From Lingula anatina (taxonomy: Eukaryota > Animalia > Brachiopoda), in NCBI GenBank assembly GCA_051362555.1, contig CM120649.1, forward strand, positions 6,448,001 to 6,512,000: a DNA stretch of 64,000 nucleotides, read 5' to 3'. A program made the translations under genes and the position numbers. The notes under the pieces are model-generated. The model was not told where the DNA came from. It worked only from the letters and a program-made list of their open reading frames with translations, and searched no databases. Below, piece by piece: positions 1-64,000 of the stretch. The first letter of the stretch is position 1; each line of letters opens with the position of its first letter.

Positions 1-309
1 TGTGATAGCTACACCATCACAGTTTATCATTTCATCAAAAGGGAAACAGCAGATGCCCTTGTCAGGGCACACAAGAGAGTTGAACAGCTATACCCTCCAA
101 ATCCAAGACGCGTTACATGGGATCGAGATATATTTGGCACTAAAACTGAAAATCTAATGGAATGTTTTTAGTTTTAGTTTAAATCATAAGGGGGTGTTGT
201 CTCAATGCTTTAAAACTGGTTTTGAAGAATTCAATCCACATTTTTTTTTTACCTTTGCGATTATTTATTTTTTTTGCACCTCAAATCTCCTCCGGAGGCT
301 ACGGCCCTG

Positions 310-617
310 AAGACAGTCAGATTTTAAAGTTTATATTGATGGGTATCTATTTTTTTCTGTTGGAAAACCATCAAAATGGAGGATAGATCAACAAAGATAC
401 TTTGGAATGCTGTCAGAAAATATATCTGGATCTGCTCCTGTTATTGACCATGTTACCTGTTGGGCATGATTAAAATCAGTGTTGACTGACTGTGCTATTA
501 TAAGCATTATTTATTATTGCATCAAAATTGACAAAATGACCTATTTTGCATCTTTTTTTCTGTTTTTTTTTTTTTTTTTTTTTTGTCTGTACAATTGACA
601 GCTTTGCTGCCTTGTTT
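310..617 (-). repeat. Left arm of a ~300-bp inverted duplication (partner at 2915-3209); includes part of a CAGGGGCGG-type MITE
   Basis: The reverse complement of 310-617 aligns almost continuously with 2915-3209 (e.g. acaaggcagcaaagctgtcaa...catggtcaataacaggagc...ctgactgtcttc). Confidence 0.85.
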
Positions 618-1389
618 TGCTTTTATGACAGCATCCTCCTTGCTCAAGCAGCTCCTTTGATTTGTTATTGAGACACAATGATGTCATGAGAATTTGGTTG
701 GCTGTCTAAATTTAAATTACATTCTTGTTTATTCTTGTTTTATTCTGTATCTTGTATAGCATGTCTATTGCTATATCAGTGTTTTTGCTTTGGTACCATA
801 TATTAAGTACGGTCACTGTTTTCCATTTACCCATTTTATGTGAGTGATAATGTATTCAAGTGTTGTTAACTTTAAAATATGTGCATCACAACAGTGCAAT
901 GATGATTATTATTTTCATTTCAAACACTGGAACGCACGTTTTCTTTTTTTCCCACTCTGACTGGCACGCCTATATCTACTGGTGGCTGATTTTCGAATAT
1001 GTGCTGAATGCCGTAAATATAATGTTGGAAGCCAGGATGGACTGGTACTGTCATGCAGATAGGCTTTGATACCTAGAAAACCACAAAAACAATTCATTGA
1101 TAATAAAAACCTACATGTATATTTACAAATAGAAATTGTATTGCATAGATATTATATACTAAACTAGTAAAGTAAATGTGGTTAAAATGTGCATTAAGCA
1201 AGAGTTGTGACACAAATTGCCCAGCATAAATTGGATTTAATACATATATTGAGACTGACAGAAAGACTTCACCTGACAGGCAGAACATGCCTAGTTGTCA
1301 CTCGACACTATAATCACACGCTCTCTCTCACACACACACACTATATTTGAGTTTCAAAAAAGACACAAACAAATGAAATATATACGTAC

Positions 1390-1609
1390 CGCCTACAAAG
1401 TGCTTTGAGCAAACAATAGTTCGATCCCATTTCTCCTCCGATGTGATATCTTTCCTGTTTATCGCCTCCTTCCATAACCGTCGCCTTTCCTCAGACAACT
1501 TTTGCGTATCCTCGCCTTGACCTTTGATGATTGTCGGTACTTTATGGAAACTAACACCTTTCTGTGAACTCGGTCTATTGGTACATCCAAATATGCCACA
1601 TATTGGCAT
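1390..1609 (-). CDS. THAP zinc-binding DNA-binding domain, first coding exon; downstream exons not identified
   Basis: MPICGIFGCTN...SFHKVP...RRRLWKEAINR...VCSKHF has the C2CH THAP signature with conserved P, W and F. A GT donor (G|gtacgt) lies at 1389-1388. Confidence 0.8.
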
Positions 1610-1679
1610 GGCTGTACTTTTTGTACATGATAAAAAGCAACAAAATTCGTCACGCTTATATTACACTGTCCTGGGTATA

Positions 1680-1721
1680 AAAATGGCGGGCACCGGAAGT
1701 CCGCACAAACGGATGACGTAA
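1680..1721. promoter_or_regulatory. Housekeeping-type core promoter motifs upstream of the THAP exon
   Basis: YY1 AAAATGGCGG at 1680-1689, ETS CCGGAAGT at 1693-1700 and CRE-like TGACGTAA at 1714-1721, all within 45 bp. Confidence 0.5.
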
Positions 1722-1878
1722 GGAAAAAACAATTGAATGGATACATACTACTAACTTGAGGAGCCTGATTAAAAAATATTTCCCTAAATGTTCACAATTT
1801 TTTTTTTTATATATTTAAAAGAATATATATAGGTAGGCTATTTCCTCTTTCTTAATATCTGTATATAGGTGTAGAATT

Positions 1879-2159
1879 AGGGGCGGATCCATGATTATTT
1901 GAAGGGGGTGGGGGGTCCGCGGATGCAAATCCGCGCCCTCCCCCTCCCTTCATTGTCGTGGGGTTTGGGCCCCCGAAAAATGTGGAAATTCAAATTGTGT
2001 ACGGTGCCATGTGGTACGATTAAGAACTATATGATTCAGTTTGTCAAAATAATTCTAATTTCAAGAGGGGACCACTGCCATGGTGTTTTTTTCCAGAAAT
2101 TGAAAGGGGGAGGGGGGTGTCAGGACCCCCTTGACCCCCCCCCCCTAAATCCACCACTG
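1879..2159 (+). mobile_element. Non-autonomous DNA transposon (CAGGGGCGGAT...ATCCGCCACTG family); related copies at 6820-7132, 8576-8670 (partial) and 55013-55263 (inverted)
   Basis: GC-rich termini ggggcggatcc / taaatccaccactg. The internal stretch gaactat(at)gattcag...aatttcaa is shared with 7026-7070 and, inverted, with 55100-55160. Confidence 0.7.
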
Positions 2160-2167
2160 CCTGTTAG

Positions 2168-2210
2168 AAATAATATAATATAATATAATATAATATAATA
2201 TAATATAATA
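2168..2210. repeat. (TAA)n microsatellite
   Basis: Direct inspection. Confidence 0.95.
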
Positions 2211-2914
2211 TATAAACTTTTTTTTAGAGGGCAGATCTAAAACACATAGGCCTATAGGCCTACGTACGTGGCCCTCGATCTTTGAGGGGTTAAAGAAAAA
2301 TGTGTTTAAAAAAATATTGAACATTTTGAAAAATCAAATATAAAAAACAAAGATATACAAATGATTTAGATATAAAATCAAATGTTAAAAATCTAAAAGC
2401 TACATAAAAAGTTAGCATAAACGTAAAATGGATCACGTTTGGACGTAACAAGTAGGCCTATGTTTGATTTTTTAAAAAGAAATACAGTACATCTATTCAT
2501 TGTTAGCTTAGGCCTATATATTAGTAAATGATTTTTTGTTACTATATTTTGGTGAAATCCCAATCCATTTTAGTGATTTAAAAACTAGTACAGACTTGAC
2601 ATCTAATATGGAATGTTTCTGAAGTATGCAAAGGTCAAACGCTTTCATTTCTCAGAAAAACTCAGAGCTTGTGTAGTTGGGTGTGTCTCTACCAATTAAC
2701 TGCATGACTACCATGTTTGTAATATTGCTGCATTGTGTAATATGCAGTGGATAGTGCTCCTTTGGGCTGTTCAAAGCATGGCTTTGTCGAAGCATATGGT
2801 TCTGTCAAAAAAAGTATCCATATGCATATGTTGGGAACTACGGCATAGAACAATTTGAAATTTTGCCTCCAAGCTGTCGGTTTTGCAGTGCGTAAAATGA
2901 GTTCAGCAGTGTTT

Positions 2915-3244
2915 TAACAAGGCAGCAAAGCTGTCAAATGTACAGACAAAAAACAGAAAATAAAGATGCAAAAAAAGGTCATTTTGTCAATTTTGATGCA
3001 ATAATAAATAATGCTTATAACAGCACTGTCAGTCAACACTGAATTTTAATCATGCACAACAGGTAACATGGTCAATAACAGGAGCGGACCCTGAGATATT
3101 TTCTGACAGTATTCCAAAGTATCTATGTTGATCCACCCTCCATTTTGATGGTCTTCCAACAGAAAAAAAAGATACCAGTCAATATAAACTTAATAACCTG
3201 ACTGTCTTCCAGAAGACCGAGAAAATGGTCTCAATCCACCCCTT
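2915..3244 (+). repeat. Right arm of the inverted duplication, containing a MITE copy (3079-3244) related to 13262-13427
   Basis: Matches the reverse complement of 310-617; the MITE part (gagatattttctgacag...) matches 13262-13427. Confidence 0.8.
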
Positions 3245-3719
3245 CAATAAGATTACAATTTCAGGACCATGAGAGACCAAAGTCACATGATGAAAGTCTC
3301 AATATTTAAAAAATGCCAAAATGTAAACAAGACAGCACTGTTCTGAAATGGGTTTATTTCCATTTTTAACACTTTTTTAACATAAAACAAAATAAACATT
3401 TTACTGCCATTTTATATGACCAACTTAGAAAATTGATGAGATGGGAAAAGTATCAATAGAACAGTGTTAAATGTCCAATTTCCTCCATTCTGAGATTCTG
3501 AACATAGTGGATGATTGAAACTGACAAACTGCAATGATATGAGTTTATTTCCATTTTTGACACTTTATTACACAATACATGATAACAAGTTTACCATGTT
3601 TTTTACATAATCAAATAACAATGTTGTAAAGATGCAGGAAATATCAAACAAACACTTTTAGGCATCTTATTAGTTAAATAATGAGACTGTTAACATGCCT
3701 AATAATTGAATCTGAGGAA

Positions 3720-4430
3720 ATGTGAAAAACAGTATAACTTCTAAAATAATGGCCTGATTATGCTGATTTTCGAACTCAACCTGCGTTTTAGTAAGATTGA
3801 CCACTCCTGTGAGTATGATTACAATTGGCCAATCCGTTTTTCTTATATTGTGTTATCAGTGTTGTATTTATATTGAAAATAGTGAAAAAACAGCATAAAT
3901 TCCCTAAAAATGGCCCAATCATGCTGATTTTCGAACTTGACCTGCGTATTATGAATATTCATCAGTTCTGTACGTTTCAAGTCAAAAGGTAAAATGGTTT
4001 TCCACTTATCGTGTTATCGGTGCTGCATATATGCTGAAAAAAGTGAAAAAACAGCATAAATTCCCTAAAAATGGCCCAATCATGCTGATTTTCGAACTTG
4101 ACCTGCGTATTATGAATATTCATCAGTTCTGTAAGTTTCAAGGCAAAAGGTAAAATGGTTTTCCACTTATCGTGTTATCGGTGCTGCATATATGCTGAAA
4201 AAAGTGAAAAAACAGCATACAGCATAAATTCCCTAAAAGTGACCCGATCACGCTGATTTTCGAACTTGACCTGCGTATTATGAATATTCATCAGTTCTGC
4301 AAGTTACAAGTCAAAAGGTAAAATGGTTTTCCACTTATCGAGTTATCGGTAAAAGTGCACGGCGACGACGGCGACGACAGACGCAGATGATGGCTATATG
4401 TACAGACACATCTGTGTCTGTACATAAAAA
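3720..4430 (+). mobile_element. Helentron/HINE-type element: ~161-bp tandem satellite units, (GAC) microsatellite and 3' hairpin
   Basis: Units start near 3724 (diverged), 3884, 4045 and 4206 and contain ttcgaacttgacctgcg. The gacgacggcgacgac tract is at 4360-4385. A perfect 14-bp hairpin tatgtacagacaca-tc-tgtgtctgtacata spans 4397-4426. Confidence 0.7.
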
Positions 4431-5268
4431 TTGTTAATCTGTGCCAGAATGGCGCGAAAAAGACTTCCAAGTATTATGTAGTAGCCAGCACGTCTTTTTG
4501 CTCCTTGTGAAGATACAATTTTACTAAGACGTTTTTCTTGTATTCTGAGCGGGGGATAGGTATGAAAGCAGCTACCGTCATAAGTTTGCAACATGCATGT
4601 TCTGGGCGACCTTGTGGTAGACAGTCGGCAATCGATCGCTGGAGTCCTGCTACCGGTGTAACAAAATAGAGTCCGTGTAACAGAAAGACCGTCCTCCATT
4701 CAGTTTTAATGGTTAATAAGGTTCAAATATTTCCAATACATACTTCATAAAGATCCCAGTCAAAAATATAGTTTATGAAATTTTGATTGGGGAGTTTGAT
4801 TTTCATAATGAAAATCTGACTGGGGCGTCACCTTTTAGAAGTCAGATTTCAATGGTACACCGGGATTTCCAGGACTACATAGAAAACGTACCCACGACTA
4901 CCTTTCTCTAACTATTATGGTGAAAGCCAATGTAGTTCAGTGATTTAGAAACTAGTATATGTATGCGTCGCTTTTTAAAATTCTACTTGTTTGCTAGTTC
5001 TATTTATTTAATAATTGGATTGGTGTAGTGTGTGAAAAAAATTCTCATTTCCTATGTGAGATATTAAATTTAAATAAAAGAGACAGTTGTTTGTTGTTCT
5101 TTTTTGAAGTGCCGGCGGACGATACCAGTCAGCGGTGCGCTGGTGGTACATTAACGTGTCACTTTTGGATCCTGGGAATACGTAACTTTGAAACTAATCG
5201 TATGACAAAAGGCTTTTAAACCTAGAACTGTGTTTTGGACGTCGCGTTTTAATCAAAAAGATTCTATG

Positions 5269-5271
<3 letters not shown>

Positions 5272-5312
<41 letters not shown>
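5272..5312. repeat. (TG)n microsatellite
   Basis: Direct inspection. Confidence 0.95.
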
Positions 5313-5316
<4 letters not shown>

Positions 5317-5627
5317 GGGGGATAACAGTGTGTGTGGGGGGGGGGGGAGAACGGTGCGTAGAAGCTAAGGCGAGGGGATTTAAAGATCAGCCGAACGATG
5401 CGGGGGGAGTATCAGTGGGCGAACGTACTGGGCGGGAACCACACTGGCTAATTTACTCACATTTCAGCTTTCAAGAAAAGGAGAAATGAAAAGAAAGAAG
5501 TCTTTTTTAACTAGAGTCACTTTTCTTTCAACGTTGGTTCAACCATAAATAATTAATCACATCTTATACCCACTAAGGCTATTGTCTTATGTATTAGACA
5601 ATGTATGTATCAGATAATTATGTCACA

Positions 5628-6516
5628 TCATAAATCAGTATCTGCAAAAACATTTCTAAACATGGCAACAGGATATATCTCAGGTCTCACTTCTGGAGCA
5701 ATGCTATCCTCAAACTCCTTTTTGACAATGATTTCTGAGAGAAAATCCCTTTGCTCCTTCGTTCTAAGTGTAATTTCCCCAGCTTGAAATTCCTTTTTGA
5801 TAGTTATAAGTGAAACTTCTGTCCCAAAATCTTCAACTGGAAATTCTGTCTTAACAGACTGAAGTGAGACCCCTGTTTCATCCTGCATTACGGCAGGCTC
5901 CTCTTGAATAAATTTACTATGGTTCTCCGTCATCACTTTTCCTGTATAATTATGCTCATTTGAAATATCTGTAAGGATGACATACGGGCTCTTCCTCTCG
6001 TGTGGATTTTCTGAGGCTTGGATCCACTCCTTCTGCACATGATCATATTTGACAAACTCTCTTCATAGGACTGGTGTGTGGCCATTTTCTTTCCAGTGTG
6101 GCACATTTCATGCTGTTTACAATATTTTTTGATAAAGAAACCCTTTTCACAGTACTGGCATTTGTAAGGCTTTTCACCAGTGTGAGTCCTTTCATGCTTT
6201 ATACGAAGATTCTTTAAACTAAAACTCTTTTCACAATACTGGCATTTATGTGGCTTATTTTCACCAATGTGAGTCCTTTCATGTCCATTATAAATCTGTC
6301 TGATATTAAAACGCGCTTCACAATACCGGCATCTGAATGGGACTTCTCCAGTGTGGGTCCTTTCAGGCTGTATACATTTTCTTTTCTCCCGAAAGCTCAC
6401 TGGCACAGTGAACCCATCTCTTGACTGAGGCATCTTGTTTTTCTCATCAATGTCCTCAGATTCCATGCCAAACAGGTGGTCACTGCTGCCAGTGGAAAAC
6501 ATGTCAGCTTCCTCAC
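5628..6516 (-). pseudogene. C2H2 zinc-finger gene, terminal exon, with an apparent 1-nt frameshift near 6040-6062 (pseudogene or assembly error)
   Basis: Acceptor ttatgtag| at 6517. Three intact fingers with HTGEKP-type linkers plus one degenerate finger. An acidic tail with VKTEF/IKKEF/VKKEF motifs continues in another frame to the stop at 5628. Confidence 0.75.
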
Positions 6517-6766
6517 CTACATAACAAATTAACAACCAAAAAAATCAGTAGGCCTACTTGAGAAGGTTAAGAAGTCTTGTTTGTGATAAGAATACAAGTA
6601 CGGCAGTGTGTCAAATTTGCAGTGTGTGTCAGCAGTTGGAGCAGAAAAAAAAAGAAACACCACTCATTCAAACATCTTGCAGGGATTTACAACATGTATG
6701 AAGTTAAGTAAGTTCAATATCAGATGTTTTAACCTTTTTCTCCCTTCTTCATGGACATAGCATATC

Positions 6767-7170
6767 AGGTCGGTAGCCAGCAATTTTAGAAGGGGGAGGT
6801 CTGAAAAAGTGGACCTTTTCAGGGGCGGATCTAGGGTTATTTGAAGGGGGGGTCCGTGGATGCGAAGCTGACACCCACACACACACACACACACACACAC
6901 AAACTTCGTGTGGGGTCACACACACACACAAACACTTGCCGTGGGGTTTGGGGTCTGCCAAATGGCCCGAAAAATTTTGGTATTTTATATTTTATAGGGC
7001 AAACGGTTCCATTTGGAACAGTTTAGAACTATGATTCAGCTGGTCAAAATTTTAATTTCAAAAGGGGGCCAGAGATTGTGTGTGTGTGGGGGTGCAACAC
7101 TCACCATTGACCCCCCTCTAAATCCGCCACTGCTTTAACAACAAAACCTTTCTGTACCTAGATCAAAATG
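6767..7170 (+). mobile_element. GCCCGTAGCCAG-type MITE interrupted by a nested CAGGGGCGG-type MITE (6820-7132)
   Basis: The host sequence gtagccagcaattt...aaaagtggaccttt resumes after 7132 (ctttaac...tagatcaaaat), matching the uninterrupted copy at 7411-7580. Confidence 0.65.
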
Positions 7171-7410
7171 GACTTAACTTTTGCTGACTCGTCACATCAT
7201 AATTTTTAGGATGATGAGTCTTATTGAATATTTGATATATAATTTTTATCCCTAAGGCCATAACATTTAATGCAGGCAACAATTTGCTACCTTGTTATTA
7301 TTGTTAAAACGATTAGGATAGAGGGGTTATATAATAAAAGCTGCCTTGTTTGGCCAAATCATAAACAATCAATATTCCTTGTTGCCTTCTCTCTTCATGT
7401 AAATAACATT

Positions 7411-7580
7411 GGCCCGTAGCCAGCAATTTCGGGGGGGGGGGGGGGGGCGTTTTCTGAAAAAGTGGACCTTTTACCATAAAATCCTCAAGTACATAGATCA
7501 AATTTTACCCAGAGTGGATCTTTTCCCAGCCAAAAGGCTGGTTCTTTCGACCCCCCCCCCCCCCTCCGGCTACGGGCCTG
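7411..7580 (+). mobile_element. GCCCGTAGCC...GGCTACGGGCCTG MITE; further copies near 16190-16350 and 40353-40528 (inverted)
   Basis: Terminal inverted repeats ggcccgtagcc / ggctacgggcc and a shared internal aaaagtggacctttt...tagatcaaattttaccc. Confidence 0.7.
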
Positions 7581-7963
7581 TAACACTAGTGCCCAAGGGC
7601 TCTCGTAGCCTACTCCTTGTTTTTATTAAATGAAAACCTAAAAATGAAAATTTAAAAAAATATATGCATAGAGTGTACATTTGATCATTGCATGGATATC
7701 ATTTAAACTTCAAACATTATGCAATGAAATTTATAGGGCCTAGTATGTAGCAGTTATGAACCAAATCCATTGTGATAGTAGGCCTAGGCCCTAATGACCG
7801 CTGTGCCAGTTCTATCTGTGATTGTGATATTTCATAGAAGTCTTCATACAGACAGTACTAACGAGTAGCTTGATTAAAAACGTTTCTCGAAGAATATTTT
7901 TGTATTCAAAAGAATTTTAGTGAATAATTTTCTCTTTCTTTCTCTATAGGTGTATATGCTTAG

Positions 7964-8567
7964 CACCCTGAGCTTCAGAGATAACTTGACACTAACCTCT
8001 TCACTATAGCCTATCTTCATCGTGTCAAGTTACCTCTGACGAAAATAGTTTGACCTAGTTTATATAAGCCAATCGAATCCATGTTTCAAAATTTTTCACC
8101 AAAGTTTGGTGAAAACGCTGATTGGTTGACCGTCAATCGGCAATCCTCGGTTGATTCCGCAAGCTCCATACTAACAACATAGTTTTTGTCGAGTGCGGAG
8201 ACATCCGAGTAGTTCCGAGTGCATAACCGTACACAAAGAAAGCATGGAGTATATTGGAATTGAAACCAGAGCAGTTTGATGCCCTGCATAATTATCTACT
8301 GAGGGATGATGTATTTTGCGTGCTGCCCACAGGTTACGGCAAGTCCCTGATATTCAGCCTTATCTTTGATTGGTCCGGATTTGAACAAAGCGCGCTTTGA
8401 CTCGTTCGCGTTCATTGGCTAGATCGTTCAATGAGTCATTGAGTGCGGGCTTTAAATTTGATTGGCGGGCGGCGGAGGCAATCGAATGTGGTCAGAGGTA
8501 ACTTGACACGATGAAGATAGGCTATAGTGAAGAGGTTAGTGTCAAGTTATCTCTGAAGCTCAGGGTG
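7964..8567 (+). mobile_element. 604-bp non-autonomous DNA transposon with perfect 77-bp TIRs, an 8-bp TSD and an internal RecQ-helicase fragment
   Basis: TIR 7964-8040 is the exact reverse complement of 8491-8567. TSD ATGCTTAG at 7956-7963 and 8568-8575. 8227-8355 (+) reads ...ELKPEQFDALHNYLLRDDVFCVLPTGYGKSLIF (Q motif and Walker A). Confidence 0.9.
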
Positions 8568-8699
8568 ATGCTTAGAGGCGGGTCCAGGATTATTTGAAGG
8601 GGGTGGGGAGGGGGGTACGCGAATGCGAAGCCGCCCCTCCCCCCTCCCTTGGCTTGGTGTTCGGGCCCGCTGTAAATGGAGGAGTGTGTAGTCAGCTGT

Positions 8700-9301
8700 G
8701 TCGCTGCCAATTAACTGCATGACTACCATGTTTGTAGCACTGTTGCATTGGGTAATATGCAGCGATTTAATTAGGTAGTGCTCCTTTGGGCTGGTCAAAG
8801 CTTGGCTACAACATGAGCATATGATCTGTGCGACCTTGTGGTAACCAGTCGGCAATCGATCGCTAGAGTCCTGCAACCGGCGTAACAAACCTGAGAGTCC
8901 GTGTAACAAAAAGTCTGCCCTCCATTTAGGTCATTTAGGTATAATGGTTAGGGTTAGCTTGAACTAAGTGGGTCAAAATTGGCTTGTACAAATGAATGGA
9001 ACGCGGACTGTCTATCATGAGGGACTCGCTGGCAGTTGCAAGTTACATCGGTTTTCAATTATTTAGTGGTTGCTAACAAGTTGTGAATCGCTCGGCGAAC
9101 GGTGCGCAACTAGTTACCTATAGGCAGAAGACGGTCTTCAGAGGTTGCAGATACCATATTGCAACCGGTGTGCAGTAGGTTGCCGATCAAAATATGCCAA
9201 AGCTAGGCCTATATATTCACCTTGCAAAGTGGTTGCTAAAAGGTTGATTTTGTGGTTGCTGAACGGTTGCCAAAAGGTTGCAAGCGCAGTGTGACACAGG
9301 C
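8700..9301 (+). mobile_element. Degenerate GGTTGC/GCAACC-rich non-autonomous element; pieces also at 2690-2805 and 4588-4703
   Basis: 8706-8830 matches 2690-2805 and 8810-8928 matches 4588-4703. It ends gtgtgacacaggc|tta. Confidence 0.55.
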
Positions 9302-9327
9302 TTAACGATGTTCTTATGCTAGACTTA

Positions 9328-9552
9328 GGGTGCTTTCCCAGAGATTTAGATCGATCTAAAGATTAAGATTTAGATCGACCTAACTCCTTGGGGGTTCACG
9401 CTAAATTGCAGTCAGCCGAGCGGGCGCCATAGTTAATTACCCCCTTACAGTTTTTAGTAGGCGGGACAGACGCTTAAGCCGGCCAAGCTGACAGTAATCT
9501 AGTGAGACTCCCCACAGGGATAGATCGATCTAAAATCTATGGGAATGGGGTC
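9328..9552 (+). mobile_element. PIF/Harbinger (Tourist-like) MITE, family A, copy 1
   Basis: Flanked by TTA on both sides, with subterminal tagatcgatcta palindromes; the body is shared with four other copies. Confidence 0.85.
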
Positions 9553-12500
9553 TTAGATGAAGAACTCCAAGAAGGGGCTCTAGTACGAAAAAATGGACAC
9601 ACAGATTTTATTCCACGCTCTTTCTTCTTTTTTAAAACCTATTTTAATGTGTTTGTATTTATCTCTAAATCAGAACACACTCTGGTCATCAGCGACTTGT
9701 TGTAGAATGTCTCTGTTCATCCGATACATGTGCCATTTCTCTTCTTCTGTAATGTCATATCCCCCAAACTTTCGATACATATTGATAGCTGGCTTGTTCC
9801 AGTCAAGCACGCACCACATCATCCGTGCGCATTTCACTGCATGAAAAATCAGCTTTTATATATCCTGAAAGATGATCAAAAGGCCTCCTTTTATTCACCT
9901 TCTCACACCTTTCCTAGACCTTTCGTTTTTTTAGGAAAGGTGTAAAAGACGATCTTTTGAATGACTTTTGTATAAGCGAAAAGGTATACAAATGGCCCAC
10001 TTTTCTTTACCTTTTCTCTACACAAAAGATTAACTTTCATAAACCTTTTGATGTAAAAAGACGATCTTTTGCTTGAAGAAAAGGTATTCTCAAGTTCATC
10101 ATTCATCAGCTTTTTGCATGCTAAAAGGCATATGAATGATCCACTTTTCTCTACCTTTTCCTGACAAAAAGTCCAACTTTCAGATGCCTTTTGTGCAACT
10201 TTCAAGATACAAAAGATAACCTTTTCAAACCTTTTTATTTAAGAAAATACTGTATTTTTTCTTCTTTTGTTACGTATTTTAATGTAATATTTATTGCGGC
10301 AATTTAATAATATATTGATAAACAGAACAACACATGGTATAAATTTTAATAATTTATTCCATTATAACATTTTTGTGCAGGTTGTGCTTGTCTTTTGAAA
10401 GTTTTTGATAATCCAAGGAAATTGAATTTTCTTGTTTTGATAATCCAAGAAAGGCCCAGGAAATGTTCTCTAAATGTACTTTCAGCCAGATCCATTAGTC
10501 CTACTATATATGCGTAACTTCCCACTCTCGTGGGAGTAGTATTCCTGGAATCGTCTGTCAAGTGAACACTTTGCCTGCCCAAATCTTTGCCTTTTGCCTC
10601 CTGAAAAATAGGATGCATGTAATGATAAATGTTGTTTTGGGTAACAGTTCATTTTAATGCTAATCAAATATGATAAAAACAAGGGCAACTTTTTTGTCTA
10701 ATACTGATGTTAGAAGTATTTTCAAATTATGCCATCAAATGGCTTAAAAAAGAGATTTTACCTCCTTACTTTTTTTCCATATTTTTTGTTTCAGCTCATC
10801 CAGTCCTTTTGCTTGTTTTAGAACATCCTCCTACTTTTCAGATCTGTAGTATCTTTTAATGGCACCTAGTAAAGAAATAAAAAGAGTGAACTATTTGAGT
10901 GTAATATCATGCAAAAAGTTTTCAATTAGGGAAATATGAATAATGACATAACTACAAGTAATGATGAAAATATGCATTCATGATTACTGCTAGGCAACTT
11001 GATTGAGCCTTGCACAGAACTTAGATAGGCTCCTGTATTACATACCCCATTCTTCTCTTCCAATTTTTTTTTGCCTTAGTCCATCCACTTTGTTTGCTTT
11101 TATATGCTGTTCAGACAGCCTGTCTTTTAATAGCATCTGGAAAAGAAATAGAGGTTTTAAGATAGTGAATTCTTTTAGTGTAATATTATACAAAAAGTTT
11201 TCATTTTTGAAAATATGAATGCTGAAATAACTACATGCAATGATGAAGATATCCATGATTACTGCTCAGGGTTCATACAGCAACATAAAAGCAATTTAAA
11301 TGACTTCTGGGGCTCTTAATCAATAACTTTTCAATAACTCAATGCGTCTTACTGTCATTTTAAAGTTTACATAGAAAAGAGGAGCATCAATTTACACAAA
11401 CTTTGTATTTTAATGATAATGAAACATGAGAAAAAATTGATAGATTAAAAAGGGCATTCCCCCAGCATGTCTACATTCAGGTTAAAAACAAGGTTTGAAA
11501 TAATCATTCGACAAATTTCTAACTGATCAAATCCCAGAATATTTTAGGGAAAAATGATGAATACAAGCCCTTTCTAAGCTTAATAACAATTTCAAGTACT
11601 TTTTATGTCATAAACAGACTGAATACATGTACAAGGGGCAATACTAGATTCAAACACTCAAAGTGCTGTACCGGGGTATGAACCCTGCGAGTGAACCAGT
11701 GCATTGATTATATAACCCTGCCTGGAATTTAGGTCAAGGAATGTAGGTCGACTATATGGGATTAATACAGGCCAGTTATATACATGTACAGAATCTTTAC
11801 TAGTACGCGGGGCCGTACTTTGACGTAAACTTTTTGCAGTGTTCTAATATATAGGTCAGAGTGTTTGATTAACAACTGTTTCACGATCGTGATAACCTTT
11901 TCGGCGCGGTCTGTTCTCCGTGCATAAAACCCATCTTGGGCGTCCGTGACACGGTTGTTTGTTCCTTTAAATATGATTGATTCACATGTTATATTAGACC
12001 TACCTGATGCATTTACTCATTCTCTTCATCCTCGTCAGTTACATTATCGCCGCAACAATTGCCATCTTGCAAAGAAGTCGACCATTATCTTCTGTGACCG
12101 GCCTGCACAGTCTTTCAGTCCGCGCATTTTCAACCGCCTGGCCTTGCGCATGCGCAGATAGTCTGTAATGGGATATCTTTCGCGCCGATTCTCTAGCATT
12201 GACCTATAGCGCAGTATTAATGACAGAAAAGCGCGCACGGCAACCTTTTACTTCGTGTTTTACTCAAGACTAAAAACAGCAAGAGACAATAATATAGATC
12301 ACTAGACACGGGGCAGCTGGTCATCGTTTTACAAGGTAGGTGATATAGTGATTTCAGTACCTAATGTTCGCACAGTGTGTGTTAACACAAACTATAGCAA
12401 AGCATGCTTCTGTGATTAAAGCGGGAATCTTTCTCGAAGCACTACATGTTGCAAGGTAATTAAGTCGTCTCTCGAGAAAGGATCGAGTTATACTGAGTTT

Positions 12501-12691
12501 CATAGGGCTTGGCTTTTGTTTGTTCTAACGTTTGACCTGTTACTCACTGAGAACTTTGGAAATATATGACATGTGCACGTCCACGATACGGGGTAACAAC
12601 AAGGGGTTGTCATTTTTAAAAGTGTTAGAATATTCCCATGTGTTGGATTACAAGGGGGTGCTTTAATGTGAAAGGGGATGGATTCGTCTTA

Positions 12692-12915
12692 GACCCCATT
12701 TCCAGAGATTAGATCGATATAATTTAGATCGACCTAACTCCCTAGGGGTTCACGCGAAATAGCTGTCAGCCGAGGGGACACGAAAGTTAATTACCCCTTT
12801 ACAGCTTGTAGTAGGCTGGACGGACATTTAAGCCAGATTATCTGATAGTAATCTAGTGAGACCCCCCCCCCCCCCCCCGGGGATAAATTTATCTAAAAAC
12901 TCTTGGAATACAGCC
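12692..12915 (+). mobile_element. Harbinger-type MITE, family A, copy 2 (nested in the CACTA element)
   Basis: TTA TSD; termini gaccccattt / ggaatacagcc. Confidence 0.85.
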
Positions 12916-13261
12916 TTATACAACCGAAAATGACACTATTTAAAACAGCACTCTCTATTGCAGCTGCTAATTATAGAGAAGAATTAAGGCTCTCAGAAAA
13001 TATTGTCATGTGTTTTTGTTGTGTCTCTATCATTCAATGTCTTTTCTTTTATAAAGGAATGGGGCGTCACAAGAAGAAAAAGGAGTGCCTGTCGTCACAA
13101 GAAAAGAGATGAACATCTAAAAGAAGGCTGCGTTCCCGTGCTCCTGTTATACATGAATTCCCAGTCTGCAGCTAGAATAAAAATTGTTAACCTACATGTA
13201 TAACCTCATTGTGTTTACCTCAGACCCCCTGTCAAATTTATAGAATTAAACATGCTAAAAT

Positions 13262-13427
13262 CAGGGGTGGATCCAGAGATATTTTCTGACAGTCTTCCAA
13301 ACTATCTTTGCTGATTCAGCCTCGATTTTAGACCGTCTTCCGAAAGAAAAAGAATTAGATATCCGTCAAAACTTAAAAATCTGACCGTCTTCCGGAAGGC
13401 CCAGAAGACGGCCTAAATCCGCCCCTG
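13262..13427 (+). mobile_element. CAGGGG-type MITE with a 5-bp TSD (hAT-like), nested in the CACTA element
   Basis: Termini caggggtggatc / taaatccgcccctg; AAAAT is duplicated on both sides. Confidence 0.75.
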
Positions 13428-13734
13428 AAAATGGTAAAGGGAAGACTGGCTCGCTCTGAGCAAGAGAATAAGTAAAAAGTTATCTATGGTTGATAATTTT
13501 CCTTTGATATTAAGATTAACTTCAGCAGTGTAAGCAAGATGAATTAAGGATATGCAAACAGTAACAGTCTGTCAGTAATATAACCAGTTCCAATATAAAC
13601 AAATTCAAATTGCAAAGCTGATTACTACCTATCTAACTTCGGTTAAATATTTCCATCATGCCCAGGGCCTTACTATTAGGGATTATGTAAAAGGTAAAAC
13701 TTGCTCTCTGGAGTCTAAAACACATCATAACAAT

Positions 13735-14620
13735 TTAAAGTGGTTTTCTCATTAGAAACGATCCCCTGGTCAGGCAAACTATGGAGAGGTGACTTCTGAC
13801 ATTTACTGTAATTATTTTATTTTTTTTTTTTTGACTTGATACAATTAGTGCAAATACTGACATAACTTAAAATAACAAAGTTAGTGATGAGAGATCCTAT
13901 TGCCTTTTTTGTTGAGGAGAGGTGGTTTTCTGTTTAGAGACAATCCTCTAGCCAGGCAAATTATGGAGAGGTGACCTCAAACACTATTTTGACTTGGTAC
14001 AATCAATGCAAAAATCCTGACATTACTGAAAATAACAAAGTTAGGTGATGAGAGATCCTATTGCCTTTTTTGTCAAGGAGAGGTGGTTTAGAGACAATCC
14101 TCTAGCCAGGCAAATTATGGAGAGGTGACCTCAAACACTATTTTGACTTGGTTCAATCAATGCTAAAATCCTGACATTACTGAAAATAACAAAGTTAGTG
14201 AAGAGAGATCCTATTGCCTTTTTTGTTGAGGAGAGGTGGTTTTCTGTTTAGAGACAATCCTCTAGCCAGGCAAATTATGGAGAGGTGACCTCAAACACTA
14301 TTTTGACTTGGTACAATCAATGCAAAAATCCTGACATTACTGAAAATAACAAAGTTAGGTGATGAGAGATCCTATTGCCTTTTTTGTCAAGGAGAGGTGG
14401 TTTTCTGTTTAGAGACAATCCTCTAGCCAGGCAAATTACGGAGAGGTGACCTCAAACACTATTTTGACTTGCTACAATTAGTGCTGTAATCCTGACATAA
14501 TAAGCTAATATCCAGAGGCATGGAGATCATTTCCTGTGAAAGTAATTATCTAGGCTAATATGGAGATGTGACCTCTGACATATAACTTTTTGATTTGCTG
14601 TATTTAAATCCTGACAATAT
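13735..14620 (+). repeat. Tandem array of ~152-161-bp units inside the CACTA element
   Basis: gagagatcctattgcc recurs at about 13889, 14050, 14203 and 14364, with diverged units at both edges. Confidence 0.9.
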
Positions 14621-15328
14621 TGGAATAAAAATATAAGTTACTTTTGATTCCTAAAGTTGTTTGTCGTTTAAAGCGTCAAAATTATGTCTACCCCAAGTGA
14701 AATTCGGTGAACACTTCTTCCACTGCACTGAGTGCTATATATTTATACATAAACTCCAGCCAATGCAAGATTGCATAATTATTTCTCCGACATGCAAATC
14801 ACCACATTCAATCTATCTGTTAAATACTTTAATCAAATTGCAAAACATTTTATCATGCAAACAATTTGCAAAAGTATTCGCTTTTTTCATACTGTGCTTA
14901 ATGTAAGATACGGAATTAAGTCATGTACATAGAATAACTAGTATACATACAAAAGATCACCACGCAATATTATGAAATTAGTCTTAAGCTTTCAAAAAAT
15001 AAAAAGATGCACAACATGCGACCTTTCCAGCCAACAAAAGCTGGAATGTAAGGTGGCCTTTCGCACTGTAAAAGGTGATAGTTGAACTTTTGAAAACTGA
15101 AAGTTAATAAAAATGTGAATGACGGTCTTTCCGAGAGGTAAAAGTTGATAAAAAGATGACCTTTTACAAATAAAAGGTGAAAGATGACCTTTTCGTCAGG
15201 AAAGGATGATGAAAGATGAGGGATCATCTTTCGATAACATTTTGTAGATAACTGAAAGGTGATAAAAGGTGTCTTTTCATGCAGTGTTTGTCCTGAACAG
15301 CCGCCTGAAAAATATCAAGGGTGGCACG

Positions 15329-15330
<2 letters not shown>

Positions 15331-15366
<36 letters not shown>
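15331..15366. repeat. (AAT)n microsatellite in SAT-A intron 3
   Basis: Direct inspection. Confidence 0.9.
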
Positions 15367-15368
<2 letters not shown>

Positions 15369-18003
15369 AGGAGATGTAGAAGAAAAGAAACGAACAAACA
15401 GTTTCAATGATAAATGGTCTATGGTTCTGGACATGTAGGCATAAAGACTACATAATGCACCAAACTGCACAATTTATGAAAAATTTCAGGAGAGTTTAAC
15501 ATGCATTCACGTAACTGGTATGCGCTTTTATTTCGTTCTTTTTCTCTTTTTTTAAAAAAAGATGAATTATAAACAAAACCAGTGAATCGTTACCTTTGCA
15601 ACTGCCCTGAAGAGGGCAGCGCCTGTACCTTTACCACGATAGGCCGGTGTCACGTACAGATCTTCCAGGAACATTGACGGCCCTTCCCATGTCGAATACG
15701 TTAGATAATACAAAGCATATCCAACAACTTTCTTCTGTGGTTCAACCTGTTTAGACTCGGCTGTTTCAGCTACTTTACATTTGAAGAAGACGTGGGGACC
15801 GAAACCGTGATTGGCAAGCTCTGAAATATTTTAATTTTGTGGAATATTTTAATTTTGTGAAATATTTTAATTTTAAAACCCTTCATTTTTCATTCAGTAA
15901 CAACCATTCATTTTTTCTATTCTAATTTAAATTCGTCTTGTGATCTCGTTCACTGATAAATTCATTAATGGAATTATGTTGGGAAAGTTTTGAGAAAATA
16001 TCTCAGCTGAAATTTATGTCTTCAGGGCCTTGTTCTGCGGGGAGGGGCAGGGGGAGCAATTGTCCTATCAGAGAGTATTTTTGGGATATATAAATGTATT
16101 TGGAGGAGGTGGATGTCTTTAAACAGGGTTTTATTTAGATTTTCCATCTCTCAGTCCATTGGGATTTTGTAGAGGCTAGATGACGGATGCAGGCCCGTAG
16201 CCAGCAATTTCAAAAGGGGAGGGGGGGGGTAAGAAAAAGTGGACCTTTTACAATGGAACCTTTGTGTATTCAGCTAGATCAAATTTTACCCATAAAAGAC
16301 CCTTCCTGACAAAAGGCGGTTCTTTCGAACCCCCGAACCACCCCCTGGCTAGACACAGACAGCACTTCAACTAATAGCCCACCCCCGCCTACTAGCATAT
16401 TTTCCTCAGCCTATGGTTTTCACATTACATATATTAAGTTCTAAACATCATTCATTTCAATACTTTACTAAAAAAACTTAAAATAACAGCCATGGTAAGG
16501 GAAAATATATATATTCAATTGATGTTACTCTACCTTCATGCGTAGTTTTTACACCATCTGGAAATTTCTCAAACTGAGCGAGTTCCTGTAATGAAGCAGA
16601 TATTTCTTTTCTATAAGGAACAAAAGTTTAAGAGATAAGATGACTCAAAGTAGGTTTGAATTTGAAGAACAAATTTTGGCGAGCGTCACTTTAAATCATT
16701 ATCTTCTACGTCCCTTTTTTTTTTAGAAATCCATTACCGTTATTTCTAACTGTTTTTAATTCATGTATAAGTCCATTTTCTAAATGTGTTTTGAAATAAA
16801 CCTTTGTTGAACAAACTCAAACTTGCAAGACGTCTTGGCACGTGACACAGGGGCTGCGCATCAATCTGCCTGTACACTAACCAATCAAAGGGTTCTTTCA
16901 CAGTGAATATTGTCGACCTAGCTAATGAGGACCAACTCCACTGGGACTCTCGCTGAATGCAATCAGATAAACTGACCAGTTTCGATTAACATCTGCCACA
17001 GTCGGTACAAATGGCTTATTTGCATGTATAGGAGTCACTGGTATACTGTGGGCCTTCAACAGCTGTATTTTCTCAGCCTACAATCGAGGCTAGCTACGGC
17101 CAGGTTATGATCAGGACCCTACACGTACATGTTCTCTCGATTAGTGCTGTTGTACTGCGGACTACTTCTGATCACTTGACCCTATATTTTCGCTGAGCGT
17201 TTAATTATTCACAAAGCTCACCTTAATCAAGCCATGAATAGCAACACAATCCTCCCTCACGGCATCACGTATGATCACTGACATGTTTAAAACAAGCTGG
17301 GCCGCTACCTGGGTACAGTGCATTGACCTAGATTCGTCATCATAAATTCAACACAACTTACATTACGGTAATACTGATCGTATAGAGGTAATCCAAGTGC
17401 AATATACATGTAATACCGCGATCTTTCAAAGGTAATTCAAAACAGTACGTATTTCAATGGCGACACGGTTTTGACAGGGCGTATTACGTTAAAAATTTTC
17501 CTTATCGACGATATAATGCGGCTTTAAACATTGTCTTATATAATGGGATTTAGGGCCTAAAATGCTGTCGCTTTTATAATACGGCTGATAATACGTCAGG
17601 GCAAATTTGCGCATGTCAGCTGATATCGTAACACCGACGGTTATTGGTAAAAAAACTGTGATATCGCTTTCAAACTGATCCCCCTCACCTGAACAGCTAG
17701 TTTTGGCTATCAACTCTTTTTAACTTTAAATTACTTATAACAACTAGGCTACAACTTAAAATTGATCTAGTTTCAAACGGATTTTCTAGCTAACTCGAGC
17801 CTTAGAGTTTTGAGCATAAGTTAACGACTCCAACCACGAATTAACTATCCCAACGCAAAATTACTATACTCGCCACAAGCACAGTACTTCATTAACCAAA
17901 CCGCTCATCCGTTCATCTACCCGTTTGGTACGTTCCGTATGAGCCGACCGGAGATTGTCGAGAACGCATTGCTGTAGTATCAAAAGAACACGCAAGGGTC
18001 TTA

Positions 18004-18218
18004 GACCCCATTTCCAGAGATTAGATCGATCTACTTTAGATCGACCTAACTACCTGGGGGTTCACGCTAAATAGCTGTCAGCCGAGCGGACACGAAAGTT
18101 AATTACCCCCTTACAGCTTGTAGTAGGCGGGACGGACATTTAAGCCGGATTATCTGACAGTAATCTAGTGAGGCTCCCCGCGGGGATAGATCGATCTAAA
18201 AGCTCTGGGAATACAGCC
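18004..18218 (+). mobile_element. Harbinger-type MITE, family A, copy 3
   Basis: TTA TSD at 18001-18003 and 18219-18221; near-identical to copy 2. Confidence 0.88.
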
Positions 18219-18443
18219 TTACCCTTACAGACAGAGACCCGAAGCTAGAAGCTGGCCAAATTGTTTAGGTAATAATGAAATGCAAATCTTGTGTAAGTCG
18301 TTCTACTGTTTGTGGCTGAAGTCCTTAATTTCTTACCCTAGGTTCTAGATTCCGGTATTGCCAGCTCGATCTTGATTTCATATATAACCCATAGTAGCAA
18401 TACCAGGTAAAAGTAAAAGCGACTCCACCACAAGGTATATTTA

Positions 18444-18666
18444 AGCCCCCTTTACACTGGACGGCGTCCCTTTTGCGTCCAGCAGTTCGGCCCCATTTGA
18501 GAGTTAAAGAATTATAATACTTTACGTGCCGACAACTGGCCGATCATTGAGCATTCATTCTGATACCAAATCAATGCTCGTGCCTCCTTATTACGACCAC
18601 AGCGATGCCAAATTTCATGGTCGCAGAAAGGACGCAGAAAGGACGCCGTCCAGTGTAAAGGGGGTA
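18444..18666. mobile_element. Harbinger-type MITE, family B
   Basis: TIRs ccccctttacactggacggcgtcc / ggacgccgtccagtgtaaaggggg, flanked by TTA. Confidence 0.8.
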
Positions 18667-19382
18667 TTAGCAAGCTAGCTTTTACGTTGCTCTGACACTC
18701 AGGGTATAATTTCTGCATTTGTATTCCAAATTTAAGGCTAGTGCTAGAAAAGGGCAAATATCGTTTAAGAGGCCCTAAATTTGTATGAATTTGGAATTGC
18801 TTTTCGTTAATTTGAGCTGCTTTTAGTAAATTTTTGGTGATACCTCCCAGAATTAAGTTGGTTTTAGACCATTATTCACGCTTGACCGAACTAGGCTAAC
18901 AATCTCACAAGCAAGAAGTTGCTTCGGTCATATTTTATACCCTAAAGTTGCCAATATACAACAGTAATGTTACCGTTCTGCTTTTCCTCAACAATAAAGA
19001 ATAAATGTTTTTGCCAATAAATATTTTTGTAAGGGTGTTGTTGTATTTCAGTAGTCAGCTATTACAGATATGTATTAATTCATTTATTTGCTTGTTCATT
19101 TGAATGGAAATAAAAACTTCTAAAAATAATATTAATATTTATACTGTTTTTAAAGGAATTTACACTTTTCCTCATAAAAAGCAAATGTAACGCCGTTTAT
19201 TTCACAAAAGCAGATAAATGCAAGGAAGACGCAGCAATCTTTTCATGAATAAAAAGCTTGATTTCCAAGTAAATGCCTCTACCTTATAATGCTTTTTTCA
19301 AAGACGATTTAATTCCAATCACCATGATAAACCGTACGTAATATACACGTTAAACTAGCACTTTGATCCGTGGATCTGTTAG

Positions 19383-19590
19383 AGCGCATTCAGCACAAGT
19401 TGATCCGCGGACTAAATATGGCCGACTAACTAAAAAGCAATGCCGCTATAATCTCATGCTGTTCTCCCCGCCTCTACACGCGCCGTCGCTGCAGGGGGCC
19501 TAGAAATTAAACCTCAGAGTCAAGATTTAATCCGGGAATAAAGCGGATTGCTTTTAAGCGGGGTCGGCCAATCTGTCCTGAATATGCTCT
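19383..19590. mobile_element. MITE family C; copies at 34511-34785 and 53350-53633, fragment at 51264-51330
   Basis: Shared gatccgcggac / ctccccgcct(t)c(t)acacgcgcc / gggtcggccaa motifs, with gcattcag...ctgaat(a)tgc-like termini. Confidence 0.65.
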
Positions 19591-19611
19591 GTGTCACTTC
19601 ATATTTTTTTA

Positions 19612-22600
19612 TCAAAATGCACTCTCGCTTGCAACTTTCTGCAGAGTGTCTCCCTTCATGCAAAACGTGCGCAATTGCTCCTCTTTAGTTATATCACTTC
19701 CGCCTAATTTTTGGTACAGCTCGATAGCTGGTTTGTTCCAGTCAAATACTCTCCACGTCATAACCGCGCACTTTTCTTCGATAGCCGCCTGAAATATAAA
19801 TTCAACGTAATAAATATTAAAGCAGCTGAATCAGGATAAGGGTGTAGTGTGAGCTACTTGCTCAGCCGCTTTTTCCAATACAAAATGATGAATCTCTCCA
19901 CCCCTCCTTTTTAAACAATGGGATGAACACAAAGTATGGCCAGCTGATTAAAGTTTAAATTGGATGCTACGAAATGACCCAAATTGCAATAATCTAATAA
20001 CAAATCCAGTTTGTATGGACATCGTCCAAAGACATTTTAGCCCGATTGCATGTATTCACATTTGAAACCCATAGCTATATATGGCATGCTGCTGGATAGA
20101 TAATACATTGATTTATATACTTATTCGTTTCACTTAATCGCATATAAATCATTTATTGTCTAATAACTCGCAACGAAAAACACCAACCACCGTTTCCAAT
20201 ACAAATCATTTATTTCGTTAACCCTTGCTATGAGCTGTTGTTTGCTTGGCTGCGTTACAGAATGCGTACACACCACGCACTGACTGTCCTTCACAAACTC
20301 TCCGACTATAACCATTTACAAACTTCTCTTATTTCCTCTACTTCTGCTGTTTTCTTTTCAACCACCTTTTATATATTTCAATAAATTCTTTCGTTCCATA
20401 TTTGAACTATTTCATTTTTTATAGATATATTACCGAATGTGTAAATGCCCAGAATTTACTGTACATCAGAAACCACTATTTTCTAATGTCTTATCCCAAC
20501 TACTATCTCTTCTTTGTTACCAATTTTGTACATTTTACACTGATCTATGTTTTCTTCATTAATCATAATTATTTCTAAGCACATACCCTTTAATACTCCA
20601 ATTAACTTATTACAACTGTTCCATTTTGTGCCTTCTCTGATGTATTACTTTCTTGACCAAACTTCTATATCATTTAAAATATTCTTTGTTTTATATTTGC
20701 GATTTACTTGGACCTGACGCAGCAAGCTGAAAACAGCCTCGAATGAAATCTGCTCATCTCACATTTCCTTTTATACTATTGTGCAATGCACAATCTGCGC
20801 ATGTCAAACACCCCGCCCTATGAACTCATTTCCTCACCTAAATTGCTTCTCTAACACATTTTGCGTTGACTCGTTAAACGACAATAAATTCATTTATATT
20901 TACACTTTTTTTAAAATAAATTTTCATTACTACTAATGTACTTCTAATATTCATTTCTACTATGCATTATAATATAATGAAACCGATTTCACAATGCTTA
21001 CCTTGGCAACAGCCCTGAAGAGGGCAGTGCCTGTTCCTTTACCACGATAAGCCGATGCCACATATAGATCTCTGAGGTATACTGTTGGACCTTCTAGAGT
21101 CAAGTAGGTGAAATAATACAGCCCATAACCAATAATTTTCTTCTCAGTTTCACCTCGATTAGATTCTGTTGTTTCTGCTACTTTACAATAGAAGAAGGCG
21201 CGGGAACCGAACCCATGACTGGCAAGCTCTGCAAACATTGAAGGCTACAATTTTTAATATATATAGACTAATACATTTATCCCTTGATTCATCTATACAC
21301 TGCTAAATACAGTTATTGATTTATGCTAGAGAAAGCGTCAAGATCTTAAAACATATTTAAATGGTCATTTTAATATGTCTGATATGGTACCTTCATATGT
21401 AGTTTTTACACCCTCTGGATACTTTTCAAACTCGGTGAGTTCCTGTAACGAAGCAGAGATTTCTCGTATACAGTCTGTGCCAAATACTTTTCAAGTTACA
21501 GGCCATCCGGTCCACCTGGGTCTGGGGATCTACTGGCGGGAGCCCAAGGCCAATAAAATATTTAAATTAACACATTGAGGTTAAAGGCTGAATACAAATA
21601 CGAACGAAAACATTGGATTTTGAAAAGGTTATTAAAAAGACTTCAACAAGTAGCCTGAACATTTATAAAACGAACTGGAGTACAGGTTACAGCTGAAAAA
21701 ATATCCAGAAGACCGTTTGAAGTCTTTGAACCAGTAACTGACTGTTTTTCAGATATTTCACTTACAATTAGAATCTTTGACATACAATTAGAATCTATTT
21801 GTTGATTGCCTCAGTTTTCAGACATGCTACGCAGGTTAAGCCTCATTCTAGTGTAACAAACTGTCGAGGCTTTATATGACGTCACCTACAAACCATGTGA
21901 CGTTGGTAAGTGGTAGCACTGTGCGTTCATGTAAGTGCTTTGACGTTTCATTCGTCCAAAATAGTTAGATAAATAATATTACTTAATTGGTCGCCAAGAT
22001 CTGTAAAACGTGTACGACTTACATTTTACAGGCTCTCTATATACACGTACTATTATTTTTTTTTTTAAACATATGATTATGCAAAATATATACCTAGTTA
22101 AGAAAATAGGACTGAGGAACAGCAGAGGATGATACGACTATCATTTGCTAGTTAGCGATAGATATTTCGGTTCTCAATGCTTTCAGTTATACATTCTATA
22201 TACGTATATGGCTTTTTTTTTTTGGTGCACACGAGCAGCCTGCATGCTGTTAACTTTTTCAGGGTCCGTTTTCTGATCAGGTGGTATCATTAATGTATTT
22301 CATCTGTTGCTATGCTCTTTACATTTCAGCAAGAAATGAGTTTCAGTTTTAATTTCAGCGCATTAGGAGCACTTGACGACTTTGGCAGAGTTTTTGGTGA
22401 TGTGTAGTGACCCCATTCAATTCCCAGGTCTTGATCAGTAACACGCATTTTCGCAAGAGTTTTTATTTCAAATTCAGAGGCTTTCATTGAGATTAAAAAC
22501 ACTAAAATGTTATCAAACTGGTGCATGAACCGACACATTTAAAGAACACTAAACACTATTAAATACAACTATATGCTACAAGGTGGTGACGGAGTACACA

Positions 22601-22844
22601 GTTTTGCCAGGATGCGAATATTTTTAGCCTCGAGATTTCGTAACACAGGGTAGAATGAGGTCCTACATTGTACCTGCGGAAGACAGCTAGTAGCGCTTTG
22701 CAGCTATTTTGTCGCACTGTTCACCTCGTCAACGTTGACTGCTATAGTTTAGTTGTCTTATAAGAAATAAGCAATATTCACCTTAATCAACCCATGTATA
22801 GCAGCACAGTCCTCCCTCTTTGCGCCTCGAATGACCACTGACAT
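19612..22844 (-). CDS. SAT1/2: Diamine N-acetyltransferase paralog B, intact 172-aa ORF. Exons 22844-22782, 21442-21391, 21228-21002, 19788-19612
   Basis: 63+52+227+177 = 519 nt, in frame, with GT-AG introns. GNAT acetyl-CoA motif YRGKGTG, plus DWNKPAI. Confidence 0.92.
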
Positions 22845-23092
22845 ATCTGGAATGATGTGGCGACGATGGGGATGAGGTTTGACCCAGTTTTCTAAATGAT
22901 TGTGAAATATAGGTTATCATGAATCCTATACAGTATTCTTTAACAACCTTGAACTTCGGTCTAGTAAATCTCCGACTCGTTACGAGCAATGCCTAGTCAT
23001 GGTTTTTAAAGAAACGGCCCGTATTACAAAAACACTTAAAGTGAAAATTGCCGTGTGCCAAAAAAATGCTGTAGCACAGTTTTTATCTCATA

Positions 23093-23305
23093 GGCTCTAT
23101 TCCCATAGATTTTAGATCGATCTATCCCCTCGGGGAGTCTCACTAGATTACTTTCAGATAATCCGACTTAAATGTCCGTCCCGCCTACTACAAGCTGTAA
23201 GGGGGTAATTAACTTTCGTGTCCGCCCGGCTGACAGCTATTTAGCGTGAACCCCCAGGGAGTTAGGTCGATCTAAAGTAGGTCGATCTAATCTATGGAAA
23301 TGGGG
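23093..23305 (-). mobile_element. Harbinger-type MITE, family A, copy 4
   Basis: Reverse complement of the body of copy 3. Confidence 0.85.
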
Positions 23306-23430
23306 AGATAGTCAATTTCCTTCGAAATAAAATATTTTTGTCTGCTACTTACGAATCGCTGTTCGACCCGTCCTGATTTAGATTGGATCTTTTCTTTTCT
23401 TTTTTTTTTTATCAGATATGTTAGTTTTAA

Positions 23431-23768
23431 AGGGATAATAACTCTTCGTATGAAATCTGTATTTCACAATAAAAACATTGTGAGTGACTCATAAAAATAT
23501 AATATATTCTGTTTTCCCACAAAAACGGCTGTTATAGCTATTATTCTGATATCTGAGCTCGTCTTTAGACCACGTGACCTCCATTGATGGCTATACTCTG
23601 TTAAAATCTCTTAAGAGATTTTAACAAAAAACCAAACTTTTTAGAAAAAAACCAGAGACTAACTTTGAATGTAAAAATGGATTCATTAACCATTGGTAAG
23701 TATGGGAAAATTGTTGTTTACTCCAGGAAAATTCATTTTTTGGCCGAAACGAAGAGTTATTATCACTT
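23431..23768. mobile_element. Kolobok-like MITE
   Basis: TIRs gataataactcttcgt / acgaagagttattatc, with TTAA-like flanks. Confidence 0.6.
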
Positions 23769-24116
23769 AAAATGAGTAGTGAGTCATTTAGACCGCTATA
23801 GCATTTCAGACAATGTTGACATGAATTAAGACAGATAAAAAGATTATCAGGATATGTATACGGACATTTTCAAACCCGGATAGTAAATTGTTGAAGTATG
23901 AAGGGTTTATCTTATGCTGTATATTTCATTCCATTTATGTTGTAAAGAGCGGAGGTCCAATGTTGATATTTTTCAAGAAGATTCACATAAAATTCTATAT
24001 AATTTTCATCTTAGTTTCCGTCCTGTCGCAAACTAAGACGGACAGTAGTTCCCACAGTCGTCCAGAGACGAATAGAATCTGTTTACCCCTTAATTCCATA
24101 CAAAAACAATAAGTTC

Positions 24117-25267
24117 TTACGGGAAGAATCAATAAGTCAGATCCTGGGGATCCCTTGGATGTTTCGTGTTCCTGGCCAAGGAAGCCGCTACGGCATGGGT
24201 GTTTATGGGTGAAATGCCAGCCGGATCCAAGACGTTATACATGTAGTACGCGCCATCGATAGCTCGGAGCCGAGGCAGATAATGCTAGCCGAGCCGAGAT
24301 AATGCTACACCCTGCGGGTCGGGGCAATTATGTTTATGTTCTTATCCCTTTCAGCTCCGTCCGTCAGAAGCGTCGTTTTGTGTGCAGCCACTTGAAAACG
24401 AAAAGAGACGAAGAGACAAAGGACGTCCTGATCCTCGATCACGATTCTCCTCTAGGAAAGCAGAGAATACTTCCCATAAGATAGACGGGACTAGGGCGAA
24501 GAAAATGCGTGGAATGCACCACGGAAGATTAACCTTGCTCTTTCCGAGCCTGGAGCCAACAGGTTCCTGATTGGCGGGGTTTATTGCCGCCAAGCTGCCA
24601 AGTTACTTGAAACGGCAAAAGTATGCTATAGTGTAGAGGTTTGTTAAGTAGTCTTTGTAGCTCAGGGGGGTTTAACATCATGGAATCTTTATACATACTT
24701 TTCTTTTCTCTTGCAACAAAAGACCCTTTCCCCCCTCTTTCTATCCTTATTCTTAGCTTCTGACGTTTCCGCTGGGTATTATGAGATAATCTTTCCTGCG
24801 GCGACAAGTCTGCTACTAATGTTATTAGGGGAAACTTCTAATGTCGTAAGAATATTGCAGCAGTGATACGTCCCATATCACTTGAAGCCTTCACGAAAAC
24901 GGGACGTTTCTTTCCGGTGTCCTGATTCCTTGCTACATCCTTTATTTAAACACCATGTACCGGTTTCACACATACACAAAAAAAGTTAAGTCGGGTTCCC
25001 TGGCTAAGAACTTAGCTACCAATGTTACATGGTCACATGCTCACATCTTACCCTATCCGAAACAGTGTTATAGCACTTCCAAGGAAATCCCGGTCAACTA
25101 AGCCCGGGAGCTGACTTAAGTTTTTTTTTTTCTTCTTATGAAACTAAGCCATGTGCCTTCGCATGCCGCCATGAAAATACGAAAAAAAATGATACATCTT
25201 TCCGTCGTCTTCTACATCTCTATTCTAATGACAAAGTTTTACTTCCCCGAATGTTGTATTATAAAAA
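24117..25267 (+). promoter_or_regulatory. Immune-type promoter/enhancer of the putative cytokine: STAT (GAS) and NF-kB sites plus a TATA box
   Basis: STAT-type: TTACGGGAA 24117-24125, TTCCAAGGAA 25077-25086, TTCTTATGAA 25133-25142, TTCCCCGAA 25243-25251. kB-type: GGGAAACTTC 24829-24838, GGGACGTTTC 24901-24910, GGAAATCCC 25083-25091. TATAAAA at 25260-25266. Confidence 0.65.
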
Positions 25268-25358
25268 GGCCAGACAACTAACAACACTTCAAAAGTTAGT
25301 CTGAAAATAAGCTGTTCTACACTTAATAAGCAGGATTTTTATTTCAAATTTTTAACCT

Positions 25359-27216
25359 ATGAACGGTAAGATCAAAGTGTCAATATTTACGCTAATCATT
25401 AACTGTTATGTATAACTTTCTTTTGCATGTTGTGCGGAAACAAACTCATGGTAAACCTTAATCGAATTTTAGACACTCGTACTGTTATTTCGATCTGACA
25501 AATCATTCTCTTTACATGTAGGAGCAATGTTGGTCTTGATACTGGTGCAAGTATTAGGGACTGTGATACAGCTATCTACACCATTCCCGTTGCCGTCCGG
25601 TAATCTGACCAGCCTTCGATGGAACATGCTATGTAGCCGAGGCGTCAAATTGGCACATATCGCACCAGAACCTGTCACAATATCGAACGAAACACTGGTT
25701 AACTTAGAGGAAGCGCTTAACGTATTTTTGGACTACACTATCCAGATATCTGATCTGTCGCAAAGCATCAAGGAAAGATGGGTAAGGGCACTGCGCAGAT
25801 TGTCATAAATCGTTTTGAATGTATTAAAGAGCAAAAAAATTGAAGGGATTTTCTTTTCCTCACAATATTGTTTCATTGAAAAGGTCTATCTAGTAGTTTC
25901 GGTAAATCAATTGGCTCGTTGTACGAGGAGAGGCAGTTTTTCTTAAAATTAGAATTATTATTTGAGAAAGTGATCTAGAGATAGAAAGTAGTTCACTTAT
26001 TTTATAGTTGCCGACGACAGAATTATCATTTCGGTATGTAACGGTAGCTGTTACCAGCATTTTGAACAATACAAGGTAGTTCTTTTTGTATCTTAGACTA
26101 CATTCCCACAGATTTTTAGATCGATCTATCCCCCTGGGGAGTCTCACTAGATTGGTGTCAGTTTAACCGGCTTAAATGTCTGTCCCGCCTACTAAAAGCT
26201 GTAAGGGGGTAATTAACTGTAGTGCGCGCTCGGCTGACAGCAATTTAGCGTGAACCCCCAGGGAGTTAGGTCGATCCAGATGGATCGATCTAAAAGTGTG
26301 GGAATGCAGTCATAGTCTTGGGCCATCACAGTGTTAATTGAATATGGCTCAAATTGTGCCCACATTCAAAATATTTCGATCAAATGAACTAGCTATAGGC
26401 TTTTAATTTTAATGTTTTGGATGACCTATAAACATTTGTGACCTTATGCGTTTCCAGTTGAATAATAGATATTACAGCGATGTGGACATTTTCAACAAAA
26501 CACTGAAATCCTTTAAGTCACCACTGTCGCTGCCGAATCGGATTGATAACGAGGCCGAAAGACCAATGGTCAATGAAACGGGCATTTGCAATGTAAGTTG
26601 AAACCAAATGCAAAATTGAAAAAAAAGCTCCGATATGTTGACTTTGGTGTAGAATAACGCCAGTCGAAAATCTTTGTTTAAACTTTATAGAGACAGTTTA
26701 ATGTTATATTTCTTTCTGTTAATTTCTTCATTTTTCATGTTTGAAATGGATTTAATTGTCTTTGGTGGTTAGTAATTTTTGATTATGCAGTACTATGTAA
26801 CCTATTTCCAGGCTTCTTGCGCAACTTTTCTGAGAAATATATCAGAATCTATCCGAAAAGAGACGATGCACTTGGAGATCATTCGTGAACAAGAATATAC
26901 CGAATATTTGAGACACGAGCAAACTGTAGATAGCACAGATGACAATCTTTTAGAAAACCTAGAGGGTCTCATGTACGACATAGTCTGTGAAATAAACCAC
27001 TTCATAAATCCAACAGTTAATCCTCTGGTAAAGTTATACAGCCAAGAAAACATCACCGACAGATGGAAGAAACCGCTGACAAAAACTGAAAGGTACGCCA
27101 GAGATCTGAAGTTCATTCACCATGTTCACACTCTAGTTGCCAGTGTTAAGATCTTCTTTTCTTATGTTATGGAGGAGTTGTTTAGTTCTTTGGGAAATCC
27201 GTGGTTGATGTACTAA
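25359..27216 (+). CDS. Secreted 268-aa glycoprotein, putative Unpaired/IL-6-family four-helix cytokine. Exons 25359-25365, 25522-25781, 26458-26592, 26812-27216
   Basis: 7+260+135+405 = 807 nt, in frame. All donors are gtaag and intron phases are 1,0,0. Signal peptide MNGAMLVLILVQVLGTVIQLST; 7 N-glycosylation sequons; W-x3-C, IVCEI and ERYARDLKFI motifs. The gene model is solid; the family call is inference. Confidence 0.75.
26096..26311 (-). mobile_element. Harbinger-type MITE, family A, copy 5 (in cytokine intron 2)
   Basis: Reverse complement of the family A body; termini gactacattccc / gggaatgcagtc. Confidence 0.85.
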
Positions 27217-29817
27217 TGCTTTTGCTTTGGTGACACCCACGTGGTCACACAAATATTGGTGCCAGACGGATACACTTGTTTGCAATGCGTTTGATCAAAC
27301 TGTGATATGTTTTAAAGATTAAATTTAGATATTTACTTTTTGTTTTATTATATGGATTACCCTGAGTATGTTTACTCTGAGGGTCTGATTGGTGCTATTA
27401 GGAAAGTATCAGAGTGATGTTTATTGAAGATTAGAATATATAGACTATCAGGTGTACGCATCTACGGGTAAATTGTTGACAGATCCAATTTCGTTTTCGC
27501 CTTTTTTCATTTTGAAACATCTTTTTTCAAACACGGAAATTATATACTTTTAACTTTATATTATTGTGATAAGTTACTACAGGGAAAATTTAATCGTTAC
27601 GTTATGATTTTTTTACCGTTATTCGGTACTTATTCAAATATATTTTCGAGCTGTTTTATTGATTATAATTATAGACCTACTGATATTCTTCATGGTTTTA
27701 TGGAAAATAAAATTCAAAGTTCACCTCATGTTACCCTCCATACTGTTCGCCAGTGTTGAATTGGAGATTAAGATGGATATGATCGCACTTATACTTTTAA
27801 TATAATTATCTAAAGACATACATAGGGCTAATTAACGCTAACGCAACAGATTAAATTACGAGCGTCATACTTTCTGATCTCTAATAGCATAAGGGATACT
27901 AGCTTTTGGTGACAACGAAACTTCTTTGTGGACAGAAAAAAACCGCGACTCACGAAAATCATGTCCTCTAATTCCTATTACAAAAATCAACGCCACGCTC
28001 AAAAGTGAGTCACTGTGATCAACAAAACTTCCTATAACACTATTTTCACTTCAATGAAAGATGATTTAAGGATTCTGTCGAGAATATCTTTGGGGACCAT
28101 TACCGCCCATTTATGCTTCAGCATGATTATGCTACCCACCCAACGCAACAGTAAGTTTGTTATATGGGAACCAGATCCAGACCCCCCCCCCCCCCCCACC
28201 CCCAATTGGCCAGTTCAATCCCTAGATCACAACCTCATTAAATATGTGTAGGATATCTTCAGAAATGGATAACTAAGGGATAACCCTCCAAAAATGATTT
28301 CATATTATCTTTCTGTGGAACGCCATCACTGCGCAGCAAAACTTTTTGACTCAACACAATCGCTTCAGGTGGTTTTTCCAATCCGCAGGATACTGTACAA
28401 GATACCGAAAGATCTTGATTTTTTTCCTATGGAAAGTTTATTCGTTGATGGTACAAGCAGTAAATGTTTCTGAATAACTCCTTTTAGGAGATGAATAAAG
28501 AACATTCATGACCTGATTTTCTGTACCACGTACTTCACCCATTGCGTTAGGGGTGACACTTTTTTTGCAAGAGAAGGATAATATTTCAAGACGACAAAAG
28601 AGTAAAAAATAATTTCTCCTTAGATACTTTCAAGTATCTTTTTTTTTCACGAATTCTCAAGAGATATTTGGAATAAAGTCGAAATATTTACCAGTGAATA
28701 AAGTTCACCATGAATGTAGCATATCAGTAAAATTAAAGAATAGAATAAATTCTTAAAATATCAGATGCTTTTATATAGTAATAAACACAATTTACTTTAA
28801 CGTATTCCACTTGAACGTAAACAGTATATAGGAAATTTATCTAAAAAACCCTTTGTCTAGAGCCCCCCCCCCCCCCCCCCCTGCTCCCAGAAACTTCTTG
28901 TATCATTGTTATAAACCGCTGTACTTTGAACAGGGGTTTTCTTATGGGTATTAATTGACTGCACATGTTACATATTTGTATATACTTTACGTTGCATGTA
29001 CATGTATATTAGATAACGTGCAATTGGTTCTGCCACTTATCATATCAGAATGTTTAATACTTGAAGCCTGTATGAAGAATTCTGGCAACATTAAATCTTA
29101 TAGGACACTTAATTTTATAGGACAAGTATTGGGCAGTTTCCTTTTTTCTTTTTCATTTTCTTATTCAATGTCCGGAACTCACTTAGTTCGAAAACCACAA
29201 AACACACTTAATTTTCGTATTTGAAAAGTCAGCATGCAGATATTCAACCATATATCCCGTATAACACATATGTGAACAATTTTCGAAAATCCTGCATCGT
29301 CTCGAGGCCATATATTACGGGGCCTGTAAGAATGTGTTTTTCTGTTTTGCCGTACTATCAGTCCTACGTCCACTACCATACAGTCGCTCCCGTCTCACAA
29401 CTGCCATGTACTGAACTGGACTTTGTACATCGAGCTTTGTATCCTAGCTTCACACCTGTACCGCTGTGCTCTGAGAGACGGACAATTTAATTATTCCGTA
29501 AAAGGATCACCTAAATGGACTCCTGCGTCCGACACAGACAATTGCTTAACTTCCTCAACATTGCGTACACGGGACTTTACTCCCATTCGCAAGCCCTCTT
29601 CAAAGTCGCTCCTTACTGTGAATTCCTTGATAAATGAAGTTATCTTGAAAGTACATGTGTAAACTACACAGAGTGTTGAACAGAGCATCACGATGAAGTT
29701 TCTGAATAGATGGTTACTTCAGGGCAAAGTGTGGCAATAATGCACAAGCAGTCAAGTGTTGGATATCACTTCCAAAGAGACCCAGTTCTTCATAGCAGAG
29801 CACGTATATGCCTATGC

Positions 29818-30903
29818 TCACAAATTGGACGGTTCAGTTTCACAACTTGGACAAGAGTCACGATATTGAGAAGCGCAGCACATGCGCTGTATTCGCCTCC
29901 GGAAGCTTGCCCTGAACACGCAGTAAATGAAGAAATTACAGGAACAGTTTAAAGTGGCCAACATGTTGCACGCGACGTTAAAGTGCGAGTGACTTACGCC
30001 GAGATATCCGACAGTGGCGTACAAAACGTGATTTGTAAAAACCGGCAACTCGCACACGATGTACACCACCAGAACCGCGACTAGCATGATCGTGATTTGG
30101 GTGTCTTCGGCAGAAGCCGCGGCGTCCGACCCAAATCCTTTCTGGAGCTGGTCCCTTCGCTTTGAGCCCTGCCTCAGGGACACGATAAGGCGCAGGTTGA
30201 AGAAGAACAGCGCTGCCAAAGGGAGCAGGAAGGCCAGGGCAATCTGGGTCCCAGTATGGAGAGTGCGGCCCAGCTGTGTCTCTCCGATACCGTAATGGAC
30301 GAGAACCGGTTCCATTTCCCTTGTACATGGGTCAAACTGCTCAACCGTCCTCTGCCTCCAAAACCATGGCAGGTTGACCAAAACTGCACCAATGGCTGTG
30401 ACGACGATCATTACACACGTCCGCGTATTCGTGCACCACGAAACGGCTTTAAAGGGCCAACAGACGCCTATGTATCGATCCACTGCCACCAGAACCACAA
30501 ACCAAAGTCCCAACGTCTGCGCCATCATCCCAAACGGGTACTCCCACGGCTCCATGTACGGCCAAGCGTCCTTGTATTCCTTAAACAAGCCTGTGTAGTC
30601 GTAGATAGAGCGGAAGGATTGGAATAGAAGACAATGGGTAAGGTAAAGGATGTCTGCCACGGCCAGAGCAAGGAGAAGATAGAACGAAGTGCATTTTTTG
30701 CGTTCCGGCCAAAACACCACGAAAGACAGGACGTTCCCGACGTAACCTATTACACATAGTGTGCCGACAACGACGGTGTCCATATAAAAGGCGGTGGCAG
30801 CGTAATTAACGCTTGACGTACAGTTATCGTTGGTGACGTTGTCAACATGTGATGCATTATTATCTTGTACCGTTAGCGCTATTGCGGAGCCATTGTTGTC
30901 CAT
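29818..30903 (-). CDS. Class A peptide GPCR, FMRFamide-receptor-like, 361 aa, single coding exon
   Basis: Seven hydrophobic segments; GN in TM1, LAVAD in TM2, VDRY, CELP in TM6, NCSCNFFIY in TM7; N-terminal sequons. ATG at 30903 follows an in-frame TGA, and a 5'UTR acceptor lies at 30973. Confidence 0.9.
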   Translation of the reverse strand: MDNNGSAIALTVQDNNASHVDNVTNDNCTSSVNYAATAFYMDTVVVGTLCVIGYVGNVLSFVVFWPERKKCTSFYLLLALAVADILYLTHCLLFQSFRSIYDYTGLFKEYKDAWPYMEPWEYPFGMMAQTLGLWFVVLVAVDRYIGVCWPFKAVSWCTNTRTCVMIVVTAIGAVLVNLPWFWRQRTVEQFDPCTREMEPVLVHYGIGETQLGRTLHTGTQIALAFLLPLAALFFFNLRLIVSLRQGSKRRDQLQKGFGSDAAASAEDTQITIMLVAVLVVYIVCELPVFTNHVLYATVGYLGVSHSHFNVACNMLATLNCSCNFFIYCVFRASFRRRIQRMCCASQYRDSCPSCETEPSNL

Positions 30904-33719
30904 GACGGCAGGCAATATGTCCTTGGACACGCTGTGTATATGGCAGTCGATATGCTCGAATTTTTCTCAACCCTAGAAAGAAAGGAACAATAAGAATTCA
31001 TATTACATTGTGCACGACATGTCGTCGTTCTTTTTTGTTTTGCTTTATGGTTTACGTAAAAAGGGCGGAGTTGGTTGCATTATTTTGTGTAGCTGCACCA
31101 GTAGAGTAGAATAAGTTGCCAATTTTTATTAGACAAGTAGAATCACAAGAATCTTTTAAAAAGGAATTAAAAACTCATATTTTTAAGACATTTTATTCAT
31201 GAATTTTAAATTTTACAATTTTAAGAAACCTTGGATTTTTTACTTTTAATTACTGTTTATTACAATTTAGCTTAGCTCTTATTTATATAAAATATATCTT
31301 TACCATTTTTATCTATAAACTTCTTTGTATTTTATGTTGTACAGTCTATTGAACATTTTATGGATTTTAGACTTGAAATAAATATATTATTATTATTATA
31401 TTATATTATTATATTTCTTGGTGTTCCCCTGGAGTAAATTCATTTTGTCAATAAAAATTCATAACGTAATTCAGTCGCAATTAATTGTATCCTTTCAGGT
31501 TTTGAGTAAAACGGGGAACAGTTTTTCAAAAGTTCGAAATTTTGTGACGTTCACATAATTCACAGACAAGATATCCTAGTTTACCTTCCTTAAACTGAAA
31601 TTTAAAAAAAAATGCAAAAACATGTTACACCGGGTTTGCGACCGCCTGGAGAACTAATTTTGGCCTATTTTACGATGATAATAACGGGCCAAATTTCGTT
31701 CACCAAGAGTAACAAATACATCGTGGTGAAAATGCCAGCGAAAAGTAACAGGAAATATGAATACTTGGAAATTTTTTCTAATTTTTCCTCGACAGGGCCT
31801 GTATTCAAAAAGTGTTTGATTTTGTGAGCAAATTCTAGTCGTTCCATAAAAAAAATCATTCGCCAAGATTGTGTTTTAGTGAAACCGATGCATAAATCAT
31901 ACCCTAAACCTTGGTCTTGATGAGGTTGATTTGAAGTGTACTATTAAGGTTTTTATTTCATCACCACAGGCTCGTAGACCTAGTTCCTAATATAAATAAA
32001 TGTATCACTAATGTGCAGCATAACTGTATATTTTTGTGCGAGTACAGGTAGTGAGAACAATGTAAGTGAACATTTCAAACCTTTGATAAAGAACATGCGG
32101 GTGAAATACTGAAGTTACCGTTCAACAAGCTTGCGTTTGAAAAAAAGTTGTATCCCGTATCTTTTTTCGAGCACAGTGTAATAGAAGGTAAGGTTGGGGA
32201 AAATATAGATTAATAACATTATCTATACTACAGTATGTGCAAGGAACGTTACATCATGGTTGTTACACGTAAGATTATGATCGTGTTCATATATTCTGGT
32301 GAACATTTCCAAGTGTGAAAATAGGCATTTTGGCATTACCAATTAGTTTCTAATCATACTTATGATGTTTAATGTCACATTTAGTCTGATGTTGCCCATA
32401 GTCTATATATGAAAATAAGGCAGACAATCAGGATACGGGACATTACGAAAATGTTCCTATATCATGCTAAGGGATCATTCACATTGAAACTGTCGGTCTA
32501 CGTAGATTGATCCGACTCAGCTGGTACTTTCGCTGAATGCAATCAGTTTAACATGTTATCACTTCTCTTAGTACTAGTAGAGGTGACACTCACGTCGTCA
32601 GCCTAACTTTTTACGTTATTGGGATATTTTTTCAAATATTTTTGAGGTTTCTGTTAGAGTCCCAATTATCTAACTTCATGAAAATTCAATTTTTCTTGAA
32701 TTGAAAAGTCAAATTATCGTACTGTCTTTAAATCGTAATGTAAACTACTCTTCAACCCATTATCTTTGAGGGCGGGTCGGCAATAAGCACGATCATTCTG
32801 TTTCATGTTTTCTGATATACATTCTAGGTGGTCACACAAATAGGTCTCTGGTGCATAAACGAAAACGTAAAATAAAAGTGCAATATTTCGTGCAAGTTGG
32901 CAATTTAATCTGAAAATTCATCGCAGACACTTTGTGTAGATCTTAAATGGCAAACTGTCACTCTACGTAGATTCCTTTGGAACAAATTTTAACTTGAGCT
33001 TCTTTTGTACCGTTGACGCTTTACCTGTTGATTTTCCAGAGCTGCATTTTTCCTACTGCCACCTTTTTCTCCACGAGCAATGATACAACCTACACCTAAC
33101 AAACTTGCCATTCTTTTGATTGCAACATTGGCCAAGCCACACATCAGGCTCTTCTTGAAACTTGCAAATACACTATATTTTACCTTTCGACGTTTTAGAA
33201 CTTCTTTCACAACTTTAACCGACCTCAAGCTTCCCGCTTCGCAAAGCCATTAAGAGTTAAGAACCCACAATGCAACGCGAATCTCTTGTTTTGATGTTCA
33301 AGCAGCTACTAAAACTTGGCAAAATACGAAAAAATATCGAATGTATTATGGCTAAGCAGGCACGTAGCCACACCAGGGGGTTCGGGAGAAAGTCTGCTTT
33401 CTTTTTTCGGCTGGGTCAAGTGGCGTACATTTAAATGAGGAAGTCTTCTTGTGAAAGCTTTTATTACAAAAAAAAAAAAAAAAAAATGCCCGCAGTTAAA
33501 ATGATTGGTATCTCTTTGTCTTTCGGAATAAGCTTCGTCCCATACTTAGTATTAAGGATGGTGCTCACAAAATGACCGGACGTGTTTTTTTTTTTTCATT
33601 TGTTCCTTATTGTTTACTGCATTTACTACATGTAACCCCCATCATGAAACAAAGAAAGCAATTGTGACGGCACATTTACTTATATGAAATCACATCATTT
33701 TCTAACGAAAGGAATTAAA

Positions 33720-33832
33720 GAGAGAAAAGTCTGATAAATCGGGAGAATTTTAGTCTGAATCGGGAGATCGGGAGAAATGTCCCAAAATCGAGAGACTCGA
33801 GGCCGACGAGTTAGGGAGAGTTGGCAGGTCTA
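33720..33832 (+). mobile_element. Right end of a CGGGAGA-rich (hAT-like) MITE
   Basis: Repeated cgggaga motifs ending gggagagttggcaggtct. Confidence 0.45.
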
Positions 33833-36041
33833 ATGTTTATAGTGTTGACTTTAAATCAATCATACAATATCAAGGATGAAAGTCTATAAATTCAAACTCC
33901 ATTACTCCATTCTATATGCTCTAACCTGGTCCTGAACCCTATTTACACAATAGCAGTAATGGGCTGTCAAGACAGCTAAGTAAAAGATAATGAAATATTA
34001 TGACAAATAGCCTGCTACTGCTCAGAATTGGCTATTGGCAGATTCGTGTTGTACTATGTCATGTGAGTTCCGATAGTCAACTTATCATAGACCCAAGCAT
34101 TTGCTACAGTGTACGAGAAAAAAATAAATATTGTTAATTGTGGTAAAATGAGAAAAATTCCGTAGACTCCACATAATACGGAAATAGTTGTGACCCGGAT
34201 ATTTCCTCCTGCTTCTATAGTACGCATAGACTTGAGTTAGACTCGAACTACTTTTCTGCCAATACCAAATAAAATAAAAGTATTCAAGTGTTCAAAATAA
34301 ACGATAATTCAAGCTAAATGGTGATTAGGAATGTGGAGTGTACTGTGTACTGTATCAATATGTTAAACGTTTTATACTGATAATGAAGAGTGTAAAAAGT
34401 GATACAGTATAACAGAGCGCTCAATACGGGAGTGAATAAGTTATGTCTAAACCAATTTTAGAGTTTTAAAGCCAACTAGATACAATATTGGTGAAACCAG
34501 TGGCAATGGAGGGTATTTAGAACAGATGATCCCCGGTGTAAATGATCCACCACTTTATATGGCCAGCCCCGCTTAAAATAAAGTCGCTTAATCCACTGAT
34601 GCTCTCCCCGCCTTCACACGCGCCATTAAACGGATTTAATCTCGACTCCGATGTTTAATTGCTATAGCCCCTGCAGCGAGGCTGCGGGGAGACCATCAGG
34701 AGATTAACGGCATCGCCTCTAAGTGGGTCGGCCAAATTTAGTCCGCGAATCTGTTAGTCCGCGGATCAAATTGTTCTGAATGTATGTGCTATGAATTACA
34801 CCCCTCCAAGCTGTCTGAATGAGGGGTTAGAATATAATGCATTATAACGCCTGCATATAAATTGCTACCATGGACTTATTCTCTAATAGAAGTGTTATGG
34901 CTGTTACAAATTGTATGATGTAGACTTTCAAATACATTTGGGTCAGCCAGGAGAACTGTGGTAAACAATACCACGGGTGTATCCATGAAAATGGTGCCTT
35001 TGCCAAACAATGGAATCGTTCCCCATCTAAACATCCTTTGTGCCGTAATTTGATAATAAAATTACCTCAAAATGCAAGTCAAATTCGCTTATCTTTTGTT
35101 TAACAAATTAATGGCACCACATGAAAATTACAGTGGTTGAAATGTTTAAAGAACGTCTAAGTGGCGGCATCGAAATCGGCTGGTTTTGCCTGTCATACGT
35201 CAAGACAAGTACAGTAGAATACCGGTGTAAATGAATTAAAGAAAAAGTAATTTCAAGATTTGATTGAGGCTTAGACAGTGGGGTACTTGTAATGTACCGT
35301 TACATCCATGCATTAGATTATAGATCGTATTGAAAGAATTGCTGTCAAATCCAAACCTGAAGAAAAATATGAAACCTGCTGCCAATAAAGCCACTGGTTG
35401 ATAGTCGAGTATTTCGTAGCATAATTAGTGGTTTGACCATCAGGCTTTCCACAACCACATTATTAAGACTGTCATACAATTTCTCTATAAATACGTGATG
35501 TATCGGTGTGCTTCATCAGATATTAATTTAAAGTACAGACATGCGTCATAGCAACAACGGACCAGTTCAATATTTGATTTTGGAAAAAAAGTATAATAAA
35601 GCACGTGCGTCAGCGGCCTACACTTTTATGCTTTGAAGTACCTCTTACTTCAGGTAATTGCATCATCAAATTATCTGTTTCTGCGTAGGGAGCAAATATT
35701 AGCTCCTCGAATTTTACCATACCACTAGCAGGAGGTAAAAGCGTGGACTGTAATCAATCCTCATAAGCAAACAGCAAGCCCATTTAATTTTGTTGATTAC
35801 AAGCTCGGATTCGACAATTTGTCATGTGAGATCACTTTAACCTCAATAGACAGTAAGACCGTCACAGACAAACCGACAGACAGACAGACAGACAAGTGAA
35901 TAGTAGAGGCAATATACTGACCGCTGATGCATAGTTGAAAAACGACTACACATGCAAACTAAGCGGGGAATGAAGAAACGTAAGGACAAACTTAACAGAC
36001 ACACTGACAGATGAACAAAAGAGAAAGTTATCAGACTGTCA

Positions 36042-36045
<4 letters not shown>

Positions 36046-36077
<32 letters not shown>
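36046..36077. repeat. (AG)n microsatellite; a degenerate (GACA)n tract lies at 35848-35895
   Basis: Direct inspection. Confidence 0.9.
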
Positions 36078-36080
<3 letters not shown>

Positions 36081-36823
36081 TGAAATGAATAAGAACTTTT
36101 ACATGCATAGCGTTGGGCAAAAATCGCTTTCTGTTAGAATACATGAAAAAAGCAAGAATTAAGTACCTTATGTGAAAACACTTGTCTCCAAAAAAGGTAA
36201 CCTAGCTAGCACATGGATGACCTTACCTTGATGCAGAATCTCGTGTTTTGTGGAAATTTATGCTGAAAGTCTTACAGAGCAGCATCACAAACTGAACGTG
36301 CGAACAAAGTTCACCTCATTCCCGGGATGACAGGCTTTAAAAACAGCCACTGAGGGCCTAGGCGAGCAAAACCAGACGGCGCCATTGGAATACACTTTGT
36401 TTTCCAACTGGGAAAAAGATAAATCAGTTTTTTTTCTGCTATGAATCACATTTGCTGTTAATCCAAAAATGCATTAATTGAAGGACTTTTATCTTCACAT
36501 TTCCACATTTTGTGTTCATTAACGTTCCGATTTATACACATTACATAAAAGCCTGTGGCTTCGCCCACATTGCATAAAATACATTATTCAATGACGAGAC
36601 TTCAGTCCATTTTCAAGAGATGCCGTTTTCGAACGTCGCTGTCCCAGAAGTAACCAGTATAATCAATTCAGTTTTATATTTATTATTTGAAAGAGCGTGC
36701 GAGGGAAAACTTACTATAGTGGGACAAAATATATTTAAAATTGCTTTTATTATAAGATCGCCATACTTCCACATGGTGTTCCAATTTACCGGGGTAGGTG
36801 CGTTTCGGTGTTTCCATTGGCAC

Positions 36824-37195
36824 AGTGTTATGGTTTGGGCAGGCATAAATGGCAATTTCCAGACAGAAATCATGGTGATTGCAGTTATTGGTGGAAATTT
36901 GACTGTCCAGTGATACAGAGATGAAGTACTAAGAACAGGTGTTGTTCCATTCTTGCATCAATACCCAACTCAAAGCTTGCTTCAGCAGGACAACGCCCGT
37001 GACCATACTGCCAGGATAGCATAGGCGTACCTGCTTCAGGAGCAGATCCAGACTCTCCCGTGGCTAGCGTTTAGACCAGACATGTCTCCCATTAAGCGTG
37101 CCTGGGATGAATTGGGCAGACGACTTGATTACCGCCACCAAAGCCTGATACTATCATAGAGTTAAGAGCTGCACCGATGGAAGAATGGAAAAAGA
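36824..37195 (+). mobile_element. Tc1-family (DD34E) transposase remnant
   Basis: SVMVWAGI...NLT...Y..EVL...QQDNARDH-(34 aa)-PDMSPIK RAWDEL, with two in-frame stops and the catalytic E changed to K. Confidence 0.88.
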
Positions 37196-37734
37196 TGTAC
37201 CATCATAATAGAACAATCTCAGTGGTGCATCAAACTTATCAAATAAAATTATTCATATTGAATTAACGCATTTCTTTGGTGACCTCTAACCAATCAATTT
37301 TTGTTGTGCCATTCGATTTGCACCTTCTACTTGTACTGTAGTATGTCGTGTAGGCTTGACATTTCAATAAATTCCCAATCCACTGGGGTTTTAAGGACAC
37401 CAGGCAAAGCCATGCCCACTTACATCGTATAAGCTCTGCCAATAACTAGGTAAATTAAACATGTGATTAACGTGACCATTAGCCACAGTGCCATGCCATT
37501 ATCCATCACCGCCATCCGCACAAGTACGTCCAATTAAACAGAAAGCTCTTTTACGACCCTCTTCCCACATAACAATCGTGTTGCGCGTTATCCCAGGGCA
37601 ATTCTCACCTCGAAACGGGCAATTTGTATAACGATATATGTCGCCAAGAAGACCTGCTCGAGGTTATTTATCGTCCATCCCGATAAGGTGCCTACTATAT
37701 CATTATATTGGAAAATTACTTCATTTTTGGTAGG

Positions 37735-37990
37735 CTTGGTAGGCTGTTCAATCTGCTCATGGACGGCCTCTTCTACTCCTCTGGATTGTCTGATCCACTC
37801 CTCCTCTTTGTCGAGGATTTGGACGTATTTCGTGTCAAATATGTGGCCGGCGTTTTGCAGGTGGATGAATACTGCAAAAACATATTTTCACCTGTACCAG
37901 GGCGTCTGTGTTGGTACTGGCACATTCTGCTTTGTAGATGCTGTTTTGTTTCCCTCGAATATGAATCTTTGAATTCACTATCCTTATACA
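37735..37990 (-). mobile_element. Penelope-like retroelement GIY-YIG endonuclease remnant
   Basis: SYSRETKQHLQSRM..HRR, then after a frameshift AVFIHLQNAGHIFDTKYVQILDKEEEW...RGVEEAVHEQIEQPT, which is typical of the PLE C-terminus. Confidence 0.75.
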
Positions 37991-40014
37991 CCTAACACCA
38001 TTGGGCACTATTTCCTTGAGCATTCTACCCACAAGCACGGGGGTCTGAAATACCAAATACCACATTTTTGGGACCGGTGTGACGTGACAGAGAGACTCCC
38101 ATGTTAGAGAGCCCTGTTCTCATTGATTTGCATAGATTAAGCCTCGCCCCAGATTTGACCTACTTACTTCAGGCTATAACCCTAACCATTATTGCTATAT
38201 GGAGGGTGGACTTTGTGTTACACGGTCCCTGAGTTTTGTCACACCTGGCCCTGGGAGAAATCCCAAGGAGACTGTCACCACGTGACACTGGGACAGCTCA
38301 GCTCACCTGAGACAGACCTTGTGAGAAACGTACAGTATAGTGCTACTTGCTTCAAGAGCCAGTTTCAAGTAAGAGCCAGTATCAGATTCAACTTTTCATT
38401 ATTTTAGTTAAACCACAACTGGATGAATCATAACATTCACCTTGAAACCATACATTCGGATCCGTTTTCAAGTAAGCTGTATGTCAACATATCTTTATTT
38501 GCAGGATAACCTCTAGTTAAGATCTGGGTAGACAGTCTGTTTTATGCTGGAAAATGCAGTGGGCATGAGGGAATTTATTAAAATTGCAATGTTTGCCACA
38601 AAATATCTTGTCGATATCAAATGGTAGGGCAAAAATAATACACAACACTTTGCACATGCATACAATATCATACTTTTTTGTTAAAAAAAAAGCACGTATG
38701 GAATTTTCAGCTGTGTAATGTAATGGGAAAAGTACTATTACTCTCCACTTACTCCCAGACATGAAACAAGGGTATTTAATACCACACATTATGTAATTGT
38801 CTTTTTAATCGAAGCACGGCCATTTACCCAATTTTCGCACTTTCCATATTTCCTTATTTCCAGATCCTAATGTACAAGATGGCAGTTTGGCATTTTTAAT
38901 TCCATTTCCGTGTCCTGATTGCCCCATTTGATGGAATTTTTATACTTTGTTCCATTAATCAGGCCACATTTTCCCCAAGTAGATTAACAGCCTCGACACG
39001 TTTTCTCCCCAAGTTGAAAAAAGCACTTTAAAATCACAGAGACTTATAGGTGATCTGGGATTCGTTTACACTTCGCTTTAGGCGTATTTGAATGAAATTC
39101 TATATCTAAATCGATTGATTTCTGTGGGTGTTTCTGAAGATACATGTATGTCCTCCCGCAAGGTCTGACAAACACACACACACACACATAAATATATATA
39201 ATTGAGAACTCTAAAAAGCTGTGGTCATGTTTTAAGATGTTAACTAGTACATGAACACCTACGAGCCCAGTGGGAACTGTCCGATTTGCCAAATTTATCA
39301 CGCAGTCGTTAAGTAATTTGTCAGTCGTGCACGTACATTGGCAAGGTCTTTTTTAAAAACATAACCATTACCAAAGAATCGCCCTTTTTCACCTGGCTGT
39401 GTATTAGAATTCACATCCGTTACTTAAAATATATTTATGCCATTACTAAATAGTAATTCTCTAGGGAAGAGGCTCAAAAAGCCATTTCGGTACGGTCTCT
39501 GGAAATAAAGTGCAAATTATAACACTTCGAGAAAACTGCAGATGCGTGGCAACAATACTGATAGAGATCTAGATTAATAAAAAATTAAAAGCGCTTGCAC
39601 CAACGTAAGCAGTGAGGACACTAACCTCGTTATGTTTAGCAAAATGTCCAAATAAAACTCATTAATACGTTTGTAATTGCCACATTAATGCTAAACAAAC
39701 ATTAATGGACCTATGGTCAAGTGATATTTCCTTGAAAATAGACACATTTCAGGAATATTTTATCCAATGGAGATATACAGAGAGTGCCGTATTATAAATA
39801 TCTCTGAAAACAGACAGGAGTAACCATTATTTCCATTGCTAAGGAAATGTATTTAAATGTGAATAAACAGAACACAGAAACTGGACAAATGACAATAACT
39901 AGGAGCTTGATTCAGGTCAAACATTTGTAAATGACTGTCCTTAATTTGACTCTGAAACGCTATACCGCAGCATCAATAAACATCAGGTTTTCCAACAACA
40001 TTATGTACAACTTT

Positions 40015-40016
40015 AC

Positions 40017-40071
<55 letters not shown>
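40015..40071. repeat. (ATT)n microsatellite
   Basis: Direct inspection. Confidence 0.95.
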
Positions 40072-41399
40072 TTCAAGAATAAATGAGATGGTGATGAAAC
40101 AGAAAAAAGAAATAAAAACGGCTGCCTGTGCGAACATCATTCAGTCATCTTATTGTCTGCATTGATTAAACAACTTAACATTTACAAACATACTAGAAAT
40201 TACGTAGGCCCTAAACATCGGACCTGTTCAGCAAAAAATTGCATAAATCCGTTTTAAAACTAGCTGTAGGAAGCATACATCCTGATGAAATTAAATGTCT
40301 CATAAGGTATACCTTTATCAACTGACTTACCAAATTGAACTAATAACTTATGCAGGCCAGTAATCAGGGAGTTCGGGTTGTGGGGTGTTCGAATGAACCG
40401 CCCATTTTCCGAGAAAAGGTCCGCCCTGGGTACATTTTTATCTAGGTACACGAATTTCAGGAAGGTTTCATGGTAAAAGATTCACGTTTTTAGAAAAAAA
40501 ACTTAAAAAATTCTGGCTATACGGGCCAGTAGGCCTAGTATTCATTAACCCTCTACCAGGCCCACAGAGAAAAAAAATCTTCATTATAAAATCACAGATA
40601 TTTTTTCTGGTTATTCACTAGCTGTGCACATTCTCTGTTCTGTGTCCAGCATTGCTAGAATTTTTCCACAGCTACTTGTAGAGAGGTGCGTTAGAAGGTA
40701 GAACTACATGTAGAGAGGTGCGTTATCCAGGCCATCATCCATTATGTAGTGGATAGTAGGTGGCTGTGATCAAACAGTTTTCTTCTTTTAACGTTGGTCT
40801 TAAATTCAAACAGTTTTAGCCAGGCCGATGTTTGGTGTTCCCCGCAAGACTCTTATTAATTTACTTTTTTATTATTTCTATATCGAGGAACCATGACTTA
40901 TATAGGCTACACTTGTCATCTCACCTAAAAACAGGCTTTTTAAAATAATCAGTTGCTTAGGCCGAGAACGGTACATGTAGGCCTACATGAAGCACTCGGT
41001 TTGGCAGACATGTCTTTCAGTAAACCGTTGCAAATGGACAGTTGGTCAATATTCTCTGTCTAGTGTGCTAGGTCTTGGATCTAAATAAAGTATAGCATTA
41101 TGGGGAAAAGACTTAAGTTGCGACGTGTTGCTCTACATGTACAGGGGGTAGGCCTACATGTACGGTATGCAGTCATTACGACATTTTAGGTCATTTTATT
41201 TTTGAATTTTGCATGAGTCGATGATTAAGGGCCATAAAACCACTTACAGGAAATTAAAACTGGATGATAATCGACAGATATAATTAATTGATAACTTAGC
41301 AGATATTAACTTGATAAAGGCTACCCGCCACACAACCAGTGCTTGAACCTAAAATTTTGATTGTGCTAGGTGTGACAGCCTGTATCACCCAGCGCAATG

Positions 41400-41445
41400 T
41401 GACGTCAATCGCGAGTTGTCCTTCACAGCTGCATTCGCCATCTTG
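41400..41445 (+). promoter_or_regulatory. ARGLU1 core promoter motifs
   Basis: Palindromic CRE TGACGTCA at 41400-41407 and YY1 CGCCATCTT at 41436-41444, about 75-120 bp before the ATG. Confidence 0.55.
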
Positions 41446-41517
41446 GAAATGGGAAAGATGAGGTAGCTCCCGTAAAAGATTCGTCCAAATCTTCAATTTC
41501 TCAGGAATTACCGAAGA

Positions 41518-44500
41518 ATGGGTCGTTCAAGGAGTCGCAGCCGATCGTCTACAAGACACAGACACAAAAGCAAGCACAAAAAACACAGATCGAGGTCCCG
41601 ATCGCGAGATAGAGCGGCGAGACGGAGTAGGCATCGATCGAGGTCGAGAGACCGAGACAGACGATCAAGGTAACATCAATGTCAGCGGGCTTGGTCAGGC
41701 TCTGCCTTTTTCTTATCTAAGAAAAGTATCAAAATACTTATGGCTCTGGTTGTATACATGCGTTTTGAGAAGAACTTTGTGCAACATGAGGAGAATTTTT
41801 ATCCCTTTGATATTTTCATTGTTTTATCATATTTGTCATTTGACAATGAAGCCGCGTGTGCTTTTGACTCGACTGGTATTGTGTAGGTATTGTTGTCCAA
41901 GGTACGAGTGCGCCCTTATTATAGGGGGACTACTTCTCACATTGCCAGTAGCTTGTCATTTTCATTAGTCTTTAAAGTTTCAACCCATCAAAAATTCCTT
42001 TACAATGAAAATTATTTGCTTGGTTTGTGGAATTGGTGGTGGTTCAGTTGGCAAGGGTGCAACTTTTTGACTTGATATTAATTTGGATATTGGAAACATT
42101 TTAGCAGTTGTGGTAAGTTTGAACCATAAGAATACTTGCAAATAAAATTTTACATAGTCATGGATTAATTTTATCCTTATTCTTAATTTGCAGCTTTTGG
42201 TTTTGTTAACATTCTTACTTGTCTCTTTCTAGTTGCTTTTGTTCCAAATGCTTTGCAAATTGTTTGCTTAGAAACAACCATAAATGTACTATTTATTTGA
42301 CAGTGGGTTTACTTATACAATATATATTTCAGTACTGATACCTGTTTTATTTTTATTTAAATTAATTTGTTTATTTTCCCCAGAAAACGCTCTTACTCCT
42401 CAAGCAGTTCTGACAGTGATCTTGATGTTCTTGCGCCAACCAAAGTATTGGAAGAAAAGAAAAAAGAAGATGAAGAAAAACAAGCAGAGATGGAAAGGTT
42501 ACGGTTGGAGTAAGTACAGTAGGGGTGTTAATACCAGTTTTTGAGTTTCCAATGAAGACATGCCTGCATAATGTAGAACATATTATCTTAACAGGTTATT
42601 TGATTGCAATTCTATCCCATGCTTACATAAAGCATTTTTTTTTTTTTTTTTTTTTTTTTGGCTACATAATTAAATGATCTTAATTGCATCAAAGTAAAGT
42701 ATGTGTGTGAAGATAAATCTGACAAGATAAAATACTTCATTATTTATGTTAACCAAATTAGTTAATGTGATAGAATTATGAAGTGAATTTACTGCTTAGC
42801 TGCATGTCTTATTTTTGAAATGTTCATGTTTTCTGTGTTTAAAATACTTTTGTAAAACCATTAGCGATATGCTGTTAATTATATCATAATGACTTTTTGT
42901 TTGTGTTTATGGCCATATTTAATTGCATTTTTAATATTTTAGGCGTCAGAAAGCTTTAGAAGAAAAACTCATAGAGGAAGAAGTAGCAAAACGAGTGGAA
43001 GAATTGGTAGCTAAACGAGTAGCTGAAGAGCTAGAGAAACGCAAAGATGAAATTGAAGCCGAGGTGCTACGAAGAGTAGAAGAGGCAAAGCGCATCATGG
43101 AGAAACAGATGTTAGAAGAAATGGAAAAACAGAGGGCCGCGGAAGTGGAGGCACAAAAGCGTAAAGAGGTACTGCTAAGTTCTGAAGTTTGTTTAGGGGG
43201 GTGGTGGCACATCCCACGCGGGGGCATCAGATAACAATGTGACAGAGACCCCCAATATTTCATCACACAGTCACAGCCAGTGAAGTTAGCAAAGTAGATT
43301 AAATCCTGAGTCAAGTTTTGTATAGTTGTACCTTAAGTTGTATTTAGAATGATAAGCTTAGTTTCTTTTAAACTGCTTTAGGAGGCAGGGATGACATTCT
43401 TTCCCAGATTTCAGGGATTTTTTTTTTCTCTGACCCAATCATATCTCTTTGCATATGGGGCTCATTTTGGTTACTCGGTCTCAGGCATTGGTTTTCAGTA
43501 CTTTTAAAAGTCTGAAAAGCCAATGAAAGAGAAGCAATTTAGGCACTTAAACATTGAAAAACTTGAGTAAAGAAGCAGCTAGGATATGAAATCATGGATT
43601 GTATATAACATAAATCGAAAGTGAGAATAACATAAAAGATGATAATGTCTGTGACATATTCCAACAAACACATGTTACATGAAACTGCCCATGTAGGATG
43701 TATGACACTAGCCAAGTTCAGCTAGTCACATGAATTCTATACGAAAAAAACATGGGAGAAGTTCTTAATTTCGTAACAGCTGTGCAGTGTGCCACCACCT
43801 TCCTTCAAGTACTGGCCGTGAAAGTGCAATGAGACTGGCTGCTTGAAAAAAGATGCCCAAAAACTGCTGTTGTTCTGCCAGACCCATCCCCTCCCCTTTC
43901 CTCGCCCCTTGTCATTTCTTTTTCACCCCTTTGGACTAGCAGTATGAGCTGCCTTGCTCTGTTCTCTACTAGTGTAGCTGGCTCACTTGGTTAAGATTTT
44001 AAAAGGAATTTGAAATGCAGAAAGTTTTTTTAAATTTTTTTAATTGTTGTTTTTCTTACCCTTTGTTCTTTGACATGTTTATGTTTGCCTCTGATATTAC
44101 TTGCTTCTACTCAATCATTTTCCTAAATATTAAAAGGGTATTTTGAAGCTAATCAAATAAGTTCAAGAATGTATTGTCTACAGTGTAATATCTTTGTTGT
44201 TTGTTTGTATGGGGGAGGGGAGGGGAAAGGGTGTACAAGTCAGATTGCATGCTTTTTACCTTGAAAGATAACTCGAACATTGGATATATCCGGAAATTAA
44301 TATATTTGTGTGTTGTATATATGTCCCCTGGACCCCCATATGGCACTTGCATTTCCAGAATTTGTTTTGAAAGTTTCACTTTCATCTTTGAGAGTTACAG
44401 CTTACAAAGTAGCATTTGAAATGTAGACTTTCATGCATCAAAGGACAACAAGCTTATCCCTTGGACTAAACAATTCCAACGCACAAAAGCAGACTTCATT

Positions 44501-46535
44501 GTCTTTGGCCATTTCTCTTCTAGCAGCCAGTTTTCAAGCATAAGGCCAGGACTTGTAAACCAACTGTTTGTGATAAATGAATTCTGTAACGTTCCCATTA
44601 GCATAAATATTATCTCTTGTTTTGTTTTTCTTGCATTAACCCTATTTTATCCTTAGGTGTTTCACCAAGCAGTCTACTGCACAGAGCTAGGGTGGCCCAC
44701 TGTGCTGCAAGTATCAATTTGTTTTTATATGCATTGTTGCTATGGTCAGTTGCTATGGCACATTGCAAGTTACTATGGTCACAGTATAACAATGTGTTTT
44801 GGTCTGTGTGTGACCAATGTGGTAAGTCCATTGGTCAGTTTATTGGTCAGGTTGACCATTGAGGGGTGGGAGGTCAGATTTTCATTTGTCTGACTGCCCC
44901 CCACCCTGTGTAATTTGAATGATCAGTTTTCTGATGAACTTTGTGTTAATTGGACATTTAACTCCACAAGTTTTGCTCAGTATGGTTGCAGCATGCGGAG
45001 ACTAGAGAAGATTTTACGTACGTACGACACACGAGTCAAACTACTTACGTAAGCTTGGACTGGGTGAGGTATATGACTACAACGGCATCCACATATGATA
45101 AGTCACACTGTGAGTTGGGCAGGAATGTTTAGACACAGAGATTTAGACCTTGGAGCTGCTGTAAATTTTGAATTACCAAAAACATTTCTGTAATGTTTTG
45201 ACAAAATATGTGATTTTTTTTTTTTTTTTTTCATTTTTATCTAAATTTCAAAAATAATCTTTGTCTTTTGTCATGACTCAATGCTAACAAATTTTGGAAA
45301 AAAATGTATTTTATTTTCTCAATCACTGGTGCAAAATCTCCAGTAAGTGTTGCCCTCATATTTGGATGCTGCACTGTGAGTGTCAGTGTATGCATATGTG
45401 GCAGTTATGTGGCTGCCTCCCTACTGAATGTATATGCCAGTTACATATATGACATATTTTTGTATGTATTTTTATATGTATATATTGTTATAGGTTTTTA
45501 TATAGACTTTGAATTAGTACTTATATTAATATGTGGTGAGATAAGGGGGGAGGGGTACTTAAACATTTAGAAAATGTTCCTTTGGAAATGGTAATATTTT
45601 GCTTTATTTGTGAGCTTATCTAGATATTTATTATTTTTAATTTATGGTCAGTAGTAAAGTGGGAGAATTTTCAACCACATGCCATGTTATTACCATTATC
45701 GACATATTTGTAGGAGGAGGAACGCCGCAAACGGGAAGAGCTGGAAAATATTATGAAAGAGAATAATAGAAAAGTTGAAGAAGCACAAAGAAAACTGGTG
45801 AGTGCATTTCAGTCAATATCTGATGTGCTTTGTTCAGGGATGAGTTTTTTCAGACTATCAGTGGATTTCAGACTTTATGGGAGCCCGAAATATCATTGCC
45901 CTAGGTGGCCCCCTGGAGCCCAAGCCAAATTTACTGCCTTTCTCACTTTTTCACTTGGCTGTTGCAGTTGAAATAACTTCAACATTAGGATTGAAGCTGG
46001 TAGAGATTTGTTTGTCTACTAGATAAGCTTTAAAATAGTATAAATCTGCATAAATTGCAAGACAGGATTTAAGGAAATATTATGCAAGATTATAATGCAA
46101 AAAGTGATTAATTGATAAAAATATGAATTATTGAATAGATTAGCTAATTAATTTACATTAGGTCATCAACATTTTACAATCTTCAAGTATTTACAAGCTG
46201 TGATTCTAATTAGTATTTTACTCAGATATTTATACCCCACAATGAATAATTTTTAAATTTTTTTATTCTCCTGGCTAAGCCACATGTAACATGTACATTA
46301 TTAAGAAGCATTACTTTGAGTAATGTCTGTATTTATTGTCATATATTTATTTATATTTTTATTTAATTTCAAGGCTGAAGAGCAACTGAAACTTGTTGAA
46401 GAACAGCGCAAAATGTTAGAAGAACGTCAGCGTTTAGAAGATGAACAGAAACAGAAAGTTAAGAAGGAACAGGAGGTTATACTAAACAAAAAGAATGCCA
46501 GACCTCGACTCTCATTCTCGCTTGGTGGAAAATGA
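41518..46535 (+). CDS. ARGLU1: Arginine and glutamate-rich protein 1, 249 aa. Exons 41518-41669, 42384-42509, 42943-43168, 45714-45797, 46374-46535
   Basis: RS-rich N-terminus MGRSRSRS; [50 protein letters not shown]; [13 protein letters not shown]; RPRLSFSL. 750 nt in frame with GT-AG introns. Confidence 0.95.
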
Positions 46536-47891
46536 TGAAACAGGACAATCCTGAGTTGCCAGGAAAAAACTATAAAGTTCATTTATAAACAGAGGTGCAG
46601 CAATGATTTGAATGCTATGTGTAGCATCAGACACAGTGCAAAAATGTCAGAACTGTTCAAAAAGTGTGCAAAATGTGGAGCAAAAGGCACAGTATGAGCT
46701 GAATTTAAAGAGACCGAAGCTTCTTCTATGTGAGAACTATGTTGTCTAAGTAAGAGAATTGTGATGTCATTTTCAGTTGTTCATGGGTGGACCTAAACAT
46801 GAGACCCAGTTTTTGGACTCCAATCTGATCCTTACCCCAAGAATGACTGTGGGAGCGTTATTTATTATATAATTGACACACTGTAATATAGGACTCCCCA
46901 CAAATGTCTCGGAAGGCTAAAAGCACGGCCCAGTGTACACTTAAATGCTGAAAAGATGTTAATATCTCAGGGGCTGATCCAACTGTAAGCCGTAGCCGTT
47001 TTAAGTTGTGCACCTTATGTCAACCTGTTTATTGGGGGAAGGGGGGGGAGGGTGTTTCCCTGGGGGAGGGAGGGGGGTATGCTGAAAGCCTCAAATAAAG
47101 AACAGTTGTGAAGTTGGGATAGAAGAAATTGAACGAGGGAAACTTCTCTTTTATTTTAAAATGGTTTAGGAGGAGGGGGGGGCACTCTGGGCACTTCGGG
47201 GGGGAGGGGGATGGGTTTGTTAATAATTTAACAATACAATGGAACCTAGGTAGGTATGGTACTTATCTGTGCTGTTCATTTTGTTAAATTCTTCAATAGG
47301 GAGGGGTGGAGACCTTTTATACATAATAAAAGAAAGTTGAGAACGACTTGTATTCATGTCTCTTTTATGTGCTATTTTACTTGAAATTGAACCTTTTAAC
47401 GTTTTCGATTTCCTATTGCTTATAAGACTTAACGATAAGATGCCTTATGATTATCTATTATTTTTTATTATCTAAAGTGAATAAACTAAAATTAAAACAA
47501 TACCATACTCTTCTTAATACCGGGGTAACGAAACTATGGGTTCGTCTTGACAATTTGTTTGGCTTCAGTCCCACATTAAATGTTTGGCGCCTACAAGCTG
47601 CTCATTCACAACAAATACTTAATAACAAATCATGGCCAAAATATGTCAAACACTTCGCCAGAAATTGGCGACAGTTGACCAGCGGACGTATAGACAAGTT
47701 TATTCAACAAAACATCTCTCTGGGTTCTCTCATTCGGTTTTAGGGGTGTTTTAATGATGTACATGTAAGTTGGAGTAGCTTTTCTCGGAAAGTATGCAAA
47801 ATAATACACTGCCACCATCTAGCTCCAATCAGTAGCAAGTTTGCATAACACGTGACCAAGGACCAGTCTAACTCTTGCTGCTTGTTAGAAC

Positions 47892-47933
47892 CAAGAAGTT
47901 ATAAAGAGAAGGCCTTTTCTTTATAACTTCTTG
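47892..47933. mobile_element. 42-bp palindrome with a 7-bp TSD: P-element-like excision footprint or minimal element
   Basis: ttagaac [caagaagttataaagagaagg ccttttctttataacttcttg] ttagaac. Confidence 0.7.
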
Positions 47934-49300
47934 TTAGAACTGACATCAAAATTCGTCGGTGTATTTTCATTCCTGTGTAACAAAAGAATCCCCAGGTAAG
48001 CACTCTGAATCTTACACTTATTTTCATTCTTACATACGTTGTCTCTTGTTTTTGCTTTCTCTTTTTTCATTTTCTTTCTTTTCTTTTCCACCACCCTCAC
48101 CCTTCAGCTTTTAATCGGTGGGGCGCATTTGCACCCCTACCTTTAATAATTACATCTTTTCAGTTAAATTTCATTTTGTTATTATAATTTATTAGCTTTA
48201 TTGCATAATTATCTTTACTTTCCCCGTGACGAATATCCCGGCGACTCCCTTCGCCACAAAGATTTCATGTAATTATTAAACAGAGCAAAAATGCCTCAAT
48301 TTCTGTGCTATTTTAAATACCATGAACACCTCTCACTGACGCTGGATGAGTTCATCTTCAATTTCTGAACAGTCTCCTTGGGGTCATGCGATGTGGAGTG
48401 GGGTAAAATGACATTGATATTTGTGTGCTGTTTCTGAACGAAATAACTGTCGAGCAAAAACCACGGCAACTTCTGTTAGTTGCGAATTCACCTCAAAGAC
48501 ACGTTGTGCTGACTGTTTCTCCTTCGATATATTCAATCTTGATAAACAGTAGAAAACATTCAAAAATAATACTTTTCACGAAATTCGGTTATCATATTTC
48601 TCTATGTTTTCTTGCACCAAAGCAGAGATATGAAGTTTAAATGATATAATCATTGGTTTTATATAATACAAACTCGGCAAAACTAACAAACGAAGAATAA
48701 ATAATAGTATTCAGAATTCTACTGTAATGATTCCGACGACATGAACGATTTTATGTCATTGTTCAGAACAAGTAGAGTCGTTTACATTGCGCATGGCACA
48801 ATATCATTAGGGTCCATTGTGCTTTGATGCACTGTCACTGAAGGCCCGTTTACAGTTGAAATGGATCGACCCAACTGTGACTGCCCGTCTAAGTAGGCTG
48901 GCTCTCTGAGATTGGTCGTACTAAGTGAGGTCAGATGATCTTAACTGGTTACGTGCATTTGATACATTTACGGCGCCCAAGTTGTTTAATGGTTCAGTGA
49001 ACGCATGCGTTAAATTACAGACATTGTTACGAGAACAGTACCTTCCACTGAAGTCATTTCAGCGAACTGTTTAGGCTGTGAAAAATATTGAAGATGCTAT
49101 AGAGTCTTAAGGAAGCTTCCGATCGCTGATGCGTCCCACTAGTGCCAAAGAAGTAGTATTGATTACTACAACCATGTGACTTCGTGAGAATGATGTAATC
49201 TCTGAGATACATGGAACTAGACACACCCTCCATATTAGATGAGTAATTGCAAGCAAACTAACACTTCAAAATCTGAGAAAAAATTGATATCTTCCACACA

Positions 49301-50009
49301 ATGGAAGACAGACATGATACTGGTCAGCGAGAATATCGTCTGTGGAACATTTTCATCTTGGTGATATATTTGACCGGTCAACGATGCGTCGGTCAAGTGT
49401 TGTACAATCATTTTGAAGTGACCAAGGGAGCCGTTCTGACCTCACCTTCCTGGATGACGGCCAGCTCTAGAAGTCCCGTAGCCTGCGCTGTGCTGTGTAG
49501 CCGGACGCCTGAATGCCGTTCATGTAACTTTTATAAAAACACACCAAGGGGAGAGGGTAAATATTGTGAAAGATGCACAGCTTATTCAATAAAATTATAG
49601 TGTGATTAAATTTAAAGGGGCTAGTACCGCCTGCATTGAACAGAAACCCGTGTTGCAAAACTATACATTGAAATAGTGACAGACGTGTCCGTGCTTTTAT
49701 CTGTTAAAAACAATTTCTGTAAAAAGAAAAAAATCTTGAATCTAGTGTGATCATGTTTCAAGTGAGGATATCGTCACTATTACAGTTTGTATGCGAACGA
49801 AAAATCAACCAGACCAAATCCAAATATTTTTGCACTTCCACCTGTTACAGAAAATTGCCAGCTGTATACCCGAAAAGCTGCAAGCAACGATTTGGTACAG
49901 CATGACAGTGGTTTATATTTCACACATTTGTCCAGGGGTGAGGTGAGGTCTTTTCTTTAACATGAATGTTACTCTCTTAATATATTTACATTAAAATTCA
50001 TTTATGTTT

Positions 50010-50062
<53 letters not shown>

Positions 50063-52034
50063 TTTATTCGAGCATTAAATGTGACAGTTACATTTGTTAG
50101 CCCTCTATACTACAAATATATAAATAAATAAATAGTTATACATCACTATGGATTACTACTTATACAGTGTTTAAGAATATTAATTACAGCGTATACGTTT
50201 TAGTACAACTCTGGATAGTGGTTGGAAAGATATTCATGTACTGTAATAGGGGGTGGTCGGCTCAGGCTTTAGTTAAAATGAGAGACTAAGTGAGTGACAA
50301 GATTCCGTAAAGGCGAACCCGAAGTAAAGGAGAAACAAAATATAATAATATTTTTATAACCCGCTTAATATAAAAGTATTTAATTTGTCTGTTTCAGGAA
50401 GTAACAGATTGTAATGAGTCGGGTAAGTTAATGCTGCGAACTGGTTTCTTCGGGCTACGCGAAGTTTGTTTTGACTTAATCCACGATGTATTTGTACATC
50501 TATCTAATGAGTTTTCCCCTTTTGCAAGTACACTAATAATAAATGGCAGCAGCCGAATATGAATGAAATGCCGAATACGAAAGTTTGAAACTGTTGACCA
50601 TTTGGTATTTATATGCACTTAAAATTGTTGGACCTCGTCCACTTGAACGACCAGACAAAATGCACTCTTATAGGCCCTATAACTAGTGGGTGTCACGTAG
50701 GTCCTCTACAGACTATACATGTAGCCCTAACATTTATAAAACGTTGTTTTCTTAACAGACTACAGAGGAATGATTACCATCCAAATAAACAAATTTGGAA
50801 TGAAGGACGTTTATTGCGACAACGGATGGATTATTGTGATGCGAAGATACAACAGTACGATGGATTTTCAGAGAAACTGGACAGAGTATAAAAATGGCTT
50901 CGGTGATCCACGTGACCAGTTTTGGATGGGAAACGAGGCTCTCCACGCGTTAACCAATCAGGGAAACTATTCCATGCAGATTGACATGTTGTCTTGCAAT
51001 GGAAACACCTACTACGCCAGATGGAACCTATTTCGGATTGAAAACGAAACCCAGAAGTATGCCGTAGAAGCTATCAGCGTAGAATCTTTTAACACATCTT
51101 CTGACTCTAACCTTGATGACGTGCATGGCAGAAGATTTGGCACGTCCCCATTGGTGACTGTAGTGAGGAGAGAGGTAAGCTCCATTCTTTTTAAAACCTA
51201 GGACAAATAATTTTTTTAAATTTTATCCAACCATGGAAATTTGCTGTTGTGATGCCGTGTTTTAGGCCGTATTCAAAACAGCGGACTAACTAGTCCGAGG
51301 ATCAGATTTGGCGACCCACTTAAAAGCTTGCTGTCTAATCCCTTAACAGACATTAAGGGTAATTAAAAAAATTAAGATTTCAAATAAATGATTAAACAAT
51401 AACGCTTGAAATATCTATGCCATGTATGCGTGAAATTCAAATGAATCCAAATTGTATGTGCAATGCAGTGAGAGGGATTGTAATTGCGATGCTTTTAACA
51501 CACTTTTTAACAGTGCCAGAACAAACCTGGTCTCAAAACATAATGCTTGTTTTGTACAGTTGTATCTCCATCGGCGACTGTTTTCTATGTCTGCTCTTCT
51601 GTGTAATGGATGGATACGTCACGTACGACTCTATTTAGTTTCTATTATTCTAATAAAGAATAACTCTGATTTATCATATAAAGATATTTTGACACCACAA
51701 TAGAACCAGAACGTCACTGCTACAGTGCCGCCGGAATCTTAGTTTACTTACTCTGCGCGGCGCTGCTGGTTGTCCCTGCGCCCTGTCCCAATATATAAAT
51801 ACGGGAATTACAATACAGCAATACATTACCTGATTGGCGATCATTTCCCCCTTTTCAGGCGGAGGGTGGTGGTTCAACCATTGTGCCCGGTGGCATCTCA
51901 CGGGGTACTATCCCGACTGCGATATGACGGAAAGACGAGAGAAACGAATGAAATTCGTTCCCATCACTAATACGAACTGTGATCGGGGGTGTCTACTCCA
52001 AGCTGCTACGATGAAGATCCGGAGAAATGTTTAG
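49301..52034 (+). pseudogene. PAN/apple + fibrinogen-related domain protein, copy 1, frameshifted by a 7-bp deletion in exon 4. Exons 49301-49556, 49851-49942, 50398-50422, 50759-51174, 51859-52034
   Basis: Signal peptide; PAN-type CAVLC...CRSCNF; FReD DVYCD..GWIIVMRR..FQRNWTEYKNGFGD..FWMGNEALH..GGWW. Exon 4 is 416 nt against 423 nt in copy 2. Confidence 0.85.
50010..50060. repeat. (ATA)n microsatellite in an intron
   Basis: Direct inspection. Confidence 0.95.
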
Positions 52035-52479
52035 AACTACTCGTAACATCAGGGGCTCAAAATTTTTGGCGTGACTCAGAGTCTTATAAAATCACTTCCC
52101 TGTACCATTTATGTAGACTTTTTCTCTGACGCAGAGATTCTCTCTCACAATGCAGAGAATTACCGTCAATTTTACCAGAGACATTATCTGTGAATATCTA
52201 GTGAAAAATCAGTCCGTGGTCTTGGTAGAGGGTATAAAATCACTGGAACATTGTTTTGGGTCAGGTAAAATACACCAAGGCACCATTCCCTTAGGTACCA
52301 CCGGAATAGGTGGATCGACCCAACTATACGGGGACTCTCACTGACTGCAATTAGCTTAACTGAATAACACGCCTCCTCATGGCATTTAGCAAAATACAGA
52401 AAAGCTGGTGATTGTGAGTACTTTTGAGACGAGGCGTGTCGTTCGTATGAAATAAATTGCTCATACACAGACAAACGTA

Positions 52480-53340
52480 ATGGGTTCGTTGGAGTTACGT
52501 CGTATACATTTCAAGCACGCAAGCAAACGTTGGTGTACGTTTGCATACGCAGAAGAAAGTAAAATTTTTGAGCGTTTACGTGCGTATGAGTCGTACGTTA
52601 TCCATACGTTTGTGATATGCTGGGCATACGACGGCTGCACTTAGTTGACGGTAAGGAAAATCACAGTTAAGCTTCTAATACAGTGGTCGCTGTATGTATT
52701 GTAAAGCGTATATGCAACGTAATACTGACGAACTTGTGGTGTATGGAACGCTTCTTTTACGAGTGGTCTTCGTATGTAAACGTATGTCTGCGTTAATTAA
52801 CTTATCCCTTGCATATATGGGCGTATGAAGAAAAATATTTTGTTTACCTAACGTATGATGCGCGTTTTGTTTTATGTGGTATAAAAAAAGAATCCATTGC
52901 CCACATCTTTTTCGCAAACGTTTCAGATTGAGATAATGGAAGTACCTATTTTTAAGAGTTGGATCTGATCCAGTTCATTGCTGTGAACAAAAGAAAAGTA
53001 CAGGTACACTTCGCACATATTACTCATACGCTCATTTGCGTTACTCGAACCTTTATTAAACGCCCATGATCATATGTGCCAATCAAGTACTCATATGCGT
53101 TAATTAAACCCACACATACCGTTCTCATCCGTTTCTCAAACGAACATATACATGTCCCCCTAATTGCGATTACATACGCTTATATCGTGTTTCACTAATA
53201 CGATATTCAAACGCAAGGTACACCATGTAGATACGCTATCAATATGCTACCCTACGCCTTTTTTTCTCATACGCTGTAAAAAGGATGATTTCCTACGCTC
53301 AAAATTGTGCTTATAATCGATTTCACATACGAAATTCATT
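52480..53340. repeat. Degenerate CGTATG/CATACG-rich interspersed repeat
   Basis: Dense cgtatg motifs in the left part and catacg/atacgc motifs in the right part, suggesting an old foldback element. Confidence 0.45.
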
Positions 53341-54282
53341 CCTCTTTGCGGGCATGCAGAACAAATGATCCTTGGATCTACAGATCCGCGCGCGAATCAT
53401 AGATGGCGGACCAAACATGAAAGATGAGCCGACTAGCCTGCCAATCGTTTCCCCGCCTTCACACACGCCGTCATTGCAGGGATCTAGCAATTAAACCTCG
53501 GAGCTGTGATTTATTACGTTTAAGTGCGCATGCATTTAATTGCGCAGCAGATTAGTCGGCTCTTCTTTCATGTAGGGTCCGCCATATTTGATCCACGGAA
53601 CTGTGAATCCGTGGATCATCTATTGTGAATGCCCTCTTTCACTCTAGGTTTGGCGATTTTCGCATGACCACCCTTATGGTTAATGCTCTAATAGTGTTTA
53701 TTTTTATTTCAATTATTAATATAAGCTTTCCACATGAAAAAAAGAGAAAAAAACTATATTTTCACAAATGACGGCCTTTATAAAGTATTGATATCTCTTA
53801 AAAAGACTGACATCGATATATTCATTTAAGAATATGAGCGCATCTAGACAAGCCCTGTACATCAAGCCCGACACAAAGACCCGGTGAGGACATGCGTCAT
53901 TCTGAAACACAGCAAAAGCAACTCAATATGGCTCTGTTATTTCCCTCACAAACATTTCCTGCACCAAAACAGATATCGACAGTTCACATAGTGGATTATA
54001 AAAAGGACAAAATATAGTAAATGTGGAATAATGAATATTGTATTGCTGTTATGGGCTTATCGATAAAATAAACGGTTACCTTAGCAATGTTTTACATGCC
54101 AAACGCTGCTCATTGCGTCCCAGTGGTACCAGGGGAATACACGTATAAGCTACAAATACTTAGGCACAACGATGCAACGTAAAAATCAAGTGGCCATTAG
54201 ATGATTGATTGAGAGCAAACTTTCTATCCCGAGATAAAAATAATAGGTATCGTCCACATTTTTAAAACCGGTTCCTAGATAC

Positions 54283-56840
54283 ATGGCCCGGCAGCGAGAA
54301 TATCGTCTGTGCAACATTTTCATCTTGGTGATATATCTGACCTGTCAACGATGCGTCGGTCAAGTGCTGTACAATCAATTTGAAGTGACCAAGGGAGCCA
54401 TTCTGGCCTCACCTTCCTGGATGACGGTCAGCTCTAGAAGTCCCGTAGCCTGCGCTGTGCTGTGCAGCCGGACGCCTGAATGCCGTTCATGTAACTTCTA
54501 TAGAAACACACCAAGGGAAGAGGGTAAGTGCTTTTAAAGTTGTACAGCGTATTCGAGACCAAAATTACTGGGCCGGAACCACTCACCCCCAAATAAACAA
54601 ATCCGACGTTTTTTTTGTTTTTTTTTCTCTTTTTTTTTAATATGAAGGAAGCAAAGCAAAGCCGTTCAGACGATTAAGACCGTTTTCACATAAAATGAAA
54701 ATTTTGAGGGAGTGTAGGAAAAAATCTACCCGTTTTCATGAATTTTGCTTATCTACACGTTTACAGTGAGAACATGAAAATTCTCATAAAAAGGAAAAAT
54801 TAACTAGATCCTTTATCAATATTTTTGCATTTCTACCTGTTACAGAAAATTGCGAACTGAATACCCAAAGAGCTGCAAGCACTGATTTGGTTCACAATGA
54901 CAGTGGCTCATATTTAACGTACAAGCCAAAGGGCGAGGTGAGATCCTGTTTCTAACAACATGTGTGCTATTTTGTAACTAGGTTCATCAATAAAATTAGT
55001 TTTCTTATTGCTCAGTGGCGGATTTAGAGGGTGGGGTGTCGGGGATGTCTTGACCCCCCCCCCCCCCTTCGGTTTCTGAAAAAAACATCAATATCCCTAT
55101 TTGAAATTTGACTAGCTGATTCATAGTTCTAAACCATACCAAATGGCACCGTTTACCCTTCAAAACACATTTTATTTTTCGGGACCATTGACAAGGGGGA
55201 GGGGAGGGGGCTTCCATTCCTTAAAAAAGCCCCCCCCCCCAAATAATTCTGGATCTGCCCCTGTTGCTTCTTACAACTCGGTGACAGTGCCTGGCAAGAG
55301 AAGGATGATTGACCCATGCCTTAGTTGAAAAGAAACATACATTGATCTTGAGTAAAATGACTCTGCAAGAGAAGCAAAATATAAAAGATTTTTTCTTAAT
55401 CCTATTAACAAAAAAAAACGGCATTATAAAACAGTTTTATCTGTTTTAGGTAGTAACAGATTGTGATGATCCAGGTAAGTTACGGCTGTGAATTACCTAT
55501 TTAGTTTTTTGAGCCACCTCCATTTTTTCCTTTGAAGCGATAATTCCACTAACACTTGATAGTTAGTAGCTACAGTGTGCATGTTTTAGATAATTGACGT
55601 AAATTTTTGAAACTGTTGACCATGTTATTTTATGCCATTGATATGTTAACTAGATATATATTCGCATTACCCATCAAACAAAATGCATTTCACTGTAGTG
55701 CAGTTGAAACAGGAGTTGTAACTCCTTAAGTCCCATAAAAAAATATTGGTCATGGTGATTTCTGTTGACAGATTACAGCGGAATGGTTGCCATGCAAATA
55801 ACCGAATTTGGAATTAAGGACGTTTATTGCGACATCGGATGGATTATTGTGATGAGAAGGTACAACAGTACGATGGATTTTCACAGGAACTGGGCCGAGT
55901 ACAAAAATGGCTTTGGTGACCCACGTGACCAGTTTTGGATGGGAAACGAGGCTCTCCACGCGTTAACCAATCAGGGGAACTATTCCATGCAGATTGACAT
56001 GCTGTCTTGTAATGGAAACTCCTACTACGTCCGATGGGACCTATTTCGGATCGAAAACGAAACCCAAAAGTATGCAGTAGAAGCTATCAGCGTAGAGTCG
56101 CACAATGTTTCTTCTGACACAAAACTTATGGAATTGTATGGCAGGGAATTCGGCACGTATGACGTTCCCTTTGCAAACTGCAGTCAGGAACGGGGTACGT
56201 GTATGAATTATGGTATTGTAACGTACCTTAATTATGTATTACATTGCGCACGCACTGGGAAAGCAAATTACAATCAAAGGCCTGCTGAAATTTTGAGGCA
56301 TCATCCTAATATTACATATGATTATATGGATTGTTTAAGAGCAGACATAATGGTCTTATAGTTGCTCGATAGCCTGTTGTATCGTTCTTGTCAGTTATTA
56401 TTTTTTTTTTTTTATAAATTCTTAATTGCACTGCACGTTATAACCATATCTTTGGTGCATTCGCTTACAGTATACAGTATGCATGTACACATGCATAATT
56501 ATCTGGTCGAAATATTATTATTAATGACGAGAGTTGAGCTTCCCTGGCGGAGGTCTTCGCTCTCGGAGTTTCTAGTTATTATTTGCTTTAATTGTGTATC
56601 GGACCGTATTGAGAGACGAAAATATTCACAGATATTCAATTTTTTGCTTATTTGCTCCTTTCAGGTGGAGGATGGTGGTGGGGCAGTTGTGGTCATGATC
56701 ACATTACAGCGTTTTATCCCGAATGCAACATGACGTCAAACCAGAGGCAACGCATGAAATTCTCCCCCATCACCGGTAGAAACTGTGATCGGGGGTGTCT
56801 ACTCCAGGCCGCTACGATGAAGATTCGGCGAAATGTTTAG
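54283..56840 (+). CDS. PAN/apple + fibrinogen-related domain protein, copy 2, intact 318 aa. Exons 54283-54523, 54846-54937, 55450-55474, 55772-56194, 56665-56840
   Basis: 241+92+25+423+176 = 957 nt, in frame, GT-AG; same architecture as copy 1. Confidence 0.9.
55013..55263 (-). mobile_element. CAGTGGCGG/CAGGGGC MITE with a 5-bp TSD, in FReD copy 2 intron 2
   Basis: TTGCT is duplicated at 55008-55012 and 55264-55268; there is no equivalent in the paralog's intron. Confidence 0.8.
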
Positions 56841-57819
56841 TATGATAAACGGACCATGTTCTTTGCACGTGACTGTTTATTACCCGTTGGACCGCTCCTG
56901 TACCCTCTTCGTCCAGTTCCATAACAGCTAGGATCTCTGGTAGAGAGTGCAACTCTAAGCCTCTAACGCTCATCTGTGTCTTCATATTGTTAATTTCTGC
57001 ATGACAAAAAAGACGGGTGGGGACAGCAAATATGCATTACATAGTTGATAATTACAGTATGGATATATTTTTCTTTTATGTATTCGTTTCATTTGAGGTT
57101 CCCATTTTTAAGTTATTGTCCACCACTGATCCCTATCATCATTGCACATGGTATGATTAATGTATATAGCTTTAGACCATTATGGTGTATCAGTTCTCTT
57201 ACAACAATTATGTTTGTTTGAAGAAGAACATGTACAACTATATGAAACTCCGTTTTCAAAAATATGCCTATTATTTAACATTGTAGCAATCACAATGGCT
57301 TCACGCCGTTGTGGTTTGACAAAAGACACATATTTATCCTAAATTCACCAGAAGAAATGAATTTATGATTACATTCGTCCTCAATTCGGTGTTAGACAGA
57401 CTCAATAGATTCATTAACAAGATAAGTGTACCCAGATATCAATCAGGTCCGACACAAAGAGCCGGATGGCACATGCGTCATATCTGAACCACAGCAAAAG
57501 CAACCTCTCAGTAAAGTTGGTTCTGTTATATCCCTTGCAAACATTTTCAATTCAATACCCATTGTATTTATCGGTAGCTCTCAGATTAGCAAAGTTAATC
57601 GTTGATATTATATAGTGCGGTCTAAGCATATAAAAAGAAAAAAATGAGTATGTATTCTACTTTAACGTGCTCATCAACAAAATAAACAATTCCTTCATTA
57701 ATGTCAGGAATAAAGCAGAATAATTAAAATTACGCGTGGAAGAATATCATTATGGTACATTGTATTTTGAAGCACTGTCAATAAAGGCCCTTTTACAGTT
57801 TTGATGGATCGACCCAACT

Positions 57820-57886
57820 TAGACCGCGATCAGGAAGCCAGTAGTGCCTTGGCGGTGATCTGCGCTCTCGGAGTGCTTTTCTAGTT
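57820..57886 (+). mobile_element. Helentron/HINE-like terminal fragment (similar end at 56535-56577)
   Basis: ccttggcggtgatctgcgctctcggagtgcttttctagtt, a hairpin followed by a CTAGTT terminus. Confidence 0.5.
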
Positions 57887-58134
57887 TTTATATGTAAGAC
57901 AATTTACCGCAAAAGTATGTCGTTCGATAAAAAATATTGCATGTTAAGCTAATATGAACATTAACACATGTCGTTTAATCAAAATCCGGTAACTACATCA
58001 ACAAAGAGTATCGATTTTGTCTCATCGGGGATTCTTTAATTATCTATACTCAAAATTAAGTTTGATGCATAAAGGACAAGTATGGCATGAGATGTGTTGC
58101 AATATTCAATAAATATATCTTTCATTTAATTTAA

Positions 58135-58450
58135 AGTTTTGTTATTCAATGTTTCAAATTTTTATGCAATATTCTTTTTTTTTGGTTCAATGTTGTTTCA
58201 TTTTTTTACGAAAAAAATTGCTTCATTAAATGTTGTTTCATTTTTTGATGCAATACATTTTTATTTTAATTCAGTGTTGTTTCGTTTTTTATGCAATATT
58301 TTTTTCACGTTTTTTTTTCAAATTTTTATGCATTATTCTGTTTTTTTTGCATGCAATGTTGTTTCAAATTTTATGCAATGTTTTTTTTTCATACAGTGTT
58401 GTTAAATTTTTTATGCAATATTTTTTTCATTCAATGTTGCTTCGTTTTGA
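58135..58450. repeat. T-rich degenerate minisatellite
   Basis: Recurrent tcaatgttgtttc...tttatgcaatattttt units. Confidence 0.75.
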
Positions 58451-58474
58451 TACAGTATGTATTTACTACCGATA

Positions 58475-60645
58475 GATTGTACTTGGAAGCTTGAACGTCA
58501 GTGGTGCAACTCAAAATTGGAAATACACCGGGAATTATTCAAAACTGCCAGAGCTAACTATCACACCCTCCTTGAAAAGCAAAAAACTGTATACCATTGG
58601 ACCTGTATTGAAGGTGCTGATCAAAGGGAACTCTTTAGGATTGTGGACAAGATTTCAGAATCTAAGTCAAGCCAGCTAAGTGTGCTTCCTGACATGGAAA
58701 TGTCAACACTTCCTCAAGTTTTTGCAGATTTCTTCACAAACCGGATCAAGGATATTCGTAAGGACTTAACTCAAAATGCTACCACAGGATCCTCAGAATC
58801 AGATCCATTACCAAGTGGATTTCAAGACAGGTGTGCCAGTCAGGGTGGTGGGGCCCAACTGAGCAATTTCCTACCGGTCTCAGAGAAGGATATTATCTCT
58901 GTTATAAAGGGGATGAATTCTAAGTTTTGTGCTCTGGATCCCATGCCAACATATATAGTGAAAGAGTGTATTAGTGTGTTATCTCCAGTTCTCCTGAGAT
59001 TAGTAAATCTGTCTTTATCAACAGATATCTTTCCATCAAACTGCAAAACTGCAATTGTTAGACCATTACTTTAAAAGCAAAGGCTGTGTAAAAATGTCCT
59101 GAAAAACTATAGACCAATATCAAATCTACCCTTTTTAGGTAAATTTCTTGAAAAAATGGCATGTTCCCAACTAAGCAGCTATCTATCTGAAAATAAACTC
59201 TTTGGGAAATTCCAGTCTGCCTATAGAGAAGGCCACAGCACTGAGACAGCTCTACTTCGAGTCCACAACGACATAATGCTTGCCCTGGATAAACAAAGAG
59301 ATGTCATTTTAGTTCTTCTAGACCTTTCGATACCATAGATCATAATATTCTTCTTCACAGGTTGCAGCATCGTTTTAGAGTGAATGGACTTGCACTTAGT
59401 TGGTTTACCTCTTACCTGAAAAACAAAACACAAAGGGTTTCAATAGAGTCGGTTTTATCTCAGCCAGTTAACTTGGAGTACGGTGTCCCACAAGGGTCTG
59501 TGTTAGGTCCGATCCTATTCTCATTATACATGTTACCTGTAGAAGATATCATACTAAAGCATGGTCTGAACACTGTTATTTTTGCAGATGACACACAAGT
59601 ATATATTACATGCAAGAGCAGCCAGTCTGCAACAATCACTTCTATGGAGACTTGTCTTGCAGAGATTCGAGAATGCATGAAAGTGAACATGTTGGCTTTA
59701 AATGATAGTAAGACTGAGTTGATATGGTTAACATCAAGGTTCAAGGCAAATAGAAAAAATGTAGCAAATGCCAACATTTGCATAGGAGATGTTCTTATAA
59801 AACCATCTAGTTCTGTAAAAGATCTGGGAGTTACCCTCGATGAAAATGGCACTTTGGGCAAGCGTGTATCTGAAGTATGTAAATCAGCATCTTATGCACT
59901 ATGGCGCATTGGAAAAATAAGGAAAGTGTTAGACAACAAAACCACTGAAAAATTAGTACATGCATTTATATCATCAAGATTAGATTACTGCAATAGTCTC
60001 CTCTTTGGTATTTGTGACTATCAGATTAAAAAGTTACAAGTTATTCAAAACTCAGCTGCAAGACTGGTTTGTCAAATTAAGTACAATAGTACACACCATA
60101 TCACTCCCATTCTGAAAGAATTACACTGGCTGCCTGTGAAGCAGAGGATTGATTTTAAAGTACTCTGTATTATTTTTAAGGCGATCCATTCACAAGGACC
60201 ATTATATTTATCTGATCTTATCTGTTTTAACTTACCACGGCGGTCCACACGTTTTAATACTGAGAATGATTTTATTTTAGAACATCCTGTTTTAGAGAAG
60301 GGGTGCCTAAAAAGTTATGGAGATCGTGCTTTTATAATCTACGCCCCAAAAGTGTGGAATGGTCTACCAAATTTTATTAGGAAAACAGAAGACTTTGACA
60401 ATTTTGAATCTCTTTTAAAGACCCACATTTTTAATTCTGTCTATATTTCTTAGATTTTATTTTAATATATATATGTTTTTTTTTAATAAGATTGATTTTT
60501 AGTAGTGTAAATTTTAAATGGTTTCCAATGAGAGTTTATGATTAAAATATTGTAGTCATTTAAATGATTTTAGTATATTAGCCATTATTGTAAGGCGCCT
60601 TGAGATAGAATGTAAGGCGCCATATAAGAATCTTATTATTATTAT
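58475..60645 (+). mobile_element. 5'-truncated non-LTR retrotransposon (L2/CR1/Crack-like) RT region with frameshifts and a (TTA)n tail
   Basis: CALDPMPT, AIVRPLL, NYRPISNLPFL, FQSAYR..HSTETALL, LLDLS, GVPQGSVLGPILF, FADDTQVY, SRLDYCNS, LHWLPV. Frameshifts near 59070 and 59330. The 3' end is taaggcgcc...taaggcgcc...ttattattattat. Confidence 0.92.
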
Positions 60646-61266
60646 ATATTATACTTCATTCCTTGCATACCAGTAATGGAACATTCAGAGTACATTGTCT
60701 TTCTAGCGTCAACTTCCACTTGACACTATTTCACGCTTTATTAAACTAAACTGCATATCTAAAATATATAACCATTACCATCTCGCCCCCTCTTCAACGT
60801 CAATTACATGCAAAGAAATAAAATAACAATAAGTAGGTTAACTGGTTTTTATTTTTTCCATATCCAAAATGAGATGTTTTAAATTTTATTTCAACAAACT
60901 GGGAATGCATTCAAAATTGTCATCCTCCAACGTTATTAACGTCATGAACATTTTCTTTTTGATTGTGAAGCCAAACAATTAACCCAATTCTTGAGACATT
61001 AATGATTTCCATTTCTGCGTAATAAAAAATGCAAGTTTCGTAGTACAGGTAGTTGTTTCCTAACAAAATAATGCTTGAACTTACTAACTTTTGAAATTTC
61101 AGTTTACCGAATTTCAATTAAATTCTGCTAATTTCCGATTAACAAAACGATTACCGTAACCTTTTGCTTTACAACATGACAAATTTACAACATTTACAAC
61201 ATTAGTCATTCGCAACATTGAAAAATAGTCACCGGATTCTAGAACTTTAGCCCAGGTTACTGATAG

Positions 61267-61306
61267 CAAGGACGTATATTGAATAAAAATTCAATATACG
61301 TCCTTA
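61267..61306. mobile_element. 40-bp palindrome with a 7-8-bp TSD: second P-element-like footprint
   Basis: (a)ctgatag [caaggacgtatattgaat aaaa attcaatatacgtcctt(a)] ctgatag. Confidence 0.7.
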
Positions 61307-62491
61307 CTGATAGCTTCGCTGCCTTCTGTACGACATTAACCTCTTATCTTGAAGATCGATACGTTGGCGGTGCAGCTGCGCCCTTACGTTTTTTTTTTTC
61401 ACCCGTAGTCGGAATTATAAAAACAGTAATTAAAAGCCATGCGAGTGAATAACACAGTCTTAAACAACTTAACTGTGGAGGTAGAAGGCAGCCAACGTCC
61501 TAGAAAGACAAGATACTTGAAGATAGGGAGAGACTGTTGTTATCCCCCTAAACCACCAAAGGCGGAAGGAACCAGTCCAACAACAGGTTCCACCATTATC
61601 ACCATCACGGCAAGTCCACCGCACCATGTCCGCACGGGAGCTGTGTAATGCCAACTACGATAATGTTACGGGCTTGTAATTTCAAAAAAAAATTGTCAAC
61701 ATTTTTAACTTGACAAAATTGTAGAGCATATGGAAGCGGTGAAGCCGCACGATTTAGCCCAGACGCCGAAAGGAAAGTGATCACGGGCATGCGCAGTATA
61801 TGTGTAACGTGGGGACATCGCGTGGCAAATGTAATTATCTAAGCAAACAAAATTAAGTTGTTAATAACTTAGCGTCAATCACTTAGAAAAAAAGAAGTGC
61901 TGTGCTTCTTTATTCTGACCATGGGTGCTAAAAATCGTGCACCGACAATGTATCAATCTTCAAGGAAAGGCGTTCAGGAAACTGACACTGAAAGGGCTTC
62001 GTGTTCTCATTTTTCAGACGCAAATTTTTTTTACTTGACCTCAAGGTTATGTCGGAAAAAAGGCACGGCTCTAGCGCGTAATGTAAAATTTTCGCCGTAG
62101 TAATCCAGGATTTATAAAAAATTATCCTACTATAATTTATGTTTAATTAAAATCAAGTAATGTAATCGAGATAGCCTTAAATGTACCTTACACCAATCAT
62201 CAAATAATCGATTAATCAAAAATCCATACACAATGTTCAGTGGATGCATGATGCAATTCATACTATATGTTCAGTTTCTGAAAATAAATTTGAGGAGAAT
62301 GCATAATTACATGTACATGAAATTAATGCATTGCCTTTTGCAAATCATTGACCTCTAAGTCGTCTAATTTTTATTCATCAAATTGATAACAAATTACTTA
62401 ATTATGAAGAAAATCATGTTGTAGATAAACTATCTCACAAAGATCAATAAACATTTACAATACCTAACATACGCCACAAGACCTGTGACCA

Positions 62492-62492
<1 letters not shown>

Positions 62493-62530
<38 letters not shown>
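62493..62530. repeat. (TA)n microsatellite
   Basis: Direct inspection. Confidence 0.95.
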
Positions 62531-62531
<1 letters not shown>

Positions 62532-63109
62532 CAGTGAATCAAATAGAGAATCAAAACTAATCCAATTCTATATACTTATCTGCTCTGTCAAGCAAGAGCC
62601 TATGTAGGGACTTTGAGACTTTGATGTGGCCTTTTGTATAGAGCTCTAGTCTGCTACATGCACGAATTATTCTAACTGAATACAGAATGAAGCGTCATGA
62701 TAACCCAAACTAAAGAGCACCCAAAAACCCCGCAACGCTCCACCGCCAAATGCGGATTACTTCTCATTATTAATTAATCATACTAGAGGATCAGAGAGGC
62801 GATACCGCCTCCGGATATTGTACCACCAGCTGGAGTAAACGCATTCGAATGGAAACTCCCCCCCCCCCAAAAAAAAGGGGGACACCACAACCAGTCTTGT
62901 GCTTAACAAGCTCTGTGCAATAAACTCCATGCAAAGAATTCTCAAAACATGCAAAAAACTAAAAATGGTCCAATCAAGCGGATTTTCCAATTGACCTGTA
63001 TTTTCCTAACACTGATCACTCCTGTGATTTTCTAGACAATAGGCCTATTGGTTTTCCTTGAAATGTGTTATCAGTGTTGCATATATGCTGACAAAAGAGA
63101 AAACCTAGG

Positions 63110-63715
63110 GGCAACACTGGGCATATCTCTGCTAGTTTTGAAGATATGAGGGGCAAGAAAATATGCAAATTGCAGTTCATGGTGAAAAAGTAGGTCAATT
63201 TCAAGGTCACAATATATGACTTCCTATTCAAGTTCAATAGTAACTATGGGCAATCCTTTGTCAATTTTGGAGATATAAAGGCCAGAAAACATGCAAAGTA
63301 CAGTTCATCATAAAAAGTAGGTCAATGGTCAATTTCAAGGTCACAGTTAGATTGCCAGTATATGACTTCCTATTTAGGTTCAATAGTAACTATGGGTGTA
63401 ATTCTGCCAGTTTTCGAAATATAAGAGAAAGAAATTTTGCAAAGTTCAGTTAATGGTGAAAAGTAGGTCAAATGTCAATTGCAAGGTCACAGTTAGAATG
63501 CCAGTATATGACTTCCCACTCAAGTTCAACTGTAACTATGGACGTATCTCTGCCAGTTTTAGAGATATAAGGGCTGGAAATTTTGCAAAGTTCAGTTCAT
63601 GGTGAAAATTTGGTCAAAGGTCAATTTCAAGGTCACAGCTACATTACCAGTATATGACTTCCTATCCAAGTTCAATAGTAACTATGGGTGTATCTCTGCT
63701 TATTTTTGAGTATTT
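63110..63715 (+). repeat. ~146-bp tandem satellite of the Helentron-associated type
   Basis: ggtcaatttcaaggtcac...tatgacttccta...ttcaatagtaactatgg recurs at about 63193, 63327, 63473 and 63619. Confidence 0.88.
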
Positions 63716-64000
63716 CACATTTTATTTTCACCACTGAATATTGGATGTTGAACTTTTGATATAGTGCAATGCTTAAGCCGTATAGAAAACAAAAAAATGG
63801 ACATCACTACCAGTGTTGCACTTGACAAGTTCTACAAAATGCAAAACACAAGAGGTCTCTAGCATTAACGGTTCCATAATCAGAGAGTTTTCAGTTTTGG
63901 CTTCTAATGGCCGCTACTACCAAGAAAATGCACCGATTGACCCCAAACTCATGAAAATGAAAGATGACCCTTAGGGTAACACCTGACCATAAATATTATA

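What the first reader, a model, noticed from the sequence alone, without database searches (positions are those of the whole stretch)
25359..27216. Candidate invertebrate Unpaired/IL-6-family helical cytokine (JAK/STAT ligand)
Seen: a clean 4-exon gene that the ORF track shows only in fragments. It encodes a 268-aa secreted protein: signal peptide, then PFPLPS, seven N-glycosylation sequons and long amphipathic helix-like segments (LEEALNVFLDYTIQISDLSQSIKERW; FLRNISESIRKETMHLEIIREQE; LLENLEGLMYDIVCEINHF; TERYARDLKFIHHVHTLVASVKIF). The first coding exon is only 7 nt (ATG AAC G) and intron phases are 1,0,0. Known (recalled, to be verified): vertebrate IL-6-family genes have a tiny first coding exon with a phase-1 intron followed by phase-0 introns, and IL11's is about 7 nt. 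Arthropod Unpaired proteins share an N-terminal W-x-NPC, an LCE motif and an R-x-x-RD motif near the last helix, which are matched here by RWNMLC, IVCEI and RYARD. Inference: this is a divergent Domeless/gp130-type ligand. Such ligands are poorly identified outside arthropods and vertebrates.
Basis: partly seen in the sequence, partly recalled or inferred. Interest (0 to 1): 0.92.

Follow-up and report, generated by a model that had tools for sequence, protein, structure and literature searches.

The report
Brachiopod IL-6/Unpaired-like cytokine gene
This is a real four-exon gene whose only database relative is an unnamed brachiopod protein; it encodes a likely secreted protein that a protein language model groups with interleukin-6-type signalling molecules, so it is a likely but untested candidate for the JAK/STAT signal reported as missing in this animal group.

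Summary
The gene model is confirmed: four exons (7/260/135/405 nt, phases 1,0,0), 268 aa, seven sequons. Its only relative found is Lingula anatina LOC106160740 (177/264 identical, colinear at every junction, all four Cys kept). ESM Atlas feature searches with that relative and with the window's own exon 4 return long-chain helical cytokine clusters (IL-6, LIF, CNTF, IL-11, IL-12, GH/prolactin; 0.85-0.94). Four long helices are predicted, introns 2 and 3 bracket the AB loop, and the promoter has a TATA box, three STAT-type sites and a kB-like site. The 3D fold was not confirmed: my AlphaFold2 models were poor (pLDDT 37, 44). Reads are sparse (4 of 8 runs, depth under 1.6), no junction was seen, and no receptor test was possible. 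The IL-6 cysteine signature and five-exon layout are not met, and the Unpaired motifs are recalled only. Verdict: about 85% a long-chain class I helical cytokine, about 68% a Domeless/gp130-type ligand. The scan already reported similar genes on other DNA (annelid, octopus, springtail, ascidian); I found no such note for a brachiopod.

The parts
25077..25091 (.). STAT-type palindrome TTC-N4-GAA (25077) overlapping a kB-like 9-mer on the minus strand (25083)
   Evidence: lies at the edge of a stretch covered by multi-copy repeat reads, so weaker
25133..25142 (.). STAT-type palindrome TTC-N4-GAA
25243..25251 (.). STAT-type palindrome TTC-N3-GAA, 8 nt upstream of the TATA box
   Evidence: only 1 of 319 200-bp bins of the window holds three STAT-type sites; Markov P 0.0018 (post hoc)
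25260..25266 (+). TATA box, 99 nt upstream of the ATG
25359..25365 (+). coding exon 1 (7 nt, Met-Asn-), phase-1 donor
   Evidence: P0002 keeps Asn-Gly across this junction
25522..25781 (+). exon 2 (260 nt): likely signal peptide, N-terminal arm with Trp36 and Cys40, predicted helix A (58-91); ends at Trp89
26096..26311 (.). MITE-like inverted-repeat element in intron 2, not part of the mRNA
   Evidence: inverted arms; four more copies in the window; accounts for nearly all RNA reads laid here
26458..26592 (+). exon 3 (135 nt): predicted long AB loop with a short helix and Cys133
26812..27216 (+). exon 4 (405 nt with stop): predicted helices B (135-167), C (176-199), CD loop and D (225-259); Cys137, Cys193, Trp219
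27217..27711 (+). likely 3' UTR with ATTAAA (27318) and AATAAA (27706); ATTTA motifs not enriched (3 seen, 3.1 expected)
   Evidence: sparse reads to about 27680 in X7 and X8

Best explanation
The gene has four exons and a conserved 268-residue reading frame, and its product is likely a secreted, glycosylated long-chain four-helix cytokine that would bind a Domeless/gp130-type receptor and switch on JAK/STAT, probably on induction by injury or infection. Shown: the gene model, its conservation in Lingula anatina, a hydrophobic N-terminus, sequons, four conserved Cys, and STAT-type and kB-like motifs before a TATA box. Predicted: helices A-D of 24-35 residues, with a 43-residue AB loop, an 8-residue BC link and a 25-residue CD loop, the spacing that up-up-down-down topology needs. 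Inferred: signal cleavage near residue 22; disulfides Cys40-Cys193 (tying the N-terminal arm to the end of helix C) and Cys133-Cys137; receptor dimerisation and STAT phosphorylation; near-silence at rest with NF-kB induction and STAT feedback.
For: (1) Atlas features of P0001: 9 of 10 rows shown carry helical-cytokine families (Hormone_1, IL6, LIF_OSM, CNTF, IL11, IL12), scores 0.90-0.94, 198-216 of 256 features shared; clusters are mostly Chordata, Arthropoda or Mollusca. (2) The window's own exon 4 gives the same families, 9 of 10 rows, 0.85-0.92. (3) Both AF2 runs give signal-A-long loop-B-short link-C-D; the mature model adds short AB and CD helices, and a CD mini-helix is described for IL-6 (PMC7378365 passages). 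(4) Intron 1 is 7 nt from the start, as in IL-11 (PMC3271213 passage); introns 2 and 3 fall at the end of helix A and the start of helix B. (5) Helices 77% identical versus loops 55%; 4 of 4 Cys and 3 of 4 Trp are kept. (6) Promoter motifs. (7) Sparse reads on exons or the 3' UTR in 4 of 8 runs, on the sense strand in X2 and X5. (8) A STAT is reported in Lingula (PMC13203501 passage). (9) Length 150-280 aa with a signal peptide fits the first two criteria used to find lamprey IL-6 (bioRxiv 2026.04.02.716188 passages).
Against: The tertiary fold is not shown: pLDDT 37 and 44, pTM 0.30 and 0.34. The two Atlas searches are not independent. Shuffled proteins reach 0.9 in 4-10 of 100 cases, and exon 4's recognition value (2207) is below the 2300 bar. 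Family shares in the clusters are mostly under 35%, and ranks 1 and 3 carry Hormone_1 (GH/prolactin), not IL6. The gene has four exons against five in IL-6, and the Cx9Cx6GL signature is absent (Cys133-x3-Cys137). Only helix C is significantly amphipathic against shuffles (P 0.012; A 0.085, B 0.063, D 0.13). There is no reading in 4 of 8 runs and no junction listed. The promoter test was post hoc. No brachiopod Domeless/gp130 receptor was examined here.
Confidence: 0.68

Rival explanations
1. It is a long-chain helical protein but works as a growth-hormone/prolactin/leptin-like endocrine hormone through a different class I receptor, not as an IL-6-type inflammatory cytokine.
For: Atlas ranks 1 and 3 in both searches carry Hormone_1 (13-56% of members). 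A tiny phase-1 first exon followed by phase-0 introns is also the GH/prolactin layout (recalled). Drosophila Upd2 is discussed as leptin-like (PMC5385356 passages).
Against: No Cys in helix D or the C-terminus, where GH and prolactin have their disulfides (recalled). Heavy glycosylation, STAT/kB-type promoter motifs and near-silence in 8 runs fit an inducible cytokine better (inference).
Confidence: 0.15
2. It is a lineage-restricted secreted helical glycoprotein unrelated to cytokines, and the language-model match reflects only a signal peptide plus four amphipathic helices.
For: No relative outside Lingula in three homolog searches and one profile search. No Pfam family for the full-length relative or for exons 2 and 4. 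The models are low in confidence.
Against: Exon 4 alone, without a signal peptide, still returns cytokine clusters with 178-203 shared features. Loop lengths, intron placement and the promoter agree independently. Lamprey IL-6 was likewise invisible to BLAST.
Confidence: 0.12
3. It is a silent or decaying duplicate of LOC106160740.
For: Depth under 1.6 in 4 runs and zero in 4 of 8. The window's protein itself was not returned by the protein searches.
Against: The frame is intact over 268 codons at 33% divergence, splice sites are canonical, all Cys are kept, and conservation is concentrated in helices.
Confidence: 0.05

Closest known systems
Lingula anatina uncharacterized protein LOC106160740 (XP_013392864.1; P0001/P0002)
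   Same: 177 of 264 residues identical, colinear across all junctions, 4 Cys, Trp36/89/219 and the CEI and RYARD motifs.
   Different: 33% divergent; ortholog versus paralog not resolved. The annotated start is the second Met, and P0002 has Leu at the first codon. Six sequons instead of seven. It has no name or function.
Vertebrate IL-6/gp130-family and G-CSF long-chain cytokines (IL-6, IL-11, LIF, CNTF, CT-2, IL-27p28, IL-12p35)
   Same: Language-model features, size, signal peptide, predicted A-long AB-B-short BC-C-CD-D layout, one intron in the signal region 7 nt from the start as in IL-11, and an AB loop on its own exon. A Cys at residue 3 of the helix-B exon, as recalled for IL-6 and G-CSF.
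   Different: Four exons, not five; no Cx9Cx6GL signature; no detectable sequence similarity; the site III Trp hot spot (IL-6 Trp157) cannot be assigned, since Trp219 sits 6 residues before predicted helix D; seven sequons.
Arthropod Unpaired 1-3 and Aedes Upd-like (Domeless ligands)
   Same: Secreted, glycosylated and highly divergent. Arthropod-dominated Atlas clusters rank 2 and 3. Aedes Upd-like is infection-induced and signals through Dome (bioRxiv 2025.09.21.677592 section 8).
   Different: No Pfam Unpaired match. The window reads WNMLC and the relative WNMPC.
Growth hormone / prolactin family (Pfam PF00103)
   Same: Commonest family among top Atlas clusters; similar exon phases (recalled).
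   Different: No helix-D or C-terminal cysteines; no HMM match.

Membership tests
Long-chain class I helical cytokines | N-terminal signal peptide, secreted, about 150-280 aa | tested here: met
   268 aa; Kyte-Doolittle window means 2.4-2.5 over residues 1-16 and no other comparable segment. No signal-peptide predictor was run.
Long-chain class I helical cytokines | Four long helices with long AB and CD loops and a short BC link | tested here: met
   Secondary structure of two low-confidence AF2 models: helices of 34, 33, 24 and 35 residues; loops of 43, 8 and 25.
Long-chain class I helical cytokines | Up-up-down-down bundle in three dimensions | tested here: inconclusive
   Models at pLDDT 37 and 44 are too poor for fold comparison.
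Long-chain class I helical cytokines | Family-level similarity by profile or language model | tested here: met
   Atlas features 0.85-0.94, 9 of 10 rows in each of two searches. Sequence HMMs gave nothing.
IL-6 proper | Five exons and four introns, one in the signal region and three in the domain | tested here: not met
   Four exons; the intron within the helix B-D region is absent (against passages).
IL-6 proper | Cx9Cx6GLx2Yx3F signature | tested here: not met
   Signature as printed for halibut IL-6; here Cys133-x3-Cys137 with no GL.
IL-6/gp130 family | Signals through gp130 or a gp130-like receptor using site III | not testable with these tools
IL-6/gp130 family | First intron a few nt after the start codon (7 nt in IL-11) | tested here: met
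   PMC3271213 passage. Not diagnostic against GH/prolactin (recalled).
Unpaired (Pfam PF15972; accession from an earlier scan note) | Match to the Unpaired profile | tested here: inconclusive
   No Pfam family for P0001 at E up to 10, but HMMER filters drop weak matches and IL6, LIF and CNTF were not matched either.
Unpaired | Conserved W/C, CE and RxxRD motifs | not testable with these tools
   Present in the window and its relative, but the family definition is recalled; no Unpaired sequence was fetched.
Growth hormone / prolactin | Disulfides involving helix D and the C-terminus (recalled definition) | tested here: not met
   No Cys after residue 193.

The most novel reading that the evidence does not exclude
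This is the brachiopod member of a bilaterian-wide, unnamed family of IL-6/Unpaired-type JAK/STAT ligands, directly descended with vertebrate gp130 cytokines from one ancestral gene (shared tiny first exon, AB-loop exon and helix-B cysteine) and wired as an NF-kB- and STAT-inducible feedback cytokine. The ligand would then be as old as the receptor-JAK-STAT module, overturning the view that it was added in vertebrates.
Probability: 0.5. Interest if true: 0.82.

Novelty: new member of a known kind. Interest (0 to 1): 0.6.

Why it matters
[quoted passage not shown] A concrete gene with an annotated relative makes the missing-ligand question testable in a lophophorate: express it, add it to cells and read STAT. 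It also adds a phylum to the intron and cysteine comparison needed to decide whether Unpaired and IL-6 share an ancestor. The fold class itself is well known.

Full report
Observation. Four exons at 25359-25365, 25522-25781, 26458-26592 and 26812-27216 on the + strand join through GT-AG introns of phases 1, 0, 0 into a 268-codon frame with seven sequons and cysteines at 40, 133, 137 and 193. The ORF list shows only fragments. A second acceptor 21 nt upstream in intron 3 would give 275 aa, but the relative below fits only the 268-aa form.

Relative. Exon 4 finds one protein among 159 candidates, Lingula anatina LOC106160740 (P0001, 260 aa, E 2e-46). Its cluster has two members. The second, P0002, is four residues longer and carries Asn-Gly at positions 2-3 like the spliced window protein, whereas the unspliced window DNA reads otherwise there. 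That supports the exon 1-2 junction. However, P0002 has Leu at position 1 and P0001 starts at the next Met, so a coding 7-nt exon is not shown for the relative; either start would give the same mature protein (inference). Identity is 177 of 264, higher in predicted helices (97/126) than in loops (59/107), with all four Cys kept. Two more homolog searches and a profile search found nothing else. The window is therefore likely brachiopod DNA. Whether the gene is an ortholog or a paralog of LOC106160740 is open (no genome).

What kind of protein. Pfam and PDB sequence searches are blank. The ESM Atlas feature search with P0001 returns clusters at 0.90-0.94, and 9 of the 10 rows shown carry Hormone_1, IL6, LIF_OSM, CNTF, IL11 or IL12; the clusters are mostly chordate, arthropod or mollusc. 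The window's own exon 4, with no signal peptide, gives the same families at 0.85-0.92, again 9 of 10 rows. The caveats are real. The two queries are relatives, shuffled proteins reach 0.9 in 4-10 of 100 cases, exon 4's recognition value is under the tool's bar, and most family shares are small. AlphaFold2 with only two sequences' worth of alignment gave poor models of the Lingula relative (pLDDT 37 and 44). Their secondary structure maps onto the window protein as helix A 58-91, a 43-residue AB loop with a short helix, B 135-167, an 8-residue link, C 176-199, a 25-residue CD loop with a short helix, and D 225-259. This is the spacing that up-up-down-down cytokines need (PMC7378365 passages). 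The models are too poor to test the three-dimensional fold, so that test is inconclusive (details under Tried and rejected). Against shuffles, only helix C is significantly amphipathic.

Gene architecture. Intron 1 lies 7 nt after the start, as stated for IL-11 of fish and mammals (PMC3271213 passage). Intron 2 follows Trp89 at the end of helix A and intron 3 precedes helix B, so exon 3 is the AB loop. IL-6 genes have one intron in the signal region and three in the domain (bioRxiv 10.64898/2026.04.02.716188 passages); this gene has two in the domain. From recall, GH, prolactin and G-CSF share the phase pattern, so it supports the long-chain class, not IL-6 in particular. The IL-6 signature Cx9Cx6GL is absent.

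Regulation and expression. A TATA box lies at 25260, with STAT-type palindromes at 25243, 25133 and 25077 and a kB-like 9-mer at 25083. Only 1 of 319 200-bp bins has three STAT-type sites (Markov P 0.0018). This was post hoc, and the two most distal motifs touch a repeat-covered stretch. Of 8 RNA runs laid (6-26% of each read), X2, X5, X7 and X8 have a few reads on exons or the 3' UTR at depth under 1.6, on the sense strand in X2 and X5; X1, X3, X4 and X6 have none. No exon junction reached the listing threshold or the shown rows. Reads at 84-90% likeness could come from an allele or paralog. Nearly all reads come from a MITE-like repeat in intron 2. Near-silence at rest fits an inducible cytokine but does not prove it.

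Mechanism. Most likely the protein is secreted and glycosylated, folds as a long-chain four-helix bundle with the N-terminal arm tied to helix C by Cys40-Cys193, dimerises a Domeless/gp130-type receptor and activates JAK/STAT, with NF-kB induction and STAT feedback. All these steps are inferred. I put the long-chain cytokine class at about 0.85 and the Domeless/gp130-type ligand at 0.68. Rivals are a GH/prolactin/leptin-like hormone (0.15), an unrelated secreted helical protein (0.12) and a silent duplicate (0.05).

What is known. PMC13203501 (abstract, section 3.1, passages) screened brachiopods by BLAST, found a Lingula STAT, and reports IL-6-family cytokines only in vertebrates. I did not see its figures or supplements, which may say whether Lingula has the receptor. 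Aedes Upd-like is infection-induced and Dome-dependent (bioRxiv 10.1101/2025.09.21.677592, section 8 and passages); its motif figure is in closed supplements. Upd2 homologs were annotated only in Drosophila while Dome homologs were in 48 invertebrates (PMC5385356 passages). PMC13736523 and PMC3296744 were seen as passages only and added nothing on this ligand. Listings showed no report of such a ligand in brachiopods. Subscription papers are not searched, and two recalled papers could not be seen. Earlier notes of this scan describe similar genes in an annelid, octopus, a springtail and an ascidian. They are unchecked AI notes, and none shares detectable sequence with this gene. None concerns a brachiopod cytokine.

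Verdict. A real gene and a probable long-chain helical cytokine. It works like an IL-6/Unpaired ligand by inference, is not a member of IL-6 proper by the tested features, and is unproven as Unpaired. It is a new member of a known kind; interest 0.6.

Noticed in passing
window 26096-26311; copies at 9331-9558, 12709-12909, 18021-18212, 23088-23290: A roughly 215-bp MITE-like family with long terminal inverted repeats, five copies in 64 kb at 79-88% identity, abundantly carried in RNA reads.
   Followed up: partly
window about 19610-22850 (-): Spliced GNAT acetyltransferase gene, likely a diamine (spermidine/spermine) acetyltransferase (family name recalled), divergent from the cytokine gene.
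   Followed up: partly
window 29818-30903 (-): Single-ORF rhodopsin-family GPCR (7tm_1 E 7e-24, Srw), downstream and convergent; the exact sequence is not in the protein collection.
   Followed up: partly
window 49277-51201 and 54247-56361 (+): Two tandem genes, each with a signal-like start, a PAN domain and a fibrinogen C-terminal domain; candidate immune lectins (PAN scanned on the first copy, fibrinogen on the second).
   Followed up: no
window 42935-43234 (+): Exon of an ARGLU1 homolog (E 8e-19).
   Followed up: no
window 5628-6544 (-): C2H2 zinc-finger gene fragments.
   Followed up: no
window 58451-60453 (+), 1328-1660 (-), 36578-36957: ORFs that look like a LINE reverse transcriptase, a THAP domain and a Tc1/mariner fragment (by eye; names recalled, not scanned).
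   Followed up: no
window about 24950-25130: A transcribed multi-copy repeat just upstream of the promoter, single-copy in the window; other copies differ at the distal STAT-type site.
   Followed up: no
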